From: Escherichia coli
GTDB taxonomy: Bacteria; Pseudomonadota; Gammaproteobacteria; Enterobacterales; Enterobacteriaceae
DNA: 64,000 nt
NCBI RefSeq assembly: GCF_044324785.1
Contig: NZ_CP172127.1
Reading direction: 5' to 3' (one strand)
Shown: positions 1 to 64,000 of the stretch, piece after piece
How positions within the stretch are numbered: position 1 is the first letter of the stretch
How the letters are laid out: the number at the start of each line of letters is the position of its first letter
Made by a program: the position numbers and the translations under genes
The notes under the pieces: model-generated
The model's input: the letters and a program-made list of their open reading frames with translations, nothing else
Told to the model about the DNA's origin: nothing
Database searches by the model: none

Positions 1-248
1 GCCAGATTTGCCACTTCCTCCAATGGGATATTATGGCTTTCAGCGAGCTTCTGATAACTCTCTTTCCGTGCCTGATTGATATTTGCTACCAGCTCTCGTG
101 TTTCTGGATCAGTGCTTATAGCCGCAAGGTAGCCATTATGCCTTTCACCTACCCGCCCCTGACTTCTGGCTTCATTCAGGGTTAATGCCATCGCACTACT
201 GCTCACCAGACCAATAATCCATACCGCTATGAGTAATGTTCTTTTCAT
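1..248 (-). CDS. ydbL: YdbL (DUF1318 periplasmic protein), N-terminal part only; the 3' end lies beyond the window start
   Basis: Minus-strand translation from the ATG at 248 gives MKRTLLIAVWIIGLVSSSAMALTLNEARSQGRVGE..., a signal peptide plus YdbL-like sequence. It lies directly downstream of ynbE/ydbH as in K-12. It is absent from the ORF track because it runs off the window. Confidence 0.8.
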   Translation of the reverse strand, partial: MKRTLLIAVWIIGLVSSSAMALTLNEARSQGRVGERHNGYLAAISTDPETRELVANINQARKESYQKLAESHNIPLEEVANL

Positions 249-255
249 CATTACC

Positions 256-441
256 TCAGAAAAGATCGCTACGAGTTTCAAGCAGCTCTTCGACATCTTT
301 GTCTGCCTTGATGATGATCTCATGCTCAATTTTAACGTTCATATTGATAGTGATCGGTTCCTTAGGTGCAGCGACTTCAATGCGAGGCGTACAGCCAACC
401 AGCATAAAAGATGACGTCAACGCAGCCAGTAAAATTTTCAT
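256..441 (-). CDS. ynbE: Small lipoprotein YnbE
   Basis: 61-aa ORF MKILLAALTSSFMLVGC... with a lipobox (LVGC). Its start overlaps the ydbH stop by 4 nt, consistent with a ydbH-ynbE-ydbL operon. Confidence 0.88.
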   Translation of the reverse strand: MKILLAALTSSFMLVGCTPRIEVAAPKEPITINMNVKIEHEIIIKADKDVEELLETRSDLF

Positions 442-3077
442 TGTTTTTCCTCACACTCTTTTCCTTGCGGACAGTCATTTCCCGGCAGACGCGCGTTCTG
501 CTCCAACCATGCCTGGAGATTATCGCCAAAGCGTAAACTGCGCCACAGCGTAAAAATATTCTCTTCATGATGGTAATTAAGGTTTACCGTACCGCTTTTA
601 CCATCAACGCGACTGGTGCCTGTAATGTTGGCCTGCATGGTTAATAAACCGAGATTATCTAAGTTAATTTTTGTCGATGAACGGCTAATTTCCATATAGC
701 GCAACCAGTTAATTGCTGAACCCGCGGTCATATTGTCTTTCACTACCGCATCTGCGGTGTCTTTATCCAGCCGCAAGGTCATTGGCCCGCTATTTGCCAG
801 CCAACCATCTTTCACTATCCATTTTTCGTTGTTTAGCCATAACGGCAATGCACCACTAAATGCCCCGGACATGGCGAATTGTTTCGGATTGACGGCGCTA
901 ACCAGTTCGCTGGATGAGAGATTATTCAGCCGCAACAGCGCCGGGTCATGTTGCGGCATACGTAATTGTTTCATCAGCACGTTACCGCCTAACACATCGA
1001 CGCTAACATCAGTCAACAGCAATGGTTCTTCTTCTGTCCACGGATAGCGCCCTTGCAAATCAGCCGTAATATTTTTCGCTGTCACCAGATTAATCACTTC
1101 GGCAATTCGCAACGTAACGGGGCCGCGAGTCCCCAGATGCCAGGCTCCATCGGCAAAACGGAAAGGCAGGACAAAATCGACACCGTTAACCTGATTATCT
1201 GGCATCCAGGCACTACCGCCTTTCAACACACCGTGCCCTCCCGCGCGGAATCCTTGTTCAGGCGCAGCAGAAAATGCGACCTGGGCATATAGTTCGCCAT
1301 CGCGTAAGTTCATCTTCCAGTCGGGTGGCACCAGCGGCTGGAATACGGTCAGTGATTGTTTAGGCCACCAGGCGTTACCGCGCAGACGAATACCGTCCCA
1401 GCGACCACTTACCCGAACCGGGCCAATCTCACCAGCATGTAAATCGCCTTTAAAAAGGAAATACGTCGGATCGCGTCCATCGACGCTAAATTTTAAGGTT
1501 GATGGCGGTAACACACTGCCGCCAGTGAACAGCGTTTGCCCGGCGTCCAGTGACAGCGCGCCGCTAAAGGAGGGATGCTGTGCGTCACGTACCCAGACGA
1601 CGGGCTTGTCGAGAATTAGTCGCGGCTTTTCTACCGTCATCGTACCGTATTGTAACTGGTCGAAACCGGTGGAGAGATCGGTCAGCGTAATCGTGCTGTC
1701 ATGCCACTCACCCTTTCCTGCGACGTCCCAGGTGGCATTCATCGGTGTAAAACTGCCTTTTCCCCAGTAGCGCCACTGCCAGCGGCCAGCGTCAGGGAGA
1801 AAATCATTCGCCAGTCCATCCATATGCAGCACGAAATCGCCCAGTTCATTTTCATGCGCCTGCAAAATGGCCTGCAAACGTCCGTCAACACCACGTTGGG
1901 TGACTTTTACACCCGCTAAAGGCCAGCGGATTTCATCGATGTCCAGCGAATCGATGACTCTTCCCTTCGAACGTAATAACGCGCCTGGCTCAAAGGCCAG
2001 CGTTGGGTCAGTCAGACTTCCGCTTAGCTGCGCAGGTAAGCGGGCATATAAAATGAGATCCGCCTGTTTCGCTTCACCGGTCAGCTGCAAAGGCAGCTGG
2101 CTGTTATCCATGCTTAATTTTCCAGGGCCAAAATTAAGCACCGCGTTGCCTTTACCCGCTTGCCCCTGGGTCAGCACACTAAGTCGTCCGCTGACCAGAG
2201 CGTTCTCGAGCCCTGCCTGCCAGTTGTCGACTTTGACACCCAGTCGGCCACTCAAAGGAAAACCTGCATACGGCCAACTCCAGCGACCATCGCTTACGGT
2301 CAATTGTTGACGAGTAATTTGCCACGGCAAATCGAGCAACGGATCGCCGTTATCCCGTGCCAGCACAATCAATTGCCCGCTATTTTCCTGCCAGTCCAGC
2401 TCTGCATCCACCAGTGACGGTTCCTGCGGCAAGTTAAACGTCGCAGTAGTATGCCCACTGACAGGAAGTCCATCCGGCACGAGCGGCATAGTAAATTCCC
2501 CCGCCAGTTTAACCGGCGGCTGATTTTCAAACGCGACGACATCCAGTTCGCTGACTGTAAGTTGTTGCCCTTTCAGCTGGCCTTGAAATTTAACTTTTTC
2601 GCCCTGATAACGCAGTTGCTGGATATCAGAGGTTAATGCGAGAGAGAGTTTTCCCTGCCATTCCTGCCAGGGAGAAAAAATCAGTTTATCGATATTGATC
2701 CAGGTGTTAGGCAGCATGGACTGCCACTGCGCGAGGGTTTTTGGAGCGGCTGGCGATTGCTCCGTCTGCGGCAATTTCGCCAGACAAGCAGAATCAAGTT
2801 CTACCGTGCCGACGTTCAATAACCAGCGGCTGGGATGTGAAAGGCTGGCGTTGGTGATATGCGCAAGCTGACAATCTCCCACCAGATAACGGAGATCGGG
2901 AATGATTAAACCTTTACGCGTAATGCGTGGGCTTTCATCTAATGCAATACGTGTCCCGAGCGGTAGCCAGATGCCCGCCAGCGTGGGAACCCACAAGCCG
3001 AGCGTCATCAGCAGCGTCAACGGCACAAGAATAATCAGTAATAACAGCGCGAGAACGGCTTTATATTTACCCAGCAT
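438..3077 (-). CDS. ydbH: AsmA-like/TamB-like envelope protein YdbH (proposed intermembrane lipid transport)
   Basis: 879-aa ORF with an N-terminal TM anchor (MLGKYKAVLALLLLIILVPLTLLMTL...). Length and sequence match my memory of K-12 YdbH. Confidence 0.95.
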   Translation of the reverse strand: MLGKYKAVLALLLLIILVPLTLLMTLGLWVPTLAGIWLPLGTRIALDESPRITRKGLIIPDLRYLVGDCQLAHITNASLSHPSRWLLNVGTVELDSACLAKLPQTEQSPAAPKTLAQWQSMLPNTWINIDKLIFSPWQEWQGKLSLALTSDIQQLRYQGEKVKFQGQLKGQQLTVSELDVVAFENQPPVKLAGEFTMPLVPDGLPVSGHTTATFNLPQEPSLVDAELDWQENSGQLIVLARDNGDPLLDLPWQITRQQLTVSDGRWSWPYAGFPLSGRLGVKVDNWQAGLENALVSGRLSVLTQGQAGKGNAVLNFGPGKLSMDNSQLPLQLTGEAKQADLILYARLPAQLSGSLTDPTLAFEPGALLRSKGRVIDSLDIDEIRWPLAGVKVTQRGVDGRLQAILQAHENELGDFVLHMDGLANDFLPDAGRWQWRYWGKGSFTPMNATWDVAGKGEWHDSTITLTDLSTGFDQLQYGTMTVEKPRLILDKPVVWVRDAQHPSFSGALSLDAGQTLFTGGSVLPPSTLKFSVDGRDPTYFLFKGDLHAGEIGPVRVSGRWDGIRLRGNAWWPKQSLTVFQPLVPPDWKMNLRDGELYAQVAFSAAPEQGFRAGGHGVLKGGSAWMPDNQVNGVDFVLPFRFADGAWHLGTRGPVTLRIAEVINLVTAKNITADLQGRYPWTEEEPLLLTDVSVDVLGGNVLMKQLRMPQHDPALLRLNNLSSSELVSAVNPKQFAMSGAFSGALPLWLNNEKWIVKDGWLANSGPMTLRLDKDTADAVVKDNMTAGSAINWLRYMEISRSSTKINLDNLGLLTMQANITGTSRVDGKSGTVNLNYHHEENIFTLWRSLRFGDNLQAWLEQNARLPGNDCPQGKECEEKQ

Positions 3078-3284
3078 GGGTAGTTAATATCCTGATTTAG
3101 CGAAAAATTAAGCATTCAATACGGGTATTGTGGCATGTTTAACCGTTCAGTTGAAGGTTGCGCCTACACTAAGCATAGTTGTTGATGAATTTTTCAATAT
3201 CGCCATGGCTTTCAATTATATTTGAAATTTTGTAAAATATTTTTAGTAGCTTAAATGTGATTCAACATCACTGGAGAAAGTCTT

Positions 3285-4274
3285 ATGAAACTCGCCGTTT
3301 ATAGCACAAAACAGTACGACAAGAAGTACCTGCAACAGGTGAACGAGTCCTTTGGCTTTGAGCTGGAATTTTTTGACTTTCTGCTGACGGAAAAAACCGC
3401 TAAAACGGCCAATGGCTGCGAAGCGGTATGTATTTTCGTAAACGATGACGGCAGCCGCCCGGTGCTGGAAGAGCTGAAAAAGCACGGCGTTAAATATATC
3501 GCCCTGCGCTGTGCCGGTTTCAATAACGTCGACCTTGACGCGGCAAAAGAACTGGGGCTGAAAGTAGTCCGTGTTCCAGCCTATGATCCAGAAGCCGTTG
3601 CTGAACACGCCATCGGTATGATGATGACGCTGAACCGCCGTATTCATCGCGCGTATCAGCGTACTCGTGACGCCAACTTCTCTCTGGAAGGTCTGACCGG
3701 CTTTACTATGTATGGCAAAACGGCAGGCGTTATCGGTACCGGTAAAATCGGTGTGGCGATGCTGCGCATTCTGAAAGGTTTTGGTATGCGTCTGCTGGCG
3801 TTCGATCCGTATCCAAGTGCGGCGGCACTGGAACTCGGTGTGGAGTATGTCGATCTGCCAACCCTGTTCTCTGAATCAGACGTTATCTCTCTGCACTGCC
3901 CGCTGACACCGGAAAACTACCATCTGTTGAACGAAGCCGCCTTTGATCAGATGAAAAATGGCGTGATGATCGTCAATACCAGTCGCGGTGCATTGATTGA
4001 TTCTCAGGCGGCAATTGAAGCGCTGAAAAATCAGAAAATTGGTTCGTTGGGTATGGACGTGTATGAGAACGAACGCGATCTGTTCTTTGAAGACAAATCC
4101 AACGACGTGATCCAGGATGACGTATTCCGTCGTCTGTCTGCCTGCCACAACGTGCTGTTTACCGGGCACCAGGCATTCCTGACAGCAGAAGCACTGACCA
4201 GTATTTCTCAGACTACGCTGCAAAACTTAAGCAATCTGGAAAAAGGCGAAACCAGCCCGAACGAACTGGTTTAA
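3285..4274 (+). CDS. ldhA: Fermentative D-lactate dehydrogenase
   Basis: 329-aa ORF MKLAVYSTKQYDKKYLQQVNESFGFELEFFDF... with the NAD-binding motif GVIGTGKIG. Recognised as LdhA. Confidence 0.97.
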   Translation: MKLAVYSTKQYDKKYLQQVNESFGFELEFFDFLLTEKTAKTANGCEAVCIFVNDDGSRPVLEELKKHGVKYIALRCAGFNNVDLDAAKELGLKVVRVPAYDPEAVAEHAIGMMMTLNRRIHRAYQRTRDANFSLEGLTGFTMYGKTAGVIGTGKIGVAMLRILKGFGMRLLAFDPYPSAAALELGVEYVDLPTLFSESDVISLHCPLTPENYHLLNEAAFDQMKNGVMIVNTSRGALIDSQAAIEALKNQKIGSLGMDVYENERDLFFEDKSNDVIQDDVFRRLSACHNVLFTGHQAFLTAEALTSISQTTLQNLSNLEKGETSPNELV

Positions 4275-4281
4275 TCTTGCC

Positions 4282-4310
4282 GCTCCCCTGCATTCCAGGG
4301 GAGCTTATTC
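4282..4310 (+). terminator. Stem-loop downstream of ldhA (putative intrinsic terminator)
   Basis: GCTCCCCTG-cattc-CAGGGGAGC perfect 9-bp stem, 8 nt after the ldhA stop, followed by TTATTC. Confidence 0.55.
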
Positions 4311-4384
4311 AGATAATCCCCAAAGACCTTTCATCCTCTATTCTTAAAATAGTCCTGAGTCAGAAACTGTAATTGAGAACCACA

Positions 4385-4807
4385 ATGAAGAAAGTAGCCG
4401 CGCTCGTTGCGCTAAGCCTGCTGATGGCGGGATGTGTAAGTAATGACAAAATTGCTGTAACCCCAGAACAGCTACAGCATCATCGCTTTGTGCTGGAAAG
4501 CGTAAACGGTAAGCCCGTGACCAGCGATAAAAATCCGCCAGAAATCAGCTTTGGTGAAAAGATGATGATTTCCGGCAGCATGTGTAACCGCTTTAGCGGT
4601 GAAGGCAAACTGTCTAATGGTGAACTGACAGCCAAAGGGCTGGCAATGACCCGTATGATGTGCGCTAACCCGCAGCTTAATGAACTCGATAACACCATTA
4701 GCGAAATGCTGAAAGAAGGTGCACAAGTGGATCTGACCGCGAACCAGTTAACGCTGGCGACCGCGAAACAGACATTAACTTATAAGCTGGCGGATTTAAT
4801 GAATTAA
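4385..4807 (+). CDS. hslJ: Heat-shock lipoprotein HslJ
   Basis: The ORF track opens at a TTG at 4373. The ATG at 4385 gives MKKVAALVALSLLMAGC (lipobox) and the 140-aa length of K-12 HslJ. Confidence 0.9.
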   Translation: MKKVAALVALSLLMAGCVSNDKIAVTPEQLQHHRFVLESVNGKPVTSDKNPPEISFGEKMMISGSMCNRFSGEGKLSNGELTAKGLAMTRMMCANPQLNELDNTISEMLKEGAQVDLTANQLTLATAKQTLTYKLADLMN

Positions 4808-5070
4808 TAGCTGCCACAGCTCCCGGCGGCAAGTGACTGTTCGCTACAGCGTTTGCCGTTGGGTAATGCACACATCCCAATCGCCGTACCATCCAGTTGA
4901 CGGGCAACAGAAAGCGAACCGCCGATCATTGCACAATTTGCTTCTCCACTACTGGACATCGACGCTTTTAAACCTGGCGCTACGTGCGCCGCAGTCGCCT
5001 GTTGAACAGGTTCACTACTACACGCCGACAACAATAAAGCGGCACACCCTACCCAAAACGCTGCTCGCAT
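4804..5070 (-). CDS. ydbJ: DUF333 lipoprotein YdbJ
   Basis: 88-aa ORF MRAAFWVGCAALLLSAC... with a lipobox. Convergent with hslJ and overlapping it by 4 nt, as in K-12. Confidence 0.8.
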   Translation of the reverse strand: MRAAFWVGCAALLLSACSSEPVQQATAAHVAPGLKASMSSSGEANCAMIGGSLSVARQLDGTAIGMCALPNGKRCSEQSLAAGSCGSY

Positions 5071-5343
5071 CTTTTCTTCCTCTGATCTTCAAGCCAAACG
5101 ACACCGCCATAAATAATAGGCAGCACAGAGGGCGACGTCGAGAGCTGTCCTGCGCGTTGCCCCGCATTTTTACTTTTTTATGGCTATTTTTTTGCCCTCT
5201 GTTTGATCAAAACATTCATTACGCTGATGTGGGGGACACAAAAGCGAAAATGCAGAAGAAAGCCATTTGCTAAAATTGAAAGATAACTACTGGGCGCGCA
5301 GCAATTTCGTGCGCCCCTCATTTGCGCAATGTAAGGGTGTCAT

Positions 5344-8300
5344 ATGATTACTATTGACGGTAATGGCGCGGTTGCTTCGGTGGCGTTTCGCACCAGTGAA
5401 GTTATCGCCATCTACCCTATTACCCCCAGTTCCACGATGGCAGAACAGGCTGATGCATGGGCCGGAAACGGCTTGAAAAACGTCTGGGGAGACACACCAC
5501 GCGTGGTTGAAATGCAGTCGGAAGCAGGTGCTATCGCTACCGTGCATGGCGCTTTGCAGACGGGTGCCCTTTCAACATCGTTTACGTCATCGCAGGGTTT
5601 GCTGCTGATGATCCCGACGCTGTACAAACTGGCAGGCGAACTCACACCGTTTGTCCTACATGTAGCGGCACGTACCGTTGCCACACATGCACTCTCTATT
5701 TTTGGCGATCATTCCGACGTCATGGCGGTGCGCCAGACGGGTTGCGCGATGTTGTGTGCGGCAAACGTCCAGGAAGCGCAAGACTTTGCTCTCATTTCGC
5801 ACATCGCGACGCTGAAAAGCCGCGTGCCATTTATTCATTTCTTTGATGGTTTCCGCACGTCCCACGAAATCAATAAAATTGTCCCGCTGGCCGATGACAC
5901 GATTCTTGATCTCATGCCGCAGGCCGAAATTGATGCTCATCGCGCCCGGGCACTCAACCCGGAACATCCGGTGATCCGCGGTACGTCCGCCAATCCTGAC
6001 ACTTATTTCCAGTCTCGCGAAGCCACCAACCCCTGGTACAACGCGGTCTATGACCATGTTGAGCAGGCGATGAATGATTTCGCTGCCGCGACAGGTCGTC
6101 AGTATCAGCCGTTTGAGTATTACGGGCATCCGCAAGCTGAACGAGTGATTATCCTGATGGGCTCAGCCATTGGCACCTGTGAAGAAGTGGTTGATGAATT
6201 GCTAACCCGTGGCGAAAAAGTCGGCGTGCTGAAAATTCGCCTGTACCGCCCCTTCTCAGCCAAACACTTGCTACAAGCTCTGCCGGGATCCGTACGCAGC
6301 GTGGCGGTACTGGACAGAACCAAAGAACCCGGTGCCCAGGCAGAACCGCTCTATCTGGATGTGATGACCGCACTGGCAGAAGCCTTTAATAATGGCGAGC
6401 GCGAAACCCTGCCCCGTGTCATTGGTGGGCGCTATGGTCTTTCATCCAAAGAATTTGGCCCGGACTGTGTACTGGCGGTATTTGCCGAGCTCAACGCGGC
6501 TAAACCGAAAGCGCGCTTTACGGTTGGTATTTACGATGATGTGACCAATCTGTCACTGCCGTTGCCGGAAAACACCCTGCCAAACTCGGCGAAACTTGAA
6601 GCCTTGTTTTATGGCCTTGGTAGTGATGGCAGCGTTTCCGCGACCAAAAACAATATCAAGATTATCGGTAATTCCACGCCGTGGTACGCACAGGGCTATT
6701 TTGTTTACGACTCCAAAAAGGCGGGCGGCCTGACGGTTTCTCACCTTCGCGTGAGCGAGCAGCCGATTCGTTCCGCTTATCTCATTTCCCAGGCTGATTT
6801 TGTTGGCTGCCACCAGTTGCAGTTTATCGATAAATATCAGATGGTTGAACGTTTAAAACCTAGCGGCATTTTCCTGCTCAACACGCCGTACAGCGCAGAT
6901 GAAGTGTGGTCGCGCTTGCCGCAGGAAGTTCAGGCCGTGTTAAACCAGAAAAAAGCGCGCTTCTATGTGATTAACGCGGCGAAAATCGCCCGCGAATGTG
7001 GCCTGGCGGCCCGTATTAATACCGTCATGCAGATGGCTTTTTTCCATCTGACGCAAATTCTGCCTGGCGATAGCGCCCTCGCAGAATTGCAGGGTGCGAT
7101 TGCCAAAAGTTACAGTAGCAAAGGTCAGGATCTGGTGGAGCGCAACTGGCAGGCTCTGGCGCTGGCGCGTGAATCCGTAGAAGAAGTTCCGTTGCAGCCG
7201 GTTAATCCGCACAGCGCCAATCGACCGCCTGTGGTTTCCGATGCCGCTCCTGATTTCGTGAAAACCGTTACCGCGGCGATGCTCGCCGGGCTTGGTGATG
7301 CCCTCCCCGTTTCGGCGCTGCCGCCAGACGGCACCTGGCCGATGGGCACCACGCGCTGGGAAAAACGCAATATCGCCGAAGAGATCCCCATCTGGAAAGA
7401 GGAACTCTGTACCCAATGTAACCACTGCGTCGCCGCTTGCCCACACTCAGCTATTCGCGCAAAAGTGGTACCGCCTGAAGCGATGGAAAACGCCCCTGCC
7501 AGCCTGCATTCGCTGGATGTGAAATCGCGTGATATGCGCGGGCAGAAATATGTCTTGCAGGTGGCACCGGAAGATTGCACCGGCTGTAACCTGTGCGTCG
7601 AAGTTTGCCCGGCGAAAGACCGTCAGAATCCAGAGATTAAAGCCATCAATATGATGTCGCGCCTGGAACATGTCGAAGAAGAGAAAATCAATTACGATTT
7701 CTTCCTCAACCTGCCAGAAATCGACCGTAGCAAACTGGAACGTATTGATATTCGTACATCGCAGCTGATTACACCGCTGTTTGAATATTCAGGTGCTTGC
7801 TCCGGTTGTGGCGAGACGCCGTATATTAAATTGCTGACTCAGCTCTATGGCGACCGGATGTTGATCGCTAACGCCACGGGCTGTTCTTCAATTTATGGCG
7901 GTAACCTGCCCTCTACACCGTATACTACCGATGCCAACGGTCGAGGACCGGCATGGGCGAACTCGCTGTTTGAAGATAACGCCGAATTTGGCCTTGGTTT
8001 CCGCCTGACGGTCGATCAACACCGTGTCCGCGTGCTGCGTCTGCTGGATCAATTTGCCGATAAAATCCCGGCTGAATTACTAACTGCGTTGAAATCAGAC
8101 GCCACGCCAGAGGTTCGTCGTGAACAGGTTGCAGCTTTACGCCAGCAACTCAAAGATGTTGCCGAAGCACATGAACTGCTACGTGACGCAGATGCGCTGG
8201 TGGAAAAATCAATCTGGCTGATTGGCGGCGACGGCTGGGCTTACGATATCGGCTTTGGCGGTTTGGATCATGTATTGAGTTTGACAGAAAACGTCAACAT

Positions 8301-8868
8301 TCTGGTGCTGGATACGCAATGCTATTCCAACACCGGTGGTCAGGCGTCGAAAGCGACACCGCTGGGTGCAGTAACTAAGTTCGGCGAGCACGGCAAACGT
8401 AAAGCGCGTAAAGATCTTGGCGTCAGTATGATGATGTACGGTCATGTTTATGTGGCGCAGATTTCTCTCGGCGCGCAGCTCAACCAGACGGTGAAAGCGA
8501 TTCAGGAAGCGGAAGCGTATCCGGGGCCATCGCTGATCATCGCTTATAGCCCCTGTGAAGAGCATGGTTACGATCTGGCACTCAGTCACGACCAGATGCG
8601 CCAACTCACTGCTACCGGCTTCTGGCCGCTATATCGCTTTGATCCGCGTCGTGCCGATGAAGGCAAACTGCCGCTGGCGCTGGATTCACGCCCGCCGTCA
8701 GAAGCACTGGAAGAAACGTTACTTCATGAGCAGCGTTTCCGTCGTCTGAATTCGCTGCAGCCAGAAGTGGCAGAACAGTTATGGAAAGATGCTGCAGCTG
8801 ATTTGCAAAAACGCTATGACTTCCTGGCACAAATGGCCGGAAAAGCGGAAAAAAGCAACACCGATTAA
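5344..8868 (+). CDS. ydbK: Pyruvate:flavodoxin/ferredoxin oxidoreductase
   Basis: 1174-aa ORF with two 4Fe-4S ferredoxin motifs (CTQCNHCVAACP, CTGCNLCVEVCP) and a C-terminal TPP-binding region (GGDGWAYDIG). Recognised as YdbK/Pfo. Confidence 0.97.
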   Translation: MITIDGNGAVASVAFRTSEVIAIYPITPSSTMAEQADAWAGNGLKNVWGDTPRVVEMQSEAGAIATVHGALQTGALSTSFTSSQGLLLMIPTLYKLAGELTPFVLHVAARTVATHALSIFGDHSDVMAVRQTGCAMLCAANVQEAQDFALISHIATLKSRVPFIHFFDGFRTSHEINKIVPLADDTILDLMPQAEIDAHRARALNPEHPVIRGTSANPDTYFQSREATNPWYNAVYDHVEQAMNDFAAATGRQYQPFEYYGHPQAERVIILMGSAIGTCEEVVDELLTRGEKVGVLKIRLYRPFSAKHLLQALPGSVRSVAVLDRTKEPGAQAEPLYLDVMTALAEAFNNGERETLPRVIGGRYGLSSKEFGPDCVLAVFAELNAAKPKARFTVGIYDDVTNLSLPLPENTLPNSAKLEALFYGLGSDGSVSATKNNIKIIGNSTPWYAQGYFVYDSKKAGGLTVSHLRVSEQPIRSAYLISQADFVGCHQLQFIDKYQMVERLKPSGIFLLNTPYSADEVWSRLPQEVQAVLNQKKARFYVINAAKIARECGLAARINTVMQMAFFHLTQILPGDSALAELQGAIAKSYSSKGQDLVERNWQALALARESVEEVPLQPVNPHSANRPPVVSDAAPDFVKTVTAAMLAGLGDALPVSALPPDGTWPMGTTRWEKRNIAEEIPIWKEELCTQCNHCVAACPHSAIRAKVVPPEAMENAPASLHSLDVKSRDMRGQKYVLQVAPEDCTGCNLCVEVCPAKDRQNPEIKAINMMSRLEHVEEEKINYDFFLNLPEIDRSKLERIDIRTSQLITPLFEYSGACSGCGETPYIKLLTQLYGDRMLIANATGCSSIYGGNLPSTPYTTDANGRGPAWANSLFEDNAEFGLGFRLTVDQHRVRVLRLLDQFADKIPAELLTALKSDATPEVRREQVAALRQQLKDVAEAHELLRDADALVEKSIWLIGGDGWAYDIGFGGLDHVLSLTENVNILVLDTQCYSNTGGQASKATPLGAVTKFGEHGKRKARKDLGVSMMMYGHVYVAQISLGAQLNQTVKAIQEAEAYPGPSLIIAYSPCEEHGYDLALSHDQMRQLTATGFWPLYRFDPRRADEGKLPLALDSRPPSEALEETLLHEQRFRRLNSLQPEVAEQLWKDAAADLQKRYDFLAQMAGKAEKSNTD

Positions 8869-8896
8869 ATGTTCTGGATAAGAATTATCCAATTCT

Positions 8897-9006
8897 AAAA
8901 AAAAGCCCGAACGACTGTTCGGGCTTGTCTTTTTATATGTTGGAAAATCAGTGGCAATGCAATGGCCCAACAGAAAATAAAATCTGTGACAATAAAGGCA
9001 TATAAC
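8897..9006 (-). ncRNA. micC: MicC sRNA (Hfq-dependent repressor of ompC)
   Basis: The reverse complement reads GTTATATGCCTTTATTGTCACAGATTTTATTTTCTGTTGGGCCATTGCATTGCCACTGATTTTCCAACATATAAAAAGACAAGCCCGAACAGTCGTTCGGGCTTTTTTTT. This matches remembered MicC and ends in a GC hairpin plus U-run. It sits in the ydbK-ompN intergenic region, as known for K-12. Confidence 0.88.
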
Positions 9007-9233
9007 CCGCGCAGAATAACGTATAGCAAATTAAAAGTATAATTTTTATTTTGTATGTATTATCTCCAATACATTCACCAGACTTATTATCATTTCAGAA
9101 GAATTATTTGATTAAGGTTTTACTTAAGGCGTAACAAATAATATTTATCGGCTAACTGAACTTCTCCTTTAGGATGTTTTCACTCCCCGAAATGGGGATA
9201 AAAGGCAAATAAAATAACTAAAGGATTTATTCA

Positions 9234-10367
9234 ATGAAAAGCAAAGTACTGGCACTTTTAATTCCTGCCCTGCTCGCCGCAGGTGCTGCACATGCAGCCG
9301 AAGTTTATAATAAAGACGGCAACAAATTAGATCTGTATGGCAAAGTTGATGGCCTGCATTATTTTTCTGATAATTCAGCGAAAGATGGCGACCAGAGCTA
9401 TGCGCGTCTGGGTTTTAAAGGCGAAACCCAAATTAACGATCAACTAACTGGCTACGGTCAATGGGAATACAATATTCAGGCAAACAACACTGAATCCTCA
9501 AAAAACCAGTCATGGACCCGTCTGGCATTTGCCGGATTGAAATTTGCAGATTACGGTTCTTTCGATTACGGACGTAATTATGGCGTAATGTACGACATCG
9601 AAGGCTGGACCGATATGCTGCCTGAATTTGGCGGTGACTCTTATACCAATGCAGACAACTTTATGACTGGTCGAGCCAATGGCGTCGCGACTTATCGTAA
9701 TACTGATTTCTTCGGTCTGGTAAATGGTCTGAACTTCGCGGTGCAGTATCAAGGTAACAACGAAGGTGCCAGTAATGGTCAGGAAGGCACCAACAACGGA
9801 CGTGATGTTCGCCATGAAAACGGTGACGGCTGGGGTCTTTCCACAACATATGATTTAGGCATGGGCTTTAGCGCTGGTGCGGCATACACCTCTTCTGACC
9901 GCACCAATGACCAGGTTAACCATACTGCGGCGGGTGGTGATAAAGCAGACGCATGGACTGCTGGGCTAAAATACGATGCTAACAATATTTACCTGGCAAC
10001 CATGTATTCAGAAACGCGTAATATGACCCCGTTTGGCGACAGCGATTATGCTGTTGCAAACAAAACCCAGAACTTTGAAGTTACTGCACAGTACCAGTTT
10101 GATTTTGGTCTGCGTCCGGCAGTCTCTTTCCTGATGTCTAAAGGCCGTGACCTGCACGCTGCCGGTGGTGCAGACAACCCGGCAGGTGTTGATGATAAAG
10201 ATCTGGTTAAATACGCCGATGTTGGCGCGACTTACTATTTCAACAAAAATATGTCCACCTACGTTGACTATAAAATCAACCTGTTGGATGAAGATGACAG
10301 CTTCTACGCTGCCAACGGCATCTCTACCGATGATATTGTCGCTTTAGGTCTGGTTTATCAGTTCTAA
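9234..10367 (+). CDS. ompN: Outer-membrane porin OmpN
   Basis: 377-aa ORF with a signal peptide ([21 protein letters not shown]), the [16 protein letters not shown] porin N-terminus and a C-terminal ...GLVYQF. Confidence 0.94.
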
Positions 10368-10375
10368 ATCCTCCT

Positions 10376-10399
10376 GCCCGCTGTTATGGCGGGCTTTTT
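10376..10399 (+). terminator. ompN intrinsic terminator
   Basis: GCCCGC-tgttatg-GCGGGC followed by TTTTT, 9 nt after the stop codon. Confidence 0.8.
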
Positions 10400-10426
10400 C
10401 TGCTTATTCTTCCTCCTTTGATCTAA

Positions 10427-10942
<516 letters not shown>

Positions 10943-10949
10943 CACTAAC

Positions 10950-10974
10950 GCCCGCACATTGCTGCGGGCTTTTT
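10950..10974 (+). terminator. uspF intrinsic terminator
   Basis: GCCCGCA-cattgc-TGCGGGC followed by TTTTT. Confidence 0.8.
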
Positions 10975-11117
10975 GATTCATTTCGCAAATGTGCTGACAT
11001 TTTCCCCTCTAATCCGTACCATACACGCCACTGTTTTTATATCAGATTTCTTATGCTGGGCATTCCGGCATGACGCATACTCTTCTGATGCCATATAACG
11101 AATTGAGTCGCTTTTAA

Positions 11118-12053
11118 ATGTCGCAAAATCAAGAAATTAGTAAGAAAGAACAATACAACCTGAACAAATTACAAAAACGTCTGCGTCGTAACGTGGGCGA
11201 AGCCATTGCTGACTTCAATATGATTGAAGAAGGCGATCGCATCATGGTTTGCCTCTCCGGGGGTAAAGACAGCTATACCATGCTGGAGATTCTGCGCAAT
11301 TTGCAGCAAAGCGCGCCAATCAATTTTTCGCTGGTGGCTGTTAACCTCGATCAAAAGCAACCGGGCTTCCCGGAACACGTTCTGCCCGAGTATCTTGAAA
11401 AGCTGGGCGTTGAGTACAAGATTGTTGAAGAGAACACTTACGGTATCGTGAAAGAGAAAATTCCAGAGGGCAAAACCACTTGCTCACTGTGTTCTCGCCT
11501 GCGTCGCGGTATCCTTTATCGTACCGCAACGGAACTAGGGGCGACGAAGATCGCACTGGGTCACCATCGTGACGATATCCTGCAAACGCTGTTCTTAAAT
11601 ATGTTCTACGGTGGCAAGATGAAAGGTATGCCTCCGAAACTGATGAGCGATGATGGCAAACATATCGTGATTCGTCCGCTGGCCTACTGCCGCGAGAAAG
11701 ATATTCAGCGCTTTGCCGATGCAAAAGCGTTCCCGATTATTCCGTGCAACCTGTGCGGTTCACAGCCTAACCTGCAACGTCAGGTAATTGCTGACATGTT
11801 GCGTGACTGGGATAAACGTTATCCGGGGCGTATCGAGACGATGTTCAGCGCAATGCAGAATGTGGTGCCGTCGCATCTGTGCGATACCAACCTGTTCGAT
11901 TTCAAAGGCATTACCCACGGTTCTGAAGTGGTTAACGGGGGTGATCTGGCGTTTGATCGCGAAGAGATCCCACTACAACCGGCGGGCTGGCAGCCAGAAG
12001 AAGATGAAAATCAGTTGGATGAGTTACGACTGAATGTGGTTGAAGTGAAATAA
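11118..12053 (+). CDS. ttcA: tRNA 2-thiocytidine(32) synthetase TtcA, uninterrupted
   Basis: 311-aa ORF with the PP-loop SGGKDS and CxxC pairs (CSLCSRL, CNLCGSQ). Full length, with no prophage junction. Confidence 0.95.
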
Positions 12054-12061
12054 CCAGGATA

Positions 12062-12135
12062 GCGCCCGATGCGCAAGCGTATCGGGCTACTCTTATGGAG
12101 GCCGGATAAGACGCGGCCAGCGTCGCGTCCGGCAA
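12062..12135. repeat. REP/BIME palindromic units between the convergent ttcA and dbpA
   Basis: Two imperfect palindromes of REP type: GCCCGATGCGCAAGCGTATCGGGC and GCCGGATAAGACGCGGCCAGCGTCGCGTCCGGC. Confidence 0.75.
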
Positions 12136-12181
12136 TCCCGGAGAAGATGTTTACTCTTGCACCCTGCGATTCAACATTTCA

Positions 12182-13555
12182 TTATTTTAATAACCGCACC
12201 CGGCACGTTTTTCCTTTAATCTTCCCGCCCTGCAACTGTTTCCATGCTTTATGAGCAACAGCCTGACGCACCGCGACATAGACATGCGCCGGATGCACGG
12301 CGATTTTGCCAATATCTGCGCCATCAAGCCCGATATCTCCTGTCAGCGCACCTAATACATCACCCGGGCGCATTTTGGCTTTTTTCCCGCCATCGATACA
12401 TAACGTTGCCATTTCGGCTTCCAGCGGCACAATGGAACTATTAACTGGCGGCGTTTGCCAGTTAAGTTTTATCTGCAACATGTCAGAAATGATATTGGCC
12501 CGCTGTGCTTCTTCCGGGGCACAGAAACTGATCGCCAGACCGCTATTTCCTGCACGCGCTGTGCGACCGATGCGATGTACATGAACTTCAGGATCCCACG
12601 CCAGCTCAAAGTTCACCACCAGCTCAAGCGATTTAATATCCAGACCTCGCGCAGCAACATCAGTCGCAACCAGTACACGGGCGCTACCGTTAGCAAAACG
12701 TACCAGGGTCTGATCGCGATCGCGTTGCTCCAGATCGCCGTGTAACGACAATGCACTTTGCCCTACTTCATTCAGCGCGTCGCAGACAGCCTGGCAATCT
12801 TTTTTGGTATTGCAAAACACCACACAAGAGGATGGCTGATGCAAGCTTAATAACCGTTGCAACAGAGGAATTTTGCCTTTACTGGATGTCTCATAAAATT
12901 GTTGTTCAATGGGTGGCAAAGCATCTGTTGAGTCAATTTCAATCGCCAAAGGATCGCGTTGCACTCGTCCGCTGATTGCGGCGATGGCTTCCGGCCAGGT
13001 TGCCGAAAACAGAAGCGTCTGTCGAGATGCAGGCGCAAAACGGATGACATCATCAATGGCATCGCTAAATCCCATATCCAGCATGCGGTCGGCCTCATCC
13101 ATCACCAAAGTATTCAGCGCATCCAGTGATACCGTGCCTTTTTGCAAGTGATCCAGCAAACGACCCGGCGTTGCCACGATAATATGCGGCGCATGTTGCA
13201 ACGAATCACGCTGCAAACCGAACGGTTGACCACCGCACAACGTCAAAATTTTGGTATTTGGCAGAAAACGCGCCAACCGACGCAATTCACCTGCCACCTG
13301 ATCCGCCAGTTCACGCGTAGGACACAGCACTAAAGCCTGGGTTTGAAATAGCGACGCATCAATTTGCTGTAACAAGCCGAGGCCAAAAGCCGCCGTTTTG
13401 CCGCTGCCGGTTTTCGCCTGCACGCGAACATCTTTTCCGGCAAGGATCGCCGGAAGCGCGGCGGCCTGCACCGGCGTCATGGTTAAATAACCCAACTCAT
13501 TAAGGTTCGTGAGTTGGGCGGGAGGCAAAACATTCAGGGTAGAAAAAGCGGTCAC
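12182..13555 (-). CDS. dbpA: DEAD-box RNA helicase DbpA (23S rRNA hairpin 92 dependent)
   Basis: 457-aa ORF with Walker A AKTGSGKT, the DEAD box (VMDEADRM), SAT and HRIGRTAR motifs. The start codon is GTG at 13555. Confidence 0.95.
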   Translation of the reverse strand: MTAFSTLNVLPPAQLTNLNELGYLTMTPVQAAALPAILAGKDVRVQAKTGSGKTAAFGLGLLQQIDASLFQTQALVLCPTRELADQVAGELRRLARFLPNTKILTLCGGQPFGLQRDSLQHAPHIIVATPGRLLDHLQKGTVSLDALNTLVMDEADRMLDMGFSDAIDDVIRFAPASRQTLLFSATWPEAIAAISGRVQRDPLAIEIDSTDALPPIEQQFYETSSKGKIPLLQRLLSLHQPSSCVVFCNTKKDCQAVCDALNEVGQSALSLHGDLEQRDRDQTLVRFANGSARVLVATDVAARGLDIKSLELVVNFELAWDPEVHVHRIGRTARAGNSGLAISFCAPEEAQRANIISDMLQIKLNWQTPPVNSSIVPLEAEMATLCIDGGKKAKMRPGDVLGALTGDIGLDGADIGKIAVHPAHVYVAVRQAVAHKAWKQLQGGKIKGKTCRVRLLK

Positions 13556-13584
13556 AATCTATTCTCGTGGTCATCGACGCAAAG

Positions 13585-13758
13585 TTAGCAGGCGCGTATC
13601 CTCGCAGATCTACGCTCACGATGCGACAATTTAATCGGTTCTTCATCGGGTGGTGGGTCAGGCATGGGTTGCGGGCGAGGGATTGGATCGGGCACAGGAA
13701 CAGGATCGCCAGGAATCGGTTCAGGGACAGGAATTTGCAAATAAATAAGTGTCGTCAT
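13585..13758 (-). CDS. Hypothetical 57-aa proline-rich small protein / possible dbpA leader ORF
   Basis: Hand translation gives MTTLIYLQIPVPEPIPGDPVPVPDPIPRPQPMPDPPPDEEPIKLSHRERRSARIRAC*. The ATG is preceded by GGAGGGAAAT (strong SD, good spacing). The ORF ends 29 nt before the dbpA GTG. It is below the 60-aa cutoff of the ORF track. I recognise no homolog. Confidence 0.4.
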   Translation of the reverse strand: MTTLIYLQIPVPEPIPGDPVPVPDPIPRPQPMPDPPPDEEPIKLSHRERRSARIRAC

Positions 13759-13815
13759 ATTTCCCTCCGGTCATTGGGTGGACTCTTAAAGGGTAGACGC
13801 TGATAAATAACAGGC

Positions 13816-13843
13816 AAAAAAAAGCCGACTCATCAAAGTCGGC
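13816..13843 (-). terminator. Intrinsic terminator on the minus strand, about 190 nt downstream of zntB
   Basis: The minus strand reads GCCGACT-ttgatg-AGTCGGC followed by TTTTTTTT (A8 run at 13816-13823 on the plus strand). Confidence 0.7.
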
Positions 13844-14032
13844 GTCGTACGAATCAATTGTGCTATGCAGTAATTCAAAAAAGGAAGTAAGACAATATGG
13901 AGCGCAACGCCCATCGCTTGACGTTGCATTCACCTGCAAGGGAGATATTGCCCTGAATGGGTAGAGAGTTTATTGACTTCGCTCAAACTTTGCGGCGTTT
14001 TTGTATACAGACAGCCGGAAAAATTGCTTTTG

Positions 14033-15037
<1,005 letters not shown>

Positions 15038-15270
15038 TTATTTTGTAGTCTAGCCTTCTGGCCCTGTTACGCAACATCTCATCACCCCATTACCCTGAAA
15101 TGATTAATAAAATTCTGTCTAAATTGAATACAAAAAGCAAAATGCTTTTCCATATACAAACCGTGTGAAGTGTTAAATAGCGTCTATCATTATCAGAATT
15201 ATCTGATCATATGACGTGGCTTTTTTGCGATCGGATAGCAACAAAAATTGATAAAAATAATGGGATCTCA

Positions 15271-16503
15271 ATGATTACGCACAACTTCAATACCCTGGAC
15301 TTACTCACCAGTCCTGTCTGGATCGTTTCGCCCTTTGAGGAACAGTTAATTTATGCCAATAGCGCGGCGCGACTGTTGATGCAAGACCTCACGTTTAGTC
15401 AGCTACGAACCGGTCCCTATTCCGTCTCCTCACAAAAAGAACTGCCAAAATACCTCTCCGATCTGCAAAACCAACACGATATTATCGAAATCCTCACCGT
15501 TCAGCGCAATGAAGAGGAAACAGCATTGAGCTGTCGGCTTGTTTTGCGAAAGCTGACAGAAGCAGAACCGGTGATTATTTTCGAAGGTATCGAAGCACCG
15601 GCAACGCTGGGTTTAAAAGCCAGTCGCTCGGCAAATTATCAGCGCAAAAAACAAGGTTTTTATGCGCGCTTTTTTCTGACTAACTCTGCACCAATGTTGT
15701 TGATTGACCCGTCACGAGATGGACAAATCGTCGATGCTAACCTCGCCGCGCTCAATTTCTATGGTTATAACCATGAAACGATGTGCCAGAAACATACCTG
15801 GGAAATAAATATGCTCGGGCGTCGCGTCATGCCTATCATGCATGAAATCTCGCATTTACCCGGTGGTCATAAGCCTTTGAATTTTATTCATAGGCTGGCG
15901 GATGGTTCGACTCGTCATGTGCAGACCTATGCCGGTCCGATTGAAATTTATGGCGACAAGCTCATGTTATGTATTGTGCATGATATTACTGAGCAAAAAC
16001 GGCTGGAGGAGCAGCTGGAACATGCTGCCCACCATGACGCGATGACAGGATTACTGAATCGGCGACAGTTTTATCACATTACCGAGCCAGGCCAAATGCA
16101 GCACCTCGCCATCGCCCAGGATTACAGCTTGTTGCTCATCGACACCGATCGTTTTAAACACATTAACGATCTCTATGGGCATTCTAAAGGTGATGAGGTG
16201 TTATGCGCCCTCGCCCGCACTCTCGAAAGTTGCGCTCGCAAAGGCGATTTGGTGTTTCGTTGGGGAGGCGAAGAGTTTGTCTTATTGCTACCAAGAACCC
16301 CACTGGATACCGCGCTTTCGCTGGCTGAAACTATCCGCGTAAGCGTGACAAAAGTGAGTATTTCGGGCTTACCACGCTTTACCGTCAGCATTGGTGTGGC
16401 GCATCACGAAGGAAATGAAAGCATCGATGAACTGTTTAAACGCGTTGATGATGCTTTGTATCGGGCGAAAAATGATGGACGCAACCGCGTGCTGGCGGCA
16501 TAA
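15271..16503 (+). CDS. dgcM: Diguanylate cyclase DgcM (YdaM), PAS-PAS-GGDEF
   Basis: The ATG at 15271 gives MITHNFNTLDLLTSPVWIVSPFEE... and the 410-aa K-12 length. The GGEEF active-site motif is present (RWGGEEFVLLLP). Confidence 0.93.
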   Translation: MITHNFNTLDLLTSPVWIVSPFEEQLIYANSAARLLMQDLTFSQLRTGPYSVSSQKELPKYLSDLQNQHDIIEILTVQRNEEETALSCRLVLRKLTEAEPVIIFEGIEAPATLGLKASRSANYQRKKQGFYARFFLTNSAPMLLIDPSRDGQIVDANLAALNFYGYNHETMCQKHTWEINMLGRRVMPIMHEISHLPGGHKPLNFIHRLADGSTRHVQTYAGPIEIYGDKLMLCIVHDITEQKRLEEQLEHAAHHDAMTGLLNRRQFYHITEPGQMQHLAIAQDYSLLLIDTDRFKHINDLYGHSKGDEVLCALARTLESCARKGDLVFRWGGEEFVLLLPRTPLDTALSLAETIRVSVTKVSISGLPRFTVSIGVAHHEGNESIDELFKRVDDALYRAKNDGRNRVLAA

Positions 16504-16523
16504 GCCGCGGATGCGTCTCGAGA

Positions 16524-17087
16524 TCAACGACTGCGCTTAGCGTGGCGCTCCCAGTTTTCTTGCTTCGCCTGCGCCGTTTTACGTAGTGCGACGTAACACG
16601 CCCCGCTGCCGCCATGATGCGGTAGCGCGGTGCAATATGCCTGAACATCATCAAATTCGGTCAGCCAGCGCGCCACATAGCTGCGGACAATATTGGCATG
16701 CGATTTATCATCCCGCCCTTTACCATGAATAATCAGCACGTTACGCAAACCATCCGCCAGGGCTTGTTGAATAAAACTGAACACCATTTTGCGGCACTCT
16801 TCCACCGGCTGGCGCAAAAGATTCAGGCTCGCCTGTTGCGGATATTTACCACTGCGCAGCTTATCCAGCACCCCATGTTGCAACCCTTCCCGCCGAAACT
16901 CCAGCGGCTGACTTAGTGGGATGATGTCGAGAAATCCGGTGGTGAGGAAATTATCAAGCTGCAGCGTGTCGATACGCTGCGGCGCACGTTGGTTACGCGT
17001 TGGATGCCAGTGGACATCGGTAGCACGTTTCAGCGGCTGGACATCTTCCATGGCGTCAAGAAACAGCGATTTGTCGTCAAGGTTCAT
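16524..17087 (-). CDS. smrA: Smr-domain DNA endonuclease SmrA (YdaL)
   Basis: 187-aa ORF MNLDDKSLFLDAMEDVQPLKR... with an Smr-domain core (LIIHGKG). Confidence 0.9.
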   Translation of the reverse strand: MNLDDKSLFLDAMEDVQPLKRATDVHWHPTRNQRAPQRIDTLQLDNFLTTGFLDIIPLSQPLEFRREGLQHGVLDKLRSGKYPQQASLNLLRQPVEECRKMVFSFIQQALADGLRNVLIIHGKGRDDKSHANIVRSYVARWLTEFDDVQAYCTALPHHGGSGACYVALRKTAQAKQENWERHAKRSR

Positions 17088-17281
17088 GTAACCTCCTATG
17101 CACCTTCACACGTCGTGATTCAGACGGGTTAATTGTTCATACTTACTGCATCGTTCCCTTCACAGATTGAAACAATACTCTACTTCATACCTGTGAGTAT
17201 CTGCGCAGGCGGGGCATTTTATACTAGCCTGTTAGCAGTATCGAACAGTTTAGCCCGAGTTTAATTCAGCACAGGCTCCGA

Positions 17282-18796
17282 TCAGGATGATTTATTCATA
17301 GCAGGAACCAACAAAAATGCGATAAATAACAGACCACTGATTAGCAGAAAGGTATCCGAAAATGCCATAGTTTGCGCCTCCCTCAGCATCAATTGACTTA
17401 ATAATTTGGTTGAAGCCAGTATTTCCGATGTCTGGTCACTTCCACTGCGATTAAAAAACAAAGCACTTCTGGAAATGAAGTCATTCACCGTATGGGGAAC
17501 AGAAACCATTTTTTCACCCATTCTCGAAAAATGAAAATTAGTTCGATTATTGAGAATAGAGCCACACAGGGCAATACCAATCGCGCCCCCAAGATTACGT
17601 GTTAAATTAAATACACCAGAGGCTAACTTCAGCCGTTCTTTTGGAATTCCCCCCAGCGTTAATGTTACGATGGGGGCCATCGCAAACTGCTGCGAAATCC
17701 CTCTAATTGCCTGTGGAAACAGTAACTCCTGCCATCCCCATTCGTGGGTTATCGGGGTAAAAAGATACATTGAAAACACAAATCCACCCAGCCCCGCCAT
17801 CAACAGCCATCGCAGATTTATTTTTTTACTTAACCAGAAGTAAAAGGGAACAGAAAATAACTGGAAAATACCTGTTGTGCAAACGGCAAAACCTATCTCT
17901 TCGGCATTTAATCCGCGAACCTGCCCCAAAAACACAGGTATTAAATATACAGTAGAGAATATCCCAACCCCTCCAGAAAAAGAAAAAAAACATCCCAGCG
18001 TGAAATTTTTATCCTTAAAAGCATGAAGATCCATTATCGGATTGGATATTGTAAGTGTACGCACAGCAAATAAAATAAAACTCACCAATGCCAGAACTGA
18101 TGTCAGCAAAATAGTATTATCATCCAGCCATCCCCAGCGCGCTCCTTCTTCAACGGTATATTCCAGACATCCCAGTGTCATGGCCAACAGGATAATACTC
18201 GGATAATCAGCAACTTTCAGTAAAGAGAGATCAGGTTTATCAAAATTAACCAGAAAAGGAATACTCAAAACTAAATATATGCCAGGTAATATATTGATAT
18301 AAAATAGCCATCGCCAGTCGAGATTATCAGTGATCCAGCCCCCCAGAGTTGGCCCTAGCGTCGGTGACAGTGAGGCCAGCGCACTGACTACCGCAGCAGC
18401 CAACCCCAGCTCTTTACCCTGGTAATAAATAAACGCCGTCGTGAAAACTAAAGGGATCATGGATGCGCCAGCCGCTCCCTGTAAAGCACGAAACAAAATC
18501 ATGATCTGAATATTCCATGCAAGTCCACACGCGATACTCATTAAAGTAAATATTCCCGCGGATAGAGTAAAAAGCCAACGAGTGGAAAATACCCGTGACA
18601 GCCACCCAGAGAGCGGAATAACAATAATCTCAGCAATTAAATAGCTGGTCTGAAGCCAGGCCATTTCGTCTTTACCTGCGGACAGACCACCACCTATTTC
18701 ATTTAGGGATGACGATACAATTTGAATATCAAGCTGAGCAATAAATAATCCCATACACATACTGGCGAAAGCAATATGTTTACGCATAGACATCAT
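17282..18796 (-). CDS. MFS drug:H+ antiporter, DHA2 (EmrB/QacA-like, ~14 TMS)
   Basis: 504-aa, highly hydrophobic ORF. The N-terminal region LDIQIVSSSLNEIGGGLSAGKDEMAWLQTSYLIAEIIVIPLSGWLS resembles the EmrB/EmrY signature. Its ATG overlaps the upstream stop (ATGA), suggesting translational coupling. Confidence 0.85.
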   Translation of the reverse strand: MMSMRKHIAFASMCMGLFIAQLDIQIVSSSLNEIGGGLSAGKDEMAWLQTSYLIAEIIVIPLSGWLSRVFSTRWLFTLSAGIFTLMSIACGLAWNIQIMILFRALQGAAGASMIPLVFTTAFIYYQGKELGLAAAVVSALASLSPTLGPTLGGWITDNLDWRWLFYINILPGIYLVLSIPFLVNFDKPDLSLLKVADYPSIILLAMTLGCLEYTVEEGARWGWLDDNTILLTSVLALVSFILFAVRTLTISNPIMDLHAFKDKNFTLGCFFSFSGGVGIFSTVYLIPVFLGQVRGLNAEEIGFAVCTTGIFQLFSVPFYFWLSKKINLRWLLMAGLGGFVFSMYLFTPITHEWGWQELLFPQAIRGISQQFAMAPIVTLTLGGIPKERLKLASGVFNLTRNLGGAIGIALCGSILNNRTNFHFSRMGEKMVSVPHTVNDFISRSALFFNRSGSDQTSEILASTKLLSQLMLREAQTMAFSDTFLLISGLLFIAFLLVPAMNKSS

Positions 18797-19824
18797 CTCT
18801 CATCAACACTGACGGTGACGGACAGTCCCGGGCGAAGAAGTTGCTTTAATTCCTTTGCGTCGTCAAATGCAATCCGTACCGGGACACGCTGAACAATTTT
18901 GGTGAAATTGCCAGTGGCATTTTCTATCGGAATCAAGCTGAAACTGGCTCCTGTCGCTGGGGAAAGGCTTTCAATGTGACCGTGAAACACTTCCCCTTTG
19001 AGAATATCAGCACGGATCTCAGCCTTCATTCCTGGCTTCATTCCCGCTATTTGGTTTTCTTTATAATTTGCATCAACCCACAACTCACTGACTGGTACTA
19101 GTGAAACTAACGATGTGCCGCCTTCCACCCAACTGCCTGTATGGGCGCTGCGGTTTGCGACAATGCCATCAATCGGCGCACGAACAAGGGTATATTCCAG
19201 ATCCAGTAGTGCCTGAGTCAAAGCGGCCTGAACTTCTTCGATACTTGCACGTACGTTTTCTTCCTGAGCAGATAAAACTGCCAGCCGTTGCTTCTCCACC
19301 ATGAAATCGTTCGCGGCTTTGCGCTCCTTTGCTGCGACCTGCTGGTAGTCAAACCTGGCGTTATCAATAATTTGTTGCGATATTGCCGCTGATTGTGCGA
19401 GTTTTTCATAACGTTCAGTATCTCGCAGGCGCTTTTGCTCCTCATGTTTTACTGCCTGCCATGTTTCACTGGCACTTTGAATTATCGACTGCTGCATCGC
19501 AATAGTGGCTTGAATGCTTTCGAGATTGGCTTTGCTACTTTTTATTTTTGCCTCAAGCCTGGCGACATTTGCACGATAATCCCGATCATCGAGACGCAGG
19601 ATAATATCGCCTTTTTTTACGCTCTGATTATCGCGCACCTCTATAGCAGAAATATAACCAGAAACTTTACTTGCCACCGTGGTGATATTACCACCAATGT
19701 AAGCATCATCCGTCGTCTGTATAAATCTTCCTTTGCTTACCCACCAGATAAAAAAGACAACGCCAGCCAAAATAATACCGATCGCTACCACCCCAATAAG
19801 CTGTTTTTTAGAAATTATCATCAC
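18793..19824 (-). CDS. HlyD/EmrA-family periplasmic adaptor (membrane fusion protein)
   Basis: 343-aa ORF with an N-terminal TM anchor, then TDDAYIGGNITTVASKVSGYISAIEVRDNQSVKKGDIILRLDDRDY (biotinyl-lipoyl-like hairpin typical of EmrA) and a long coiled-coil middle. Confidence 0.85.
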   Translation of the reverse strand: MMIISKKQLIGVVAIGIILAGVVFFIWWVSKGRFIQTTDDAYIGGNITTVASKVSGYISAIEVRDNQSVKKGDIILRLDDRDYRANVARLEAKIKSSKANLESIQATIAMQQSIIQSASETWQAVKHEEQKRLRDTERYEKLAQSAAISQQIIDNARFDYQQVAAKERKAANDFMVEKQRLAVLSAQEENVRASIEEVQAALTQALLDLEYTLVRAPIDGIVANRSAHTGSWVEGGTSLVSLVPVSELWVDANYKENQIAGMKPGMKAEIRADILKGEVFHGHIESLSPATGASFSLIPIENATGNFTKIVQRVPVRIAFDDAKELKQLLRPGLSVTVSVDER

Positions 19825-19917
19825 TCTTTACACCGTATATATCCGGAAACTTGCATTCGTCATATTTAAAATTTAACATGGCTTATTTGATGATTTCTGA
19901 CAAAATACCTACTGTAA

Positions 19918-20733
19918 ATGACAATCACACTGCAACCCAAAGCATCACCAGGGCATCACATTATCGGACTGGATTCGGAACATCTGAATGGAGGCACAGT
20001 TCCCTGGCATAAACATCTCTATGCCCAGTTGCTTTACCCGGCTGAAGGAGTCGTTCGTGTATGGGCTGGAGAAAGCGTCTGGCTAGTCCATGCCAGCAGC
20101 GCGCTTTGGCTGCCCCCACAAATGCCGCATAAGTTTGTTGCGACAGGCAACGTACTTTTAAAAACCGTACTGGTTTCAGAAGCGGAAAGTGAAACGCTGG
20201 GAAAAGTTTGCTTCATGACGGGTATTTCACCCCTGTTAAGAGAATTACTAATTGCAATTAACCAACTTCCACCGTCGCAAAGTACCACAGATAAACAACA
20301 GTTACGTTTTTCAGCCCTCGAGACACTGATACTTCAGGAAATAAAAATGGGGGTGAAAATGTCACTTGAACTCCCTTGGCCAAATGATGAGCGGCTACAG
20401 CAGCTTTGTGAGAATTTGCTAAACAACCAAGGGTATCTACCAACACTGGATAATCTAGCGGATAAAATTAACGTCAGTAGCCGTACACTCATGCGCTTAT
20501 TTGTTAAAGAGACGGGATTAACATTTCGCCACTGGGTTCAGCAAATGCACGTTATTTCTGCAGTGACGCTTCTTGATGATGGATATTCGTTGACCAAAAT
20601 TGCCCATCGTCTGGGCTATGCCTCAGCTGAATCGTTCGGCAATATGTTTAAGCGTCGAACGGGCTACTCGCCCGGTAAATTTACTCGTCGATTAACGATG
20701 CATGATTATGCAATCACAAGACAAATGATTTAA
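19918..20733 (+). CDS. AraC/XylS-family transcription regulator (N-terminal cupin-like sensor + C-terminal double HTH)
   Basis: 271-aa ORF. The C-terminus LADKINVSSRTLMRLFVKETGLTFRHWVQQMHVISAVTLLDDGYSLTKIAHRLGYASAESFGNMFKRRTGYSPGKF is a typical AraC HTH_18 region. It is divergent from the efflux pair across a 93-bp intergenic region. Confidence 0.85.
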   Translation: MTITLQPKASPGHHIIGLDSEHLNGGTVPWHKHLYAQLLYPAEGVVRVWAGESVWLVHASSALWLPPQMPHKFVATGNVLLKTVLVSEAESETLGKVCFMTGISPLLRELLIAINQLPPSQSTTDKQQLRFSALETLILQEIKMGVKMSLELPWPNDERLQQLCENLLNNQGYLPTLDNLADKINVSSRTLMRLFVKETGLTFRHWVQQMHVISAVTLLDDGYSLTKIAHRLGYASAESFGNMFKRRTGYSPGKFTRRLTMHDYAITRQMI

Positions 20734-20803
20734 CTTATATTTTCGTGAAATCTGTCACTGAAGAAAATTGGCAACGGATGGGTAAAACCGTTATAACACT
20801 GTC

Positions 20804-20897
20804 ACCGGTCACCAGGACCCCAGGCCGGATTTAAGACGAGGATGCACTGCTGTGTGTACTGTAGAGTCTGGCGGATGTCGACAGACTCTATTTTTTT
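20804..20897 (+). ncRNA. mcaS: McaS (IsrA) sRNA, variant allele
   Basis: ...GGATTTAAGACGAGGATGCACTGCTGTGTGTACTGTAGAGTCTGGCGGATGTCGACAGACTCTATTTTTTT matches remembered McaS, including the terminator hairpin (AGAGTCTG...CAGACTCT + T7). A TATAAC -10-like hexamer lies about 7 nt upstream of 20804. It is adjacent to abgR as in K-12. The 5' end is approximate. Confidence 0.78.
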
Positions 20898-20905
20898 ATG
20901 CAGTT

Positions 20906-21814
20906 TTAACTTTGCAGATAGCCGCATTCTCGCCGAAATTGCGTGATTAATGACGCGGTCAGTGGTGTCTGGCGACTATCACGCCGCTGAATCAAATAAT
21001 AGGTCGCTTTCGGTAAAATTTCGCTAACCGGCAACATCACCAGCCCCTGTCCGTGCAAGGGATCGCAGCCCATTTCTTCAGGTAGTATGCTGAGAAAATC
21101 GCTTTTTGCCACCAGACTGATACAGGCTGAGAACGTCTCGCAGACTACGCCGACCTGTGGCGTTTGCGCCTGATCGTCAAGCAATTCACTCAAGTGTTTG
21201 TAGTAGCTGCCGTGTGGCGTCGGCATTGTCCAGCTGTAGTCCAGTAACTGTTTGATCGAACGGGCACCAATGGCGGGATGTCCCGGGCGGCAAAAGATCG
21301 CGAATTGTTTTTCCAGTAATTTCTCAAAAGTAAATTCGTGGTCGTAGGGTCCCTGATAATAGGTATTGATGGTGAAATCCAGTTCCCCCTGGCGCAATTC
21401 ATTAATCATCGATACCAGTTGCCCTTCCATAATGCGTACTTTTACCTGCGGATGCTGCTGATGAAAACGAGATATGACAGCTGGCATCAGACTGCGGGAA
21501 ATACTGGCCCCCATGCCGATATTAATTTGCCCTGCCAGTTGCCCTTGTCGTTGGCGAATATCCTCTTGCGCTGCGCGCAGCTCTTCAAGAATAAGACTGG
21601 CGTGCTGATAAAAACTTTCACCGGCATCAGTTAACGTCACGCCTTTACTACGGCGAAAAAAGAGTTGTGCCGCCAACCCTTCTTCCAGCTCCTGAATAGA
21701 TTTACTCAGTGCCGGTTGCGACATATTCAACATTCGGCTCGCTCCGCGAATGCTGCCCTGACGAGCCACTTCAACAAAAGCCCGAATTTGATGAATTTTT
21801 ACCTGAAAAGCCAT
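20906..21814 (-). CDS. abgR: LysR-family regulator AbgR
   Basis: 302-aa ORF MAFQVKIHQIRAFVEVARQGSIRGASRMLNMSQPALSKSIQELE..., divergent from abgA. Confidence 0.94.
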   Translation of the reverse strand: MAFQVKIHQIRAFVEVARQGSIRGASRMLNMSQPALSKSIQELEEGLAAQLFFRRSKGVTLTDAGESFYQHASLILEELRAAQEDIRQRQGQLAGQINIGMGASISRSLMPAVISRFHQQHPQVKVRIMEGQLVSMINELRQGELDFTINTYYQGPYDHEFTFEKLLEKQFAIFCRPGHPAIGARSIKQLLDYSWTMPTPHGSYYKHLSELLDDQAQTPQVGVVCETFSACISLVAKSDFLSILPEEMGCDPLHGQGLVMLPVSEILPKATYYLIQRRDSRQTPLTASLITQFRRECGYLQS

Positions 21815-21989
21815 GACGCCACCGATAACCGTTATTTATCAGACCAAAGAAACTGGCATCTACTTTAATGCAGATGATTGTGTCAGGGTAATTTATGAAC
21901 GGTTAAAACTGTGAAAAATCAGTTAGTGATAAGTAAAAACTATCGCTACGTGAACCGGGTCACACTTTTTACTGATGACGGGAAAGGTT

Positions 21990-23300
21990 ATGGAGTCTTT
22001 GAATCAATTTATTAATTCGCTTGCCCCAAAATTATCGCACTGGCGACGTGATTTTCACCACTATGCAGAGTCTGGCTGGGTGGAATTCCGCACTGCCACC
22101 CTTGTTGCGGAAGAATTGCACCAGCTCGGTTATTCACTGGCGCTGGGCCGCGAAGTAGTTAATGAAAGTAGCCGGATGGGATTACCTGATGAATTCACTC
22201 TACAACGCGAATTCGAGCGCGCTCGTCAACAGGGTGCGCTAGAACAATGGATTGCGGCTTTTGAAGGCGGTTTCACTGGCATCGTCGCTACCCTGGATAC
22301 CGGTCGCCCCGGTCCGGTGATGGCTTTCCGTGTCGATATGGACGCGCTGGATCTCAGTGAAGAACGGGATGTCAGCCATCGCCCCTATCGCGACGGTTTT
22401 GCGTCATGTAACGCCGGAATGATGCATGCCTGTGGTCATGATGGACATACCGCCATTGGGCTTGGGCTGGCGCATACCCTTAAACAGTTCGAGTCCGGAC
22501 TACATGGCGTCATCAAACTGATTTTTCAACCTGCAGAGGAAGGTACGCGTGGCGCGCGGGCGATGGTCGATGCAGGAGTAGTGGATGATGTTGATTATTT
22601 TACTGCCGTGCACATTGGCACTGGTGTACCTGCGGGCACAGTAGTGTGCGGCAGTGATAATTTTATGGCAACCACCAAATTTGACGCGCACTTCACCGGG
22701 ACCGCCGCTCACGCAGGCGCAAAACCAGAAGACGGTCACAATGCCTTGTTGGCGGCAGCACAAGCAACTCTTGCACTGCATGCAATCGCCCCGCACAGCG
22801 AAGGCGCTTCCAGAGTAAACGTGGGCGTTATGCAGGCAGGAAGCGGTCGTAATGTTGTTCCCGCCTCAGCGTTGCTGAAAGTGGAAACACGCGGGGCCAG
22901 CGACGTCATTAATCAATATGTTTTTGACCGTGCACAACAAGCGATTCAGGGCGCAGCAACCATGTATGGTGTCGGCGTTGAAACTCGTCTGATGGGTGCA
23001 GCTACCGCCAGTTCTCCTTCGCCGCAATGGGTCGCATGGTTGCAAAGTCAGGCAGCTCAGGTCGCCGGGGTCAATCAGGCCATTGAACGTGTTGAAGCGC
23101 CTGCGGGTTCCGAAGATGCCACATTAATGATGGCCCGCGTGCAGCAACATCAAGGGCAAGCCTCCTATATGGTGTTTGGCACACAGCTGGCGGCAGGTCA
23201 TCACAACGAAAAATTCGATTTTGACGAGCAGGTTCTCGCTATTGCCGTCGAAACGCTGGCGCGCACCGCGCTCAATTTTCCCTGGACGCGAGGTATCTGA
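21990..23300 (+). CDS. abgA: p-Aminobenzoyl-glutamate hydrolase subunit A (M20 peptidase)
   Basis: The ATG at 21990 gives MESLNQFINSLAPKLSHWRRDFHHY... and the 436-aa K-12 length. Confidence 0.93.
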   Translation: MESLNQFINSLAPKLSHWRRDFHHYAESGWVEFRTATLVAEELHQLGYSLALGREVVNESSRMGLPDEFTLQREFERARQQGALEQWIAAFEGGFTGIVATLDTGRPGPVMAFRVDMDALDLSEERDVSHRPYRDGFASCNAGMMHACGHDGHTAIGLGLAHTLKQFESGLHGVIKLIFQPAEEGTRGARAMVDAGVVDDVDYFTAVHIGTGVPAGTVVCGSDNFMATTKFDAHFTGTAAHAGAKPEDGHNALLAAAQATLALHAIAPHSEGASRVNVGVMQAGSGRNVVPASALLKVETRGASDVINQYVFDRAQQAIQGAATMYGVGVETRLMGAATASSPSPQWVAWLQSQAAQVAGVNQAIERVEAPAGSEDATLMMARVQQHQGQASYMVFGTQLAAGHHNEKFDFDEQVLAIAVETLARTALNFPWTRGI

Positions 23301-24745
23301 TGCAGGAAATCTATCGTTTTATCGACGATGCGATTGAAGCCGATCGCCAACGTTATACCGATATTGCCGATCAAATCTGGGATCATCCAGAAACACGTTT
23401 TGAAGAGTTCTGGTCAGCGGAGCATCTGGCTTCGGCGCTGGAGTCTGCAGGCTTCACCGTTACCCGCAACGTAGGCAATATCCCAAATGCCTTTATTGCT
23501 TCGTTTGGTCAAGGCAAACCGGTTATCGCCCTGCTGGGGGAATATGACGCCCTGGCAGGTTTAAGTCAGCAAGCCGGTTGCGCGCAACCTACATCCGCGA
23601 CGCCCGGTGAAAATGGTCACGGTTGCGGACACAATTTGCTGGGAACCGCCGCCTTTGCCGCAGCAATAGCCGTCAAGAAATGGCTGGAACAATATGGGCA
23701 AGGCGGCACGGTGCGCTTTTATGGTTGTCCTGGCGAAGAAGGCGGCTCGGGTAAAACGTTCATGGTCCGCGAGGGGGTATTTGATGATGTGGATGCGGCA
23801 CTCACCTGGCACCCGGAAGCCTTTGCCGGTATGTTCAATACCCGCACGCTGGCAAACATTCAGGCATCATGGCGCTTTAAAGGGATCGCAGCACATGCCG
23901 CGAACTCCCCTCATTTGGGACGCAGCGCCCTTGATGCCGTAACGTTGATGACCACTGGCACCAACTTCCTCAACGAACATATTATTGAAAAAGCGCGCGT
24001 ACACTATGCCATCACAGATAGCGGCGGGATCTCGCCCAACGTGGTCCAGGCGCAGGCAGAAGTGCTTTATCTTATCCGCGCCCCCGAAATGACCGATGTG
24101 CAGCATATTTATGATCGGGTCGCCAAAATCGCCGAAGGTGCGGCATTGATGACCGAAACCACGGTTGAATGCCGCTTCGACAAAGCCTGTTCCAGTTATC
24201 TCCCGAATCGCACCTTAGAAAATGCCATGTACCAGGCCCTATCCCATTTTGGTACCCCGGAATGGAACTGCGAAGAACTGGCTTTTGCGAAACAAATTCA
24301 GGCTACGCTCACCTCCAACGATCGGCAAAACAGTCTGAATAATATCGCCGCAACCGGTGGCGAAAACGGCAAGGTTTTTGCACTACGTCATCGTGAAACG
24401 ATACTGGCGAATGAAGTCGCTCCATATGCCGCCACCGATAACGTGCTTGCGGCATCGACTGATGTCGGCGACGTCAGTTGGAAACTGCCTGTTGCCCAGT
24501 GTTTCAGCCCCTGTTTTGCCGTCGGTACACCGCTACATACGTGGCAACTGGTTAGCCAGGGGCGAACATCTATTGCTCATAAAGGAATGCTGCTGGCGGC
24601 GAAAACTATGGCAGCAACCACAGTCAATCTCTTCATTGATTCAGGGCTATTGCAAGAATGCCAACAAGAGCATCAGCAAGTTACGGACACGCAACCGTAT
24701 CACTGCCCTATCCCGAAAAACGTGACACCGTCACCTTTAAAATAA
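23300..24745 (+). CDS. abgB: p-Aminobenzoyl-glutamate hydrolase subunit B (M20 peptidase)
   Basis: 481-aa ORF MQEIYRFIDDAIEADRQRYTDIADQIWDHPE.... Its start overlaps the abgA stop (TGATG). Confidence 0.94.
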   Translation: MQEIYRFIDDAIEADRQRYTDIADQIWDHPETRFEEFWSAEHLASALESAGFTVTRNVGNIPNAFIASFGQGKPVIALLGEYDALAGLSQQAGCAQPTSATPGENGHGCGHNLLGTAAFAAAIAVKKWLEQYGQGGTVRFYGCPGEEGGSGKTFMVREGVFDDVDAALTWHPEAFAGMFNTRTLANIQASWRFKGIAAHAANSPHLGRSALDAVTLMTTGTNFLNEHIIEKARVHYAITDSGGISPNVVQAQAEVLYLIRAPEMTDVQHIYDRVAKIAEGAALMTETTVECRFDKACSSYLPNRTLENAMYQALSHFGTPEWNCEELAFAKQIQATLTSNDRQNSLNNIAATGGENGKVFALRHRETILANEVAPYAATDNVLAASTDVGDVSWKLPVAQCFSPCFAVGTPLHTWQLVSQGRTSIAHKGMLLAAKTMAATTVNLFIDSGLLQECQQEHQQVTDTQPYHCPIPKNVTPSPLK

Positions 24746-24781
24746 CAACAACAACGCAAACACAACAAACGAGGAATGCCC

Positions 24782-26308
24782 ATGAGTATGTCATCCATAC
24801 CGTCGTCCTCCCAATCCGGGAAGCTCTATGGCTGGGTCGAAAGAATTGGTAACAAGGTTCCCCATCCTTTTTTGCTCTTTATCTATTTGATTATCGTACT
24901 CATGGTGACGACGGCAATTTTGTCGGCCTTTGGCGTCAGTGCGAAAAACCCGACCGATGGTACGCCGGTGGTCGTGAAAAACCTGCTCAGTGTGGAAGGA
25001 TTACACTGGTTTTTACCCAATGTGATTAAAAACTTTAGCGGTTTTGCTCCACTTGGTGCGATCCTGGCGCTGGTTTTAGGTGCCGGCCTAGCGGAGCGCG
25101 TCGGCTTACTGCCAGCGCTAATGGTTAAAATGGCATCGCATGTGAATGCCCGCTACGCCAGTTATATGGTGCTGTTTATTGCTTTTTTCAGCCACATTTC
25201 TTCCGATGCGGCGTTAGTGATCATGCCACCGATGGGTGCGCTAATTTTTCTGGCGGTGGGCAGGCATCCAGTTGCAGGTTTACTGGCCGCCATTGCAGGC
25301 GTAGGTTGCGGCTTTACGGCTAATTTACTGATTGTCACAACCGACGTGTTGCTGTCGGGGATCAGCACGGAGGCTGCGGCTGCGTTCAATCCGCAAATGC
25401 ACGTCAGTGTAATTGATAACTGGTATTTTATGGCCAGCTCCGTAGTCGTACTGACGATTGTTGGCGGCCTGATAACCGACAAAATCATTGAGCCACGTTT
25501 AGGTCAATGGCAGGGAAACAGCGATGAGAAACTGCAGACATTAACCGAAAGTCAGCGTTTTGGTTTACGCATAGCAGGTGTCGTATCGCTACTTTTTATT
25601 GCTGCGATTGCGCTGATGGTGATCCCGGAAAACGGGATATTGCGCGATCCGATTAATCACACCGTGATGCCATCCCCCTTTATTAAAGGTATCGTGCCAC
25701 TGATCATTCTTTTTTTCTTTGTGGTCTCGCTGGCTTATGGCATCGCTACCCGCACAATTCGACGTCAGGCGGATTTACCGCATTTAATGATTGAACCGAT
25801 GAAAGAGATGGCGGGATTTATCGTGATGGTTTTTCCCCTCGCCCAGTTTGTCGCCATGTTTAACTGGAGCAACATGGGGAAATTCATCGCCGTGGGGCTG
25901 ACCGATATACTGGAAAGTTCAGGGCTTAGCGGCATCCCGGCGTTTGTCGGTCTGGCGTTGCTTTCCTCTTTCTTATGCATGTTTATCGCCAGCGGTTCCG
26001 CAATCTGGTCGATTCTGGCCCCCATTTTCGTACCGATGTTTATGCTACTTGGCTTTCACCCGGCATTTGCGCAAATCCTCTTTCGTATTGCCGACTCATC
26101 CGTATTGCCTTTAGCGCCGGTATCTCCTTTTGTTCCACTGTTTCTTGGATTCCTGCAACGTTACAAACCAGACGCGAAACTGGGTACTTACTATTCGTTA
26201 GTTTTGCCCTATCCACTTATCTTTTTGGTGGTATGGCTGCTGATGTTGCTGGCGTGGTATCTTGTTGGCTTGCCGATAGGTCCGGGTATTTACCCACGTT
26301 TGTCTTAA
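24782..26308 (+). CDS. abgT: p-Aminobenzoyl-glutamate transporter AbgT
   Basis: The ATG at 24782 gives [30 protein letters not shown]... and 508 aa. Polytopic membrane protein. Confidence 0.93.
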
Positions 26309-26318
26309 GAGAGAACGG

Positions 26319-26834
26319 ATGCTGAGATTACTTGAAGAAAAAATTGCCACGCCACTGGGTCCACTGAGGGTGATTTGCGATGAGCAATTTCGCCTGCGGG
26401 CGGTTGAATGGGAAGAGTACAGCGAACGCATGGTGCAGCTGCTGGACATCCATTATCGCAAAGAAGGCTATGAGCGCATTTCTGCCACCAACCCAGGTGG
26501 TTTAAGCGACAAGCTTCGTGAATATTTTGCCGGTAATCTTAGCATTATTGATACGCTTCCCACTGCCACGGGGGGGACGCCATTTCAGCGCGAAGTCTGG
26601 AAAACACTGCGCACTATCCCCTGCGGGCAGGTAATGCATTATGGCCAACTGGCTGAACAATTAGGCCGCCCAGGCGCGGCGCGTGCCGTTGGTGCGGCAA
26701 ACGGATCGAATCCCATCAGCATCGTCGTACCTTGCCATCGGGTTATTGGCCGAAACGGCACCATGACCGGATATGCAGGCGGAGTTCAGCGAAAAGAGTG
26801 GTTATTGCGCCACGAAGGTTATCTTTTGCTGTAA
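26319..26834 (+). CDS. ogt: O6-alkylguanine-DNA methyltransferase Ogt
   Basis: 171-aa ORF with the active-site PCHRV motif. Confidence 0.95.
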
Positions 26835-26995
26835 ACATTAAACAATTTGTGCCAGCTTGTTCACACTTTTATGTAAAGTCACCCTTAACAACTTAAGGGT
26901 TTTCAAATAGATAGACATATATTTACATCTAATATCGGAATTCTCTGCTGTTAAGGTTTGCTTAGACTTACTTGCTCCCTAAAAAGATGTTAAAA

Positions 26996-27009
26996 TTGAC
27001 AAATATCAA
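26996..27009. promoter_or_regulatory. FNR box in the fnr promoter (autoregulation site)
   Basis: TTGAC-AAAT-ATCAA, one mismatch from the consensus TTGAT-N4-ATCAA, 20 nt upstream of the fnr ATG. FNR autorepression through a site at its own promoter is established. Confidence 0.75.
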
Positions 27010-27028
27010 TTACGGCTTGAGCAGACCT

Positions 27029-27781
27029 ATGATCCCGGAAAAGCGAATTATACGGCGCATTCAGTCTGGCGGTTGTGCTATCCATTGCCAGGATTGCAGC
27101 ATCAGCCAGCTTTGCATCCCGTTCACACTCAACGAACATGAGCTTGATCAGCTTGATAATATCATTGAGCGGAAGAAGCCTATTCAGAAAGGCCAGACGC
27201 TGTTTAAGGCTGGTGATGAACTTAAATCGCTTTATGCCATCCGCTCCGGTACGATTAAAAGTTATACCATAACTGAGCAAGGCGACGAGCAAATCACTGG
27301 TTTCCATTTAGCAGGCGACCTGGTGGGATTTGACGCCATCGGCAGCGGCCATCACCCGAGCTTCGCGCAGGCCCTGGAAACCTCGATGGTATGTGAAATC
27401 CCGTTCGAAACGCTGGACGATTTGTCCGGTAAAATGCCGAATCTGCGTCAGCAGATGATGCGTCTGATGAGCGGTGAAATCAAAGGCGATCAGGACATGA
27501 TCCTGCTGTTGTCGAAGAAAAATGCCGAGGAACGTCTGGCTGCATTCATCTACAACCTGTCCCGTCGTTTTGCCCAACGCGGCTTCTCCCCTCGTGAATT
27601 CCGCCTGACGATGACTCGTGGCGATATCGGTAACTATCTGGGCCTGACGGTAGAAACCATCAGCCGTCTGCTGGGTCGCTTCCAGAAAAGCGGTATGCTG
27701 GCAGTCAAAGGTAAATACATCACCATCGAAAATAACGATGCGCTGGCCCAGCTTGCTGGTCATACGCGTAACGTTGCCTGA
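27029..27781 (+). CDS. fnr: Oxygen-sensing global regulator FNR
   Basis: The ATG at 27029 gives [32 protein letters not shown]... (N-terminal Fe-S cysteine cluster) and 250 aa. Confidence 0.97.
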
Positions 27782-27802
27782 TTTTTCCGCATAACTCACT
27801 AT

Positions 27803-27851
27803 CCTTCTGTCATATCATTAAATTTTTCTGATTTATTGATCTGACAGAAGG
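27803..27851. other. 10-bp perfect inverted repeat with a 29-nt AT-rich spacer between fnr and uspE
   Basis: CCTTCTGTCA (27803-27812) and TGACAGAAGG (27842-27851). It could be an fnr transcript stem-loop or a uspE operator. Function not established. Confidence 0.35.
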
Positions 27852-27932
27852 TTCATCACTGTTTCATTCACCAGATATGGGTTAATCTTTTAATTACAAA
27901 CTGCGTTGACAGTTGTTGTAAGGAGACCCTGT

Positions 27933-28883
27933 ATGGCTATGTATCAGAACATGCTCGTTGTTATCGATCCTAACCAGGACGACCAACCAGCATTGCGGCG
28001 AGCTGTTTATTTACATCAACGGATTGGTGGCAAAATTAAAGCCTTTTTGCCGATCTATGACTTCTCATACGAAATGACCACCCTGCTCTCTCCGGACGAA
28101 CGTACCGCTATGCGTCAGGGCGTCATCAGCCAGCGTACAGCCTGGATCCACGAGCAGGCAAAATATTATCTCAATGCTGGCGTTCCCATTGAAATTAAAG
28201 TGGTCTGGCATAACCGTCCTTTCGAAGCCATCATTCAGGAAGTGATCAGCGGCGGGCACGATTTGGTGCTAAAAATGGCGCACCAACATGACCGTCTGGA
28301 AGCGGTGATTTTTACGCCAACGGACTGGCATCTGTTACGCAAATGCCCAAGCCCGGTGTGGATGGTGAAAGACCAGCCGTGGCCGGAAGGGGGTAAGGCG
28401 CTGGTGGCGGTGAATCTCGCCAGTGAAGAGCCGTATCATAATGCGCTCAATGAAAAACTGGTCAAAGAGACGATCGAACTGGCGGAACAAGTCAACCATA
28501 CCGAAGTTCATCTGGTTGGCGCTTATCCGGTAACGCCAATTAATATCGCGATTGAACTGCCGGAATTTGATCCGAGCGTTTATAACGATGCCATTCGTGG
28601 GCAACATTTGCTGGCAATGAAAGCCCTGCGGCAGAAATTCGGCATTAATGAAAACATGACGCACGTAGAAAAAGGTCTGCCAGAAGAGGTGATTCCTGAT
28701 TTGGCGGAGCATTTACAGGCGGGGATTGTGGTTCTGGGCACGGTCGGACGCACCGGTATTTCAGCGGCATTCCTCGGCAACACGGCGGAACAGGTGATTG
28801 ATCATCTTCGCTGCGACCTGCTGGTCATTAAACCTGACCAGTATCAGACACCCGTTGAACTGGATGACGAAGAAGACGATTAA
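27933..28883 (+). CDS. uspE: Tandem-domain universal stress protein E
   Basis: The ATG at 27933 gives [33 protein letters not shown]... and 316 aa. Confidence 0.93.
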
Positions 28884-28904
28884 CGACTCTTCAATAACTG
28901 ACAA

Positions 28905-28930
28905 GGCCCGAGTTATCGGGCCTATTTTTT
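28905..28930. terminator. Bidirectional terminator between the convergent uspE and ynaJ
   Basis: GGCCCGA-gtta-TCGGGCC followed by TATTTTTT. Confidence 0.75.
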
Positions 28931-28932
28931 AC

Positions 28933-29190
28933 TTACTGCTCTTCGCCGCCAAGGAAATAAATTCCCAACGGGATTGCCAGCAACACAGTAAAGACCAGGC
29001 TATAAACAAAAATCATCGATGACTGAATCACATACATTGATGTCGTCCACTCAGACAGCGGAATATTGTACTGTTCTATCACGCCGCCGATGGTCGCGCG
29101 AGTCACAACCGACGCCGCAATAATGAAAACCGCCAACAAACCAAAGAGAAATTTCTTCCCTTTCGCTGACTTCAGTTTCGCCATAATCAT
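28933..29190 (-). CDS. ynaJ: Small inner-membrane protein YnaJ (DUF2534)
   Basis: 85-aa ORF MIMAKLKSAKGKKFLFGLLAVFIIAASVV... with two predicted TM helices. Confidence 0.85.
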   Translation of the reverse strand: MIMAKLKSAKGKKFLFGLLAVFIIAASVVTRATIGGVIEQYNIPLSEWTTSMYVIQSSMIFVYSLVFTVLLAIPLGIYFLGGEEQ

Positions 29191-29433
29191 GATGTAATCC
29201 TTGTGCAGACAAATTTCTTGTTACCTAAACGTAACAATACCATGACATTTTACCGTTGTCTGCTCTGAAAACCTTACCTCTTAGCTGGATTTACAATCAA
29301 CGCATTGATTAGTTAGCTAATGTTGCTACTTCCTTCCCTGACTATTGATGATCTGAATGAATTGTCGCGGTAAAATAGCCCCGCCAGGGGTTTCCGGCAT
29401 GACGACAATTATCTGGAGGAGCCTGATAAAACA

Positions 29434-30465
29434 ATGATCGCTGAACTGTTTACAAATAATGCGCTTAATCTGGTCATTATTTTCGGTAGCTGCGCAGCAT
29501 TGATTCTGATGAGCTTTTGGTTTCGCCGCGGAAATCGTAAAAGAAAAGGTTTTTTATTCCATGCGGTGCAATTTTTAATCTACACCATAATTATCAGTGC
29601 TGTTGGTAGCATCATTAATTATGTTATAGAAAACTATAAACTCAAATTTATCACCCCAGGCGTTATCGATTTTATCTGTACGTCCCTGATTGCGGTTATT
29701 CTGACGATTAAGCTATTTCTGCTGATTAATCAGTTTGAAAAACAGCAGATTAAAAAAGGTCGCGATATCACCAGTGCGCGGATTATGTCGCGTATCATCA
29801 AAATCACCATTATTGTGGTGCTTGTTCTGCTTTATGGCGAACATTTCGGCATGAGCCTTTCTGGCTTGTTGACCTTTGGTGGTATTGGTGGTCTGGCTGT
29901 CGGTATGGCCGGTAAAGATATTCTGAGTAACTTCTTTTCCGGGATTATGCTCTATTTCGACCGTCCTTTTAGTATTGGCGACTGGATCCGTTCACCGGAC
30001 AGAAATATCGAAGGTACAGTAGCGGAAATTGGCTGGCGAATTACCAAAATTACGACCTTTGATAATCGTCCATTGTACGTACCGAACTCGCTGTTTTCGT
30101 CAATCAGCGTAGAAAACCCTGGACGAATGACCAACCGGCGCATTACCACGACCATTGGTTTACGTTATGAGGATGCGGCAAAAGTGGGCGCTATTGTCGA
30201 AGCCGTACGTGAGATGCTGAAAAATCACCCGGCCATCGACCAGCGACAAACCCTACTGGTTTATTTCAACCAGTTTGCTGACTCTTCATTGAATATTATG
30301 GTTTATTGCTTTACCAAAACCACGGTATGGGCTGAATGGCTTGCTGCACAGCAAGACGTTTATTTGAAGATTATCGATATTGTACAGTCACACGACGCGG
30401 ACTTTGCCTTCCCCAGCCAGACGCTGTATATGGATAACATTACACCGCCGGACCAGGGTCGCTAA
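29434..30465 (+). CDS. ynaI: MscS-family mechanosensitive channel YnaI
   Basis: 343-aa ORF with N-terminal TM helices and a conserved MscS core (...[11 protein letters not shown]...[26 protein letters not shown]). Confidence 0.93.
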
Positions 30466-30475
30466 ATCAGACATC

Positions 30476-30505
30476 ACTGGCGTTATCCACAAGGGTAACG
30501 CCAGT
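30476..30505. terminator. Stem-loop between the convergent ynaI and the mppA 3' end
   Basis: ACTGGCGTTA-tccacaaggg-TAACGCCAGT, a perfect 10-bp stem with no strong U-run. Confidence 0.45.
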
Positions 30506-30746
30506 TCCCATTACATCAATGCTTCACAATATACATAGTCCGACTGTACGCCACATCTTCAGGGTTATTAATGGGATAACCTTTCAGCCACGGCTTGATT
30601 AATCGTCCATTGGTATATTGATAAATTGGTGCAATCGGTGCTTGCTCCATGAGGATTTTTTCTGCCGCATTGTAATCGGCATTACGCGCTTGGTGATGCT
30701 GCCAACTTACTGATTTAGTGTATGATGGTGTTTTTGAGGTGCTCCA

Positions 30747-31022
30747 GTGGCTTCTGTTTCTATCAGCTGTCCCTCCTGTTCAGCTACTGACGGGGTGGTG
30801 CGTAACGGCAAAAGCACCGCCGGACATCAGCGCTATCTCTGCTCTCACTGCCGTAAAACATGGCAACTGCAGTTCACTTACACCGCTTCTCAACCCGGTA
30901 CGCACCAGAAAATCATTGATATGGCCATGAATGGCGTTGGATGCCGGGCAACTGCCCGCATTATGGGCGTTGGCCTCAACACGATTTTACGTCACTTAAA
31001 AAACTCAGGCCGCAGTCGGTAA
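30747..31022 (+). CDS. insA: IS1 InsA
   Basis: 91-aa ORF (GTG start) [43 protein letters not shown]..., recognised as InsA. Confidence 0.95.
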
Positions 31023-31444
31023 CCTCGCGCATACAGCCGGGCAGTGACGTCATCGTCTGCGCGGAAATGGACGAACAGTGGGGCTATGTCGGGGCTAAAT
31101 CGCGCCAGCGCTGGCTGTTTTACGCGTATGACAGTCTCCGGAAGACGGTTGTTGCGCACGTATTCGGTGAACGCACTATGGCGACGCTGGGGCGTCTTAT
31201 GAGCCTGCTGTCACCCTTTGACGTGGTGATATGGATGACGGATGGCTGGCCGCTGTATGAATCCCGCCTGAAGGGAAAGCTGCACGTAATCAGCAAGCGA
31301 TATACGCAGCGAATTGAGCGGCATAACCTGAATCTGAGGCAGCACCTGGCACGGCTGGGACGGAAGTCGCTGTCGTTTTCAAAATCGGTGGAGCTGCATG
31401 ACAAAGTCATCGGGCATTATCTGAACATAAAACACTATCAATAA
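30941..31444 (+). CDS. insB: IS1 InsB frame (expressed as the InsAB' transposase by -1 frameshift)
   Basis: 167-aa ORF recognised as InsB. The A6C slippery run (TTAAAAAAC, A-run at 30998-31003) lies in the insA/insB overlap. Confidence 0.93.
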
Positions 31445-32963
31445 GTTGGAGTCATTACCTACGCGCTTTAACGGTATTTTCCGTTGATGCCTGGGCCAGT
31501 ACTTTGTCGTATGCCGGATTGTTAAAGCGTGAAATATTCCCTGAATGCGTTGACGTTAACAACGTAAGGAAAGTGGAGGGTTCATTATAATCCCCTACCC
31601 ATGAGGCGCGGATAACATCAAAATTGCCGGTGTTACGGCTATCGATATAGGTTTTCCATTCCTGATTCTGCAATTTAACATCTACGCCAAGGTTCTTTTT
31701 CCACATCGATGCTACAGCAATCGCAATTTTTTGATGGTTTTCTGAAGTGTTATACAAAAGCGTCAGCTTCAGCGGTTTTTGCGGACCATAACCAGCTGCG
31801 CTCAACAAAGTTTTTGCCTGCGCATTCAGTTCTTCCTGACTCATTTGTTCAAACGGCGAAGGCTCCGGCGTAAAACCGGCAGTAACATCTGGTGTAAAAT
31901 GCCACGCTGGCTTTTCCCCCGTCCCCAACACTTTTTCGGTCATCAGGCGGCGATCTATCGTCATACTTAATGCCAGGCGAACACGCTGATCGGCCGTCGG
32001 CCCTTTTTGCGTGTTAAACGCATAATAATAGGTCCCGAGCTGCGGCGGCGTATAAACCTGCCCCGGAATATCCTTCAACAGCTTCTGATACATATTTTTC
32101 GGGAAGGATTCGGTGATATCAATATCCCCCGCGAGGTAACGCTTAGTGGCTGCGGATTCCTGATTAATTGGCAAGAAGGTCACTTTTTGCAGTACCGTTT
32201 TGGCGTTATCCCAATAATGGGTATTCGGTACCACGACCAGTTTTTCATTGACTACGCGCTCTTCAAGAACATAAGCGCCATTACCGATCAGTTTTCCGGG
32301 TTTCGTCCACTCTTTAATGCTTTCTACGTTGGCTTTTTGCACCGGGAAGAAGGCAAAGTTAGCGGTTAAATTCACAAACCACGGCAACGGTTTATCAAGC
32401 TGGATTTTCAAAGTATGGGCATCAACTGCGGTGACGCCAAGCTGGTCAGGCGTGGCTTTACCATCAATAATCGCCTGTGCGTTGTTGATTCCCGCCAGCG
32501 CGGCAAACCATGCAAATGGCGACAATGTTTTTGGGTCCACCAGACGTTGCCAGCTGTAGACAAAATCTTGCGCCGTTACCGGTGTGCCATCCGCCCATTT
32601 TGCGTTATCGCGCAAGGTAAATGTCCAGATACGGTTGTCATTACTTTTCCACTGAGTCGCAACGCCGGGGACAATCTCCCCTTTCTCGTTCTGATTCACC
32701 AGTCCTTCAAACAGATCGCGAATGACCTGAATCTCTGGCAGGCCCACGGCTTTAGCGGGATCCAGCGACGCAGGTTCATCTTTAATGTGGCGCACCAACT
32801 CCTGCTTCTCTGCCAGTACTGTGCCGCTCGGAACTTCTGCAGCATACGAAAGAGAAATGCTGCTGACCAACAGCGCACAACACGTGACTGAAACAGAGTG
32901 CTTCATAAGTTTCCCTCTAACCGACATTAAAATTGATGCGTAATTATTTGTTTCGCCTTAAAG

Positions 32964-33000
32964 AAATGCAAACAACTTCCATCAAAAAAGTGACAAAGGA
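32964..33000. promoter_or_regulatory. 37-bp conserved element, copy 1 (upstream of mppA)
   Basis: AAATGCAAACAACTTCcatCAAAAAAGTGAcAaAgGA. It matches 36954-36990 at 31 of 37 positions (exact 16-mer, 3 variable nt, exact 11-mer), in the same plus-strand orientation. It lies 58-94 nt upstream of the mppA ATG at 32906. Confidence 0.45.
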
Positions 33001-33242
33001 AGCATCAAATGTTTTAAGTATCAATATATCAAATCAGATTTAGCGTAAATAATAGTCTCCAAAATGCGGTAAAGCACATAGAACTCCGAACACTACGTTC
33101 GGGCTTCGCACGTTCAAACCCGTTTTCGGTATCATAATCAGCATCTGTCGCCATTGTGCGAAGAATAAAAAATGACCAAAACGTTGAAAGGAACTGAGAA
33201 TACGTTAAGAGAAGAATTAAATTAATGTATCAGCAAGTAGTG

Positions 33243-34142
33243 CTAAACAGCACCTTTATACTTCAGCCTATCTATAAATAATGAGAATGCCGAGCCAGCA
33301 TGTCGACGGTGTGGATAGTACAGGTGATAACCGGGTAAATCTGGTGTGAATTTATCCAAAACACGTATCAGTTTTTTTTCTTTAATAGCCCGCTCAACCT
33401 GATCATAAGGTAGATACGCCAACCCATGCCCATCAATTGCAGCATCAATGATCAGGTCTATCGTATTCAGTAAAAGCTGACCTTCCATGCGAACACGAAC
33501 TTCACGTCCACCGCGTATTAATCTCCAGCGATTTGCTGTACCCGATGTGGGAAGATACAAATTAATTGCCTGATGATCTATTAATTGTGACACTGACGTT
33601 GGAGCACTTCGACGAGAAAAATAATCCGGTGAGCCAACAATAGCCATTGGTATATCTGGCCCGATTCGAATGGCGATCATATCTTTATCCATCTCCCCAC
33701 CCAGACGGACGCCTGCATCAAAACGTTCAGAAACGACATCGGTCAAACCATAATCAATGGTAAGCTGGATATCAATTTCAGGATGCGATTTCAGGAATGT
33801 GCGCATAGCTGGTAACAATATCGTTTTTGCTGCATGTTCTACAGTAGTAATACGTATTGTCCCGGATGGGCGGTTCTGCAGATCGCTCAGGGATGTCAGG
33901 GCAGAATCTATGTCATGCAACATAGGGCCAAGAACAGACAAAAGATGCTCGCCCGCTTCAGTGGGTACAACGCTGCGCGTGGTTCGCGTCAGAAGCCGCA
34001 ATCCTAATCGTTCTTCTATACGGCGCACTATCTGGCTTAAAGCTGACTGCGCCATGCTCAGGCGGGCTGCTGCGCGAGTGAAGCTACGCTCCTCTGCAAC
34101 GACGACAAACGCCATCAGATCAGCGATTTCTTCACGCTTCAT
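33243..34142 (-). CDS. pgrR: LysR-family regulator PgrR (YcjZ), regulator of peptidoglycan-peptide recycling genes
   Basis: 299-aa ORF MKREEIADLMAFVVVAEERSFTRAAARLSMAQSALSQIVRRIEERLG..., divergent from ycjY. Length matches K-12 YcjZ. Confidence 0.9.
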   Translation of the reverse strand: MKREEIADLMAFVVVAEERSFTRAAARLSMAQSALSQIVRRIEERLGLRLLTRTTRSVVPTEAGEHLLSVLGPMLHDIDSALTSLSDLQNRPSGTIRITTVEHAAKTILLPAMRTFLKSHPEIDIQLTIDYGLTDVVSERFDAGVRLGGEMDKDMIAIRIGPDIPMAIVGSPDYFSRRSAPTSVSQLIDHQAINLYLPTSGTANRWRLIRGGREVRVRMEGQLLLNTIDLIIDAAIDGHGLAYLPYDQVERAIKEKKLIRVLDKFTPDLPGYHLYYPHRRHAGSAFSLFIDRLKYKGAV

Positions 34143-34166
34143 TCAGTATCTCCATACAATCTATTA

Positions 34167-34209
34167 ATCATTTAAATGATAGGTCTAATCATGATTTTGG
34201 GTCTAATCA
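34167..34209. promoter_or_regulatory. Candidate PgrR operator region in the pgrR/ycjY divergent promoter
   Basis: Perfect 14-bp palindrome ATCATTTAAATGAT (34167-34180), followed by two direct copies of GGTCTAATCA (34182-34191 and 34200-34209). Confidence 0.4.
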
Positions 34210-34279
34210 ACTTAATGATCAATATCTATAGTGATATCACCAACCGTCAAAACGAACCGACAACTCCATGAGGAACGGA

Positions 34280-35200
34280 ATGATGAATAATAAAGTCAGC
34301 TTCACTAACAGCAATAATCCAACCATCTCTTTGTCTGCAGTGATCTATTTCCCTCCAAAATTTGATGAAACCCGTCAGTATCCGGCAATTGTGGTATCTC
34401 ACCCAGGTGGGGGCGTTAAAGAGCAAACGGCCGGAACCTATGCCGAAAAACTGGCGGAAAAGGGATTTGTCACTATTGCTTATGACGCATCTTATCAAGG
34501 TGAAAGCGGCGGCGAGCCGCGTCAGTTAGAAAACCCATACATTCGTACTGAAGACGTCAGTGCCGTGATTGATTACCTGACAACGCTTTCTTATGTCGAC
34601 AATACCCGAATTGGTGCGATGGGAATTTGTGCCGGTGCAGGATATACAGCCAATGCTGCAATTCAGGATCGCCGCATCAAGGCCATCGGTACTGTTAGTG
34701 CGGTCAATATTGGTTCGATGTTCCGTAATGGTTGGGAAAACAATGTGAAATCTATTGATGCCCTACCATACGTTGACGCGGGTTCAAACGCCCGAACCAG
34801 CGATATTAGCAGCGGAGAATACGCCACTATGCCACTGGCACCAATGAAGGAGTCCGATGCGCCGAACGAAGAACTGCGTCAGGCCTGGGAGTATTACCAC
34901 ACCCCTCGCGCGCAGTATCCAACAGCACCGGGTTACGCTACTTTGCGCAGCCTTAACCAGATTATTACCTATGATGCTTACCATATGGCGGAAGTGTACC
35001 TGACTCAGCCGATACAGATTGTGGCGGGCAGCCAGGCAGGGAGCAAATGGATGAGTGACGACCTGTACGATCGAGCATCAAGCCAGGATAAACGCTATCA
35101 CATTGTTGAAGGCGCAAACCATATGGATCTTTATGACGGCAAAGCCTATGTGGCTGAAGCAATTTCAGTATTAGCTCCGTTCTTTGAGGAAACTCTGTAA
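34280..35200 (+). CDS. ycjY: Alpha/beta hydrolase YcjY (dienelactone-hydrolase-like, Cys nucleophile elbow)
   Basis: The ATG at 34280, preceded by GAGGA, gives MMNNKVSFTNSNNPTISLSAV... and 306 aa. The nucleophile elbow is GICAGAG (GxCxG rather than GxSxG). Confidence 0.88.
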   Translation: MMNNKVSFTNSNNPTISLSAVIYFPPKFDETRQYPAIVVSHPGGGVKEQTAGTYAEKLAEKGFVTIAYDASYQGESGGEPRQLENPYIRTEDVSAVIDYLTTLSYVDNTRIGAMGICAGAGYTANAAIQDRRIKAIGTVSAVNIGSMFRNGWENNVKSIDALPYVDAGSNARTSDISSGEYATMPLAPMKESDAPNEELRQAWEYYHTPRAQYPTAPGYATLRSLNQIITYDAYHMAEVYLTQPIQIVAGSQAGSKWMSDDLYDRASSQDKRYHIVEGANHMDLYDGKAYVAEAISVLAPFFEETL

Positions 35201-36132
35201 TGAAACATATTCAAATCCGCAATAGTGATATGGCCTGGCATATTGCTGCCAATATTCAGTTTCCACCAAATTTTGATGAGTCAAAACAGTATCCGGCGAT
35301 TATCAGCGTCCATCCTTTTGGCAGTTGTAAGGAGCAGACGTCTGGCAATATCTATGGCAAGGCATTGGCTGAAAAAGGCTATGTCGTTCTCGCTTATGAC
35401 GCCAGTTTCCAGGGAGAATCTGGTGGGGAGCCTCGTTGGATAGAAGATCCGACACAGCGCGTTGAGGATATTAGCCGTGTTATCGATTATGCAGTAACTC
35501 TGCCATATGTTGATGCTGAACGCATTGGCGTGCTGGGTGTGTGTGGGGGGGGTGGCTATGCCATTAATGCCGCGCTGACAGAAAAACGAATTAAAGCTGT
35601 AGTGAGTATTACGGGTGTTAATATCGGGCGTCTTTTTCGAGAAGGTTTCAGCAATTACGATCCGATTGGCGCATTGAATGCAATGGCGTCGCAACGAACC
35701 AAAGAGGCTCGTGGTGGAGAATTACAGATCAACGAATTACTTCCCGCCAGCCTGGATGCAGCAAAAGCCCATGGACTGACCGAACGCGATGTTTATGAAG
35801 CAACTGACTACTATAAAACACCACGCGGGCAACAACCGGGAGGTGCGACAAAAATGTTGTTCTCACATGCACAGAAAACGCTGGCCTGGGATGCCTTCGC
35901 ATTTACTGAAGTGTTACTGACTCAGCCGGTGATGGTAGTAGTTGGTGAAAAAGTCGGTGCCTTCGGTGCTTATCGTGATGGACTGGAAGTCTATGGCCGG
36001 GCGATGGTTTCGCAGGATCGTCAGTTAGTTTCGTTACCCGATTTCTCACATTATGAACTGTATGACAAACCGGAAGCAGTTCAGGAGGCGCTGGAAAAAG
36101 TTATTCCTTTTTTCAACACCCATCTGGGATAA
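35200..36132 (+). CDS. Second alpha/beta hydrolase, paralog of YcjY (GxCxG elbow)
   Basis: 310-aa ORF, alignable with YcjY along its length (e.g. QYPAIISVHPFGSCKEQTSG.../YDASFQGESGGEPR/RIGVLGVCGGGGYAINAA). Its start overlaps the ycjY stop (TAATG) and is preceded by GAGGA. Confidence 0.85.
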   Translation: MKHIQIRNSDMAWHIAANIQFPPNFDESKQYPAIISVHPFGSCKEQTSGNIYGKALAEKGYVVLAYDASFQGESGGEPRWIEDPTQRVEDISRVIDYAVTLPYVDAERIGVLGVCGGGGYAINAALTEKRIKAVVSITGVNIGRLFREGFSNYDPIGALNAMASQRTKEARGGELQINELLPASLDAAKAHGLTERDVYEATDYYKTPRGQQPGGATKMLFSHAQKTLAWDAFAFTEVLLTQPVMVVVGEKVGAFGAYRDGLEVYGRAMVSQDRQLVSLPDFSHYELYDKPEAVQEALEKVIPFFNTHLG

Positions 36133-36149
36133 GTTTCATGAGAAATATT

Positions 36150-36788
36150 ATGAAAAAAGTACTCATTCTTGGTGCTGGCGGTCAGATAGCCCGCCATGTG
36201 ATTAATCAACTGGCAGATAAACAAACCATTAAACAAACTTTATTTGCTCGTCAGCCAGCAAAAATACACAAACCCTATCCAACTAATAGCCAGATTATTA
36301 TGGGGGATGTACTGAATCATGCAGCACTGAAGCAGGCCATGCAGGGACAGGATGTTGTGTATGCCAACCTTACGGGGGAAGATTTAGATATTCAGGCAAA
36401 TTCAGTGATCGCTGCGATGAAAGCCTGTGATGTTAAACGTCTGATCTTTGTTCTTTCCCTCGGTATTTATGATGAAGTTCCAGGAAAATTTGGCGAATGG
36501 AATAATGCAGTTATTGGTGAACCCCTAAAACCATTCCGCAGGGCTGCGGATGCAATTGAGGCTTCTGGACTGGAATATACAATTCTTCGCCCTGCCTGGC
36601 TGACTGATGAAGATATTATTGATTATGAGCTTACCTCACGCAATGAACCATTCAAAGGTACGATCGTATCACGTAAGAGTGTCGCCGCATTAATTACAGA
36701 TATCATCGATAAACCTGAGAAACACATTGGTGAGAATATAGGCATCAATCAACCCGGGACTGATGGCGATAAACCCTTCTTCATGTAA
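36150..36788 (+). CDS. NAD(P)-binding Rossmann protein (NmrA/atypical-SDR-like); probably the full-length form of the K-12 ymjC remnant
   Basis: MKKVLILGAGGQIARHVINQL... (GxxGxxG-type dinucleotide fold). The ORF track starts at 36138, and the ATG at 36150 puts the Rossmann motif at the N-terminus. The link to ymjC is from memory of the K-12 annotation. Confidence 0.75.
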   Translation: MKKVLILGAGGQIARHVINQLADKQTIKQTLFARQPAKIHKPYPTNSQIIMGDVLNHAALKQAMQGQDVVYANLTGEDLDIQANSVIAAMKACDVKRLIFVLSLGIYDEVPGKFGEWNNAVIGEPLKPFRRAADAIEASGLEYTILRPAWLTDEDIIDYELTSRNEPFKGTIVSRKSVAALITDIIDKPEKHIGENIGINQPGTDGDKPFFM

Positions 36789-36806
36789 ATCAATTATATA
36801 GCTACC

Positions 36807-36838
36807 ATCGTACTGTACTATGTGCAGTACGATTTATT
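36807..36838 (+). terminator. Stem-loop after the NAD(P)-binding gene (putative terminator/attenuator before mpaA)
   Basis: ATCGTACTG-tactatgtg-CAGTACGAT followed by TTATT. Confidence 0.55.
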
Positions 36839-36953
36839 AAACTTATTAAGGTGAACTGATCAATCAGATGCGATTAACATGTGTAGAACCAGTAAGAATA
36901 AAATACGCCATGTATATAACATTACGACAATTCTAATATCTGCACATCAATGA

Positions 36954-36990
36954 AAATGCAAACAACTTCTGGCAAAAAAGTGATACAAGA
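36954..36990. promoter_or_regulatory. 37-bp conserved element, copy 2 (upstream of mpaA)
   Basis: AAATGCAAACAACTTCtggCAAAAAAGTGAtAcAaGA. See copy 1 at 32964-33000. It lies 89-125 nt upstream of the mpaA ATG at 37079. Confidence 0.45.
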
Positions 36991-37078
36991 TCGATGACAT
37001 AGCGTTGAAGAAAAGGATTTGATAATCCGCAAAATTTGCACAACACTGCCTGTAATACTTCCTGAACCAGAGACGATC

Positions 37079-37807
37079 ATGACCGTAACCCGCCCACGCG
37101 CCGAACGCGGCGCATTTCCGCCCGGAACAGAACATTACGGACGTTCATTATTGGGCGCGCCGTTAATCTGGTTTCCTGCCCCTGCAGCCAGCCGCGAAAG
37201 TGGTTTGATTCTGGCTGGCACTCACGGTGATGAAAACTCTTCGGTCGTCACGCTCTCCTGTGCTCTGCGGACGTTGACACCTTCTTTGCGCCGTCATCAT
37301 GTGGTGCTGTGTGTAAATCCTGACGGCTGCCAGTTGGGGTTACGGGCCAATGCTAATGGTGTGGATTTAAACAGAAACTTTCCGGCGGCGAACTGGAAGG
37401 AAGGTGAAACCGTTTATCGCTGGAACAGCGCCGCTGAAGAACGTGATGTCGTTTTACTGACAGGTGACAAACCTGGCTCCGAACCTGAAACCCAGGCGCT
37501 GTGCCAGCTTATACACCGCATTCAACCTGCCTGGGTGGTCTCATTCCACGATCCACTGGCCTGTATTGAAGATCCCAGACACAGCGAATTAGGCGAATGG
37601 CTAGCCCAGGCGTTTGAATTGCCTCTGGTAACCAGCGTCGGTTATGAAACACCTGGCTCTTTCGGTAGTTGGTGTGCGGATCTCAACCTGCATTGCATAA
37701 CCGCAGAGTTTCCGCCCATCTCCTCCGACGAAGCCAGCGAAAAATATCTCTTTGCGATGGCAAACTTGCTGCGCTGGCATCCTAAAGATGCAATTCGCCC
37801 GTTGTGA
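37079..37807 (+). CDS. mpaA: Murein tripeptide amidase MpaA (M14 gamma-D-Glu-Dap carboxypeptidase)
   Basis: The ATG at 37079 gives MTVTRPRAERGAFPPGTEHYGRSLLGAPLIWFP... and 242 aa. The HGDE zinc motif is present. Confidence 0.92.
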   Translation: MTVTRPRAERGAFPPGTEHYGRSLLGAPLIWFPAPAASRESGLILAGTHGDENSSVVTLSCALRTLTPSLRRHHVVLCVNPDGCQLGLRANANGVDLNRNFPAANWKEGETVYRWNSAAEERDVVLLTGDKPGSEPETQALCQLIHRIQPAWVVSFHDPLACIEDPRHSELGEWLAQAFELPLVTSVGYETPGSFGSWCADLNLHCITAEFPPISSDEASEKYLFAMANLLRWHPKDAIRPL

Positions 37808-38747
37808 ACTGAAGCGCCGGTTCCACATCTACCGCCAGCCAGGTCGGTCCGTCAAGATCGGCGAAACTGACCTGCGGCACCAGCGGTAAAGCGGCGCTAA
37901 TGGCACGAGAGGTACACAACATGCAGCCCAGCATCAGACTAAAACCTTGTGCACGTGCTTCAGTCGCCAGCGCCAGCGCTTCCGTCAGGCCACCCGTTTT
38001 ATCGAGCTTAATGTTAACCATCTCATAGCGCCCTTTCAGCGCCTTCAGATTGCTACGAGTATGACAACTTTCATCTGCACAAATCGGTAACGGATGAATA
38101 AAATTCTCCAGTGCCGCATCGTCCTGCGCAGGGAGCGGTTGTTCAAGCATCGCAACGCCTAAATCCGCCAATAGCTGGCAACGCGCCGCCAACCCTTCTG
38201 CACGCCAGGATTCATTTGCGTCAACGATCAGCGTCGCATCGGGCACAGCTGTGCGAATTGCCACCATCCGCTCACTGATAAGATGGTTATCCAGCTTCAC
38301 TTTCAGTAATTTCGCGCCTGCCTGCCAGAATGTTGATGCACTATTGGCCATCTGATCAGGCGTACCGATGACTACCGTCTGTGCAGTGGTGACTATCTCG
38401 GGAAGCGTTACGCCGATCAAATCAGCCAGCGATTGCTGCTGTTTTCGCGCCGCCAGATCCCACAATGCACAATCCAGCGCATTACGTGCTGCGCCGGCAG
38501 GGAGAATTTTTTGCAACTCCTCCCGTGTCAGCCCTTTCTCTAATTGCGGCACGACGCTCATAATTTGCGCCATTACCGAGGCATCACTTTCTCCATAGCG
38601 CGGATAGGGCGTGCATTCACCGGTGCCTTTAATACCCTCTTCTTCCAGTTCAACCACCACCACGCGCGCTTCACTGCGACTTCCCCGAGCAATCACAAAC
38701 GGGGTATGTAAGGGCCAGGCTTCCTCAAATACCTTAACGGTTCTCAT
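37782..38747 (-). CDS. ycjG: L-Ala-D/L-Glu epimerase YcjG (enolase superfamily)
   Basis: The ATG at 38747 gives MRTVKVFEEAWPLHTPFVIARGSRSEARVVVVELEEEG... and 321 aa. Its 3' end overlaps the mpaA 3' end by 26 nt. Confidence 0.92.
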   Translation of the reverse strand: MRTVKVFEEAWPLHTPFVIARGSRSEARVVVVELEEEGIKGTGECTPYPRYGESDASVMAQIMSVVPQLEKGLTREELQKILPAGAARNALDCALWDLAARKQQQSLADLIGVTLPEIVTTAQTVVIGTPDQMANSASTFWQAGAKLLKVKLDNHLISERMVAIRTAVPDATLIVDANESWRAEGLAARCQLLADLGVAMLEQPLPAQDDAALENFIHPLPICADESCHTRSNLKALKGRYEMVNIKLDKTGGLTEALALATEARAQGFSLMLGCMLCTSRAISAALPLVPQVSFADLDGPTWLAVDVEPALQFTTGELHL

Positions 38748-38865
38748 CTTTACTCCTTGTTGTCGCAGTGGTCTGCGGATTAAGCGCAAATAGCGTTTGC
38801 TGTGTTATTGACAGTTAGCATAAACTAGGTGTGACGTTAACTATATGTAAACAGGAAAGATAATC

Positions 38866-39372
38866 ATGTCACAAACCGTTCATTTCCAGGGCAACCCGGT
38901 TACAGTCGCCAATTCCATCCCGCAGGCGGGTAGCAAAGCGCAGACTTTTACTCTCGTGGCAAAAGATCTGTCTGACGTCACCCTCGGTCAGTTTGCGGGT
39001 AAACGCAAAGTGCTGAACATTTTCCCGAGTATTGATACCGGTGTTTGCGCCGCATCAGTACGTAAGTTTAACCAACTGGCAACAGAGATCGACAACACCG
39101 TTGTGCTGTGTATCTCTGCCGATCTGCCGTTCGCCCAGTCTCGTTTCTGCGGCGCAGAAGGTCTGAACAACGTTATCACCCTCTCCACTTTCCGTAACGC
39201 TGAGTTCCTGCAAGCTTACGGTGTGGCAATTGCTGATGGCCCACTGAAAGGTCTGGCAGCGCGTGCCGTTGTGGTTATTGATGAAAATGACAATGTGATT
39301 TTCAGCCAGCTGGTGGATGAAATCACCACCGAGCCGGATTACGAAGCAGCTCTGGCTGTACTGAAAGCATAA
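38866..39372 (+). CDS. tpx: Thiol peroxidase Tpx
   Basis: 168-aa [41 protein letters not shown]... with the peroxidatic Cys context IDTGVCA. Confidence 0.96.
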
Positions 39373-39376
39373 GTTA

Positions 39377-39409
39377 ATATGCCTGATGGTGTTGCACCAT
39401 CAGGCATAT
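39377..39409. terminator. Bidirectional terminator between the convergent tpx and tyrR
   Basis: ATATGCCTGATGGTG-ttg-CACCATCAGGCATAT, a perfect 15-bp stem. Confidence 0.8.
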
Positions 39410-39415
39410 TCGCGC

Positions 39416-40957
39416 TTACTCTTCGTTCTTCTTCTGACTCAGACCGTATTCCCGCAACTTATTGGCAATCGCGGTATGCGAAACGCCCAGGCGTTTTGCC
39501 AGTTTGCGCGTGCTGGGATAATTGCGATAAAGCTGGGTTAATACCGAGCGTTCAAAACGGCTGGTGATTTCGTCCAGCGAACCTTCCATCGCATCTTCGC
39601 CCACGGCTACCGTTGCGGCGTCATAATCCGGTAACAAAATATCCTGTGGACGCAGCTCATAACCGTCCAGTTGTGTTAGTGCGCGATAAATAGCGTTCTT
39701 TAACTGCCGCACATTTCCCGGCCACGCATAACGCGTAAGTACAGTATTCAGGTCAGCGGCCAGTTTCGGACGCGGCACGCCCTGCTCGTCGGCAAAGCGG
39801 GCGACGAACAGCTCGGTTAACGGCATGATGTCCTGCGGACAGTCACGTAGCGGCGGCAGATTGAGCGTCAACACGTTCAGACGATAATAGAGATCTTCAC
39901 GGAACACGCCTTTTTGCACCAGTTCGACAAGATTCTTCTGCGTCGCGCAAATCACCCGCACATCGACATGCACCTCATGGTCTTCGCCAACCCGACGGAA
40001 AGTGCCATCATTAAGGAAACGCAGTAATTTCGCCTGCATCCGTGGTGACATCTCACCTATTTCATCCAGCAGTACCGAACCACCGTTCGCCTGCTCAAAG
40101 AACCCTTTCTTCCCTTCCGGAGCATGACCAAACAGTTCACTCTCGACCGCATCTTCCGGGATAGAAGCACAGTTCAGCGCCAGATAGGGTTTGCCCGCGC
40201 GTGGGCTTGCCTGATGACAGGCATACGCAAAGAGATCTTTTCCGGTGCCGGTATCACCCGTAATCAGCAGCGGCGCGCTTAGCATCGCCAGTTTTTGCGC
40301 CTGTTCGACAACATGCTTCATTTTCGGGCTGACAGCGACAATTTGACTAAAGGCGCTGACGTCCTGGGCGGCGACATTTTGCAACTGACGGCCCATACGA
40401 ATCGTTGATCGCAACATCACCACCGCACCGGTCAGGACGTGTTGATCATTTTCATCCTGAAGATAAACAGGCGTAATCTCCATCAGGAAATTCTGCCCAT
40501 TAATAACGACATGCTCGTTATGCGAATCTTGCGGTTCGCTTTCCAGCCAACGTAAAAAATTAAAGCCGTTAATCAATTGTGCGGCGGTATGGTTGCGCAG
40601 GCGATCCAATTTTTGCCCAAAAAGCTGACAGCTCGCCGGGTTCGCCATATCCACTTTGCTTTTCATATCGACAGAGAGCACAGGTTCAGGCAACGCCTCC
40701 AGTAACGCGCTCAACGCCAGATGCTCACGTTCGGAAGGCATCCACGGGACAGTACGGACATCGGTAACACCTGCAATACGGCGTATTTCGGCCATCAGAC
40801 TGCTGAAACTCTCAAACTCCAGTTCAGCAAAATTGAGGTAGATTCGCCCAATGGGGTCAATCTCAATACCGCGTAAATCAATGCCTCTTAGCACGAGTAG
40901 ATCGAGTAATTCGCGGGTCAGACCGAGTCGGTCTTCACAAAAGACTTCCAGACGCAT
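39416..40957 (-). CDS. tyrR: Aromatic amino acid regulator TyrR
   Basis: The ATG at 40957 gives MRLEVFCEDRLGLTRELLDLLVLRGIDLRGIEID... and 513 aa. It has a central AAA+ domain (GDTGTGKD) and a C-terminal HTH. Confidence 0.96.
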   Translation of the reverse strand: MRLEVFCEDRLGLTRELLDLLVLRGIDLRGIEIDPIGRIYLNFAELEFESFSSLMAEIRRIAGVTDVRTVPWMPSEREHLALSALLEALPEPVLSVDMKSKVDMANPASCQLFGQKLDRLRNHTAAQLINGFNFLRWLESEPQDSHNEHVVINGQNFLMEITPVYLQDENDQHVLTGAVVMLRSTIRMGRQLQNVAAQDVSAFSQIVAVSPKMKHVVEQAQKLAMLSAPLLITGDTGTGKDLFAYACHQASPRAGKPYLALNCASIPEDAVESELFGHAPEGKKGFFEQANGGSVLLDEIGEMSPRMQAKLLRFLNDGTFRRVGEDHEVHVDVRVICATQKNLVELVQKGVFREDLYYRLNVLTLNLPPLRDCPQDIMPLTELFVARFADEQGVPRPKLAADLNTVLTRYAWPGNVRQLKNAIYRALTQLDGYELRPQDILLPDYDAATVAVGEDAMEGSLDEITSRFERSVLTQLYRNYPSTRKLAKRLGVSHTAIANKLREYGLSQKKNEE

Positions 40958-41027
40958 GGGAACCTTCACCTGAAAAAAGAACAATTAATATGATGATATG
41001 ACACTATTTGGATAGCAGGAAGGTTTC

Positions 41028-41045
41028 TGTCAACAATCATTGACA
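41028..41045. promoter_or_regulatory. TyrR box in the tyrR promoter (autoregulation)
   Basis: TGTCAA-caatca-TTGACA, a palindrome fitting the TyrR box consensus TGTAAA-N6-TTTACA, 71-88 nt upstream of the tyrR ATG. Confidence 0.75.
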
Positions 41046-41104
41046 CAAAGACGGAAAAACGGGCACTTCGGCGTAAAGATATCCGGTCAGCACCCGATAT
41101 TGCA

Positions 41105-42166
41105 TTATTTTTCGCTGGGCGTTTTGCCTTTTTGCAGCGTTTCTTTCACCTGACCGATAAGCTGACGACGGAAATCCCCAAGGCGAGGTTTGTCATCGTC
41201 AATCCACGGCAGAGGGCGGCAAAGCTCCATAGCTTTAATCCCCAGTCGTGCCGTCAGAAGTCCAGCACCAATCCCCTGAGCTGCCCGGGTAGACAAACGC
41301 GCAGCGAGATCTTGCGACATCCAGTCCATCCCCACTTCGCGCACCAGTTCGCTGGCCCCGGCGAAAGCGATATTCAGCAATACCAGCTTAAACAGGCGCA
41401 AACGGCTGTAATATCCCAGTTCAATGCCATACAGCGTGGCGATGCGATTGATCAAACGCAGATTGCGCCAGGCGATAAATGCCATATCCACCAGCGCCAG
41501 CGGGCTAACGGCGATCATCAACGTTGATTCCGCTGCCGAACGGCTGATTTCGCGCCGCGCCTGGGCATCTAAAACTGGCTGGACCAGATGAGCATACAGG
41601 CTGACCACTTCACGATCGTTCTGCGTTTCATGGATTGAGGCATACCAGCGTTGCAGTGCCGGATGCGACTGGTCGATGCCCGCCTGCTGCGCCAGTTTTT
41701 CGCAAAATGCGCGGCCTTTACCCGTGCCGTGACTGTGCAACAAATCGCGCGCTTCGTCGCGTTCATGGGCGCGCTGTCGCAAGCGCCATAAGCGCCGCCA
41801 CTCTGTTACCACAGAACCTACGCCAGCGCCGATAATCAATGCCCCAGCGGCACATCCACCCAGCGCTACCCAATCCTGAGTTTGCCAGGCGTTCATTGTC
41901 CACTGTACGCCCTGCCCGACAACGCTTGCGCCAAACAGAGCCAGCCCGCCCATCACCATTTTGCGCCACAGGCTGCGTTTCGGACGTAACGCTGCGTCCA
42001 TCACCGCTTCAACTTGCCCTTCTTCTTCCGGTGCTTCGTCGAGCGTGGCCGGAGCAAAATTTTGCGCCTGATTTTCGTCAAAGGTCTGCTGCGCCCTGAA
42101 TTTTGGATTCTGATCGACCTCCAGTGGACCGTCGAAATCAATACGTGGTTTTAACGGTTCGGTCAT
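41105..42166 (-). CDS. ycjF: Inner-membrane protein YcjF (DUF697 family)
   Basis: 353-aa [32 protein letters not shown].... Its start overlaps the ycjX stop (ATGA). Confidence 0.9.
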
Positions 42167-43560
42167 CGCAATTTATCTCCTATTAAAAATTCCAGCGCAG
42201 CATCAAGACGAATATGCGGCAGCGGTTTGTCGACATCCATCACCTGCGGACGAAACGCCTCAAACTGGAAGCCTTGCTTATCCCAGAACGCCTGACCAGG
42301 TAAACGTGCGGGAACTTCGCCAGGATAAACAGTGAGCGGTGCGCCATCGCTGAGTCGATTACCGCGCAGCGCCGGGATTTTCTCACCGTTAACATCAATA
42401 ATGCCGCTGGTGGTCGCCTGAACTGACGCCAGCCCCAGGCAGTCCATGCTGATCCCTTCGAAAGCCGCATTTTGCCAGGCATCCTGAATTAGTTGTTGCA
42501 GTAATGAAACCATATTGGCGTGCTGATCGATGGTCACATGGTCTGCTTTAGTGGCAGCAAACAATAGCTTATCGATAACCGGCGAAAACAAACGCCGGAA
42601 CAGGGTTCGCTGCCCGTAGTGGAAACTTTGCATCAGCTGCGTCAGCGCCAGACGCATATCATTAAATGCCTGTGGCCCACTGTTGAGAGGCTGCAGGCAA
42701 TCCACCAGCACAATCTGGCGGTCAAAGCGCAGAAAATGATTCTTATAGAATCCCTTCACCACTTTCTCGCAGTAATAATTAAACCGCTCGCGCAGCATTC
42801 CGGCATTGGTATGCTTATCGGCCTGCGCCAGTTTGGACTCGCCCCAGGCATCGACATCCGGCCACGGGAAGAATTGCAGCGCGGGCGCACCTGCCATATC
42901 TCCCGGCAAGACAAAGCGCCCAGGCTGAATAAAGTGCAACCCCTGCTGTTTGCAGTGGTGGAGATACTCGGTCCAGGCGGCGGCAATGTCTGCCAGCCGG
43001 TTTTCGTCGGCAGGCGCTAGCGGATCCAGCCCTTCGCACATCATTCGCCATTTCGCCGACCATTCGCCGCGCTGACCATTAAGTAAGCCCGTCATCTGGC
43101 GCGACCAGCTTAAATAGTCCTGCGCCAACATCGGCAGATCGAGCAGCCATTCGCCGGGATAATCCACAATCTCCAGATACAGCGTGGAGGTGTCCTTGAA
43201 GTGGCGTAGCAGCGAATCGTTCGATTTAAAACGTAACGCCAGGCGAATTTCACTGACGCCGCGCGTAGGCGTCGGCCAGGCGGGAGGATCGCCATATAAC
43301 TGCGCCAACCCTTCATCATAGGTGAAGCGCGGAATGCCAAAGTCACGCTGGGGAATGCGTTTTACGCCCAGCAGGCGCTCTTCACGCACCGCACTTAAAA
43401 GCGGCAAACGTGCTCCGGCATGAATATTGAGCAACTGATTAACCATCGCGGTGATAAACGCTGTTTTGCCGCTGCGGCTAAGTCCGGTTACAGCGAGGCG
43501 CAGATGTCTGTCGACACCCCGATTCACCAGCGCATTAAGTTCATTTTTAAGTCGCTTCAT
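42163..43560 (-). CDS. ycjX: P-loop NTPase YcjX (DUF463)
   Basis: 465-aa [46 protein letters not shown]... (Walker A GLSRSGKT). Confidence 0.92.
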
Positions 43561-43678
43561 TGCTGTCCTGTGCCAGAAAGCTGTAGAAAGGATTAGATAC
43601 TGGAGATAATAATGTGGGTTAATTTTGATTTATCAAATGAATAAGCGGCGTTGTTTACACCGCTCAATAAGTAATTTG

Positions 43679-43993
43679 TTAACCTTTGACCTTCGGCATT
43701 GCGATGTCTTTCAGGCCACCGGCGTTCTCAACGTGGGTATATCCCATCTCGCTAAGGATCTCTTTTGCCTGCCCTGACTGGCGTCCGGCATTGCAATACA
43801 CTTTCACGGTGTCGTTTTTATCCGGAACGGCGGTGGCAATGCGCTCTTTTACTTCCTTCAGGGGAATATTGATGGCCCCCTGAACGTGCTCTTGCTGATA
43901 CTGCTCTGGAACACGAACATCGATCCAGTGTTCAGCGGCGAAAACGGGCAGTGAAAACACCAGTGTCAGAGCAAGTAAGCCTTTTTTAAACAT
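43679..43993 (-). CDS. pspE: Periplasmic rhodanese (thiosulfate sulfurtransferase) PspE
   Basis: 104-aa ORF with a signal peptide and the rhodanese active-site loop CNAGRQS. Confidence 0.94.
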   Translation of the reverse strand: MFKKGLLALTLVFSLPVFAAEHWIDVRVPEQYQQEHVQGAINIPLKEVKERIATAVPDKNDTVKVYCNAGRQSGQAKEILSEMGYTHVENAGGLKDIAMPKVKG

Positions 43994-44067
43994 GTAAGCG
44001 TCCTTCTATGGATGAAAATTGCCATCCATAATATGCCTTAGCTTTAACAATTTTTGCGAAACTCCCC

Positions 44068-44289
44068 TCACCTTTTATAACGCTGCGCCAGTTTATTGGC
44101 AGCCCGACTTAACAGCGGTTCCAGCGCCACGGCCAGCAACATTTTCAGTGGTCGGCGAGCAACTGATTTTATCGCCCAGCCAGCTACACCCGCCGGGCCA
44201 TAGCGCAGTGCGGTAAGAAGTACCAGCTTGCCTGCTAATTTGAAACCAGGCTTCACCTTTTGCCCGGCCTGTTGCCAGCGAGTATTCAT
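44068..44289 (-). CDS. pspD: Phage shock protein D
   Basis: The ATG at 44289 gives [34 protein letters not shown]... and 73 aa. Confidence 0.9.
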
Positions 44290-44297
44290 AACTTTCC

Positions 44298-44657
44298 TCA
44301 CAGTTGACGGAAACGGCTACGTAACGTGAAAGTATCGGAAGTGACATAACGTTCCATCTCGCGTAAACGCGTTTCACTTGCCGCCAGTTCACGGTCGACT
44401 TCATCCAACAATTCGCTGCTGGAAGGTAGCTGCTCACCAAAGGCCATGTTGTCCGGCATTGGATCAAGCGCAAATGACAAAATGATGTAAGCAACCAGGG
44501 TAAACAGCGCCAGACCGAAGAAAATCGACAGCACCACCAGGATACGCACCAGTTTTACCGGTACATCAAAATAGTTGGCAATCCCGGCGCAAACGCCGCG
44601 TACCATGCCCTGCTGCGGAATACGCCATAATTTTTTATTGAGATTAATGCCCGCCAT
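44298..44657 (-). CDS. pspC: Phage shock protein C
   Basis: 119-aa [47 protein letters not shown]... (PspC domain). Confidence 0.95.
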
Positions 44658-44881
44658 TAGCGATCCCTCCAGTTCGGATGTTCTGCATCAAGAATAGATT
44701 CCAGCGCCTGAGTACGTTCGCGCATCCGTTTTGCTTCATCAGCCAGTTGCGCTAATCGCTGCTGCTCACTTTGCGACAATTCACTGCGACCAGAACGATT
44801 GCTGTAATGCAGCCATAACCAGATCGGTAAAACAAACAGCACAAAAATGGTTAACGGAATAGCCAGAAATAGCGCGCTCAT
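44657..44881 (-). CDS. pspB: Phage shock protein B
   Basis: 74-aa ORF MSALFLAIPLTIFVLFVLPIWLWLHYSNRSGRSELSQSEQQRL.... Confidence 0.95.
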   Translation of the reverse strand: MSALFLAIPLTIFVLFVLPIWLWLHYSNRSGRSELSQSEQQRLAQLADEAKRMRERTQALESILDAEHPNWRDR

Positions 44882-44934
44882 AAGGACTCCTTAGACGATG
44901 AGCGGCGGCGCGTTCGGACGCCGCCTGGATGTTA

Positions 44935-45675
<741 letters not shown>

Positions 45676-45769
45676 TTATCTTTTTGATTTATAAAGATCT
45701 GATTGAAGAATCAACAGCAGCATGCCAGGATAAGTTAGCGAATTACACTAACAAGTGGCGAATTTCATC

Positions 45770-46747
45770 ATGGCAGAATACAAAGATAATTTACTCGGCG
45801 AGGCGAACAGCTTTCTCGAAGTGCTGGAACAGGTTTCGCATCTCGCACCGCTGGACAAACCGGTGCTCATCATCGGCGAGCGCGGCACAGGTAAAGAGCT
45901 GATTGCCAGCCGTCTGCATTATCTCTCCTCCCGTTGGCAGGGGCCGTTTATTTCCCTTAACTGCGCGGCGTTAAATGAAAATCTGCTGGATTCCGAACTG
46001 TTTGGTCACGAAGCGGGCGCGTTTACCGGTGCGCAAAAACGTCATCCAGGGAGATTTGAACGTGCCGACGGCGGTACGCTATTTCTTGATGAACTCGCTA
46101 CGGCACCGATGATGGTACAGGAGAAATTATTGCGCGTGATTGAGTACGGTGAACTGGAGCGCGTTGGCGGCAGCCAGCCATTGCAGGTGAATGTGCGGTT
46201 GGTATGCGCGACGAATGCCGATCTCCCGGCGATGGTCAATGAAGGTACTTTTCGCGCTGACCTGCTCGACCGGCTGGCTTTCGATGTAGTGCAACTGCCG
46301 CCCCTGCGCGAGCGCGAAAGCGACATTATGCTGATGGCAGAACACTTTGCCATTCAGATGTGTCGGGAAATCAAGCTGCCTCTGTTCCCGGGGTTTACGG
46401 AGCGCGCCAGAGAAACATTGCTGAATTATCGCTGGCCGGGAAATATTCGTGAATTGAAAAACGTGGTGGAACGTTCAGTGTATCGCCACGGCACCAGCGA
46501 TTATCCGCTTGATGACATCATTATTGATCCCTTTAAACGGCGTCCGCCTGAAGACGCTATCGCCGTTTCAGAAACCATCTCGCTTCCAACACTGCCGCTG
46601 GATTTACGTGAGTTTCAGATGCAGCAGGAAAAAGAGTTGCTGCAACTCAGTTTGCAACAAGGGAAATATAACCAGAAGCGCGCGGCTGAATTACTGGGGT
46701 TAACCTATCATCAGTTCCGCGCGTTGTTGAAAAAGCACCAGATTTAG
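45770..46747 (+). CDS. pspF: Sigma-54 enhancer-binding activator PspF
   Basis: The ATG at 45770 gives MAEYKDNLLGEANSFLEVLEQVSHLAPLDKPVLIIGERGTGKE... and 325 aa. The GAFTGA loop is present. Confidence 0.96.
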   Translation: MAEYKDNLLGEANSFLEVLEQVSHLAPLDKPVLIIGERGTGKELIASRLHYLSSRWQGPFISLNCAALNENLLDSELFGHEAGAFTGAQKRHPGRFERADGGTLFLDELATAPMMVQEKLLRVIEYGELERVGGSQPLQVNVRLVCATNADLPAMVNEGTFRADLLDRLAFDVVQLPPLRERESDIMLMAEHFAIQMCREIKLPLFPGFTERARETLLNYRWPGNIRELKNVVERSVYRHGTSDYPLDDIIIDPFKRRPPEDAIAVSETISLPTLPLDLREFQMQQEKELLQLSLQQGKYNQKRAAELLGLTYHQFRALLKKHQI

Positions 46748-46768
46748 CGAAGTTGGGCAATACAACTT

Positions 46769-46786
46769 GCCGGATGCGGCGTGAAT
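46769..46786. repeat. Left half of a REP palindromic unit split by the IS insertion
   Basis: GCCGGATGCGGCGTGAAT. Joined with 48223-48238, one copy of GAAT removed, it rebuilds GCCGGATGCGGCGTGAATGCTTTATCCGGCATAC, a typical REP. Confidence 0.8.
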
Positions 46787-46837
46787 TGAACTGCACCCCA
46801 AATGTTGGACATAATCTGACATCTGAAGGTGCAGTTT

Positions 46838-48218
<1,381 letters not shown>

Positions 48219-48286
48219 GAATGCTTTATCCGGCATACATAATCAATACGTCGTTTGCAGGCCTGATAAGCGCAGCGCATCAGACA
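48219..48286. repeat. Right half of the split REP plus a second REP (BIME)
   Basis: GAATGCTTTATCCGGCATAC, then ...AGGCCTGATAAGCGCAGCGCATCAGACA (REP-type palindrome). Confidence 0.75.
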
Positions 48287-48313
48287 TTATTGCGTTGACC
48301 CTGCTTCTGCGTA

Positions 48314-49579
48314 TTAATCTTTCAGCGCATCCTGCAAAATTTTCATTGCCGCATCGAATTGCGCATCCGGGATGGTCAGCGGATACAGGAAACGAATCAC
48401 GTTGCCGTATGCGCCACAGGTCAGCAGAAGCAGCCCCTGCGCCAGCGCGCGTTGCTGGATTTTCTGTGCAATCGCCGCTGACGGCTCGCCCGTTTGCGGA
48501 TCGTTAAACTCTGCCGCAATCATAGACCCCAGACCGCGTACCGCCGCGATGGCCGGAACGCTTTCTTTGGCATCAATCAACGTGTTTGTCAGGCGCTGGC
48601 CCAGTTGATTCGCGCGTTCACAGAGTGATTCTTTGTCGATAATGTTGAGCACAGCGTGCGCGGCAGCCACCGCCAGCGGGTTCCCGGCGTAAGTACCACC
48701 CAACCCGCCCGGCGCGGGCGCGTCCATAATATTCGCGTTACCGACCACGCCCGAAAGCGGCATGCCGCCTGCGAGGCTTTTCGCCATCGTCATTAAGTCC
48801 GGCTTATCGGCGTAGTGATCCATGGCAAACAGTTTACCGGTACGCGCAAAGCCGCTTTGCACTTCATCGGCAATCATCACAATGCCGTGCTCGTCGCACA
48901 GGCGGCGAATGGCGGCAACCAGCTCTTTGGGTGCAACGTTGAAACCGCCCTCGCCCTGCACCGGTTCGAAAATAATCGCCGCCACCTGCTTCGCTTCAAT
49001 GTCCGATTTAAACAAGCGTTCGATGGCGTCGAGGGAGTCCTGCGTTGAAACGCCATGTAAATCTGACGGATAAGGTACGTGATATACCGAACCGGGGAAC
49101 GGGCCGAAGCCGATTTTGTACGGCGCGACCTTTCCGGTCAGCGCCATGGTCATATATGTACGACCGTGGAAGCCGCCGCTAAACGCAATCACGCCAGGGC
49201 GTCCGGTATGGGCGCGGGCGATTTTCACCGCGTTCTCCACCGCTTCCGCACCGGTAGTGAAGAACGCAGTTTTAGCCTGCCCGCTCACCGGGGCAAGGGC
49301 GTTGATTTTCTCCGCCAGGGTGACGTAGCTTTCGTACGGCACAATCTGATACGCCGTGTGGGTAAACTGTTGCAATTGCTGCTCCACCGCCGCGACCAGA
49401 TCAGGGTGGCGATGCCCGGTATTCAGCACCGCAATGCCTGCGGCGAAATCGATATATTCGTTGCCCTCTACATCCTTCAGCGTGGCGTTTTCTGCCGACT
49501 GGGCGAAGAAGTTACACATCACGCCAACCCCGCGTGGGGTAGCAGAAAGACGACGCTGATGGAATTCATTGTTGCTCAT
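48314..49579 (-). CDS. puuE: 4-Aminobutyrate aminotransferase PuuE
   Basis: 421-aa ORF MSNNEFHQRRLSATPRGVGVMCNFFAQSAENATLKDVEGNEYIDF..., a class-III PLP aminotransferase. Confidence 0.95.
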   Translation of the reverse strand: MSNNEFHQRRLSATPRGVGVMCNFFAQSAENATLKDVEGNEYIDFAAGIAVLNTGHRHPDLVAAVEQQLQQFTHTAYQIVPYESYVTLAEKINALAPVSGQAKTAFFTTGAEAVENAVKIARAHTGRPGVIAFSGGFHGRTYMTMALTGKVAPYKIGFGPFPGSVYHVPYPSDLHGVSTQDSLDAIERLFKSDIEAKQVAAIIFEPVQGEGGFNVAPKELVAAIRRLCDEHGIVMIADEVQSGFARTGKLFAMDHYADKPDLMTMAKSLAGGMPLSGVVGNANIMDAPAPGGLGGTYAGNPLAVAAAHAVLNIIDKESLCERANQLGQRLTNTLIDAKESVPAIAAVRGLGSMIAAEFNDPQTGEPSAAIAQKIQQRALAQGLLLLTCGAYGNVIRFLYPLTIPDAQFDAAMKILQDALKD

Positions 49580-49616
49580 GTTTCACACCTTTTGACTCTT
49601 CACTGTTAATCGGAAA

Positions 49617-50897
49617 TTAAACGCCCAGACGATCGCGCAGGCTGTAATAAGCCGCGCCCATCGCGGTAAATGGCACGCGCAGCGTGCGCCCGCCGGGGAA
49701 CGGGTAATGCGGCAGATTGGCGAAGGCGTCGAAGCGTTCGGCGTCACCGCGCAGCAGTTCAGCAATCAAACGCCCGGCAAGATGGGTACAGGTGACGCCG
49801 TGGCCGCTGTAACCCTGCATGTAATAGATGTTGGTATCAAGGCGACCGAACTGCGGCATGCGCGACAAGGTCAGCAGGAAGTTGCCCGTCCAGCGGTAAT
49901 CAATTTTCACGCCCTTCAGCTGCGGGAAGGTTTTCAGCAGTTTCGGCACAACAAGACGCTCAACGTCATCTGGGTCGCGCGCGCCGTAGACCACGCCGCC
50001 GCCGTACAGCAGGCGGTTATCGGCAGTCAGGCGGTAGTAATCAAGCAGATAGTTACAGTCTTCCACGCAGTAGTTTTTCGGGATCAGCGAACGGGCTAAA
50101 TCATCGGAAAGCCGCTCGGTGGTGATCACCTGCGTACCGCACGGCATGCTGCGTTTCGCTAGTTCCGGCTCTACTTTATCGCCCAGATACGCATTCCCGG
50201 CGACAACCACATACTTCGCCGTCACCTGACCATTGGCAGTCCGCACCACGGCTGGCGTGGTGTGCTGGATCTGCGTCACGGCGGAAAGCTCATACACGCG
50301 CCCGCCGTTCAGGCGGATGGCATCGGCTTCACCAATGGCGAGGTTTAGCGGGTGAATATGCCCACCGCTGTGATCCAGCAGCGCACCAGTGTAGCGATCG
50401 CTGGCGACCTCGCGGCGAATAGCGTTGGCGTCCAGCAGCTCCAGCTGTTTATTGCCGTAGCGTTCCCAGTTCTCTTTCTGCTCTTCGAGTGTGGCGAGTT
50501 GTTTATCATTCATCGCCACAAACAGACCGCCGGGGCGATAGTCGCAGTCAATCTGATAACGTTTGATACGTTCGCGGATGATCTCGCCACCCTCGAACAT
50601 CATGCTGCCGAGCATACGGGCGGTGTCCATGCCGTAGCTTTTTTCGATCACGTCGATGTCGCGGCTGTAGGAGTTCACAAGCTGCCCGCCGTTGCGTCCG
50701 CTTGCGCCGAAGCCGATGCGTGAGGCTTCAAGAACCACCACGTCAAAGCCCGCTTCTGCCAGATGCAGCGCGGAGGAAAGCCCGGTATAGCCGCCGCCGA
50801 CCACGCAAACATCGCAGGAAATCGACTCATTCAGTGTGTCGAATGGCGCGTATTTATTCGCACTGGCGGCGTAATAACTGCTGGTATGTTCGGTCAT
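49617..50897 (-). CDS. puuB: Gamma-glutamylputrescine oxidase PuuB
   Basis: 426-aa ORF with the FAD dinucleotide fold VCVVGGGYTGLSSAL. Confidence 0.95.
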   Translation of the reverse strand: MTEHTSSYYAASANKYAPFDTLNESISCDVCVVGGGYTGLSSALHLAEAGFDVVVLEASRIGFGASGRNGGQLVNSYSRDIDVIEKSYGMDTARMLGSMMFEGGEIIRERIKRYQIDCDYRPGGLFVAMNDKQLATLEEQKENWERYGNKQLELLDANAIRREVASDRYTGALLDHSGGHIHPLNLAIGEADAIRLNGGRVYELSAVTQIQHTTPAVVRTANGQVTAKYVVVAGNAYLGDKVEPELAKRSMPCGTQVITTERLSDDLARSLIPKNYCVEDCNYLLDYYRLTADNRLLYGGGVVYGARDPDDVERLVVPKLLKTFPQLKGVKIDYRWTGNFLLTLSRMPQFGRLDTNIYYMQGYSGHGVTCTHLAGRLIAELLRGDAERFDAFANLPHYPFPGGRTLRVPFTAMGAAYYSLRDRLGV

Positions 50898-50898
50898 T

Positions 50899-52386
50899 TC
50901 AGGCCTCCAGGCTTATCCAGATGGTTTTCAGTTCGGTGAATTTTTCAAGGGCATGCAGGGATTTGTCGCGACCGTTGCCGCTCTGCTTATAGCCGCCAAA
51001 CGGCACTGTCATATCGCCATCGTTGTAGTTATTGACGAAGACGGAACCGGCTTTCAGGCGGCGACTCATGCGGTGCGCGCGGGAGAGGTCGCGCGTCCAT
51101 ACTGCCGCGCCGAGGCCGTACTGGCTGTCGTTAGCAAGCTGAAGCGCCTGATCTTCTGATGTGAAACGCGTGACCACCAACACCGGGCCGAAAATCTCTT
51201 CGCGGCTTAAGGACGCATTCGGGTCTACATCCACAAAGATGGTCGGGCCGATGGCGGCAGCCAGCTCGGCGTTACGGCCATCCAGCAGCAGTTGCCCTTT
51301 GCCTTCGCCTTCACGAATAAAGCTATGCACCGAGTCGGCGTGGGCGCAGTCGATTAAGGTGCCCATGGTGGTTGCGGGATCAAGTGGATGGCCCGGCTGC
51401 CAGTTTTGCGCCTGCTGTTTTAACAGGGCTAAGAATTCATCGGCGATGCTCTCTTCCAGCAACAAACGCGTTCCGGCGATGCACACCTGGCCCTGGTTGT
51501 AGAAAATGCCTGCGGCGGTGGCGCTTGCCGCCTGTTGCAAATTCGGGCAGTCGGCGAAAACGATGTTGGCGCTTTTGCCGCCCGCCTCCAGCCAGACGCG
51601 TTTCATGTTGCTGTCGCCCGCGTCCTTCAGCAGCTGTTTCCCGGTGCGGGTTGAGCCAGTAAAGGCAATGGCATCGATATCGTTATGGCGCGAAAGCGCC
51701 TGCCCGGCTTCATGACCAAAACCCGTCACCACGTTCAACACACCATCCGGCAGCCCCGCGTCTTTCGCCAGCCCCGCGAGACGAATCGCACTGAGCGGTG
51801 ATTTTTCAGACGGTTTTAGAATCACGCTGTTTCCCGCCGCCAGCGCCGGGCCGAGTTTCCAGCAAGTCAGCAGCAGCGGGAAGTTCCACGGCACGATGGC
51901 GGCAATCACGCCGACCGGTTCACGCACGATCATCGCCAGCTCATGGCTACTGGTGGTCGCCACTTCGCCATACACTTTGTCGATCGCTTCGGCGTACCAG
52001 CGAATGGCGCGCGCCGCGCCGGGAATATCATCACGCAGGCTGTGACGAATCGGTTTACCGGTGTCGAGCGTTTCCAGCAGTGCCAGCTCTTCGGCGTTGG
52101 CTTCCATTAAATCGGCGAGTTTATTCAGTACCGCTTTACGTTTAGCCGGAGAAGAGAGTGACCAGTCGCCGCGTTCAAATACGCCGCGTGCTGCGCTCAC
52201 CGCACGGTCGATATCGACGCTCTTGCCGCGGGCAATTTTCGCCAGCGGTGCCTGGGTGACCGGATCAACGGTTTCAAAAGTTTCATTTTCCGCCGCAGCA
52301 GTATATTCACCGTTAATAAATAAGCGGGTTTCAATGGCGAGACTTAACGCTTTATCCTGCCAGTAAGCCAGATGATGAAAATTCAT
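50899..52386 (-). CDS. puuC: Gamma-glutamyl-gamma-aminobutyraldehyde dehydrogenase PuuC
   Basis: The ATG at 52386 gives MNFHHLAYWQDKALSLAIETRLFINGEYTAAAENETFETV... and 495 aa. Aldehyde dehydrogenase motifs are present (EAGGKS, GQVCIAG). A few substitutions relative to remembered K-12 PuuC. Confidence 0.94.
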   Translation of the reverse strand: MNFHHLAYWQDKALSLAIETRLFINGEYTAAAENETFETVDPVTQAPLAKIARGKSVDIDRAVSAARGVFERGDWSLSSPAKRKAVLNKLADLMEANAEELALLETLDTGKPIRHSLRDDIPGAARAIRWYAEAIDKVYGEVATTSSHELAMIVREPVGVIAAIVPWNFPLLLTCWKLGPALAAGNSVILKPSEKSPLSAIRLAGLAKDAGLPDGVLNVVTGFGHEAGQALSRHNDIDAIAFTGSTRTGKQLLKDAGDSNMKRVWLEAGGKSANIVFADCPNLQQAASATAAGIFYNQGQVCIAGTRLLLEESIADEFLALLKQQAQNWQPGHPLDPATTMGTLIDCAHADSVHSFIREGEGKGQLLLDGRNAELAAAIGPTIFVDVDPNASLSREEIFGPVLVVTRFTSEDQALQLANDSQYGLGAAVWTRDLSRAHRMSRRLKAGSVFVNNYNDGDMTVPFGGYKQSGNGRDKSLHALEKFTELKTIWISLEA

Positions 52387-52494
52387 TATGACTCCTGTTT
52401 CACGTCTATCAGATATATGCAGTTTGTGAACGTCAGGGCGCAGAGATCCCCGGGCCGTATGCCCGTTTATTTCTGGCGACATTCTTTATAGATT

Positions 52495-52522
52495 GCCGGG
52501 CGCATTGCGCTTACCCGGCTTA
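52495..52522. repeat. REP-like palindromic unit between puuR and puuC
   Basis: GCCGGGCGCATTGCGCTTACCCGGCTTA. Confidence 0.6.
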
Positions 52523-52535
52523 CAGAACAAAAAGA

Positions 52536-53093
52536 TTAAAACGTGGTGGGCGTATGGGCGCTGATAATTCGGCAAATACCTGCCGACGTATTACTGAAAC
52601 TGTGCGGGATGCCGGTATTAATGGCATAACTTTGCCCCGCGACGAGGTGGTAATCCTGACCATTAATCGTCAGAACAATTTCACCTTCCAGTACAGTGCC
52701 TATTTCCTCACCCTGATGCTTAATTCTTTCCCCAGTGGTTGTGCCCGGCTGGTAAGTTTCAAAGATCATCGCCAGCGTGCGATTCGGGTTACCGTTATGA
52801 ACCAGCTTCATTGACACACCCTGACTGCCCATCTCAATTAAGTCGTCCTGATTAATGACGACCTGCGGCTCATCAGGTTTTTCCGGCTCGGAAAAGAATT
52901 CCGAGAGTGACAGACCATACACCTTCAGCAGCTTTTGCAGCGTACTTATGGCAGGGCTGACTTTATCTTGTTCTATCGTACTGATAGCACTGTGAGTCAG
53001 CCCGGAGAGTTCGGCGGCACGACGTTGTGAAAGCCCCTGCTGCTGGCGGATTTCCGACAAGCGTTTTCCTGGCGCCAGTCCCTCATCACTCAT
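52536..53093 (-). CDS. puuR: Putrescine-utilisation repressor PuuR (XRE HTH + cupin)
   Basis: 185-aa ORF MSDEGLAPGKRLSEIRQQQGLSQRRAAELSGLTHSAISTIEQDKVSP.... Confidence 0.95.
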   Translation of the reverse strand: MSDEGLAPGKRLSEIRQQQGLSQRRAAELSGLTHSAISTIEQDKVSPAISTLQKLLKVYGLSLSEFFSEPEKPDEPQVVINQDDLIEMGSQGVSMKLVHNGNPNRTLAMIFETYQPGTTTGERIKHQGEEIGTVLEGEIVLTINGQDYHLVAGQSYAINTGIPHSFSNTSAGICRIISAHTPTTF

Positions 53094-53119
53094 ATTTGCA
53101 TTTCCTTAAACTGTAGTGG

Positions 53120-53884
53120 TCAGAGTCGCTGTTTTTCAGCGATATGGTGCTGACAAGCGGTGATAAAGCCCTCGAACAATATACGCGAAAGCGCGTACTC
53201 GCTACTGTTCCATTCCGGGTGCCACTGTACGCCCAGCGCAAAAGGATGATTGATGACGCTAACCGCCTCAACTAAGCCATCCGGCGAGCGAGCTTCAACA
53301 CGCAACCGTGGGCTAACGACCTTCGCCCCTTGTCCATGCAGAGAGTTTACCCAAAAGTTGCTACATTCAGGTAACAACGCAGACAGTAATCCCCCCTCTT
53401 CAACCAGAACTTCATGCGACGGCGCATATTGCTGCTCCACCGGCAGTTCGGGATCTTCCCGATGTTCCAGCAATTCAGGCTGTTCGCACAGCTTGCGATG
53501 CAACGAACCACCGGTTGCCACCACCAGTTCCTGTAAACCCCGGCAGATGGCGAAAATGGGGATGCGCCTTTCGAGTGCGGCATTAATTAACGCCATGCTC
53601 AGAAGATCACGCCCAGGATCGGCGTCAGGCTCATCGCCGTTTTCACCATATAGGTGCGGCTGCACATTGCTGGGACTACCAGGAAGATAAATACCATCGA
53701 GTTTCGGCAAAAGTTGTTCAAGTAATGACGGTTCCGCCAGCGCATGTGGCAGCGCAATTGGCAAGCCGCCTGCGTGGATGATGGCATTCAGGTACTTTTC
53801 TTGCAGAGTCTGGGTCGCATGACCCTTAAGCCTGTTCCTGCACATTACGACACCGATAACCGGATTGTTCATTATATTTTCCAT
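53120..53884 (-). CDS. puuD: Gamma-glutamyl-GABA hydrolase PuuD (class I glutamine amidotransferase-like)
   Basis: The ATG at 53884 gives MENIMNNPVIGVVMCRNRLKGHATQTLQEKYLNAII... and 254 aa. The nucleophile Cys context is FAICRGLQ. Confidence 0.94.
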   Translation of the reverse strand: MENIMNNPVIGVVMCRNRLKGHATQTLQEKYLNAIIHAGGLPIALPHALAEPSLLEQLLPKLDGIYLPGSPSNVQPHLYGENGDEPDADPGRDLLSMALINAALERRIPIFAICRGLQELVVATGGSLHRKLCEQPELLEHREDPELPVEQQYAPSHEVLVEEGGLLSALLPECSNFWVNSLHGQGAKVVSPRLRVEARSPDGLVEAVSVINHPFALGVQWHPEWNSSEYALSRILFEGFITACQHHIAEKQRL

Positions 53885-54037
53885 GCTCAATCTCACAAAG
53901 TGGACTAAATTATCGCCATTACTGCGCTTTAAATGACCTTTATGTTCAATATTTTTTCAATCTAGCAGTGGGTTTTCATTTTTGCAAACTCAATTTAACA
54001 TTTGACAAACATTTAGTTTGCATACAGATTCGAATGG

Positions 54038-54052
54038 TGGTCATTATATTTT
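54038..54052. promoter_or_regulatory. Candidate PuuR operator in the puuD/puuA divergent region
   Basis: TGGTCATTATATTTT, whose reverse complement is AAAATATAATGACCA. This resembles the about 15-bp PuuR recognition sequence as I recall it (AAAATATAATGAACA). A weaker copy, TGTTCAATATTTTTT, is at 53943-53957. The consensus is from memory, so confidence is modest. Confidence 0.35.
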
Positions 54053-54095
54053 ACGCTTTGATAACGAGCGGAAAACAAACCAAAGGCGAAGAATC

Positions 54096-55514
54096 ATGGA
54101 AACCAATATCGTTGAAGTAGAGAACTTTGTTCAGCAGTCAGAAGAGAGGCGGGGTAGCGCCTTTACGCAGGAAGTGAAACGCTACCTGGAGCGCTACCCG
54201 AATACGCAATATGTTGATGTTTTACTTACCGATTTAAATGGTTGCTTCCGTGGAAAACGTATTCCTGTTTCAAGCCTGAAGAAGCTCGAGAAAGGGTGTT
54301 ATTTCCCGGCCTCGGTATTTGCAATGGATATTCTGGGCAACGTAGTAGAAGAAGCGGGTCTGGGTCAGGAAATGGGCGAACCGGATCGTACCTGTGTTCC
54401 TGTTCTCGGTTCCTTAACCCCTTCTGCCGCCGATCCAGAGTTTATCGGTCAGATGCTCCTGACCATGGTCGATGAAGATGGCGCTCCCTTTGACGTTGAG
54501 CCGCGGAACGTTCTTAACCGCCTGTGGCAGCAGCTGCGCCAGCGCGGATTGTTCCCGGTCGTAGCGGTAGAGCTGGAGTTCTATTTACTGGATCGCCAGC
54601 GCGACGCTGAAGGGTATCTGCAACCGCCCTGCGCGCCTGGCACCGATGACCGCAATACACAAAGCCAGGTTTACTCCGTTGATAACCTCAACCACTTCGC
54701 CGACGTGCTCAATGATATTGATGAGCTGGCGCAGTTACAGCTGATTCCGGCAGATGGCGCGGTCGCCGAGGCCTCGCCAGGTCAGTTTGAAATCAATCTT
54801 TACCATACCGATAACGTGCTGGAAGCTTGCGATGATGCGCTGGCACTAAAACGCCTGGTGCGTCTGATGGCAGAAAAGCATAAGATGCACGCCACTTTTA
54901 TGGCGAAGCCGTATGAAGAGCACGCGGGCAGCGGGATGCATATCCATATCAGTATGCAAAATAATCGTGGCGAGAACGTGCTTTCTGACGCGGAAGGCGA
55001 AGATTCGCCGCTGCTGAAAAAGATGCTCGCCGGGATGATTGACCTGATGCCGTCATCAATGGCGTTGCTGGCACCAAACGTGAACTCGTATCGCCGCTTC
55101 CAGCCGGGAATGTATGTGCCGACGCAGGCGTCGTGGGGCCATAACAACCGCACCGTTGCCCTGCGTATTCCGTGCGGCGATCGTCATAATCACCGCGTGG
55201 AATATCGCGTGGCGGGTGCCGATGCCAACCCATATCTGGTGATGGCAGCGATTTTTGCCGGTATTTTGCATGGCCTTGATAACGAGCTGCCGTTGCAGGA
55301 AGAAGTCGAAGGCAACGGGCTGGAACAGGAAGGCTTACCCTTCCCGATTCGCCAGAGCGATGCCCTGGGTGAGTTTATCGAGAATGATCACCTGCGCCGC
55401 TATTTAGGCGAACGCTTCTGCCATGTCTATCACGCCTGTAAAAATGATGAGCTGTTGCAGTTTGAGCGCCTCATCACAGAAACAGAAATTGAGTGGATGT
55501 TGAAAAACGCGTAA
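54096..55514 (+). CDS. puuA: Glutamate-putrescine ligase PuuA (glutamine synthetase family)
   Basis: The ATG at 54096 gives METNIVEVENFVQQSEERRGSAFTQEVKRYLERYPNTQYVDVLL... and 472 aa. Confidence 0.95.
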   Translation: METNIVEVENFVQQSEERRGSAFTQEVKRYLERYPNTQYVDVLLTDLNGCFRGKRIPVSSLKKLEKGCYFPASVFAMDILGNVVEEAGLGQEMGEPDRTCVPVLGSLTPSAADPEFIGQMLLTMVDEDGAPFDVEPRNVLNRLWQQLRQRGLFPVVAVELEFYLLDRQRDAEGYLQPPCAPGTDDRNTQSQVYSVDNLNHFADVLNDIDELAQLQLIPADGAVAEASPGQFEINLYHTDNVLEACDDALALKRLVRLMAEKHKMHATFMAKPYEEHAGSGMHIHISMQNNRGENVLSDAEGEDSPLLKKMLAGMIDLMPSSMALLAPNVNSYRRFQPGMYVPTQASWGHNNRTVALRIPCGDRHNHRVEYRVAGADANPYLVMAAIFAGILHGLDNELPLQEEVEGNGLEQEGLPFPIRQSDALGEFIENDHLRRYLGERFCHVYHACKNDELLQFERLITETEIEWMLKNA

Positions 55515-55816
55515 TACCCCTTGCGGGGTTGTTTCATCGGCCTGAGCGGAGCCAGGCCTGACATTTGCTGGTAATCCAGACATTTTCCGGATGTCGCGTT
55601 ATGGAGCGCAGGCGGCAACGGGCTTCCGTTAACGATTAAGACTGTGACGAGGAAATGAGATGATGCCGATGATTAAATCCCCGCATGGCGAGGGAGGCTG
55701 CGTATGCGCCCCTCCTGCGACTGACTGGACTCCGCCCCCTTTGCTTCCCTTGCTAAACAGGTTTGATTTCAGGTCGACACGACCGCAAACCTTATTACGC
55801 AGGGGAGGCAGCAATT

Positions 55817-57202
55817 ATGGCTATTAATTCACCACTGAATATTGCTGCGCAACCCGGCAAAACCCGTCTGCGAAAATCACTGAAATTGTGGCAGGTGGTG
55901 ATGATGGGTCTGGCCTATCTCACGCCGATGACTGTGTTCGATACCTTTGGTATTGTCTCCGGCATTAGCGACGGTCACGTTCCGGCGTCCTATTTGCTGG
56001 CGCTGGCGGGCGTGCTGTTTACCGCTATCAGCTACGGCAAACTGGTTCGCCAGTTTCCGGAAGCCGGTTCGGCCTATACCTACGCGCAAAAGTCGATTAA
56101 CCCGCACGTCGGATTTATGGTCGGCTGGTCATCGCTGCTGGATTATCTCTTTTTGCCGATGATCAACGTCTTGTTGGCGAAAATCTATCTCTCCGCCCTC
56201 TTCCCGGAAGTGCCGCCGTGGGTGTGGGTGGTAACCTTCGTCGCCATTTTAACCGCCGCGAATCTGAAGAGCGTCAACCTGGTCGCAAACTTCAATACCC
56301 TGTTTGTACTGGTGCAAATCTCCATCATGGTGGTGTTTATCTTCCTGGTGGTTCAGGGACTGCATAAAGGAGAAGGCGTTGGCACCGTCTGGTCACTTCA
56401 GCCGTTTATCAGCGAGAACGCGCACCTGATCCCGATTATTACCGGGGCGACGATTGTCTGTTTCTCCTTCCTCGGTTTCGATGCGGTGACCACGCTTTCG
56501 GAAGAGACGCCGGACGCCGCACGCGTGATCCCTAAAGCCATCTTCCTGACGGCGGTATACGGCGGCGTTATCTTTATCGCTGCGTCGTTCTTTATGCAGC
56601 TGTTCTTTCCCGATATCAGCCGCTTTAAAGACCCGGACGCCGCACTGCCTGAAATTGCGCTGTACGTCGGCGGCAAGCTCTTCCAGTCGATTTTCCTCTG
56701 CACCACGTTTGTGAACACGTTAGCGTCTGGCCTGGCTTCACATGCCAGCGTGTCGCGTCTGCTGTATGTGATGGGGCGTGACAATGTGTTTCCGGAGCGC
56801 GTGTTTGGCTATGTGCACCCGAAATGGCGCACGCCAGCGCTGAACGTCATTATGGTCGGGATTGTTGCGCTGTCGGCGCTGTTCTTTGATTTAGTCACCG
56901 CGACAGCATTGATTAACTTCGGTGCTCTGGTGGCATTTACCTTCGTAAATCTGTCGGTGTTTAATCATTTCTGGCGGCGTAAAGGAATGAATAAAAGCTG
57001 GAAGGATCACTTCCACTATTTGCTGATGCCGCTGGTTGGCGCGCTGACGGTGGGTGTGCTGTGGGTTAACCTCGAGTCAACGTCACTGACACTCGGTTTG
57101 GTATGGGCTTCATTAGGCGGCGCATATTTGTGGTATCTGATCCGCCGCTATCGCAAAGTGCCGTTGTATGATGGTGACAGAACGCCGGTGAGCGAAACGT
57201 AA
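55817..57202 (+). CDS. puuP: Putrescine importer PuuP (APC family)
   Basis: The ATG at 55817, preceded by GGGGAGG, gives [41 protein letters not shown]... and 461 aa. Confidence 0.94.
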
Positions 57203-57335
57203 TAGTCGGATGCGCGGCGCATTATCCTGCCTGAGGGTAATGCACCGCGCCATTAACTATAAAAAGATGTATGACCCGGATCACGAGTGCTATCATCCGC
57301 CCTTATGCTTAGCGCATTAACCCCAGGGGCAAACA

Positions 57336-57581
57336 ATGAACCACGATATCCCGCTAAAATATTTTGATATTGCCGATGAGTACGCGACCGAATGCGCAGA
57401 GCCTGTCGCAGACGCTGAACGCACACCGCTGGCCCACTACTTCCAGTTACTGCTCACCCGTTTGATGAACAATGAAGAAATCAGCGAAGAAGCCCAACAT
57501 GAAATGGCTGCTGAAGCGGGGATTAATCCCGTACGCATTGATGAGATCGCAGAGTTTTTGAATCAATGGGGTAATGAGTAA
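57336..57581 (+). CDS. ymjA: DUF2543 protein YmjA
   Basis: 81-aa [57 protein letters not shown].... Confidence 0.85.
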
Positions 57582-57614
57582 TTATTTCATTGCAGACGCT
57601 CGGTCAGTATCGTT

Positions 57615-57645
57615 GCCCGGATAAAGCGTTCACGCCGCATCCGGC
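57615..57645. repeat. REP palindromic unit between ymjA and sapA
   Basis: GCCCGGATAAAGCGTTCACGCCGCATCCGGC. Confidence 0.7.
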
Positions 57646-57893
57646 TAAAAATGACACGCACTGCAGCGTGCCTTAATGGGTTTCTCACGATCGTACCGCT
57701 CTGCTCCTCGCTAAGTTGTTCTGTGAGTTATAGTTATAGAGAAATCACGGGTACGAATGTTGAACAGATGGCGACGTCACCTGTTCAACGACCAACCACA
57801 CGGCCCTCATTAAGACCCCTGAACACAAACGGTAATGGCAAATGTCATTAAATATTAGTAAGATAGCCTCTTTACATAAAATCCCTTAATATT

Positions 57894-59537
57894 ATGCGCC
57901 AGGTATTATCGTCTCTTTTGGTGATTGCTGGACTTGTGAGTGGTCAGGCAATCGCCGCGCCTGAATCCCCCCCGCATGCTGATATCCGCGACAGCGGTTT
58001 TGTCTATTGCGTTAGCGGGCAAGTCAACACCTTTAACCCATCCAAAGCGAGCAGTGGGTTAATTGTCGATACCCTTGCCGCCCAGTTTTATGATCGACTG
58101 CTGGATGTCGATCCCTATACCTATCGCCTGATGCCGGAACTTGCCGAAAGCTGGGAAGTTCTCGACAACGGCGCGACCTATCGCTTCCACCTGCGTCGCG
58201 ATGTTCCGTTTCAAAAAACCGACTGGTTTACTCCCACTCGTAAAATGAATGCCGACGATGTGGTGTTTACCTTCCAGCGAATTTTTGACCGCAACAACCC
58301 GTGGCATAACGTCAACGGCAGCAACTTCCCCTACTTCGACAGCCTGCAATTTGCCGATAACGTGAAAAGCGTCCGCAAACTGGATAATCATACGGTTGAG
58401 TTCCGACTCGCCCAGCCGGATGCTTCTTTTTTGTGGCACCTGGCGACCCATTATGCATCGGTCATGTCGGCAGAATATGCCGGGAAGTTAGAGAAAGAAG
58501 ATCGCCAGGAACAACTCGACCGTCAACCGGTTGGCACCGGTCCGTATCAGTTGTCGGAATACCGCGCCGGGCAATTTATTCGCTTACAACGTCATGATGA
58601 TTTCTGGCGTGGTAAGCCGTTGATGCCACAAGTGGTGGTGGATTTAGGCTCTGGCGGTACAGGACGATTGTCGAAACTCCTGACCGGGGAGTGCGACGTT
58701 CTGGCCTGGCCTGCTGCCAGTCAGCTATCCATTTTGCGTGACGACCCACGCTTGCGTTTAACGCTGCGTCCTGGGATGAACGTCGCCTATCTGGCATTTA
58801 ACACCGCCAAGCCGCCGCTAAATAATCCCGCTGTCCGCCATGCGCTGGCACTGGCGATCAATAACCAGCGTCTGATGCAATCCATCTATTATGGTACGGC
58901 TGAAACGGCAGCCTCTATTTTACCGCGCGCCTCGTGGGCCTATGACAACGAGGCTAAAATTACTGAATACAATCCGGCGAAATCGCGCGAACAGTTGAAG
59001 GCGTTGGGGCTGGAAAACTTAACGCTGAAACTGTGGGTGCCAACACGTTCGCAGGCGTGGAACCCCAGTCCACTGAAAACCGCCGAACTGATTCAGGCGG
59101 ATATGGCACAGGTTGGCGTAAAAGTGGTGATTGTGCCGGTAGAAGGTCGCTTTCAGGAGGCGCGGTTGATGGATATGAGCCATGATCTGACGTTATCCGG
59201 TTGGGCGACTGACAGTAACGACCCGGACAGTTTCTTCCGTCCGTTACTGAGCTGCGCAGCAATTCATTCGCAGACCAACCTCGCCCACTGGTGCGATCCG
59301 AAATTCGACAGCGTGTTGCGTAAGGCGCTCTCCTCGCAGCAGCTGGCGGCGCGTATTGAAGCCTATGACGAAGCGCAAAGTATTCTGGCGCAGGAATTAC
59401 CTATTCTGCCGCTGGCGTCGTCATTGCGTTTGCAGGCCTATCGGTACGATATCAAAGGTCTGGTACTTAGTCCGTTTGGTAACGCCTCCTTTGCTGGGGT
59501 GTATCGCGAGAAACAGGATGAGGTGAAAAAACCATGA
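57894..59537 (+). CDS. sapA: Periplasmic substrate-binding protein SapA (family 5 SBP)
   Basis: 547-aa [52 protein letters not shown]... with a signal peptide. Confidence 0.94.
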
Positions 59538-60499
59538 TTATCTTCACCTTACGCCGCATTTTGTTATTGATTGTCACCTTGTTCCTGCTGACCTTCGTTG
59601 GCTTCAGTTTGAGCTATTTCACTCCACACGCGCCGTTACAAGGCGCGTCACTGTGGAATGCCTGGGTGTTCTGGTTTAATGGCCTGATCCACTGGGATTT
59701 TGGTGTTTCCAGCATTAACGGTCAACCAATTGCCGAACAGTTAAAAGAGGTCTTCCCGGCGACGATGGAACTGTGCATCCTCGCCTTCGGTTTTGCGCTG
59801 ATTGTTGGCATCCCCGTGGGGATGATTGCCGGGATTACGCGCCATAAGTGGCAGGATAACTTGATCAACGCCATCGCCTTACTGGGCTTTTCAATCCCGG
59901 TGTTCTGGCTGGCGCTTCTGTTGACGCTGTTTTGTTCACTCACGCTAGGTTGGTTGCCCGTTTCAGGGCGTTTCGATCTGCTCTACGAAGTGAAACCGAT
60001 TACCGGTTTTGCGTTGATTGATGCCTGGCTTTCGGACTCACCATGGCGGGATGAAATGGTCATGAGCGCAATCCGCCATATGATATTGCCCGTGATCACC
60101 CTGTCGGTTGCGCCAACAACTGAAGTGATCCGACTGATGCGTATCAGCACTATCGAAGTGTATGACCAGAACTATGTTAAAGCAGCGGCGACCCGCGGTT
60201 TGTCGCGCTTTACTATTTTGCGTCGCCACGTTCTGCATAACGCGTTACCTCCGGTTATTCCTCGCCTGGGCTTACAGTTTTCTACCATGCTGACGCTGGC
60301 GATGATCACCGAAATGGTTTTTAGCTGGCCGGGTTTAGGCCGCTGGTTAATTAACGCTATCCGCCAGCAGGATTACGCAGCCATTTCCGCCGGAGTGATG
60401 GTGTGTGGCTCACTGGTCATTATTGTTAACGTGATTTCTGATATTTTGGGTGCCATGGCTAACCCTCTGAAACATAAGGAATGGTATGCCTTACGATAG
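59534..60499 (+). CDS. sapB: ABC permease SapB
   Basis: 321-aa polytopic ORF. Its start overlaps the sapA stop by 4 nt. Confidence 0.94.
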
Positions 60500-61376
60500 C
60501 GTATACAGCGAAAAGCGCCCGCCGGGCACGCTGCGTACCGCCTGGCGCAAATTTTATAGTGATGCCTCTGCGATGGTCGGCCTGTACGGCTGCGCGGGGC
60601 TGGCTGTACTGTGTATTTTTGGCGGCTGGTTTGCGCCTTACGGCATCGATCAGCAATTTCTCGGTTATCAATTATTGCCGCCGTCATGGTCGCGCTATGG
60701 CGAAGTTTCTTTCTTCCTGGGGACTGACGACCTCGGACGCGATGTTTTAAGCCGTTTACTGAGCGGAGCTGCGCCAACCGTAGGCGGCGCATTTGTGGTG
60801 ACGCTTGCCGCTACGATCTGTGGCCTGGTACTGGGCACCTTCGCCGGGGCGACGCACGGCCTACGCTCAGCGGTGCTTAACCATATTCTGGATACCTTAC
60901 TGGCGATCCCTTCCCTGCTGCTGGCAATTATCGTTGTAGCGTTTGCCGGACCGAGTTTGTCTCACGCCATGTTTGCCGTCTGGCTGGCGCTACTGCCGCG
61001 TATGGTACGTTCGATTTACAGCATGGTGCATGACGAACTGGAAAAAGAGTACGTCATCGCCGCCCGTCTGGATGGCGCATCAACGCTGAATATTCTCTGG
61101 TTTGCTGTGATGCCAAACATCACCGCCGGGCTGGTCACCGAGATCACCCGCGCACTGTCGATGGCAATTCTCGATATCGCCGCGCTGGGCTTTCTCGATC
61201 TCGGCGCGCAACTCCCCTCGCCTGAATGGGGAGCGATGCTCGGTGATGCGCTGGAACTGATTTATGTCGCCCCGTGGACTGTCATGCTGCCAGGTGCGGC
61301 AATTATGATTAGCGTGCTGTTGGTTAACCTCCTTGGCGACGGTGTCCGTCGTGCAATTATTGCGGGGGTGGAATAA
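60486..61376 (+). CDS. sapC: ABC permease SapC
   Basis: 296-aa polytopic ORF overlapping the sapB end. Confidence 0.94.
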
Positions 61377-62368
61377 TGCCATTACTCGATATTCGTAACC
61401 TGACCATTGAATTTAAAACCGGTGATGAGTGGGTTAAAGCCGTCGACCGCGTAAGTATGACCTTAACCGAAGGTGAAATCCGCGGTCTTGTTGGTGAATC
61501 CGGTTCCGGCAAGAGTTTGATTGCGAAAGCAATTTGTGGGGTGAATAAAGATAACTGGCGTGTTACAGCTGATCGTATGCGTTTTGATGATATCGATTTG
61601 CTGCGTCTCTCCGCACGCGAACGGCGCAAGCTGGTTGGTCACAACGTGTCGATGATTTTCCAGGAACCGCAGTCGTGTCTTGACCCTTCAGAACGTGTGG
61701 GTCGCCAGTTGATGCAAAACATCCCAGCCTGGACCTATAAAGGCCGTTGGTGGCAGCGTTTTGGCTGGCGCAAACGCCGTGCCATTGAACTGCTGCACCG
61801 CGTGGGGATTAAAGATCACAAAGATGCGATGCGCAGTTTTCCCTATGAGTTGACCGAAGGTGAATGTCAGAAAGTGATGATAGCCATTGCACTGGCGAAT
61901 CAACCGCGTCTGCTGATTGCTGACGAACCGACAAACTCAATGGAGCCAACAACCCAGGCGCAAATCTTTCGCCTGCTGACGCGTCTCAACCAAAACAGCA
62001 ATACCACTATTTTGCTTATCAGCCATGACTTACAAATGCTTAGCCAATGGGCGGATAAAATTAACGTGCTTTACTGCGGTCAAACGGTGGAAACCGCGCC
62101 AAGTAAGGAGTTGGTGACAATGCCACATCATCCTTATACCCAGGCGCTGATCCGCGCGATACCAGACTTCGGCAGCGCGATGCCGCATAAAAGTCGCCTC
62201 AATACGCTGCCCGGCGCTATCCCACTGCTGGAACAGTTACCGATTGGGTGTCGTCTGGGGCCGCGTTGCCCGTATGCACAACGAGAATGCATTGTGACGC
62301 CACGTTTGACGGGGGCGAAAAATCATCTCTATGCCTGTCATTTCCCGCTGAACATGGAGAAAGAGTGA
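61376..62368 (+). CDS. sapD: ABC ATPase SapD
   Basis: 330-aa ORF with Walker A GESGSGKS and Walker B LLIADEPT. Confidence 0.95.
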
Positions 62369-62369
62369 G

Positions 62370-63176
62370 ATGATCGAAACGTTGCTTGAAGTGCGTAATT
62401 TAAGTAAAACGTTCCGCTACCGGACCGGCTGGTTTCGTCGTCAGACCGTAGAAGCGGTAAAACCCTTGAGCTTTACGCTACGTGAAGGCCAGACACTGGC
62501 GATCATTGGCGAGAATGGTTCTGGTAAATCCACGCTGGCAAAAATGCTGGCGGGAATGATAGAACCTACCAGCGGCGAGTTATTGATTGACGATCATCCG
62601 CTGCATTTTGGCGATTATTCCTTCCGCAGTCAGCGTATCCGCATGATTTTTCAGGATCCTTCGACCTCGTTGAATCCCCGTCAACGTATCTCGCAAATTC
62701 TGGATTTTCCACTGCGTCTGAACACCGATCTGGAACCTGAACAGCGTCGCAAACAGATTATTGAAACGATGCGTATGGTTGGGCTGCTACCGGATCACGT
62801 CAGTTACTATCCGCATATGTTGGCACCCGGGCAAAAACAGCGTCTGGGGCTGGCGCGCGCGCTGATATTGCGCCCAAAAGTCATTATTGCCGATGAAGCC
62901 CTCGCCTCACTGGATATGTCGATGCGTTCGCAGTTGATTAATCTGATGCTGGAGTTACAGGAAAAACAGGGCATTTCGTATATTTATGTTACCCAGCATA
63001 TCGGAATGATGAAGCACATTAGCGACCAGGTGCTGGTGATGCATCAGGGCGAGGTTGTCGAGCGAGGCAGCACCGCGGATGTGCTGGCATCGCCGCTGCA
63101 TGAACTCACCAAACGGCTTATTGCCGGTCATTTTGGCGAGGCATTGACGGCGGATGCGTGGCGTAAGGACCGTTAA
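62370..63176 (+). CDS. sapF: ABC ATPase SapF
   Basis: 268-aa ORF with Walker A GENGSGKS and Walker B VIIADEAL. Confidence 0.95.
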   Translation: MIETLLEVRNLSKTFRYRTGWFRRQTVEAVKPLSFTLREGQTLAIIGENGSGKSTLAKMLAGMIEPTSGELLIDDHPLHFGDYSFRSQRIRMIFQDPSTSLNPRQRISQILDFPLRLNTDLEPEQRRKQIIETMRMVGLLPDHVSYYPHMLAPGQKQRLGLARALILRPKVIIADEALASLDMSMRSQLINLMLELQEKQGISYIYVTQHIGMMKHISDQVLVMHQGEVVERGSTADVLASPLHELTKRLIAGHFGEALTADAWRKDR

Positions 63177-63805
63177 CAGGTTTCCTGGCTAGTACAATAT
63201 TCTTCACCGATAGCATCAGGGTCGATAAAGGGATACTCATTTTGCATAATATCCTGTAAATATTGTGCAAAATTAACAGCAATGACCTGATAGCTATCGG
63301 GATCATGTAAATAACGAACAATTTGTCCAGATTTTCCTTTTGGAGATGGAGAAAAGTCGATATATAAACGTGAAGTGCCGCCATTATTAATGCAATGAGC
63401 AAAACAGAGCCAGCGATGAAACGGTACAGTTGGATCTATACGTTCATCAACATCGACTTCGTCCATTTGCCCATCGTAGATTTTCATGATGGATTCCTGA
63501 CCAAACCATGACTTTCTTTCCTCCAAAATCTGCTGGGCAGACTGGAGATAATAGGGATATTCTCCGCCTTCAACATCCGCCCCTAAAACGGGTAAAAATA
63601 CCTTTTTATCCTGATGTTGTTGAAAATAAGTTCCCTTGATCTGGCGAAGCAAACCGAGTAAATCCTCCGAAGAATCAGGATATTCATGGAGAAGTTCTGT
63701 TATATCGCTTTCTTGCGCTCCAGACAGTGTTGCAAATAATGCCCTGACATCCGTTGGCAAATGTGCGGCAAGCCCGGCCAAATATTCCTGATACATTGTC
63801 ATCAT
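63173..63805 (-). CDS. SMI1/KNR4 (SUKH-1)-like protein, a possible orphan immunity protein
   Basis: 210-aa ORF. The C-terminal half CINNGGTSRLYIDFSPSPKGKSGQIVRYLHDPDSYQVIAVNFAQYLQDI resembles the SMI1/KNR4 family core (GG..., D.. P..GK.GQV..., then sF.eyL). AAGGA lies upstream of the ATG. It overlaps the sapF stop by 4 nt, convergently. The family call is from pattern memory, not an HMM. Confidence 0.6.
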   Translation of the reverse strand: MMTMYQEYLAGLAAHLPTDVRALFATLSGAQESDITELLHEYPDSSEDLLGLLRQIKGTYFQQHQDKKVFLPVLGADVEGGEYPYYLQSAQQILEERKSWFGQESIMKIYDGQMDEVDVDERIDPTVPFHRWLCFAHCINNGGTSRLYIDFSPSPKGKSGQIVRYLHDPDSYQVIAVNFAQYLQDIMQNEYPFIDPDAIGEEYCTSQETC

Positions 63806-64000
63806 AACGTCCTTTTTTAATCCATAATGAACAGCGTGTTTTGACTGTTTTTCTTAACAAAAGTTCCTGCTGTGCAACGCTCTGGCTCTTTAGTCCTTTC
63901 GTCGCTTATAATAGCTTTTTTCGGTCTTCCTCTTTCTCAAGAGAAAAGCTGCCTGATGTACAGGCACTGAAACGAGTATCAACAATAAGGATTAAAGCTA

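Follow-up and report, generated by a model that had tools for sequence, protein, structure and literature searches.

The proline-rich small-protein gene ynaL of Escherichia coli overlaps the dbpA promoter at its 3' end

A short, proline-rich open reading frame with a strong Shine-Dalgarno (SD) sequence lies directly upstream of dbpA, the gene of the ATP-dependent RNA helicase DbpA, on the minus strand of the 64,000-nucleotide stretch of Escherichia coli DNA analysed here (contig NZ_CP172127.1, called the window below). Two readings of this ORF were put forward in an initial annotation: it could be a leader peptide that couples expression of dbpA to translation elongation or EF-P status, or it could be a genuine small protein. 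Which of them is correct was examined by comparing the ORF with annotated proteins and published data, by following its conservation in related species, and by locating the start of the dbpA transcript relative to it.

Identity and translation of the ORF upstream of dbpA

The minus-strand order in this part of the window is zntB (14033-15016), a gap, the ORF and then dbpA (Table 1), and the translation of the ORF is MTTLIYLQIPVPEPIPGDPVPVPDPIPRPQPMPDPPPDEEPIKLSHRERRSARIRAC. On re-reading of the sequence, the location given in the initial annotation was exact, with the TAA stop (13587-13585) separated by 29 nt from the dbpA GTG at 13555; the DPPPDE run, the strong SD ahead of the ATG, and the weak SD (GAGAA-type) which alone precedes the GTG of dbpA were likewise found as described. 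The proline content had been put at about one residue in three. The protein is indeed proline-rich, but the overall figure is slightly lower (16 of 57 residues, 28%), with 16 prolines among the 32 residues from 10 to 41. Within DPPPD, three strong EF-P motifs overlap, namely DPP, PPP and PPD. A 'separate intrinsic terminator' had also been placed upstream of the ORF; its hairpin and T-run (13843-13816) are real, but they are not free-standing, for the terminator scan and the Rfam match together show them to be the terminator of the FnrS sRNA.

The ORF product matched the Pfam family PF23677 ('Protein YnaL-like') end to end, residues 1-57 being aligned with profile positions 1-57, and scored 136.9 bits where the cut-off is 27 (E = 2e-40). 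Its K-12 counterpart is b4743 (NC_000913.3, 1409308-1409481; YP_009518775.1 / WP_001296046.1), flanked by fnrS and dbpA and named 'proline-rich small protein YnaL' by NCBI. The window protein is identical to that of K-12, the DNA differs at synonymous sites only, and the locus order fnrS - ynaL - dbpA is the same in both. By megablast the ynaL region was found in 5392 of 5426 complete E. coli genomes, with the CDS annotated as ynaL among the records listed. The ORF is the already catalogued small-protein gene ynaL and not a new one.

Translation of ynaL is supported in published data by three methods from two laboratories. An initiation peak in tetracycline profiling (TetRP) sits exactly at the ynaL ATG (v2 1407332; Nakahigashi 2016), that is, at position 13758, where such a peak had been sought; in the same study the identical peptide, under the name 'IVP7', was fused to Venus in the genome and assayed. 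A chromosomal C-terminal SPA fusion was later detected by immunoblot, and the gene was then named YnaL, with the remark that it adjoins dbpA (VanOrsdel 2018). Since full-length, C-terminally tagged YnaL is made in the wild type, wild-type ribosomes pass the PPP codons and reach the C-terminus of the protein. The second of the two original readings, a genuine small protein, was therefore right and is documented by annotation, Pfam, the TetRP peak, the Venus fusion and the SPA blot. No paper on the function of YnaL was found in our literature search.

The ynaL mRNA could come from read-through at the FnrS terminator or from a weak promoter. A candidate promoter is located just past that terminator, in a conserved GTCTACCCTwwAAG element, and its spacing and motifs are conserved. 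It fell under the threshold of the promoter scan, and the entries for this region in the transcription start site (TSS) map of Kim et al. (2012) hold no TSS there, nor any from the fnrS start to the dbpA TSS. No terminator was detected between ynaL and dbpA by the terminator scan; therefore a bicistronic read-through mRNA is possible.

Table 1. Features of the fnrS - ynaL - dbpA region (positions in the window)
Feature	Position	Strand	Basis or remarks
FnrS sRNA	13820..13937	-	Rfam RF01796, 134.8 bits, gathering score 60, model positions 1-119
Candidate ynaL promoter	13790..13817	-	TTGCCT (13817-13812), 16 nt, TACCCT (13795-13790)
ynaL Shine-Dalgarno GGAGGG	13763..13768	-	4 nt ahead of ATG
ynaL CDS, 57 aa + stop	13585..13758	-	ORF list, RefSeq annotation, Pfam PF23677, published sequence
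Pro/acidic core D18-E40	13639..13707	-	peptide-level purifying selection, judged from codon positions
PPP codons P35-P37	13648..13656	-	inside DPPPD, strong EF-P-dependent motif class
dbpA promoter, -50..+1	13589..13639	-	embedded in ynaL codons 40-57; from the Kim et al. (2012) entry
Promoter block 1	13620-13638	-	
Hypervariable spacer	13611-13619	-	fixed length
Promoter block 2	13591-13610	-	
Extended -10, TGc-GAGGAT	13598..13606	-	TG 13606-13605, hexamer 13603-13598
Mapped dbpA +1	13589	-	middle G of ynaL codon Cys57; K-12 v2 1407501, v3 1409477; from the Kim et al. (2012) entry
Rest of dbpA 5'UTR	13556..13588	-	ynaL stop at +3..+5; weak SD GAGAA
dbpA CDS	12182..13555	-	GTG start; ATP-dependent RNA helicase DbpA

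Conservation of the core and of the 3' end of ynaL

The dbpA 5' regions of 32 other Enterobacteriaceae species were collected with the N-terminus of DbpA, not the ORF, as bait; 33 sequences were used for comparison of the ORF and 38 for comparison of the promoter block described below. A YnaL-type ORF precedes dbpA in Citrobacter, Salmonella, Enterobacter, Klebsiella, Raoultella, Leclercia, Kosakonia, Pseudescherichia, Pseudocitrobacter and Intestinirhabdus, among others. Among the dbpA-upstream regions compared, those of Kluyvera, Yokenella and Morganellaceae lack it. A protein search returned 164 homologues from many genera of Enterobacteriaceae; every one of them is enterobacterial and matches PF23677. 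An SD-like purine motif (mostly GGAGG, in some sequences GGGAG or AGGAG) and the ATG are kept in 33 of 33 sequences, and the frame is open in all of them across a near-unalignable N-terminus of 14-24 residues. From D18 onward the alignment runs up to the stop region without any indel, and DPPPD is unchanged in 31 of the 33 sequences.

The codons of D18-E40 (DPVPVPDPIPRPQPMPDPPPDEE) show an entropy of about 0 at positions 1 and 2 and of 0.85-1.96 bits at position 3. Across species this core follows the pattern DPxPxPDPxPRPQPMPDPPPDEE, in which the prolines and the acidic residues are the invariant columns. Its pN/pS was 0.158 at a saturated pS of 0.63, to be compared with 0.089 at a pS of 0.62 for dbpA. 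Judged by this codon pattern, codons 18-40 are selected as peptide, namely as an acidic X-Pro repeat of 23 residues with DPPPDEE at its end. Conservation of the frame across Enterobacteriaceae, which had been named as a check on the ORF, was thus found, together with purifying selection on the core.

A different pattern was observed after the core. In codons P41-H46 and R50-A56 the third positions are invariant too (entropy 0). The nine nucleotides between these two invariant blocks are hypervariable, and TAG, TAA or TGA stops, which are tolerated nowhere but in this spacer, shorten YnaL to 44-50 residues in at least three lineages. In Kluyvera the SD and the Pro-rich part are lost, while the two invariant blocks are kept at the same spacing. 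Because the third positions are invariant and the block outlasts truncation or loss of the ORF, conservation of the C-terminal third of YnaL is conservation of DNA and not of protein.

The dbpA promoter and its bearing on the leader-peptide question

A single TSS is given for dbpA in the Table S1 entries of Kim et al. (2012), at v2 1407501; it is supported by 126 reads and leaves a 5'UTR of 34 nt. This map was obtained by TEX-enriched 5'RACE-seq from mid-log cells in glucose minimal medium, so that it represents one dataset and one condition. The -50..+1 sequence listed there, ACCGATTAAATTGTCGCATCGTGAGCGTAGATCTGCGAGGATACGCGCCTG, is identical to block 1, spacer and block 2 of the ynaL 3' end. 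According to this entry, the dbpA mRNA begins 4 nt short of the end of ynaL. Among the 38 sequences the majority-base fraction is 0.94 from -49 to -31, 0.57 from -30 to -22 and 0.97-0.99 from -21 to -2, and it drops past +1 to 0.82 and then 0.70. The extended -10, TGc-GAGGAT, is invariant in the 38 sequences save for single substitutions in two of them (L014, L026) and for the free n; the hexamer has A at position 2 and T at position 6, in addition to the extended TG. The -35 is weak and its assignment uncertain: the best candidates are GTCGCA (3/6) at 18-nt spacing and TTGTCG 20 nt from the -10. The block otherwise has the features of a sigma-70-type promoter, for which an activator or an extended -10 mechanism may be required. 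A consensus promoter scan of the window called no promoter at this block, the mapped promoter being below the scan thresholds. In Yokenella the homologous sequence is TCTGC-TAGCAT, also an extended -10, and in Proteus and Providencia (Morganellaceae) the promoter scan did call an element, ACGACA-N17-TATCAT, about 40 nt ahead of the dbpA GTG, from which GAGGAT in E. coli is equally far. A second copy of the invariant block was not present in the E. coli genomes searched. Codons 40-57 of ynaL are passenger translation of the dbpA promoter, from the -35/upstream block to the GC-rich discriminator.

This discriminator is 8 nt long (ACGCGCCT) and separates GAGGAT from G(+1). With the established start position of rrn P1, rrnH P1 consists of TATAAT, GCGCCTCC and then A, against GAGGAT, ACGCGCCT and G in the dbpA promoter; the two have GCGCCT in common and start 9 nt past the hexamer. 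The -10 and the -35 of dbpA are much weaker than those of rrn P1, with the extended -10 TG instead. Exponential-phase cells contain more DbpA (PMC13393375), and the rrn-P1-like discriminator suggests that dbpA may be under growth-rate or stringent control. What is new at this locus is that the 3' end of ynaL overlaps a conserved, rrn-P1-like dbpA promoter.

If ynaL were a cis leader peptide, low EF-P would stall ribosomes at DPPPD, and the translation or transcription of dbpA would be altered as a consequence. Several features favour this: the near-invariance of DPPPD with its three strong EF-P motifs combined, the spacing from PPP to the conserved block, free of indels in every species, the GTG and weak SD of dbpA with a start codon predicted to be partly paired, the ynaL-dbpA gap without a terminator, and the Rho-dependent polarity that arises downstream of polyproline motifs upon loss of EF-P (PMC5021804). 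However, with the mapped TSS in the last sense codon of ynaL, the dbpA mRNA of the Kim et al. entry lacks the ynaL ribosome-binding site, ATG and PPP, and ynaL therefore cannot be the leader peptide of that transcript. The conserved block 3' of PPP is that promoter and not an RNA partner. Pairing of block 1 with the GUG had a mean probability of 0.08 and was predicted for just three species, E. coli among them; in many species a local partner, C(G/A)CGA, is predicted for the GUG. Nor was a consensus alternative structure obtained (RNAalifold -3.5), and a ribosome stalled at PPP left the predicted accessibility of the dbpA start unchanged at 0.48, against 0.49 for free RNA; a terminating ribosome gave 0.51, and masking of the entire ORF 0.59. 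In addition, Kluyvera and Yokenella retain the promoter and dbpA without a Pro-rich ORF, and the full-length tagged protein accumulates in the wild type. Thus ynaL does have a motif that is difficult to translate, conserved and fixed in position, but the ORF lies outside the mapped 5' leader of dbpA and no ribosome-dependent alternative structure was seen. Our literature search found no mechanistic link of ynaL or dbpA to EF-P, although proteomics shows EF-P, like DbpA, to be higher in exponential phase (PMC13393375). The EF-P-coupled leader peptide of the initial annotation is accordingly not supported, with the mapped mRNA lacking the ORF, no RNA switch and no modelled effect of a stall, and we regard it as quite improbable; a cis effect of ynaL translation on dbpA that is limited to read-through bicistronic transcripts is rather unlikely. 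A variant in which the acidic/Pro run causes intrinsic ribosome destabilization (IRD), sensitive to Mg2+ and bL31 as for MgtL and MgtQ, and thereby exposes C-rich read-through RNA to Rho or alters coupling to dbpA, appears extremely improbable. The YnaL sequence PDPPPDEEP does fit the 'proline-intermitted acidic' IRD class, which includes EPDPTP of MgtL and DPDPEPE of YagN (PMC11162784), mgtQ is a precedent for such a uORF raising downstream translation (PMC8092293), and the RNA of the core is rich in C and poor in G throughout the species, with means of 0.42 and 0.25. But this C-richness follows automatically from Pro codons, of which CCG is dominant in most species, with no synonymous bias to keep C. 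The motif of YnaL spans residues 13-41, whereas the strongest IRD is reported for motifs close to the N-terminus (PMC11162784), and here too the dbpA mRNA of the Kim et al. entry lacks ynaL and the full-length tagged protein is made.

Alternatively, the invariant 3' block might be mainly an RNA element, an AUCU-GNRA-GGAU hairpin in the dbpA leader which would be bound by a protein or sRNA. A small GNRA-capped hairpin is predicted in nearly all species, its sole loop change, GCGA to GAGA, keeps the GNRA, and in 14 of the 38 sequences the spacer outdoes 90% of its shuffled versions in pairing with the invariant GCGCCUG. The hairpin is nevertheless upstream of the +1 given by Kim et al. and hence missing from that dbpA mRNA; the C-to-A change of the loop coincides with the free n of TGn, conservation ends at +1, and block 1 is left unexplained by a hairpin. 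There was no two-sided covariation and no convincing consensus fold by alifold (-3.5). The block is neither similar nor complementary to 23S rRNA, the target of DbpA, and it matched no Rfam family up to E = 10: at gathering level the search gave FnrS only, and the permissive search at E = 10 one chance match to a human lncRNA model. An RNA element of this kind is very improbable. That the ORF is merely a chance, non-functional frame in an intergenic region has practically no probability left. It is small and of low complexity and resembles the TonB polyproline region in composition only; but the kept SD, ATG and open frame across genera, together with the pN/pS of the core, mean that it is not a chance ORF, and its translation by three methods in two laboratories had already refuted this reading. 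Mimicry of, or pairing with, 23S rRNA at hairpin 92, the DbpA target, was considered separately and rejected, as both-strand local alignments to rrlH were no better than shuffles. Taken together, the ORF is the known gene ynaL, with a 3' end overlapping the dbpA promoter; it probably encodes a separate small protein and is unlikely to be a leader of dbpA.

Likeness to known systems and possible role of YnaL

Among known systems, the leader ORFs of Mg2+ transporter genes come close to ynaL. MgtP, the mgtCBR leader ORF, is sensitive to EF-P and tRNA-Pro. Like ynaL, the ORFs of MgtL (mgtA leader), MgtP and MgtQ (mgtC-mgtB intergenic) are short, rich in Pro and Asp/Glu and located beside a downstream gene, and they carry motifs that ribosomes translate with difficulty, either because EF-P is needed or because the ribosome is intrinsically destabilized; the composition of YnaL matches these two classes. 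In contrast to ynaL, where the mapped dbpA TSS coincides with the last codon and alternative structures were neither conserved nor predicted, these ORFs lie within the regulated mRNA and overlap alternative stem-loops. With the arrest peptides SecM, TnaC and MifM, YnaL has in common an N-terminus that varies, a core of some 23 invariant residues, which could fill the exit tunnel, and a dispensable C-terminus, as well as a position upstream of a translation-related gene. It differs from them in that the full-length protein accumulates, the conserved DNA downstream is a promoter, and no SD-sequestering hairpin is opened by a stalled ribosome in the model. The polyproline spacer of TonB resembles YnaL in its alternating X-Pro with acidic residues and in its rigid, extended polyproline-II (PPII) type; this match is one of composition only (20.8 bits in NCBIfam, where the cut-off is 315, and 11 against 33 for Pfam TonB_N), and YnaL has no TonB domains.

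An AlphaFold model of YnaL from a 31-sequence alignment had a pTM of 0.22, with one short N-terminal helical turn and otherwise no regular secondary structure; local confidence was confined to the Pro-rich segment. The model indicates that this segment may be an extended PPII-type peptide with no globular fold. If YnaL acts on anything, it would be expected to act in trans as such a peptide. We give about even chances to an action of this kind in trans, for which DbpA or the ribosome are candidate partners by neighbourhood. A more specific proposal, which we consider unlikely, is that the core PRPQPMPDPPPDEE is a sensor or effector tied to ribosome biogenesis, either as nascent chain or as free peptide. 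As a nascent chain, EF-P-dependent or destabilization-prone translation of ynaL would set the supply of ribosomes and RNA polymerase to dbpA, and this would work on fnrS/ynaL read-through transcripts when the internal promoter is off, as in the stringent response for instance. As a free peptide, the core would be a PPII ligand of DbpA or of the 50S subunit. If this proposal were true, one 174-nt gene would hold both a selected peptide and the promoter of its neighbour.

For annotation, these results change nothing, because ynaL is already present in RefSeq, in EcoCyc-style K-12 annotation and in Pfam. A plausible story of EF-P and a leader peptide is largely undercut by an existing TSS map. 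The apparent conservation of the C-terminal third of YnaL is conservation of a promoter and not of a peptide, leaving the Pro/acidic core alone as the probable functional peptide. With the dbpA promoter inside the 3' end of ynaL, deletions of ynaL or C-terminal tags on it will perturb that promoter and so disturb dbpA. Finally, the rrn-P1-like, GC-rich discriminator offers a testable route by which the ribosome-assembly helicase DbpA may come under growth-rate control.

Possible sources of ynaL mRNA

A candidate ynaL promoter (see the table) is formed by the last bases of the FnrS U-tract and a conserved element that follows the FnrS terminator and precedes the ynaL Shine-Dalgarno sequence (SD). 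In the TSS list of Kim 2012 there is no entry at 13790-13817, and therefore ynaL mRNA might alternatively be derived from FnrS read-through. The annotated mini-ORF ynaN is intact in the window.

Promoter elements and a mini-ORF in the window
Feature	Position	Strand	Remark
dbpA promoter, -10 to +1	13589-13606	minus	8-nt GC-rich discriminator ACGCGCCT
Conserved element GTCTACCCTwwAAG	overlapping 13790-13817	minus	between FnrS terminator and ynaL SD
TTGCCT-N16-TACCCT (candidate ynaL promoter)	13790-13817	minus	GTCTACCCTwwAAG plus end of FnrS U-tract
ynaN, 15 aa	15030-15077	minus	ends 13 nt upstream of zntB

Variants and disruptions of ynaL

In the Salmonella enterica YnaL homologue P0053 (70 aa; alignment A1), the Pro-rich core carries an internal duplication of 10 residues, PIPDPRPHPQ, which shows that in-frame expansion of the repeat can occur. 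In Shigella flexneri SFBU1023 (locus L059), ynaL is disrupted (MTTLIYLQVPVPGPIPGDPVPVPDWISSP...), and the match to the DbpA N-terminus begins only at residue 12, with 88% identity; the locus is probably decaying in this strain. In E. coli STEC388 (genome match H1, NZ_CP041425.1), an IS1A insertion splits the fnrS-ynaL-dbpA region into two pieces.

The record titles of three dbpA-upstream loci (L002, L043, L044) are at odds with their content. The locus of 'Enterobacter hormaechei B17-3' is 99% identical to E. coli. In 'Vagococcus sp. WN89Y' and 'Chryseobacterium sp. 18061', the fnrS-ynaL-dbpA or dbpA loci are of enterobacterial type. All three assemblies are probably mislabelled or contaminated.

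Regions upstream of dbpA without ynaL

In seven Kluyvera loci (L024, L025, L027, L029, L032, L033, L036), the ynaL SD and Pro-rich core are deleted, about 120 nt upstream of dbpA, and yet the two invariant blocks of the dbpA promoter are retained. What remains of ynaL still offers a 14-codon ORF, (M/L)SHxxxRSARIRAC, for which an SD is not evident. In Yokenella regensburgei (L051), the position of ynaL is taken by an unrelated 43-aa Lys/Asp/Glu-rich ORF, MSNTPKSEEEQVKEVKDAPNKQGEIPRKRDDSKDDKKDPFKAS, which has a good SD and ends 81 nt upstream of dbpA; downstream of it lies a dbpA promoter homologue with a better -10, TGC-TAGCAT. The Morganellaceae loci (L047, L048, L050, L052-L055, L057) have no small ORF upstream of dbpA. 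They carry, about 40-70 nt upstream of the gene, a strongly conserved block, CCTCACGACA...GATAGTATCATT, called by the promoter scan as ACGACA-N17-TATCAT, which is probably the dbpA promoter of that family.

Discriminator of the dbpA promoter

Transcription of dbpA starts 9 nt downstream of the -10 hexamer. The geometry of this promoter, with its GC-rich discriminator of 8 nt, is like that of rrnH P1 (TATAAT-GCGCCTCC-A), and this match suggests that dbpA may be under stringent or growth-rate control. Higher DbpA abundance in exponential phase was reported in a 2026 proteomics paper (PMC13393375).

Follow-up and report, generated by a model that had tools for sequence, protein, structure and literature searches.

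Some E. coli chromosomes carry, between the core gene smrA and the small RNA gene mcaS, three genes that are missing from K-12, and we consider it probable that these constitute an acquired EmrAB-like cassette, inserted once and spread by recombination, with a NimR-like regulator and with TolC-dependent export of xenobiotics as its function. The copy described here occupies positions 17282-20733 of the window, the whole 64,000-nucleotide stretch of E. coli DNA that was analysed. By its alignments with K-12 and with outgroup genera, the module is an insertion and not the counterpart of a K-12 deletion. The polarity of this insertion, the base-exact right edge, the loci in other genera, the low dS of the module and the relationship of its regulator to NimR are new here; searches of the literature by protein accession, gene neighbours and product names found nothing on the module. 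The segment is organized as follows, all flanking genes (zntB, dgcM, smrA, McaS, abgR, abgA and abgB) being core genes.

16524..17087, minus strand: smrA, a core gene, now co-directional with the pump and 194 nt 3' of it; its native upstream sequence was removed by the insertion
17097..17281, minus strand: left-end spacer of ~185 nt between the pump stop and smrA, which replaces the ancestral smrA upstream sequence
17282..18796, minus strand: DHA2-family MFS efflux permease, EmrB-like, 504 aa (TIGR00711, MFS_1)
18793..19824, minus strand: membrane-anchored periplasmic adaptor of the HlyD/EmrA type, 343 aa from a GTG start
19825..19917, 93 bp: divergent control region, the presumed site of regulator binding and of two promoters
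19918..20733, plus strand: AraC/XylS-family regulator, NimR-like, 271 aa, with a cupin effector domain at the N-terminus and a double HTH at the C-terminus
20804..20899, plus strand: McaS sRNA (Rfam RF00115, 113.5 bits), directly right of the insertion

The original prediction, made from the letters alone, had described a 504-aa pump coupled through ATGA to a 343-aa HlyD/EmrA adaptor and, across 93 bp, a divergent AraC regulator with a cupin-like N-terminal domain. The ORF map agrees on each point: the pump start and the adaptor stop share the four nucleotides 18793-18796 (ATGA), and the AraC ORF diverges from the pair across 19825-19917, while matches to AraC_binding and Cupin_2 bear out the domain. 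For the adaptor, PGAP takes the ATG at 19821, one codon further on, giving 342 aa. The module was also rightly called AT-rich. Its G+C content is 44.1% versus 50.2% for the whole window (39-48% in sliding windows inside it; MFS 42.2%, MFP 46.2%, AraC 45.5%), and that of smrA is 54.3%.

As had been noticed, no integrase or IS flanks the module in the window; there is no tRNA gene between 10 and 28 kb on the window, and the module ends carry neither terminal direct nor terminal inverted repeats. The marks by which a classical island would move (a tRNA target, flanking repeats, and a transposase or integrase) are therefore missing, and those of patchy presence, deviant composition and occurrence in other taxa at other loci are present. 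The pentanucleotide ATGCA is found at both edges (17098 and 20698), a weak observation that could be due to chance. Nor is there an outer-membrane factor (OMF) gene, as predicted for the cassette, either in the cassette or in a neighbourhood of 14-25 kb.

In K-12 W3110, smrA is followed directly by the mcaS/abgR region and the three genes are absent, as the original prediction had stated, so that the module is indeed strain-variable. Insertion and K-12 deletion had both been left open; the comparison now decides between them, for insertion and against deletion. In Citrobacter and Salmonella, ogt and smrA are adjacent and divergent, and about 85 nt upstream of smrA in K-12 are common to Citrobacter and Salmonella but missing from the module haplotype. 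Because K-12 retains these ~85 nt, it cannot derive from the module haplotype by deletion. The outgroup adjacency of ogt and smrA, the outgroup-like smrA upstream sequence of K-12, a right edge that coincides with the end of cassette homology and the G+C content of the module, lower than that of the window, together argue for an insertion. That the module should instead be ancestral to E. coli and have been lost by simple deletion in K-12 and phylogroups A, B1 and E is very improbable. Such a history would account for the fact that E. ruysiae and numerous lineages, B2 strains among them, have the module at one site and with the same junctions, and K-12 at first seemed to retain some 36 nt of the 3' end of the regulator gene. 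However, the orthologous regulators stop exactly there, and the 36 nt are core flank DNA into which the regulator ORF reads, so that a remnant of the AraC gene in K-12 is ruled out; in addition, the dS of the module is 2 to 10 times below that of its flanks.

The locus originally proposed (17088-20803) was right, but the segment that differs from K-12 is narrower, from ~17097/17099 to 20697. On the right, K-12 homology resumes at 20698, cross-genus homology of the cassette DNA ends at 20695-20697, and the edge (20697/20698) coincides with the stop-codon position of the orthologous regulators. These proteins end at about residue 262, aligned to E. coli codon 261; codons 261-271 of the regulator (20698-20733) are core flank DNA, i.e. 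11 extra codons beyond the cassette. On the left, K-12 homology stops at ~17096, and the spacer that follows has no homology to K-12 or to the cassettes of Kluyvera, Salmonella and Providencia, whose homology begins at 17295-17297. It contains a predicted promoter-like site (17244-17216) and no predicted minus-strand terminator, and its RNA fold is not more stable than that of shuffled sequence (z = -0.59). A gene remnant was considered for these 185 nt and rejected: there is no convincing similarity to the neighbour genes of other cassettes and no unusual RNA structure.

Assemblies of Kluyvera cryocrescens, K. intermedia, Providencia rettgeri and Salmonella show the same gene order, an AraC gene divergent from an MFP-MFS pair, and their cassette DNA is 70-73% identical to the module. 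The genomic locus is a different one in Kluyvera, in Providencia and in part of the Salmonella assemblies, and these alignments support the view that the cassette is a unit also present elsewhere in the Enterobacterales. In the history that we favour, it would have entered the Escherichia lineage horizontally, by a single insertion between mcaS and smrA, swapping out about 110 nt of ancestral smrA upstream sequence, and homologous recombination of the flanks would later have spread it among E. coli lineages and E. ruysiae.

In a set of 5426 complete E. coli genomes, 1316 (24%) have a single copy of the module at 80% or more of its length, and a further 141 genomes hold partial copies. Within E. 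coli it is always at the smrA/mcaS locus, and all but two of the matching places are on chromosomes. Plasmid carriage was considered and dismissed, as the only close PLSDB matches are of chromosomal origin and carry a wrong label (one 'plasmid' of 4.9 Mb and one record of 252 kb with fnr, smrA, dgcM and zntB). The McaS allele linked to the module has a 5' stem-loop unlike that of K-12 in alignments. E. ruysiae has both junctions in common with the window, and in this comparison dS is 0.07-0.15 for the module versus 0.77 for zntB and 0.86 for dgcM. Between the window and the B2 strain SF-468, the corresponding values are 0.01-0.04 for the module and ~0.08 for the flanking genes. These low values relative to the flanks fit a later spread by recombination.

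Is the cassette a silent or decaying relic, AT-rich foreign DNA silenced by H-NS and on its way to becoming a pseudogene? Silencing by H-NS is possible because of the low G+C content, and decay is visible: partial copies make up 141 of 1457 carriers, a Shigella-type genome has an IS91-family insertion and a frameshift in the module, the N3 pump has two homopolymer deletions (real or due to sequencing error), truncated variants of the module proteins are common, and dN/dS within E. coli (0.25-0.3) is above that of core neighbours. Nevertheless, about 90% of these carriers have 80% or more of the module, with an identity of no less than 99%, and none of its ORFs is disrupted in the window, in SF-468 or in E. 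ruysiae. The PGAP label 'frameshifted' on the SF-468 pump is an annotation artefact, that ORF being whole, 504 aa long and without a single indel relative to the window. Over the longer comparison between E. coli and E. ruysiae, dN/dS is 0.09-0.15 (0.09-0.17 in a separate calculation), a sign of constraint, and orthologues are kept across genera. We regard a mere relic as unlikely.

The MFS_1/EmrB, HlyD and HTH_18 models that the original prediction named are all matched by the respective proteins, and full-length alignments to EmrA and EmrB uphold its proposal of an EmrAB-like efflux module with an AraC regulator. The pump scores 406 bits against TIGR00711 (efflux_EmrB), above the cut-off of 230.2 for this DHA2 (EmrB/QacA) subfamily, over model positions 3-480 of 485, and matches MFS_1 at 1.4e-40. 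Identity to K-12 EmrB amounts to 28% across residues 12-497, and the PDB structure of EmrB (8zal) is matched at E = 5.8e-56; against the EmrB equivalog NF000391 (cut-off 925) the pump reaches only 220 bits. A sequence resembling antiporter motif C, PTLGPTLGG, is found at residue 145. By a rough hydropathy scan the protein has about 13-14 TM segments, and the end-to-end alignment to the 14-TMS EmrB supports 14. Kluyvera and alphaproteobacteria have kept the C-terminus of the pump.

The adaptor passes the Pfam cut-offs of HlyD_D23, HlyD_3 and Biotin_lipoyl_2. It spans positions 2-334 of the 334-position EmrA/EmrK subfamily model TIGR00998, with a score (267.4 bits) below the cut-off (390.8), is 31% identical to EmrA over residues 17-341, and matches the PDB entry of EmrA (8zar) at 2e-43. 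By sequence comparison, pump and adaptor are paralogous relatives of EmrB and EmrA, respectively, and not orthologues. The adaptor has the architecture of the tripartite type, with a TM anchor (one N-terminal hydrophobic segment, 9-27), lipoyl and beta-barrel domains, and a long alpha-hairpin that aligns with EmrA with few gaps. Residues 138-149 (RYEKLAQSAAIS) form an R-x3-L-x6-S motif that is kept in orthologues and is also present in the Paraburkholderia homologue with an OMF gene in its operon. As a motif of the hairpin-tip type it is only suggestive, because E. coli EmrA itself has no strict match.

TolC is the usual outer-membrane partner of MFP-dependent pumps in E. coli, and we assume by analogy that it is supplied in trans. 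The pair could instead act independently of TolC, by inner-membrane transport only or through another outer-membrane channel, a proposal for which the cassette without an OMF gene and the adaptor score under the EmrA/EmrK cut-off can be cited. We think it quite improbable, considering that the adaptor aligns over its full length, hairpin included, to the EmrA of the solved EmrAB-TolC complex, that it has the conserved R-x3-L-x6-S motif, that the operon of a Paraburkholderia homologue with 52% identity includes an OMF gene, and that TolC generally serves pumps of this kind in E. coli.

The regulator belongs to the AraC/XylS family, with a C-terminal double HTH (HTH_18, 78 bits, 6.9e-22, residues 180-258) and an N-terminal effector domain (residues 25-88; AraC_binding 34.9 bits, Cupin_2 29.7 bits), all matches being above cut-off. 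It is related to NimR over its full length (32% identity over 234 aa, E = 4e-34). In the module it is paired with a DHA2 pump and its adaptor, and because the nimR-nimT pair of K-12 lies at another locus, the regulator is classed by homology as a NimR (YeaM) paralogue and not its orthologue. Remoter homologues in Acinetobacter and in an Oxalobacteraceae genome are likewise divergent to MFS genes. The nimR/nimT intergenic region is the one target of NimR (PMC5934670), which a review describes as the activator of the MFS pump NimT (PMC7355843). In the 93-bp region, the AraC-proximal half is strongly conserved in an alignment of E. coli, E. ruysiae, Kluyvera, Salmonella and Providencia, and a promoter-like site for the pump operon is predicted on the minus strand at 19918-19890. 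The hexanucleotide TGACAA, found twice 21 bp apart (19898 and 19919), is put forward purely as a hypothesis.

The module is likely to be an inducible, TolC-dependent xenobiotic pump, to judge from the homologies of its products. The NimR-like regulator would sense a small molecule through its cupin domain and switch on the adaptor-pump operon from the 93-bp region. The adaptor and the pump, whose translational coupling is apparent in the ATGA overlap, would then work as a DHA2 proton antiporter, probably of 14 TMS, and its membrane-anchored EmrA-type partner, recruiting chromosomal TolC through the hairpin tip into a tripartite pump like EmrAB-TolC that would expel a hydrophobic or amphipathic xenobiotic. 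Some MFS/MFP pumps export endogenous products, and such a precedent, a local ligand-sensing regulator suited to a specific substrate and a Pantoea homologue adjoining a fabF paralogue might suggest a dedicated exporter of a metabolite or signal (e.g. a siderophore, a fatty-acid-like compound or a quorum molecule) and not a xenobiotic defence. We hold this to be doubtful at best, as the cassette travels alone, with no consistently linked biosynthetic genes in five genomic contexts, and the two neighbouring 'racemases' are not related to each other.

The value of these findings is incremental, for the system is of an ordinary kind and the understanding of such pumps is unchanged. Yet knowledge of E. 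coli efflux rests almost wholly on K-12, which has no such pump, while about one in four complete genomes, bloodstream and urinary B2 isolates among them, carry the module, making it a candidate contributor to intrinsic tolerance of drugs, bile, fatty acids and plant or microbial toxins. In the module, a tripartite pump of the EmrAB type and an AraC sensor resembling NimR make up a compact unit. The site also offers a clear worked example of a cassette without mobility genes and with an entry point defined to the base, whose arrival would have replaced the promoter of a neighbour and lengthened the frame of its own regulator into core DNA, and whose spread fits homologous recombination. One could go further, though this is a long shot, and imagine an inducible, substrate-specific exporter of a gut- or host-derived toxin that aids the carrier lineages (many of them extra-intestinal pathogenic B2), with neighbours also rewired: smrA, deprived of its native promoter, may be transcribed by read-through from the pump operon under effector control, and a distinct McaS 5' stem-loop allele co-travels.

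Outside the Enterobacteriaceae cassette, the closest relatives of the pump are in Paraburkholderia, Cupriavidus, Rhizobium and Pantoea At-9b (50-63% identity). These soil and plant EmrAB-type operons have the same adaptor-pump order, but their regulators are MarR, TetR or HxlR-like, and no AraC gene was detected beside any of them. The Paraburkholderia operon adds an OMF gene and that of Pantoea a fabF paralogue. A wider context shared through an Asp/Glu racemase beside the pump, in Pantoea and Salmonella, was rejected, the two racemases being unrelated. With EmrAB-TolC, the module shares an adaptor-then-pump operon without an OMF gene, full-length alignments, a DHA2 pump with a sequence like motif C and a membrane-anchored adaptor with a long hairpin; it differs in that identity is no more than 28% for the pump and 31% for the adaptor, both of which fall below the EmrB and EmrA equivalog cut-offs. 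The EmrAB genes are core and their regulator is the MarR-type EmrR, located upstream in the same direction, whereas the module is accessory and AT-rich, with a divergent AraC/NimR-like regulator. In that respect it resembles NimR-NimT (YeaM-YeaN) of K-12, where a regulator with a cupin domain and a double HTH is also divergent from the MFS exporter under its control; however, NimT is a 12-TMS protein of 393 aa, while the transporter of the module is a DHA2 pump, probably with 14 TMS, that has a periplasmic adaptor.

In the window, the module lies in the neighbourhood zntB-dgcM-smrA / McaS-abgR-abgA-abgB, arranged as follows:

16524-17087, minus strand: smrA
17282-18796, minus strand: pump ORF, 504 aa
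18793-19824, minus strand: adaptor ORF, 343 aa
19825-19917: divergent gap of 93 bp between the adaptor and regulator ORFs
19918-20733, plus strand: regulator ORF, 271 aa
20804-20899: McaS

The TGA stop codon of the adaptor overlaps the ATG start codon of the pump (ATGA), suggesting that the two ORFs are translationally coupled. The pump is a DHA2 MFS efflux permease (TIGR00711, 406 bits for a cut-off of 230 in NCBIfam), the adaptor is of the HlyD/EmrA type (Pfam matches HlyD_D23, HlyD_3 and Biotin_lipoyl_2; 267 bits with TIGR00998, under its cut-off of 390.8), and the regulator belongs to the AraC/XylS family, with a cupin-type effector domain (HTH_18, AraC_binding and Cupin_2). The G+C content of the module is 44.1%, compared to 50.2% for the window and 54.3% for smrA. 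Only core genes flank the module, with no mobility gene; no tRNA gene was found in the 10-28 kb part of the window, no terminal direct or inverted repeat at the module edges, and no outer-membrane factor gene in the cassette or the examined neighbourhood (14-25 kb). Every particular of the original prediction was thus borne out, namely the ORF coordinates, the ATGA overlap, the 93-bp gap, the family placement, the G+C content and the absence of mobility and outer-membrane factor genes, and its interpretation of the three genes as an efflux module is supported. A literature and database search found no paper on the module and no specific gene name.

The flanks of the module were matched in 5387 of 5426 complete E. 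coli genomes. The module itself is present, at a coverage of at least 80%, in 1316 of the 5426 (24%), and another 141 hold part of it; the carriers, IHE3034 among them, have one copy each. Three architectures occur. In 313 genomes, the module stands beside intact abgR/abgABT, as in the window. In a second group, put at about 1000 genomes by subtraction, it is followed by an abgR stump and then ogt, and abgABT is missing. This is the case in the bloodstream isolate SF-468, a B2/ST95 strain, and in E. ruysiae; in both, abgR is reduced to a C-terminal stump (in SF-468, positions 10408-10766 of its locus, L003) and abgA, abgB and abgT are absent. K-12 W3110 and most other genomes have no module. 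Plasmid carriage was considered and rejected, the only "plasmid" matches being mislabelled chromosomal records. The two PLSDB entries with the module, NZ_CP134663.1 and CP054253.1, are chromosomal DNA, one of 4.9 Mb and the other of 252 kb; the 252-kb record carries fnr, smrA, dgcM, zntB and dbpA.

The original prediction left open whether the module had been inserted or had been deleted from K-12. Deletion was at first suggested by an alignment in which K-12 seemed to have about 36 nt of the 3' end of the regulator gene, a reading reversed by three later results. First, orthologues of the regulator with 63-79% identity, from Kluyvera, Providencia and Salmonella assemblies, stop near residue 262. 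In E. coli the protein continues with an extra C-terminal tail, MHDYAITRQMI, whose first codon is at 20698, exactly where homology to K-12 resumes. Second, the stretch over which the E. coli module is homologous at the DNA level to the cassettes of the other genera extends from 17295-17297 to 20695-20697; in a Salmonella assembly it stops directly before the stop codon of that assembly's regulator gene. Hence the last sense codon marks the end of the incoming DNA, and the regulator ORF runs on for 11 codons of core sequence. Third, K-12 has about 85 nt next to smrA that can be aligned with the sequence upstream of smrA in Citrobacter and Salmonella, and in the window this sequence is lost except for the Shine-Dalgarno region. 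Since K-12 holds ancestral sequence that is missing from the module haplotype, it is not a deletion derivative. Insertion is therefore strongly supported, and the segment from about 17097/17099 to 20697 (3.6 kb) replaced about 110 nt, an unusually clean reconstruction of the arrival of a cassette. The pentamer ATGCA is found at the left (17098-17102) and at the right (20698-20702) edge of the insertion, whereas K-12 has only the right-hand copy; it may have served as microhomology in illegitimate recombination, or be there by chance.

In Citrobacter rodentium, C. koseri and Salmonella, ogt directly adjoins smrA, and neither the abg genes nor the module are found there. This implies that the whole mcaS-abgR-abgABT block (20804-24745 in the window) was likewise inserted between ogt and smrA in the Escherichia lineage, so that this gap looks like a place where genes have been gained more than once.

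smrA is co-directional with the pump gene and 194 nt downstream of it. Its ancestral upstream region, conserved in K-12, Citrobacter and Salmonella, has been removed, no terminator is predicted on the minus strand between 17088 and 17281, and one promoter-like site lies between the two genes, at 17244-17216. Given the lost upstream region and the lack of a predicted terminator, smrA may be regulated differently in strains carrying the module. On the other side, the window, SF-468 and E. ruysiae have a McaS allele in common, whose 5' stem-loop (20804-20830) differs from that of K-12 at about 10 positions (ACCGGTCACCAGGACCCCAGGCCGG versus ACCGGCGCAGAGGAGACAATGCCGG). Beyond this first stem-loop, the two alleles differ at one more position only. 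The promoter-proximal flank (20698-20803) has also diverged from K-12.

The three genes also occur in E. ruysiae, where the left and right junctions are identical to those of E. coli. Synonymous divergence (dS) between the window and E. ruysiae is 0.77 for zntB, 0.86 for dgcM and 0.35 for smrA, but only 0.13 for the pump, 0.15 for the adaptor and 0.07 for the regulator gene; relative to SF-468, it is about 0.08 for core genes and 0.01-0.04 for module genes. Moreover, smrA of the window is identical to that of K-12, though K-12 lacks the module. These data indicate that the carrier lineages are older than the module; it was probably passed from one to another through recombination between homologous flanks. 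The dN/dS ratios between E. coli and E. ruysiae (0.09-0.15 in one computation and 0.09-0.17 in another) indicate purifying selection; within E. coli, the ratio is 0.25-0.3, based on few substitutions. The module has decayed in some genomes through internal deletions. In a Shigella flexneri-type genome, a 1.68-kb IS91-family element (positions 5928-7611 of its locus, L005/L006), with Y2_Tnp and Zn_Tnp_IS91 transposase domains and a 4-bp duplication, splits the adaptor gene, and a 1-nt deletion changes the C-terminus of the pump. RefSeq flags the pump genes of strains N3 and SF-468 as "frameshifted". The former (3842-5295 of the N3 locus, L002) lacks 1 nt at two places, both in C7 runs, perhaps through sequencing errors; for the latter (L003, 6842-8297) the flag is an artefact, the 504-aa ORF being intact and free of indels relative to the window.

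The unit formed by the regulator and the divergent adaptor-pump pair was also found in four places outside the E. coli locus: between an SDR/LysR pair and an arginase gene in K. cryocrescens, beside ychF-pth in K. intermedia, among toxin-antitoxin and reductase genes in P. rettgeri, and beside an RTX type-I secretion locus in Salmonella assemblies. Its recurrence in such differing contexts means that the three genes travel together without recognisable mobility genes. Beyond this group, the nearest pump relatives (50-63% identity) are found in Pantoea, Cupriavidus, Ralstonia, Rhizobium, Paraburkholderia and alphaproteobacterial MAGs, in operons that differ in having another local regulator (HxlR-like, MarR or TetR) and sometimes an outer-membrane factor gene. 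On a megaplasmid of Pantoea sp. At-9b (L036, 5527-6804), a 63%-identical pump gene is preceded by an HxlR-like regulator gene and followed by a co-directional second fabF (beta-ketoacyl-ACP synthase II). EmrAB exports thiolactomycin, a FabB/F inhibitor. The neighbouring fabF paralogue is a possible hint, and a single lead, that the substrate might be an inhibitor of fatty-acid synthesis.

Over its full length, the regulator is homologous to NimR/YeaM (32% identity, E = 4e-34). NimR, a single-target regulator of the AraC family, binds between nimR and nimT (PMC5934670) and has been described in a review as the activator of the MFS exporter NimT (PMC7355843). In Acinetobacter and an Oxalobacteraceae genome, genes for remoter homologues of the module regulator (36-44% identity) lie divergent from genes for 12-TMS MFS proteins, and the AraC-proximal half of the 93-bp region is conserved across genera. 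We propose that a ligand-responsive, NimR-like regulator would act on this divergent region, by activation or repression, to control the coupled adaptor-pump operon, whose products would assemble with TolC into a proton-driven exporter of the EmrAB type, for a hydrophobic or amphipathic compound.

Several features of the two proteins can be set beside those of known tripartite pumps. The pump contains a motif-C-like sequence, PTLGPTLGG, and the adaptor has one membrane anchor, at its N-terminus. The adaptor also contains an R-x3-L-x6-S motif (RYEKLAQSAAIS, residues 138-149), kept in its orthologues and in a Paraburkholderia homologue linked to an outer-membrane factor gene. AcrA and MacA contact TolC through this hairpin-tip motif. 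Unlike the module adaptor, E. coli EmrA has no strict match to it, so that the motif is supportive only. The module is a further, uncharacterised example of a familiar type of system: an accessory pump that is common in E. coli but that the model strain K-12 lacks. Across its whole length, the pump shares 28% identity with K-12 EmrB, and the adaptor shares 31% with EmrA; they match chains of the solved EmrAB-TolC complex (8zal/8zar) with E-values of 5.8e-56 and 2e-43, respectively. Yet both score well below the EmrB and EmrA equivalog cut-offs, and by these sequence comparisons they are distinct paralogues of EmrB and EmrA, not orthologues.

Follow-up and report, generated by a model that had tools for sequence, protein, structure and literature searches.

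A 37-bp direct repeat between mppA and mpaA of Escherichia coli as the probable footprint of a horizontally acquired four-gene cassette

A 37-bp sequence occurs twice, in direct orientation, in the 64-kb stretch of E. coli DNA analyzed in this study (referred to below as the window), once upstream of mppA and once upstream of mpaA. We consider it highly probable that the two copies are a target duplication, which flanks a horizontally acquired 4-kb cassette inserted between these two genes. This part of the window contains, from left to right, mppA (minus strand), copy 1 of the repeat, pgrR (minus strand), ycjY, a second hydrolase gene and ymjC (all on the plus strand), copy 2 of the repeat, and mpaA (plus strand). 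Their positions are as follows:

30692-31460, IS1 (insA/insB), bordered by 9-bp target duplications (TACGCGCTT) at 30683-30691 and 31461-31469
31455-32906, minus strand, 5′ part of mppA, a gene broken by IS1 in this strain
32943-32971, minus strand, predicted sigma-70 promoter of mppA (consensus scan; −35 TTGCAT at 32971-32966, −10 AATAAT at 32948-32943)
32964-33000, plus strand, copy 1 of the 37-bp direct repeat (AAATGCAAACAACTTCCATCAAAAAAGTGACAAAGGA), the left junction of the insert as placed by alignment with empty sites
33001-36953, inserted segment of 3,953 bp, missing in 73 species and 174 E. coli genomes
33243-34142, minus strand, pgrR (ycjZ), LysR-family regulator of the cassette
34268-35200, plus strand, ycjY, first alpha/beta hydrolase of the cassette
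35200-36132, plus strand, second alpha/beta hydrolase, intact here and missing from the K-12 locus
36138-36788, plus strand, ymjC, NmrA-like SDR oxidoreductase, intact here and truncated in K-12
36807-36833, plus strand, terminator-like 12-bp hairpin followed by a U-rich run, just 3′ of ymjC
36954-36990, plus strand, copy 2 of the 37-bp direct repeat (AAATGCAAACAACTTCTGGCAAAAAAGTGATACAAGA), the right junction of the insert as placed by alignment with empty sites
37019-37047, plus strand, predicted core promoter of mpaA (TTGATA-17-AACACT), 29 nt to the right of copy 2
37079-37807, plus strand, mpaA, murein tripeptide amidase

The identities of mppA, mpaA and the cassette genes agree with the RefSeq annotation of near-identical E. 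coli loci. Since IS1 interrupts the 3′ part of mppA, this gene is probably a pseudogene in the strain analyzed. The non-coding DNA of the insert consists of a left arm of 242 nt and a right arm of 165 nt.

The description of the repeat given in the initial annotation proved exact on re-examination. The two copies are identical at 31 of 37 positions, share an exact 16-mer and an exact 11-mer with equal spacing, and are both read on the plus strand. Copy 1 is located 58-94 nt upstream of the start codon of mppA (ATG at 32906, minus strand) and copy 2 is located 89-125 nt upstream of that of mpaA (ATG at 37079, plus strand); these distances had also been given correctly. The presence of the copies on the same strand, beside genes facing in opposite directions, is explained by the fact that direct repeats bracket a four-gene block placed between divergent genes. 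The edges of the repeat are sharp: in ungapped comparisons the adjoining 30 nt match at 7/30 and 9/30 positions, the background for these A+T-rich spacers being 8.4 ± 2.5. A longer, decayed duplication extending past the 37 nt was rejected, the identity of the flanks being that of the background.

Evidence for an insertion comes from loci in which it is missing. We compared 80 loci around mpaA homologues, taking one genome per species (a set without E. albertii and E. fergusonii) and mapping the genes by tblastn. In 73 species of Enterobacteriaceae, mppA (minus strand) and mpaA (plus strand) are immediate divergent neighbours, with the element present once in each spacer, at the orthologous position. 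These spacers are mostly 177-203 bp long (138 bp in one species and 233 bp in another), and the genera represented include Citrobacter, Enterobacter, Leclercia, Lelliottia, Kluyvera, Trabulsiella, Yokenella and Pluralibacter. Four Escherichia lineages are also among the 73, namely E. ruysiae, E. whittamii, Escherichia sp. MOD1-EC7003 and that of “E. coli” SCPM-O-B-8794, and each has a spacer of exactly 182 bp with one copy of the element. The single copy of MOD1-EC7003 (AAATGCAAACAACTTCCGGCAAAAAAGTGATACAAGA) is identical to copy 2 of K-12. Within the 80-locus set, two copies were found only in loci carrying the pgrR cassette.

Empty sites also occur within E. coli, in 174 of 5,418 complete genomes (approx. 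3%), for example those of IAI39, CE10, AF57 and FDAARGOS_497. Alignment revealed that the spacer of FDAARGOS_497 corresponds to the left arm of the window, one copy of the repeat and the right arm, with one substitution in each arm. The lengths agree exactly: the 94 nt from the mppA ATG to the end of copy 1, plus the 125 nt from the start of copy 2 to the mpaA ATG, minus the 37 nt of one copy, give 182 nt, which is the length of the empty-site spacer in Escherichia. The features expected of direct repeats flanking an insertion were thus all observed, namely a single copy at the empty site, directly oriented copies abutting the insert, exact lengths and a foreign insert. The empty sites of E. 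coli could be ancestral, or they could have arisen by precise excision through the repeats.

We propose that the cassette entered the ancestral 182-bp region, in which the promoters of the divergent mppA and mpaA genes would have been arranged back to back, and that it was inserted between their two −35 hexamers. The duplicated stretch would comprise the −35 hexamer of mppA together with approx. 30 nt upstream of it, so that neither gene would have lost any of its own upstream DNA through the insertion. Copy 1 would still provide the −35 hexamer and the upstream part of the mppA promoter. Copy 2 would have been stranded approx. 65-100 nt upstream of the predicted start of mpaA transcription, a position in which it probably has no function, or at most acts as a residual upstream element or a weak orphan −35. 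The copies would since have diverged at 5-6 positions. Two routes may be put forward as the leading candidates: (i) a staggered break that was filled in, or (ii) a Campbell-type single crossover with circular DNA bearing a similar 37-bp stretch.

The insert itself (33001-36953) contains no transposase, integrase or recombinase ORF, its only genes being pgrR, those of the two hydrolases and that of the SDR. A sensitive blastn comparison of its ends with each other revealed no inverted or direct repeats besides the 37-mer. The target duplications made by classical transposons measure about 2-14 bp, a length which 37 bp far exceeds. We therefore rejected target-site duplication by a transposon or IS, given the lack of a transposase and of terminal inverted repeats and the excessive length of the duplication. 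With no integrase in the insert either, the event fits no named mechanism of insertion.

Two kinds of element offer partial parallels. IS1, present in the same window, is likewise bordered on both sides by a direct duplication of its target, but this is a duplication of 9 bp (TACGCGCTT), and IS1 carries terminal inverted repeats and the insA/insB transposase genes, none of which is found in the cassette. The feature also resembles horizontally acquired islets with flanking direct repeats, which show one copy at the empty site, two abutting copies at the occupied site, exact lengths, and foreign cargo that is found elsewhere. The insert described here differs from such islets in having neither a mobility gene nor terminal inverted repeats; moreover, at 37 bp its duplication is far longer than the target duplications of transposons, and no tRNA gene or integrase is involved. 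A flanking duplication is an ordinary phenomenon, and we regard the finding as being of low to moderate interest; no paper describing this repeat pair was found in the literature searched.

It is unlikely, in our estimate, that the 37-mer is instead the core of an att site. According to this explanation, the two copies would be the attL and attR sites of a larger integrative element, which entered by site-specific or Campbell-type recombination and later lost its mobility genes. The direct repeats flanking the insert and the existence of perfect empty sites are in keeping with such an origin, and the attL and attR sites of genomic islands and prophages are similar in being direct repeats of tens of bp, with precise empty sites and with mismatches confined to the inner side of one repeat. 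However, the insert lacks genes for an integrase, an excisionase or another recombination-directionality factor, and its target is a promoter spacer, not a tRNA or tmRNA gene or a gene end. No attP counterpart was found: no attP-like sequence adjoins the cassette in either of the Klebsiella plasmid loci compared (L083 and L084).

The distribution of the differences between the copies bears on the same question. Relative to the empty-site allele, copy 2 of K-12 carries no change and that of the window a single one (CTGG for CCGG), whereas copy 1 has 4-5 changes, all of which lie within the 20 nt on the insert side (distal to the promoter). The outer half of copy 1 and copy 2 of K-12 therefore both match the ancestral allele. 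Differences restricted to the inner half are expected for an att site if the crossover took place within the exact 16-17-mer. On the other hand, copy 1 of Escherichia sp. E1V33 has retained the ancestral CGG, which indicates that part of the asymmetry arose after the insertion. Copy 1 is also variable among E. coli strains, the variants being GTGACAAAGGA, GTGACACAGGA and a 1-nt deletion in O157.

Overall, the two copies differ at 14-16% of positions, compared with 8% between the single copies of E. coli and E. ruysiae. This high divergence is explained either by an old event, by fast evolution of copy 1, or by copies that were never identical. Likewise, the asymmetry of copy 1 may reflect relaxed constraint on its promoter-distal part, or else copies that differed from the outset; the latter would be expected of a single crossover with a circle bearing a similar but non-identical stretch.

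An att site would also be in line with the location of homologues of the cassette in ICE- or prophage-like islands, one of them beside an integrase fragment, and with the uptake of other DNA by the same spacer in Salmonella arizonae/diarizonae and Scandinavium. The mppA/mpaA spacer is indeed a recurrent insertion point, having taken up DNA at least twice more. However, these other insertions used different junctions and produced no duplication, which argues against a specific att site.

In Salmonella enterica subsp. arizonae and diarizonae (L025, 7449-9677, and L026) the spacer contains three genes, one of them with an Exo_endo_phos (DNase-I-like) domain, and the promoter blocks on the mppA side have been replaced. 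The three genes resemble cytolethal distending toxin genes. In Scandinavium manionii and Citrobacter sp. OP27 (L077 and L078, 1282-9882) an ORF of 2,866 aa, possibly encoding a cyclic beta-1,2-glucan synthase, is inserted approx. 25 nt to the right of the element, again with no duplication. A further locus (L076), labelled as Chryseobacterium sp. 18061, encodes MppA, MpaA and YcjG proteins 77-85% identical to those of E. coli and has an internal duplication of about 33 nt in its spacer. This locus is clearly enterobacterial, and the label therefore probably reflects contamination or mislabelling.

We also give a small probability to a reversible form of integration that needs no integrase. Here, a circular form of the cassette would move in and out by single crossovers through approx. 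17-37 bp of homology, the empty-site E. coli genomes would be precise excisions, and a single conserved factor, acting at both copies as live sites, would couple mppA, mpaA and the cassette. Both copies could stay live as binding sites because the duplicated stretch is promoter DNA.

What the duplicated stretch may do is best considered in relation to the predicted promoters. On the minus strand, the candidate mppA promoter reads TTGCAT-17-AATAAT (TTTGCA-18-AATAAT in the output of the consensus scan), and its −10 hexamer is located 37 nt upstream of the mppA ATG. The arrangement TTGCAT/TTGCAA-17-AATAAT is present in 69 of the 73 species. Copy 1 spans about −64 to −28 of this predicted promoter and holds its −35 hexamer as well as a T6 tract at approx. 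−53 to −48, which is about where UP-like elements are found. On the mpaA side, TTGATn-17-AACACT, with its end 32 nt upstream of the mpaA ATG, occurs in 71 of the 73 species. A strict consensus scan did not report this candidate, which is weak by consensus. Relative to the predicted mpaA start, copy 2 extends from about −101 to −65. It contains an orphan −35, accompanied 17 nt downstream on the minus strand by no more than a poor −10-like hexamer (TATTAG), and no promoter was detected at copy 2 by the consensus scan. The literature searched contained nothing usable on promoters or transcription start sites of mppA or mpaA, and both promoter assignments are predictions made from the sequence.

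Since two outward-facing −35/−10 pairs are conserved, the ancestral spacer is best read as a pair of back-to-back promoters. In this respect the 182-bp spacer resembles compact divergent sigma-70 regions with an UP-like A/T tract. The 37-mer covers one predicted −35 hexamer and the T6 tract, yet it is the insertion junctions, rather than the architecture of the promoter, that define its limits. Conservation supports this distinction. Among the 73 undivided spacers, mean column conservation is 0.77 within the 37 nt, 0.76 to their left and 0.70 to their right, and the conserved blocks (TAATTATTTGTTTC, GAAATGCAAA, TTGAT, GAAAc-ATTTGAT and TTTGCACAACACTGCC) extend across the 37-nt limits. As conservation is no higher inside than in the flanks, these limits mark the junctions of the insertion and not a unit of function.

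These results make it very unlikely that the 37-mer is a shared operator, as the initial annotation had proposed, bound by some regulator (or by PgrR) and kept before mppA and mpaA to co-regulate the uptake and cleavage of murein tripeptide. The proposal has its merits: mppA and mpaA act in one pathway, the ancestral stretch includes blocks common to different genera (GAAATGCAAA at 90-100%, and (A/G)TTGAT), copy 2 of K-12 still has the ancestral sequence, and a factor recognizing the ancestral site could bind both copies, as they come from one control region. However, the repeat begins and ends precisely at the insertion junctions, and its copies are paralogues that arose in a single duplication event, both being derived from one stretch of the 182-bp spacer. 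Related sequence is indeed conserved upstream of mppA and mpaA orthologues across the Enterobacteriaceae, but the 37 nt do not stand out from their flanks, and the best conserved block is explained as a −35 hexamer at a fixed distance of 17 nt from a conserved −10 hexamer. Inspection by eye revealed no dyad or direct-repeat symmetry in the 37-mer such as is typical of operators, and the half of copy 1 that differs is polymorphic within E. coli. The published list of PgrR targets obtained by SELEX names the ycjY/ycjZ intergenic region, but includes neither mppA nor mpaA (PMC5934670).

In a separate comparison, made by eye against consensus sequences, none of the sites for CRP, FNR, IHF, PurR/CytR, OmpR, PhoP or CpxR fitted both copies. 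The related suggestion of an UP-type element came close in the case of copy 1, with its predicted −35 hexamer and T-tract upstream of the mppA promoter, but not as a site shared by the two genes. A plus-strand transcript starting from copy 1, antisense to the 3′ end of pgrR, had been considered as well; the consensus scan detected no plus-strand promoter-like site there.

The initial annotation had judged a chance match very unlikely, and this was borne out by direct searches. With up to 3 mismatches allowed, a 30-nt pattern matched the window at exactly two places, whereas 100 dinucleotide-preserving shuffles yielded no match. When the 37-mer was used in a blastn search of 5,418 E. coli genomes at E ≤ 10, a threshold permissive enough to recover the second copy, the median was two places per genome (maximum of four), and the 37-mer is therefore not a dispersed repeat. 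In an Rfam scan of positions 32700-37300 the only match was a sub-threshold one to RAGATH-10, located inside pgrR, and a reading of the repeat as an RNA family was rejected. Although the region is A+T-rich and contains many matching pairs of 14-20 nt, the probability that the two copies are similar by chance or belong to a dispersed repeat (REP/BIME, ERIC or MITE) is negligible, given the shuffling result, the lack of a third copy in the window, the number of places per genome, the orthologous single copy in other species and the lack of an Rfam match.

Under the preferred explanation, that of a target duplication around an inserted cassette, the cargo should be foreign to the locus, and its composition and relatives point in this direction. 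The G+C content of the insert is 45%, compared with 54% for mpaA and ycjG. At the DNA level the insert is approx. 79% identical to segments of conjugative plasmids of K. aerogenes, K. variicola and K. pneumoniae. The match spans essentially the four genes (query positions 244-3797, and up to 3859 in one plasmid), including the first approx. 71 nt of the right arm, and the neighbours of the cassette differ in each of these plasmids. No match to the left arm (33001-33242) or to the last approx. 94 nt of the insert (36860-36953) was found in the Klebsiella plasmid contexts. The left arm contains an internal fragment of queH (epoxyqueuosine reductase QueH), annotated by PGAP at approx. 33053-33145 (L093, 4590-4682), which we read as a remnant of the earlier genomic context of the cassette; it is the single hint of where these unmatched arms came from.

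More distant versions of the cassette are carried by plasmids of Rhizobium and Agrobacterium. Homologues of PgrR with 88-89% identity are encoded in Salmonella, C. koseri and Kluyvera, each accompanied by hydrolase-hydrolase-SDR genes, and none of these is located between mppA and mpaA. The Salmonella and C. koseri homologues reside in ICE- or prophage-like islands with genes for ParE, AcaB, topoisomerase, antirestriction proteins, RadC or CbtA/CbeA. In Kluyvera, one copy of the cassette adjoins a phage-integrase fragment and another is situated among sugar-utilization genes. As judged from these sequence relationships, pgrR, the two hydrolase genes and ymjC are horizontally acquired mobile cargo.

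The Klebsiella plasmid cassettes likewise have two hydrolase genes, and with its second hydrolase gene and intact ymjC the window contains the full cassette as it occurs on those plasmids. In K-12 the second hydrolase gene is missing and ymjC is not intact, and in O157:H7 strain WS4202 the second hydrolase gene is frameshifted. In Escherichia sp. E1V33 (L007), mppA, pgrR and ycjY are 98-99% identical to those of E. coli, mpaA is 97% and ycjG 94% identical, and the left flank of copy 1 resembles that of E. ruysiae. This pattern of identities suggests that the cassette of E1V33 was imported from E. coli by homologous recombination.

PgrR is named as a regulator of peptidoglycan recycling, and for K-12 a ycjY-ymjDC-mpaA operon and the control of mpaA by PgrR have reportedly been published. 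The structure of the cassette 3′ end is relevant to both. The hairpin and U-run at 36807-36833 look like an intrinsic terminator at the 3′ end of the cassette: an 86-nt stretch containing the hairpin has a predicted folding energy of −19.4 kcal/mol (z = −2.6), and the hairpin region is common to the Klebsiella cassette. In K-12-type genomes a 665-bp deletion in ymjC (L001, 8540-8580, compared with L002, 8540-9235; approx. 36290-36953 in the window) removes this hairpin. The deletion has its endpoint within 1-2 nt of the left edge of copy 2 and involves 1 nt of microhomology; the position of its endpoint at the junction of inserted and native DNA is due either to chance or to selection. In approximately 2,300 of 5,414 E. 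coli genomes the match starts only at the deletion endpoint, and 2,479 of the 5,414 lack the full ymjC-mpaA spacer, about 174 of these being the empty-site genomes.

Because the deletion removes the hairpin, read-through into mpaA may be specific to K-12-type strains, and both the ycjY-ymjDC-mpaA operon and the control of mpaA by PgrR may depend on this deletion. As the cassette landed directly upstream of mpaA, such control looks like a case of regulatory capture by insertion. Since PgrR travels with a hydrolase/SDR cassette that is unrelated to murein recycling, its control of mpaA would most simply reflect the site of landing.

The explanation of the repeat as the outcome of an insertion replaces that of a new operator, and would spare the hunt for a probably non-existent regulator. 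Strains of E. coli with occupied and with empty sites form a natural pair for studying the consequences of splitting a compact divergent promoter region. The PgrR cassette also occurs on plasmids and islands, where it has no link to mpaA, and the possible dependence of PgrR control on the K-12-type deletion matters for any generalization of the result obtained with K-12.

Follow-up and report, generated by a model that had tools for sequence, protein, structure and literature searches.

In Escherichia coli K-12, PgrR represses ycjY-ymjDC-mpaA, with its binding region in the ycjY/ycjZ spacer, and is described as a 'regulator of peptidoglycan recycling'; SELEX and regulon lists add ycjG and ycjXF-tyrR (PMC5934670). 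Negative autoregulation of pgrR has also been reported in K-12 (PMC10505187). The PgrR name and the ycjY-ymjD-ymjC-mpaA operon are textbook entries of the K-12 annotation, and both are at stake here. The locus described below lies in a 64-kb stretch of E. coli DNA (the window, that is, the whole stretch analysed) and possesses full-length genes at the places of ymjD and ymjC, which raises the question of whether PgrR belongs with the murein-peptide genes beside it or with the genes it faces. An earlier note on this DNA took the locus for an intact PgrR-controlled operon; the repression of ycjY-ymjD-ymjC-mpaA which it mentioned is indeed listed so in PMC5934670. The features of the locus are as follows:

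33243-34142, minus strand: pgrR (ycjZ), LysR-type regulator, ORF of 299 aa with HTH_1 and LysR_substrate domains
34167-34219, plus strand: candidate operator in the divergent promoter, with the palindrome ATCATTTAAATGAT (34167-34180), CTAATC (34185-34190 and 34203-34208) and a second ATCA-N6-TGAT (34206-34219)
34280-35200, plus strand: ycjY, alpha/beta-hydrolase 1, 306 aa (Cys117 codon 34628-34630, His281 codon 35120-35122)
35200-36132, plus strand: hyd2, hydrolase 2, a YcjY paralog, 310 aa (Cys115 codon 35542-35544, His284 codon 36049-36051)
36150-36788, plus strand: NmrA-like NAD(P)-binding protein or atypical SDR, 212 aa, full-length form of K-12 ymjC
36808-36834, plus strand: stem-loop 3' of the SDR gene, candidate partial terminator on its folding energy
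37079-37807, plus strand: mpaA, murein tripeptide amidase, outside the cassette (Peptidase_M14 match; RefSeq annotation in N3 and K-12)

The gene pgrR is divergent from ycjY, hyd2 and the reductase gene, after which come the hairpin and mpaA, and in this the ORF coordinates agree with the earlier description (divergent pgrR, ycjY, a TAATG-overlapping paralog, a Rossmann protein, a stem-loop and mpaA). The ATG of hyd2 overlaps the TAA of ycjY by one base (ctgTAATGaaa), YcjY and Hyd2 are 42% identical, and the SDR ORF is of 216 aa with an alternative start at 36138. As judged from its sequence, PgrR is a LysR-type regulator, with HTH_1 and LysR_substrate domains, a divergent promoter containing a candidate dyad site and a conserved target partnership. 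In the strain analysed, mppA carries an IS1 interruption.

MG1655 has an intact ycjY followed by ymjD (21 aa), ymjC (60 aa) and mpaA, which bears out the earlier statement that in K-12 only ycjY is intact with the next two genes present as remnants; the intact genes of the window are not found there. The two loci share the regulator and ycjY and are 98.5% identical in DNA, but K-12 has hyd2 cut to YmjD, the reductase cut to YmjC and the hairpin lost, whereas the window is undeleted. The alignment to K-12 that had been proposed places the end points of two deletions (unstranded) in the window, both from pairwise alignments:

35255-36121: interval missing from K-12 and MS7163-type strains (deletion 1, 867 bp, in frame, leaves ymjD)
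36288-36952: interval missing from K-12-type strains only (deletion 2, 665 bp)

Deletion 1 takes out Hyd2 codons 19-307. Deletion 2 costs K-12 the hairpin, the non-coding sequence at the right-hand end and, in the SDR gene, codons 47-212. Among 5,426 complete E. coli genomes there is a nested decay series with counts of 5,242, 2,942 and 1,282, the last (~24%) being the intact form, which includes O157:H7. In about 31% hyd2 is missing, in ~42% (K-12 type) the reductase gene has lost its 3' part in addition to the loss of hyd2, and ~3% are without the whole unit. The reductase gene and hairpin are retained in 54% of E. coli and ycjY in 97%, and this keeping of ycjY alone suggests that joint action of both hydrolases is not required.

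A unit of PgrR and the two hydrolases, in some cases joined by the reductase, is found again at 60-93% protein identity in many Enterobacterales including Serratia, on conjugative Klebsiella IncF plasmids and in many alpha-proteobacteria. The order LysR, Hyd1, Hyd2, NmrA-like is the same in Serratia and Afipia, and also on a Klebsiella variicola contig with an IncFII repA, on a conjugative IncF plasmid of K. pneumoniae, and in Mesorhizobium and Labilithrix, while in four loci (L018, L022, L030, L058) the cassette genes are together in shuffled order. Identity over 59 species-level loci is 67-93% for the orthologs of YcjY and 55-89% for those of PgrR, the latter being divergent from the hydrolases in other genera too; for Hyd2, proteins with 80-89% identity occur in Serratia, Klebsiella and alpha-proteobacteria. 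At the DNA level the cassettes of Klebsiella and Serratia align with the window between 33243 and about 36860, with 76-80% identity. Because the intact form is collinear with these cassettes at about 79% DNA identity it is ancestral, as the earlier note had proposed relative to K-12. Only 18 of 67 loci include the reductase, which argues against a fixed hydrolase-then-reductase pathway as the general case. Other oxidoreductase genes (adh_short, OYE, flavodoxin-like) lie 3' of the unit in Serratia, Klebsiella and Labilithrix.

Neither mpaA, ycjG nor mppA was found within 8 kb of the unit in any of ~60 loci outside Escherichia/Shigella; among all loci compared, 59 at species level and further ones from plasmids and metagenomes, MpaA, YcjG or MppA are its neighbours only in Escherichia and Shigella. 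Gene context consequently gives no support to the functional tie to these three proteins that had been suggested. With the unit present in many unrelated bacteria and on plasmids, its adjacency to genes of cell-wall-peptide recycling would seem to reflect where it happened to insert rather than a shared function.

The unit in the window is also flanked by a direct repeat, found by a repeat search:

32964-33000, plus strand: left 37-nt direct repeat, in the mppA-proximal intergenic region (84% identity between copies, spacing 3990 bp)
36954-36990, plus strand: right 37-nt direct repeat, with which the native 125-bp region upstream of mpaA begins

A 30-nt core of this repeat occurs exactly twice in the 64-kb window against 0 expected, and the right copy is adjoined by the right end of deletion 2. 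The repeat is confined to Escherichia/Shigella loci; cassettes in other genera lack it. Empty-site strain EC17GD31 has one repeat copy with mppA adjoining mpaA, and mppA-mpaA-ycjG are contiguous in empty-site E. coli strains. The GC content is ~0.40-0.50 within the unit vs ~0.54 in mpaA and ycjG. No integrase or transposase was found among the ORFs of the 3,990-bp interval. For a target duplication by transposition, 37 nt is long; the repeats are compatible both with insertion and with precise deletion.

The candidate operator appears to be conserved with the unit. Of 38 orthologous pgrR/hydrolase intergenic regions from gamma- and alpha-proteobacteria, 34 contain ATCA-N6-TGAT, and wherever both occur a CTAATC-type hexamer lies at a fixed 36 bp downstream of it. 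Within the 64-kb window the operator-like motif is found twice in the pgrR-ycjY spacer and at one further site, and a scan of the window detected no PgrR-type box near or upstream of mpaA, ycjG or mppA.

The best explanation, to which a probability of roughly 60% may be given, is that pgrR, ycjY, hyd2 and the reductase gene form a mobile cassette with a non-murein function and an incidental placement by mpaA. The cassette would be a self-contained, horizontally mobile element of ~3.6 kb in which pgrR faces the other three genes, sitting in the Escherichia mppA-mpaA intergenic region within the 3,990-bp interval between the 37-nt repeats. PgrR would bind the conserved ATCA-N6-TGAT/CTAATC operator and control two translationally coupled cytoplasmic alpha/beta-hydrolases, which are predicted to use a Cys-His nucleophile pair with formation of an acyl-thioenzyme. 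Their substrate would be a small ester, lactone, thioester or beta-dicarbonyl compound, and the NAD(P)H-dependent reductase would work on the hydrolase substrate or product. An environmental or plant-derived substrate seems more likely than a murein peptide.

Both hydrolases possess Pfam matches to DLH, Peptidase_S15, Abhydrolase_1 and Hydrolase_4, and, as had been noticed in the sequence, both have GxCxG instead of GxSxG as the nucleophile-elbow motif (GICAGAG in YcjY, GVCGGGG in Hyd2). YcjY matches PDB 5xb6 (E = 1e-201), so that its crystal structure already exists. In the AlphaFold model of Hyd2, strand 104-114 leads through G-V-C115-G-G into helix 116-127 and His284 follows strand 274-279, which places Cys115 and His284 at canonical positions; the fold of the model matches 5xb6 and 2hdw with a probability of 1.00. 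Both cysteines lie at the elbow, as the earlier note had said, and the modelled elbow of Hyd2 with a His after the last core strand points to an alpha/beta-hydrolase fold. Cys117 (YcjY) and Cys115 (Hyd2) are conserved at at least 95% in both orthologue sets; in an alignment of 70 sequences, YcjY and Hyd2 together with 68 diverse representatives of the family, the elbow Cys is present in 63 and the His in 63.

The proposal of a Cys-His-Asp triad of the dienelactone hydrolase type holds for the Cys and His and fails at the canonical position of the acid. The canonical Asp after strand beta-7 (G-x-x-D) is absent from both proteins, which have GSQAG (YcjY) and GEKVG (Hyd2) there; in the family alignment Ala predominates at position 252, and position 253 holds Gly or Asp. 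Candidates for the third residue are Asp232/231, the Asp of HxxLYD and Asn143/141, where about half of the family has Asp. Dienelactone hydrolase (PF01738) shares with YcjY and Hyd2 the alpha/beta fold, the elbow Cys and the His after the last core strand, and the DLH scores of 37 and 36 bits exceed the gathering score of 21. However, the matches span just positions 11-123 and 10-129 of the 217-position profile, the acid position is Ala, Val or Gly, and there is a cap insertion of ~90 residues. The nearest folds to Hyd2 are esterases and thioesterases (DcsB, PET46, feruloyl esterases, GrgF), with no DLH entry in the best 50 fold matches. YcjY itself (5xb6) and PA2218 (2hdw) are both Cys-type alpha/beta-hydrolases, PA2218 carrying GICGWGG; these have structures and Hyd2 has none solved. 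The two are deposited as uncharacterized or hypothetical proteins with no assigned activity, in keeping with the earlier remark that the chemistry is not described. Over-expression of ycjY turns E. coli cells filamentous (PMC3614548), an effect that would be in line with a disturbance of envelope or division chemistry.

The third protein matches PF13460 (E = 3e-54, 184 bits) at profile positions 1-184 of 184, as the suggested Pfam search revealed, and has the dinucleotide-binding motif ILGAGGQIA; full-length profile and N-terminal glycine motif together characterise it as an NmrA-like/NAD_binding_10 atypical SDR. PDB 3qvo is the same protein (E = 5e-138), its crystal structure thus already existing. 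Its relatives 3r6d/4hng (Veillonella), ChuY and biliverdin-IX-beta/flavin reductase share a GxxGxxA/G motif and a size of ~210 aa, although identity to any characterised member is low (E of about 1e-6 for ChuY and BLVRB).

An alternative is that the hydrolases are Cys peptidases or amidases acting, with the reductase, on peptidoglycan peptides in concert with MppA, MpaA and YcjG under PgrR. The location of the cassette between mppA and mpaA-ycjG in E. coli suggests this, as do the presence of ycjY-ymjDC-mpaA and ycjG in the K-12 PgrR regulon (PMC5934670), the peptidase S15 alpha/beta core as best Pfam match with further S9 and S33 matches, and the filamentation on ycjY over-expression (PMC3614548). 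It is nevertheless unlikely, given the absence of mpaA, ycjG and mppA from the surroundings of the unit in the ~60 other loci, the movement of the cassette on plasmids, the contiguity of these three genes in empty-site E. coli and their lack of an upstream PgrR-type box; in addition, the structural neighbours are esterases and thioesterases, not peptidases, and the strain analysed has its mppA interrupted by IS1.

Another possibility is a quorum-quenching or detoxifying lactonase acting on acyl-homoserine lactones, unsaturated butenolides or dienelactones, with the reductase, and the OYE and SDR enzymes of other hosts, reducing the ring-opened oxo-enoate. The N-acyl-homoserine lactonase UilS of Serratia marcescens (NF047920), itself annotated as DLH-like, is the best NCBIfam match for both hydrolases (E = 1e-24 and 1e-21), and over its full length for Hyd2. 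The scores of 87.4 and 77.6 bits lie far under its 400-bit cut-off, so that YcjY and Hyd2 are not UilS members, and UilS is a single, urea-induced gene. The DLH matches above gathering score and the Cys nucleophile, as dienelactone hydrolase has, also favour a lactonase, but the former cover only the N-terminal half. Family members fused to cupin and carboxymuconolactone-decarboxylase-family (CMD) domains point the same way; the CMD fusions occur in anaerobic Bacteroidia, where this domain family is usually AhpD-like, and are therefore ambiguous. Serratia and Klebsiella have OYE and SDR genes downstream and many hosts come from plant or soil, yet no ring-cleavage genes lie alongside the cassette, and on balance we consider this role improbable. 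Far more remote is a role of YcjY-type proteins as Cys-dependent acyltransferases or polymerases supplied with hydroxyacyl substrate by the reductase. On the strength of its GxCxG, ycjY was earlier put forward as a candidate polymerase for short-chain poly-3-hydroxybutyrate (as cited in PMC3709699), the motif being lipase-box-like with a Cys as in PHA synthases; a reductase gene adjoins, and some downstream SDRs are weakly similar to acetoacetyl-CoA or 3-hydroxybutyrate dehydrogenases. However, Pfam and NCBIfam searches found no PHA-synthase (PhaC-type) domain and GxCxG is the sole shared feature, hydrolases are the nearest structures by fold, the neighbouring reductase resembles NmrA and not FabG/PhaB, and the similarities of the downstream SDRs are generic.

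Returning to the mobile cassette of non-murein function, the hairpin bears on how mpaA may have come under PgrR. It has a 12-bp stem and a folding energy of -17.2 kcal/mol (z = -3.05 vs shuffles); it has a weak U-tract and was not flagged by a simple terminator scan. In the intact haplotype the hairpin and 290 bp lie between the SDR gene and mpaA. Klebsiella shares the conserved sequence, and the Serratia copy is located upstream of a 277-aa adh_short gene; as the hairpin is inside the operon in both, read-through to mpaA is possible in intact strains. A four-gene operon including mpaA is overstated for the intact haplotype, since this conserved hairpin parts the reductase gene from mpaA, and co-transcription from ycjY to mpaA is reported only for K-12 (PMC5934670). 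As the second K-12 deletion removes the hairpin, mpaA may, judging by sequence comparison, be under PgrR only where this deletion has occurred. Joining of ycjY transcription to mpaA in this manner would explain the apparent PgrR regulation of peptidoglycan-peptide recycling. The assignment of ycjG and ycjXF-tyrR to PgrR is unexplained by such a deletion fusion.

A wider reading, held tentatively with chances a little short of even, is that PgrR is the cognate sensor of a widely mobile Cys-hydrolase cassette and not an ancestral peptidoglycan-recycling regulator, that the hydrolase family has an unconventional third triad residue, that the cassette degrades a small ester, lactone or diketone, and that the K-12 'ycjY-ymjDC-mpaA operon' is a lineage-specific deletion artefact. 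If control of mpaA is a by-product of deletion in the K-12 lineage, the PgrR regulon and name would not apply to the 54% of E. coli with the reductase gene and hairpin, nor to other cassette-bearing bacteria.

The locus is less of a novelty than the earlier note implied: the intact form is common and PGAP-annotated, two of its three proteins, YcjY (5xb6) and the reductase (3qvo), have known structures, and the GxCxG of YcjY was noted before. What is offered here is accordingly a reinterpretation of genes that were already known. The cassette does provide a handle, through two crystal structures, a conserved regulator and operator and natural knock-out haplotypes in one species, on a large family of Cys-type alpha/beta-hydrolases with no assigned function. 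This YcjY/Hyd2 family comprises at least 1,600 clusters at 50% identity, almost all of which have the elbow Cys.

The cassette lying between mppA and mpaA, comprising pgrR (ycjZ, encoding a LysR-type regulator), ycjY, a second alpha/beta-hydrolase gene (hyd2) and an NmrA-like reductase gene, appears to be a mobile unit with a conserved operator which has passed through a nested series of deletions in E. coli, and the operon and PgrR regulon assignment made in K-12 may be deletion-specific. These are the new points; the novelty is otherwise modest, as this is a common locus that already has annotation and solved structures. The ORF list and the sequence confirm the layout described in the earlier note, with pgrR divergent from three plus-strand genes that are followed by a hairpin and mpaA.

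Features of the cassette and its borders (window coordinates)
32964-33000, left copy of a 37-nt direct repeat (repeat search)
33243-34142, minus strand, pgrR, 299 aa (ORF list)
34167-34180, operator-like dyad ATCATTTAAATGAT in the divergent spacer
34185 and 34203 (starts), CTAATC hexamers in the divergent spacer
34206-34219, second ATCA-N6-TGAT in the divergent spacer
34280-35200, plus strand, ycjY, 306 aa (ORF list)
35200-36132, plus strand, hyd2, second alpha/beta-hydrolase gene, 310 aa (ORF list)
35255-36121, deletion 1 of K-12, 867 bp, in frame, Hyd2 codons 19-307 lost (alignment of K-12 with the window)
36150-36788, plus strand, gene of the NAD(P)-binding protein (reductase), 212 aa (ORF list)
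36288-36952, deletion 2 of K-12, 665 bp (alignment of K-12 with the window)
about 36808-36834, hairpin with a 12-bp stem in the spacer between the reductase gene and mpaA (folding)
36954-36990, right copy of the 37-nt direct repeat (repeat search)
37079-37807, plus strand, mpaA (ORF list)

The ATG of hyd2 overlaps the ycjY stop codon (TAATG), the reductase gene is separated from mpaA by 290 bp, and ycjG is convergent with mpaA. Direct folding of the sequence gives the hairpin a free energy of -17.2 kcal/mol (z = -3.05); the terminator scan of the window did not flag this stem-loop. YcjY and Hyd2 (42% identity) both match the Pfam families DLH, Peptidase_S15, Hydrolase_4 and Abhydrolase_1, while the reductase matches PF13460 over its full length (E = 3e-54), bearing out the families that had been proposed. 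PgrR possesses LysR domains and received only a generic name in the NCBIfam scan. Structures have been deposited for YcjY (PDB 5xb6, "uncharacterized protein YcjY", an entry of 12 chains) and the reductase (PDB 3qvo, "NmrA family protein"); the structure search found no solved structure of Hyd2 itself. Relative to K-12 and MS7163, the beginning of the reductase gene has a 12-bp indel (ATGAGAAATATT, 36138-36149) that creates an additional upstream in-frame ATG, giving an ORF of 216 aa as against 212 aa.

K-12 had been described as retaining only ycjY intact, with ymjD and ymjC as remnants, and this holds from both the MG1655 annotation, which runs ycjY, ymjD (21 aa), ymjC (60 aa) and mpaA, and the alignment endpoints. 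As deletion 1 is in frame and removes codons 19-307, YmjD consists of Hyd2 residues 1-18 fused to the last three codons. YmjC comprises reductase residues 1-46 followed by read-through into the mpaA upstream region, and the right end of deletion 2 in K-12 abuts the right copy of the 37-nt repeat. Strains of the MS7163 type possess deletion 1 only in the alignment. Among 5,426 complete E. coli genomes, pgrR-ycjY is present in 5,242, the 3′ part of the reductase gene in 2,942, hyd2 in 1,282 and the native mpaA upstream region in 5,409. On the assumption of nested deletions, about 24% of genomes would be intact, about 31% would lack hyd2, about 42% would be K-12-like and about 3% would be without the whole unit. 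The view that this strain keeps the complete ancestral form is supported; the genome counts and the PGAP labels ("alpha/beta hydrolase (x2) | SDR family oxidoreductase") show that this form, which is also that of O157:H7, is common and already annotated. A reported association of ymjC with lactic acid resistance (PMC9602453) was set aside as confounded by phylogroup.

Three records deserve mention here. NZ_CP026085.1, a 4.83-Mb record labelled "DH5alpha", differs from K-12 MG1655 in having all three genes intact, and its label or strain origin looks doubtful. In Shigella flexneri SFBU1023 (locus L037, 5280-9235), about 1.8 kb lies between ycjY and a hyd2 fragment starting at residue 118, and pgrR was not detected at its usual place by tblastn; this arrangement is probably a disruption by IS elements. 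An E. coli-like protein of 489 aa (P0002) joins Hyd2 to an NmrA-like domain and, being a single member from one assembly, is probably the product of a frameshift or an assembly error.

The cassette occurs well beyond Escherichia, its neighbours in other genomes having been determined by tblastn with the window proteins and from pre-annotated contigs. Proteins of Serratia, Klebsiella, Citrobacter and Shimwellia share 77-89% identity with Hyd2, which is equally close to those of the alpha-proteobacteria Afipia, Mesorhizobium, Agrobacterium, Brevundimonas and Sphingobium and of one Labilithrix genome. In pre-annotated contigs of Serratia marcescens and Afipia carboxidovorans, the genes of the two hydrolases and an NmrA-like gene, in that order, are transcribed divergently from a LysR gene. 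The same layout is found in Labilithrix, in Mesorhizobium with an adjoining integrase fragment, in a Klebsiella variicola contig bearing IncFII repA and a resolvase gene, and on a conjugative IncF plasmid of K. pneumoniae, with an IS110 following the unit. Across 59 species-level loci examined by tblastn, orthologs of YcjY (67-93% identity) and PgrR (55-89%) adjoin Hyd2 in approximately 45; in four loci the gene order is permuted with the genes still together. Of 67 loci, 18 have the reductase. Its gene is a remnant or internally deleted in Citrobacter sp. Awk 4 (L010), Serratia sp. PL17 (L009), Camelimonas (L019) and Microvirga (L020), a decay that is independent in several genera and parallels that in E. 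coli K-12.

In DNA alignments with the units of Klebsiella and Serratia, the E. coli unit is homologous from 33243 to approximately 36860 (76-80% identity), a span that includes the hairpin, which in both genera precedes a 277-aa adh_short gene. At L004 (9371-9422) and L068 (up to 8661), the conservation of the hairpin sequence in Klebsiella and its position between two adh_short genes in Serratia suggest that the E. coli unit derives by truncation from a longer operon which once continued with adh_short and Old-Yellow-Enzyme genes. Interval 36789-36952 was considered as a remnant of the Klebsiella adh_short gene and rejected, there being no protein-level match and homology in the hairpin region only.

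In E. coli the unit lies between the two copies of the 37-nt repeat, which are 84% identical and 3,990 bp apart; two occurrences of their 30-nt core are present in the window, with zero expected. The repeat was not found in the cassettes of other genera and is for this reason regarded as an Escherichia target sequence. GC content is approximately 0.40-0.50 within the unit versus approximately 0.54 in mpaA and ycjG, and the ORF list has no mobility gene in the repeat-bounded interval. In strain EC17GD31 the mppA-mpaA gap is 182 bp with one copy of the repeat sequence; this empty site could be either ancestral or a secondary deletion. The Klebsiella and Serratia cassettes contain nothing corresponding to the non-coding segments 33001-33242 (242 bp) and 36861-36953 (93 bp) of the interval.

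The divergent pgrR-ycjY spacer is 137 bp long. Of 38 orthologous spacers, drawn from both proteobacterial classes, 34 contain ATCA-N6-TGAT, and in every spacer with both motifs the CTAATC-type hexamer is 36 bp downstream of the dyad. Outside this spacer, the 64-kb window has the dyad at a single unrelated site, and none is present upstream of mpaA, ycjG or mppA. This retention of dyad and hexamer, together with the absence of the dyad upstream of the latter genes, marks the hydrolase promoter as a putative conserved target of PgrR-type regulators. In K-12, the SELEX sites of PgrR include ycjY/ycjZ, its listed regulon consists of ycjG, ycjXF-tyrR and ycjY-ymjDC-mpaA (PMC5934670), and pgrR is negatively autoregulated (PMC10505187). 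As deletion 2 takes out the hairpin and everything between reductase codon 46 and the mpaA upstream region, transcription from the ycjY promoter could run into mpaA in K-12, and coupling of ycjY to mpaA may be weaker in strains keeping the reductase gene and hairpin.

A Cys-His-Asp triad as in dienelactone hydrolases had been proposed from the motifs GICAGAG (YcjY) and GVCGGGG (Hyd2), both seen in the sequence, and is only partly supported. At least 95% conserved in both orthologue sets are (YcjY/Hyd2) Cys117/115, His281/284, Asp69/67, Arg81/79, Asp232/231, Asn143/141 after strand 6, Tyr285/288 of the H-x-x-L-Y-D motif, which starts at the catalytic His, and an HP.G..KEQ motif after strand 3; the Asp of H-x-x-L-Y-D is invariant in alignment A1 (17 sequences). 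In the AlphaFold model of Hyd2 (mean pLDDT 69; core >80; cap, residues 149-229, low and not used for inference), Cys115 sits precisely at the junction of strand 104-114 with helix 116-127, and His284 follows strand 274-279. The wider family forms 1,620 clusters at 50% identity (full HMMER scan, E <= 1e-10). An alignment of 68 full-length representatives with YcjY and Hyd2 has Cys at the elbow in 63 of 70 (Ser, Ala and Gly in two each) and keeps the His in 63 of 70. Alignment and model support the Cys-His pair at canonical positions, but not a DLH-type Cys-His-Asp triad. At the canonical site for the acid, after strand 7, the two cassette hydrolases have no acidic residue (GSQAG in YcjY, GEKVG in Hyd2). 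After strand 6, 32 of the aligned sequences have Asp and 26 have Asn, the latter including both cassette hydrolases. Candidates for the third residue in YcjY are Asn143, Asp232 and the Asp of H-x-x-L-Y-D.

After 5xb6 and 2hdw, the nearest folds are the fungal thioesterase DcsB, GrgF, PET46, feruloyl esterases and lipases. YcjY was nominated previously as a candidate cPHB polymerase from GxCxG (PMC3709699). The best curated NCBIfam family is the acyl-homoserine lactonase UilS, a DLH-like enzyme of Serratia, with scores far below cut-off. Neither hydrolase has a signal peptide. Classical SDR, flavodoxin-like and Old-Yellow-Enzyme genes follow the unit in Serratia, Klebsiella and Labilithrix, those of Serratia receiving only generic names in NCBIfam. 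Fusions to two carboxymuconolactone-decarboxylase (AhpD-like) domains (Bacteroides cellulosilyticus and other Bacteroidia) or to a cupin occur among family members, and one metagenomic protein has tandem double hydrolase domains (fused or tandem members P0134, P0157, P0153 and P0163). Functional data were not found in the literature on 5XB6 and PA2218, mentions of ycjY in olaquindox and PhoP papers were uninformative, and over-expression of ycjY makes E. coli filamentous (PMC3614548). The lack of a signal peptide, the family match, downstream oxidoreductases, domain fusions and filamentation are consistent with a hydrolase that works through an acyl-thioenzyme, has a small ester, lactone, thioester or diketone as substrate and may be combined with redox steps. 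The tie to murein-peptide recycling that had been drawn from the MpaA/YcjG/MppA neighbours is without support from comparative context, any of these being neighbours only in Escherichia and Shigella among the 59 loci.

As regards mppA itself, a 768-bp IS1 (30693-31460; inverted repeats GGTGATGCTGCCAACTTACTGAT) interrupts its 3′ end in this strain, flanked by a 9-bp target duplication (TACGCGCTT, 30684-30692 and 31461-31469). The ORF is shortened from 537 aa to 490 aa, and the murein-tripeptide binding protein MppA is therefore probably defective.

Follow-up and report, generated by a model that had tools for sequence, protein, structure and literature searches.

An island-free pspE-ycjX junction in Escherichia coli that probably represents the ancestral Escherichia allele of the psp/ycjXF neighbourhood

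An association of ycjXF with psp operons was reportedly noted by Darwin in 2005. In Yersinia enterocolitica, pspF is divergent from the psp genes, which are followed by ycjX and ycjF on the same strand, and the unit has been called the pspABCD-ycjXF operon (Darwin & Miller 2001, reviewed in PMC3467454). Huvet et al. 2011 surveyed 81 psp operon structures, of which 32 included ycjX, at gaps of varying size (PMC3041696), and the psp-ycjX association was confirmed by Popp et al. 2022 (PMC9239133). In E. coli K-12, ycjXF-tyrR is reported to form a sigma-32 unit of its own, according to RegulonDB and Nonaka 2006 as these are quoted in PMC3041696, and YcjW-dependent effects on pspE expression have been described (PMC6599011). 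The presence of ycjM has been suggested to mark enteric E. coli (Deng 2014, as cited in PMC13118800), and the public collections contain hundreds of annotated E. coli genomes without the island. That psp and ycjXF adjoin is real but already known, and what we describe here is a sugar-utilisation island whose presence or absence varies by lineage.

The annotated record of MC4100, a K-12 derivative, places 12 genes (about 14 kb) between pspE and ycjX, namely ycjM, N, O, P, Q, R, S, T, pgmB (ycjU), a frameshifted ycjV, ompG, and a divergent ycjW. This is the order that the first-pass annotation of our sequence had given for K-12. The island, which comprises the kojibiose/glucoside-utilisation genes together with ompG, from ycjM to ycjW, is a derived allele carried by most E. 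coli, including K-12. The sequence analysed here, which we call the window, is a stretch of 64,000 nucleotides of E. coli DNA (contig NZ_CP172127.1 of assembly GCF_044324785.1). Its psp/ycjXF neighbourhood contains the following features.

39416..40957, minus strand: tyrR, the 3' gene of the ycjXF-tyrR unit described in K-12 (NCBIfam PRK10820, 1056 bits; start according to the RefSeq annotation of L001)
41105..42166, minus strand: ycjF, membrane protein, DUF697/TIGR01620 (NCBIfam TIGR01620, E = 9e-130; Pfam PF05128)
42163..43560, minus strand: ycjX, YcjX-family P-loop GTPase, DUF463, 465 aa (Pfam PF04317, E = 2e-181)
43561..43678, minus strand: pspE-ycjX spacer, 118 bp, island-free allele (at least 99% identity in 372 of 5426 complete E. 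coli genomes)
43679..43993, minus strand: pspE, thiosulfate sulfurtransferase (rhodanese), 104 aa (NCBIfam PRK10287, E = 4e-64)
44068..44289, minus strand: pspD (NCBIfam PRK10497, E = 3e-40; start according to the RefSeq annotation of L001)
44298..44657, minus strand: pspC (NCBIfam PRK10697, E = 2e-64)
44657..44881, minus strand: pspB (NCBIfam PRK09458, E = 9e-36)
44935..45603, minus strand: pspA (NCBIfam PRK10698, E = 9e-134)
45655..45670, minus strand: sigma-54 promoter of pspA by consensus match, TGGCACGCAAATTGTA (1 mismatch to TGGCAC-N5-TTGCW; 51 nt 5' of the pspA ATG)
45770..46747, plus strand: pspF, sigma-54 activator of the psp operon, divergent from pspA (NCBIfam PRK11608, E = 8e-205; start codon set by the RefSeq annotation of L001 mapped onto the window)

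The phage-shock-protein locus is complete, with pspF and pspABCDE forming six genes in canonical order and orientation, and the matches of PspF, A, B, C, D, E, YcjF, TyrR, and YcjG to NCBIfam models lie above the curated cut-offs (for YcjF, 433 bits to TIGR01620 against a cut-off of 160). YcjX is a full-length family match, with 604 bits to PF04317 over residues 20-464, and it matches the PDB entries 6NZ4/5/6 ("YcjX stress protein") with E = 1e-124 (6NZ5_A, E = 5e-124). The order of the locus is pspF, divergent, then pspABCDE, the spacer, ycjXF, and tyrR. As the first-pass annotation had stated, pspABCDE and ycjXF lie on one strand, the minus strand, which also holds tyrR, and the gap between pspE and ycjX is exactly 118 bp (43561..43678), as the ORF list and the sequence both show. 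The stop codon of ycjX and the start codon of ycjF overlap by 4 nt in the ORF list.

The sequence TGGCACGCAAATTGTA is the sole match to TGGCAC-N5-TTGCW with no more than 2 mismatches on the coding strand from pspF to ycjF. Across the whole window, 42 matches at this threshold were found against 47 expected by chance; since the pattern is no commoner than chance, it is the position of TGGCACGCAAATTGTA that carries the weight. This pspA promoter is common to K-12 and the window. An IS3-family element of 1.43 kb also occupies the window at 46787-48218, between pspF and puuE, with orfA at 46829-47359 (HTH_28/HTH_Tnp_1 domains) and orfB at 47464-48186 (rve integrase core). The element is absent in K-12 and in strain 19KM1831, and it is present at the same site in strain WCHEC4533, where it is annotated as IS1397.

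The genes flanking the junction in K-12 match those of the window at 97-98% nucleotide identity, and the difference is concentrated at the junction itself, where K-12 has the 12 extra genes (about 14 kb) that the window lacks. No island gene lies between pspE and ycjX in the window, where the 118 bp leave no room for a gene, and blastn against K-12 indicates that the whole 14-kb segment is missing. Aligning the junctions, as had been proposed, showed that the homology of the window to K-12, EcN, and WCHEC4533 ends at the pspE stop codon and at a point 13 nt before the ycjX ATG. Because ycjW is absent, the YcjW effect on pspE cannot exist in the window.

The sequence between these two breaks points to a different history from that of its flanks. 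Over its last 85 nt, up to the ycjX ATG, the spacer shares 91% identity with L003 (a locus described below) and 88% with Escherichia albertii, but only 59% with the K-12 ycjX leader. In contrast, over the first 300 nt of ycjX the identity is 96.7% to K-12, compared with 93% to L003 and 90% to E. albertii. The spacer differs from those of L003 and E. albertii by 9-12%, as much as the neighbouring coding DNA does (7-10%), while the spacer of Escherichia fergusonii is strongly diverged (56% identity to the window). Because the spacer is orthologous to those of L003 and E. albertii and not to that of K-12, although the flanks are K-12-like, we consider it likely that the window carries the ancestral, island-free Escherichia allele of the psp/ycjXF neighbourhood, in which the spacer can be read as a compact two-unit junction. 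An ancestral arrangement had already been suggested for this strain, and the suggestion gains support from the contiguity of psp and ycjXF in E. albertii, E. fergusonii, L003, and Klebsiella oxytoca and from the orthology of the spacer, end to end, with those of L003 and E. albertii. The island allele, by comparison, has its own, much older-diverged pspE 3' region, with a terminator, and its own ycjX leader.

To describe the spacer, its elements are listed below in the direction of transcription. The promoter-like elements are consensus matches only, which are not evidence of function.

43679-43681, minus strand: pspE stop codon TAA
43642..43666, minus strand: stem-loop after pspE, UGAGCGGUGU-AAACA-ACGCCGCUUA, a terminator-like site in the scan
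43632..43641, minus strand: interrupted U-tract, UUCAUUUGAU, with 5 U in its first 8 nt, overlapping the -35-like hexamer
43609..43636, minus strand: promoter-like element TTGATA-16 nt-CATTAT, 9 of 12 consensus matches
43636-43631, minus strand: -35-like hexamer TTGATA
43636-43625, minus strand: near-palindrome containing the -35-like hexamer, TTGATAAATCAA
43612..43618, minus strand: sigma-32-like element CCCACAT
43614-43609, minus strand: -10-like hexamer CATTAT
43566..43569, minus strand: Shine-Dalgarno sequence of ycjX, AGGA, 5 nt before the ATG, read from the sequence
43560, minus strand: ycjX start codon ATG

The stem-loop consists of 10 pairs (5 GC) with a folding energy of -13.9 kcal/mol (z = -4.95), and the scan of 43300-46000 gave no other terminator-like site on the coding strand. 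Its position is conserved in 8 sequences, and in the consensus structure 4 of the 10 pairs are changed on both sides. It had been described as weak in the first-pass annotation, a description that we correct, given that the stem is strong and shows compensatory changes and that the weak part is the U-tract, UUCAUUUG. The stem is GC-rich, as in a rho-independent terminator, but the tail UUCAUUUG lacks an uninterrupted run of at least 6 U. In the first 8 nt after the stem, the window has 5 U compared with 8 of 8 in K-12, where the hairpin is followed by a T9 stretch. No Rfam family or known small RNA was found in 43300-44100 at E <= 1.

The composition of the tail follows the identity of the next gene. 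In every species in which pspE abuts ycjX, the U-tract is interrupted or missing, with 1 to 5 U in the first 8 nt, whereas the island-bearing E. coli have the tails U9 (K-12) and UUUACUUUUU (EcN and WCHEC4533). A terminator score gave -13 for the window, -2 to -52 for the other contiguous alleles, +58 for K-12, and +16 for EcN and WCHEC4533, of which only the ranking is trusted, as the score is a d'Aubenton-Carafa-type heuristic whose formula is approximate and whose calibration rests on older energy parameters. From its sequence, the stem-loop may be read as a predicted weak or leaky intrinsic terminator or as a 3'-end stabiliser.

The promoter-like element lies directly behind the hairpin. 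The block TTGATAAATCAAAAT(T/C)AACCCACATTATTA is kept in the alignment of the window, L003, and E. albertii, and partly in Citrobacter, and the sequence ACAGGA is kept in most aligned spacers; it includes the AGGA listed above as the ycjX Shine-Dalgarno sequence, an element that the first-pass annotation had already placed in this spacer. Sigma-32 promoters have a CTTGAAA-like -35 and a CCCCATNT-like -10 element separated by 12-14 nt. The sigma-32-like arrangement in the window is TTGATA-N11/12-(A)CCCACAT, with a degenerate -10 element, while that of K-12 is TTGATA-N13/14-CCCCACAT; the spacing in the window is 2-3 nt shorter, which makes the transfer of the K-12 sigma-32 annotation uncertain. 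The pattern search for sigma-54 sites at no more than 2 mismatches found none in the spacer. A sigma-54 reading of TGGCACAGGACAGCA, before the ATG, was rejected, since its GG and GC elements are spaced one base more tightly than such a site allows and it coincides with the start codon.

The near-palindrome that contains the -35-like hexamer has a counterpart, TTGATAATCAA, in K-12 (L002, ~5975-5985) and in island-bearing Enterobacter. It is conserved across ycjX leaders that are otherwise diverged, and its spacing does not fit FNR. This candidate could be a binding site for a regulator.

Taken as a whole, this anatomy suggests how the junction might be transcribed. The conserved GC-rich hairpin would end or stabilise the pspE transcripts, and because a proper U-tract is absent, termination would be only partial. 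A ycjX promoter, with TTGATA as -35, CATTAT as -10, and the sigma-32-like CCCACAT, would overlap the tail of the hairpin, and a leader of about 40 nt, a length estimated from the position of the -10 hexamer, would precede the ycjX ATG and carry the AGGA. ycjXF would then be driven mainly by its own promoter, with minor read-through of PspF/sigma-54 transcripts and of those from the pspE promoter. The comparisons above establish the gene order, the ancestry and frequency of the allele, and the structure and conservation of the hairpin; terminator efficiency, promoter use, and read-through are all predicted here by consensus scans and the heuristic score. The spacer combines a hairpin poor in U with a promoter-like element and contains no sigma-54 site, which makes transcription of ycjXF plausible both by read-through and independently of psp, and the allele of the window would lie between the extremes of K-12 (a separate unit) and Y. 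enterocolitica (one operon).

It is possible, though we doubt it, that the pspE hairpin terminates efficiently, that ycjXF-tyrR is transcribed only from its own sigma-32/sigma-70 promoter, and that the adjacency has no regulatory meaning. The strong and conserved stem, the only site of its kind between 43300 and 46000, and the promoter-like element directly downstream are consistent with such insulation, as are the separate sigma-32 unit reported for K-12 and the repeated association and dissociation of ycjXF and psp described by Huvet et al. (both PMC3041696). What argues against it is the interrupted U-tract (5 U of 8), which leaves the score below threshold, unlike in the island-bearing alleles. 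In addition, the beginning of ycjX shares 4 nt with the ORF before it in loci labelled Erwinia, Pantoea, Rahnella, Serratia, Ewingella, Photorhabdus, Morganella, and others; gaps 5' of ycjX were measured with stop-to-stop ORFs, which are noisy, and were used only for this recurrent overlap. The overlaps and the operon of Y. enterocolitica indicate that co-transcription is the older state. The reading that we favour for the window thus remains that of an own promoter with some read-through from psp.

With regard to ancestry, an alternative that we judge unlikely is that an ancestral-type allele arrived by homologous recombination from another, island-free E. coli lineage and replaced the island. 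WCHEC4533 carries the island, and its flanks are 98.6-98.8% identical to those of the window, as close as those of the island-free 19KM1831; island-plus and island-minus genomes are equally far from the window in the flanks, ~1.2% (L090 compared with L001). Together with the IS1397 site that WCHEC4533 shares with the window, this means that the allele may have moved by recombination within the species instead of by strict vertical descent, and the bimodal ycjM alleles (at least 99% or 90-95% identity) point to a locus that is a mosaic shaped by recombination. However, the mismatch density near the junction is not raised, and the divergence of the spacer equals that of its coding neighbours, which argues against a recent import from another species. 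A mobile origin of the spacer was also considered and rejected, since the only "plasmid" matches are 4.9-Mb records, which are evidently chromosomes. The data fit both vertical retention and recombination within E. coli.

Gene order in relatives was compared in 80 YcjX loci sampled from species-representative genomes and annotated by tblastn; E. albertii, E. fergusonii, and Salmonella were outside this sample, and both Escherichia species were obtained through PspE homologues. In 51 of the 80 loci, psp genes lie directly 5' of ycjX on the same strand. The enterobacterial members of this set include Enterobacter, Raoultella, Buttiauxella, Erwinia, Pantoea, Yersinia, Serratia, Rahnella, Xenorhabdus, Photorhabdus, Providencia, and Morganella, and outside the Enterobacterales the contiguity extends to Photobacterium, Aliivibrio, Aeromonadaceae, and Shewanella, thus reaching the Vibrionaceae. 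pspABCDE is followed directly by ycjXF in E. albertii (120-bp gap), E. fergusonii (124 bp), and K. oxytoca (89 bp), and the gap in L003 is 118 bp, the same as in the window. The gene order of strain 042, 19KM1831, E. albertii, and E. fergusonii is identical to that of the window, with spacers of 118-124 bp, and the IS1397-like insertion between pspF and puuE is what the window has beyond the layout of these island-free E. coli, E. albertii, and E. fergusonii.

Several of these loci have peculiarities of their own. L003 is a GTDB species representative labelled E. coli SCPM-O-B-8794; its identity to the window is ~90% over 10 kb, and it lacks the puu cluster beside pspF. It is likely another Escherichia species or a cryptic clade filed as E. 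coli. In K. oxytoca (L089, 9111-10392), a phage-type integrase and an excisionase follow ycjF where Escherichia has tyrR. None of the PspE homologues belongs to a named Salmonella; the locus P0085, considered as a guess for Salmonella, was set aside because its assembly is poor and full of frameshifts, and ABC-transporter genes, not ycjX, come after pspE in it.

In Citrobacter (L085-L087), pspE, ycjX, ycjF, and tyrR are adjacent, and the hairpin after pspE has no U-tract, similar to the window. These genomes do have a ycjT-pgmB-ycjV-ompG-ycjW island, but it is located 5' of pspE and not between pspE and ycjX (L085 1-6460; L086 1-6460; L087 143-2781). In the Enterobacter and Scandinavium loci that have the island (L004, L006-L008), ycjW abuts ycjX, with no pspE between them. 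The positions of the island in Citrobacter, E. coli, and Enterobacter/Scandinavium imply at least two different island junctions in the pspD-ycjX interval.

Of the relatives, Yersinia offers the model of a single operon. The contiguity stated for this genus in the first-pass annotation is seen in the Y. proxima locus L018, where psp is followed by ycjX-ycjF, and the window has the same placement, with ycjX-ycjF directly 3' of the last psp gene on the same strand. In Yersinia, however, pspE is missing (PMC9239133; no PspE match in L018), whereas the window has pspE and the conserved hairpin between pspD and ycjX. That ycjXF is mainly the distal part of a PspF/sigma-54-dependent pspABCDE-ycjXF transcript, as in Yersinia, seems improbable to us. 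The shared strand, the short gap, and the U-poor hairpin would agree with it, as would the Yersinia precedent (PMC3467454), the 51 contiguous loci of 80, and the increase of ycjX and ycjF together with the psp genes in phiX174-infected E. coli (PMC8125068), although heat-shock genes rise in these cells too. The gap of 118 bp, the conserved hairpin of -13.9 kcal/mol, and the conserved promoter-like block nevertheless speak for at least partial autonomy of ycjXF, and the lack of a sigma-54 site in the spacer also stands against this view.

A more speculative proposal, which we put forward only tentatively, is that the ancestral U-poor hairpin lets PspF/sigma-54 transcription enter ycjXF and that the island, when most E. 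coli acquired it, brought a strong terminator and a new ycjX leader that cut ycjXF off from psp. The ancestral arrangement occurs in the strain of the window, in ~7% of E. coli, and in E. albertii, E. fergusonii, Klebsiella, and Citrobacter. If the proposal were true, the envelope-stress response would truly include the YcjX GTPase and YcjF as its distal members, and K-12 would be the exception among models, which would account for the fact that a link between Psp and YcjXF has never been observed in it.

The frequency of the two alleles was determined among 5426 complete E. coli genomes, in response to the earlier proposal to survey the ycjM-ompG cluster. ycjM is present in 5031 of them and the ycjW-ycjX junction in 5015, while the 372 genomes with the island-free spacer make this state a minority (~7%) yet common allele. 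Strain 042, of phylogroup D, is one of the 372 carriers. The window is identical to no complete genome; strain N3 comes closest, at 99.4%, and island-free strains typically match at 98.4%. About 23 genomes have neither ycjM nor a window-type spacer, such as T28R, which has an internal deletion and keeps only the last 88 nt. Although such deletions do occur, and although the island is found in the close background of WCHEC4533 (flanks 98.6-98.8%, with the same IS1397 between pspF and puuE), a secondary loss, in which the lineage of the window had a K-12-type island and deleted it so that its contiguity is derived, is largely refuted by spacer orthology and hardly credible, because the deletion of a K-12-type island would leave K-12-type flanks and could not give the observed homology breaks or a spacer that is 88-91% identical to E. 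albertii and L003 and ~59% to the K-12 leader, that has the same length as in L003 (118 bp), and that is common to all 372 genomes at 99% identity or more.

The significance of these results is small on its own, and their modest value is practical. What they add to the known adjacency is the spacer orthology as proof that the island-free allele is ancestral, the contrast between U-poor hairpins where ycjX is next and T-rich terminators where the island is next, and the replacement of the ycjX leader in the island allele. Island-free strains similar to 042 offer a natural E. coli background for testing the membership of YcjX and YcjF in the Psp response. Since the two types of strain carry different alleles of the pspE 3' region and of the ycjX leader, the K-12 ycjX promoter and the link between YcjW and pspE should not be assumed in island-free strains.

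The neighbourhood varies in other respects as well. In EcN (L091, 21069-21500), the puu cluster, from puuE to puuP, is missing between pspF and ymjA, where a gene fragment remains; this is another presence/absence polymorphism beside the psp locus. A 16-kb query (window 36000-52000) is covered to at least 80% at one place in 434 genomes, compared with the 372 that have the 118-bp spacer, and the other ~62 may carry shortened islands or other rearrangements of the junction. The identity of ycjM to K-12 (query L002:18128-19807) is bimodal, with 3069 genomes at 99% or more, 379 at 95-99%, and 1580 at 90-95%, and the divergence of ycjM within E. coli is far above that of the flanking core genes. 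This distribution suggests either two old island haplotypes or more than one acquisition.
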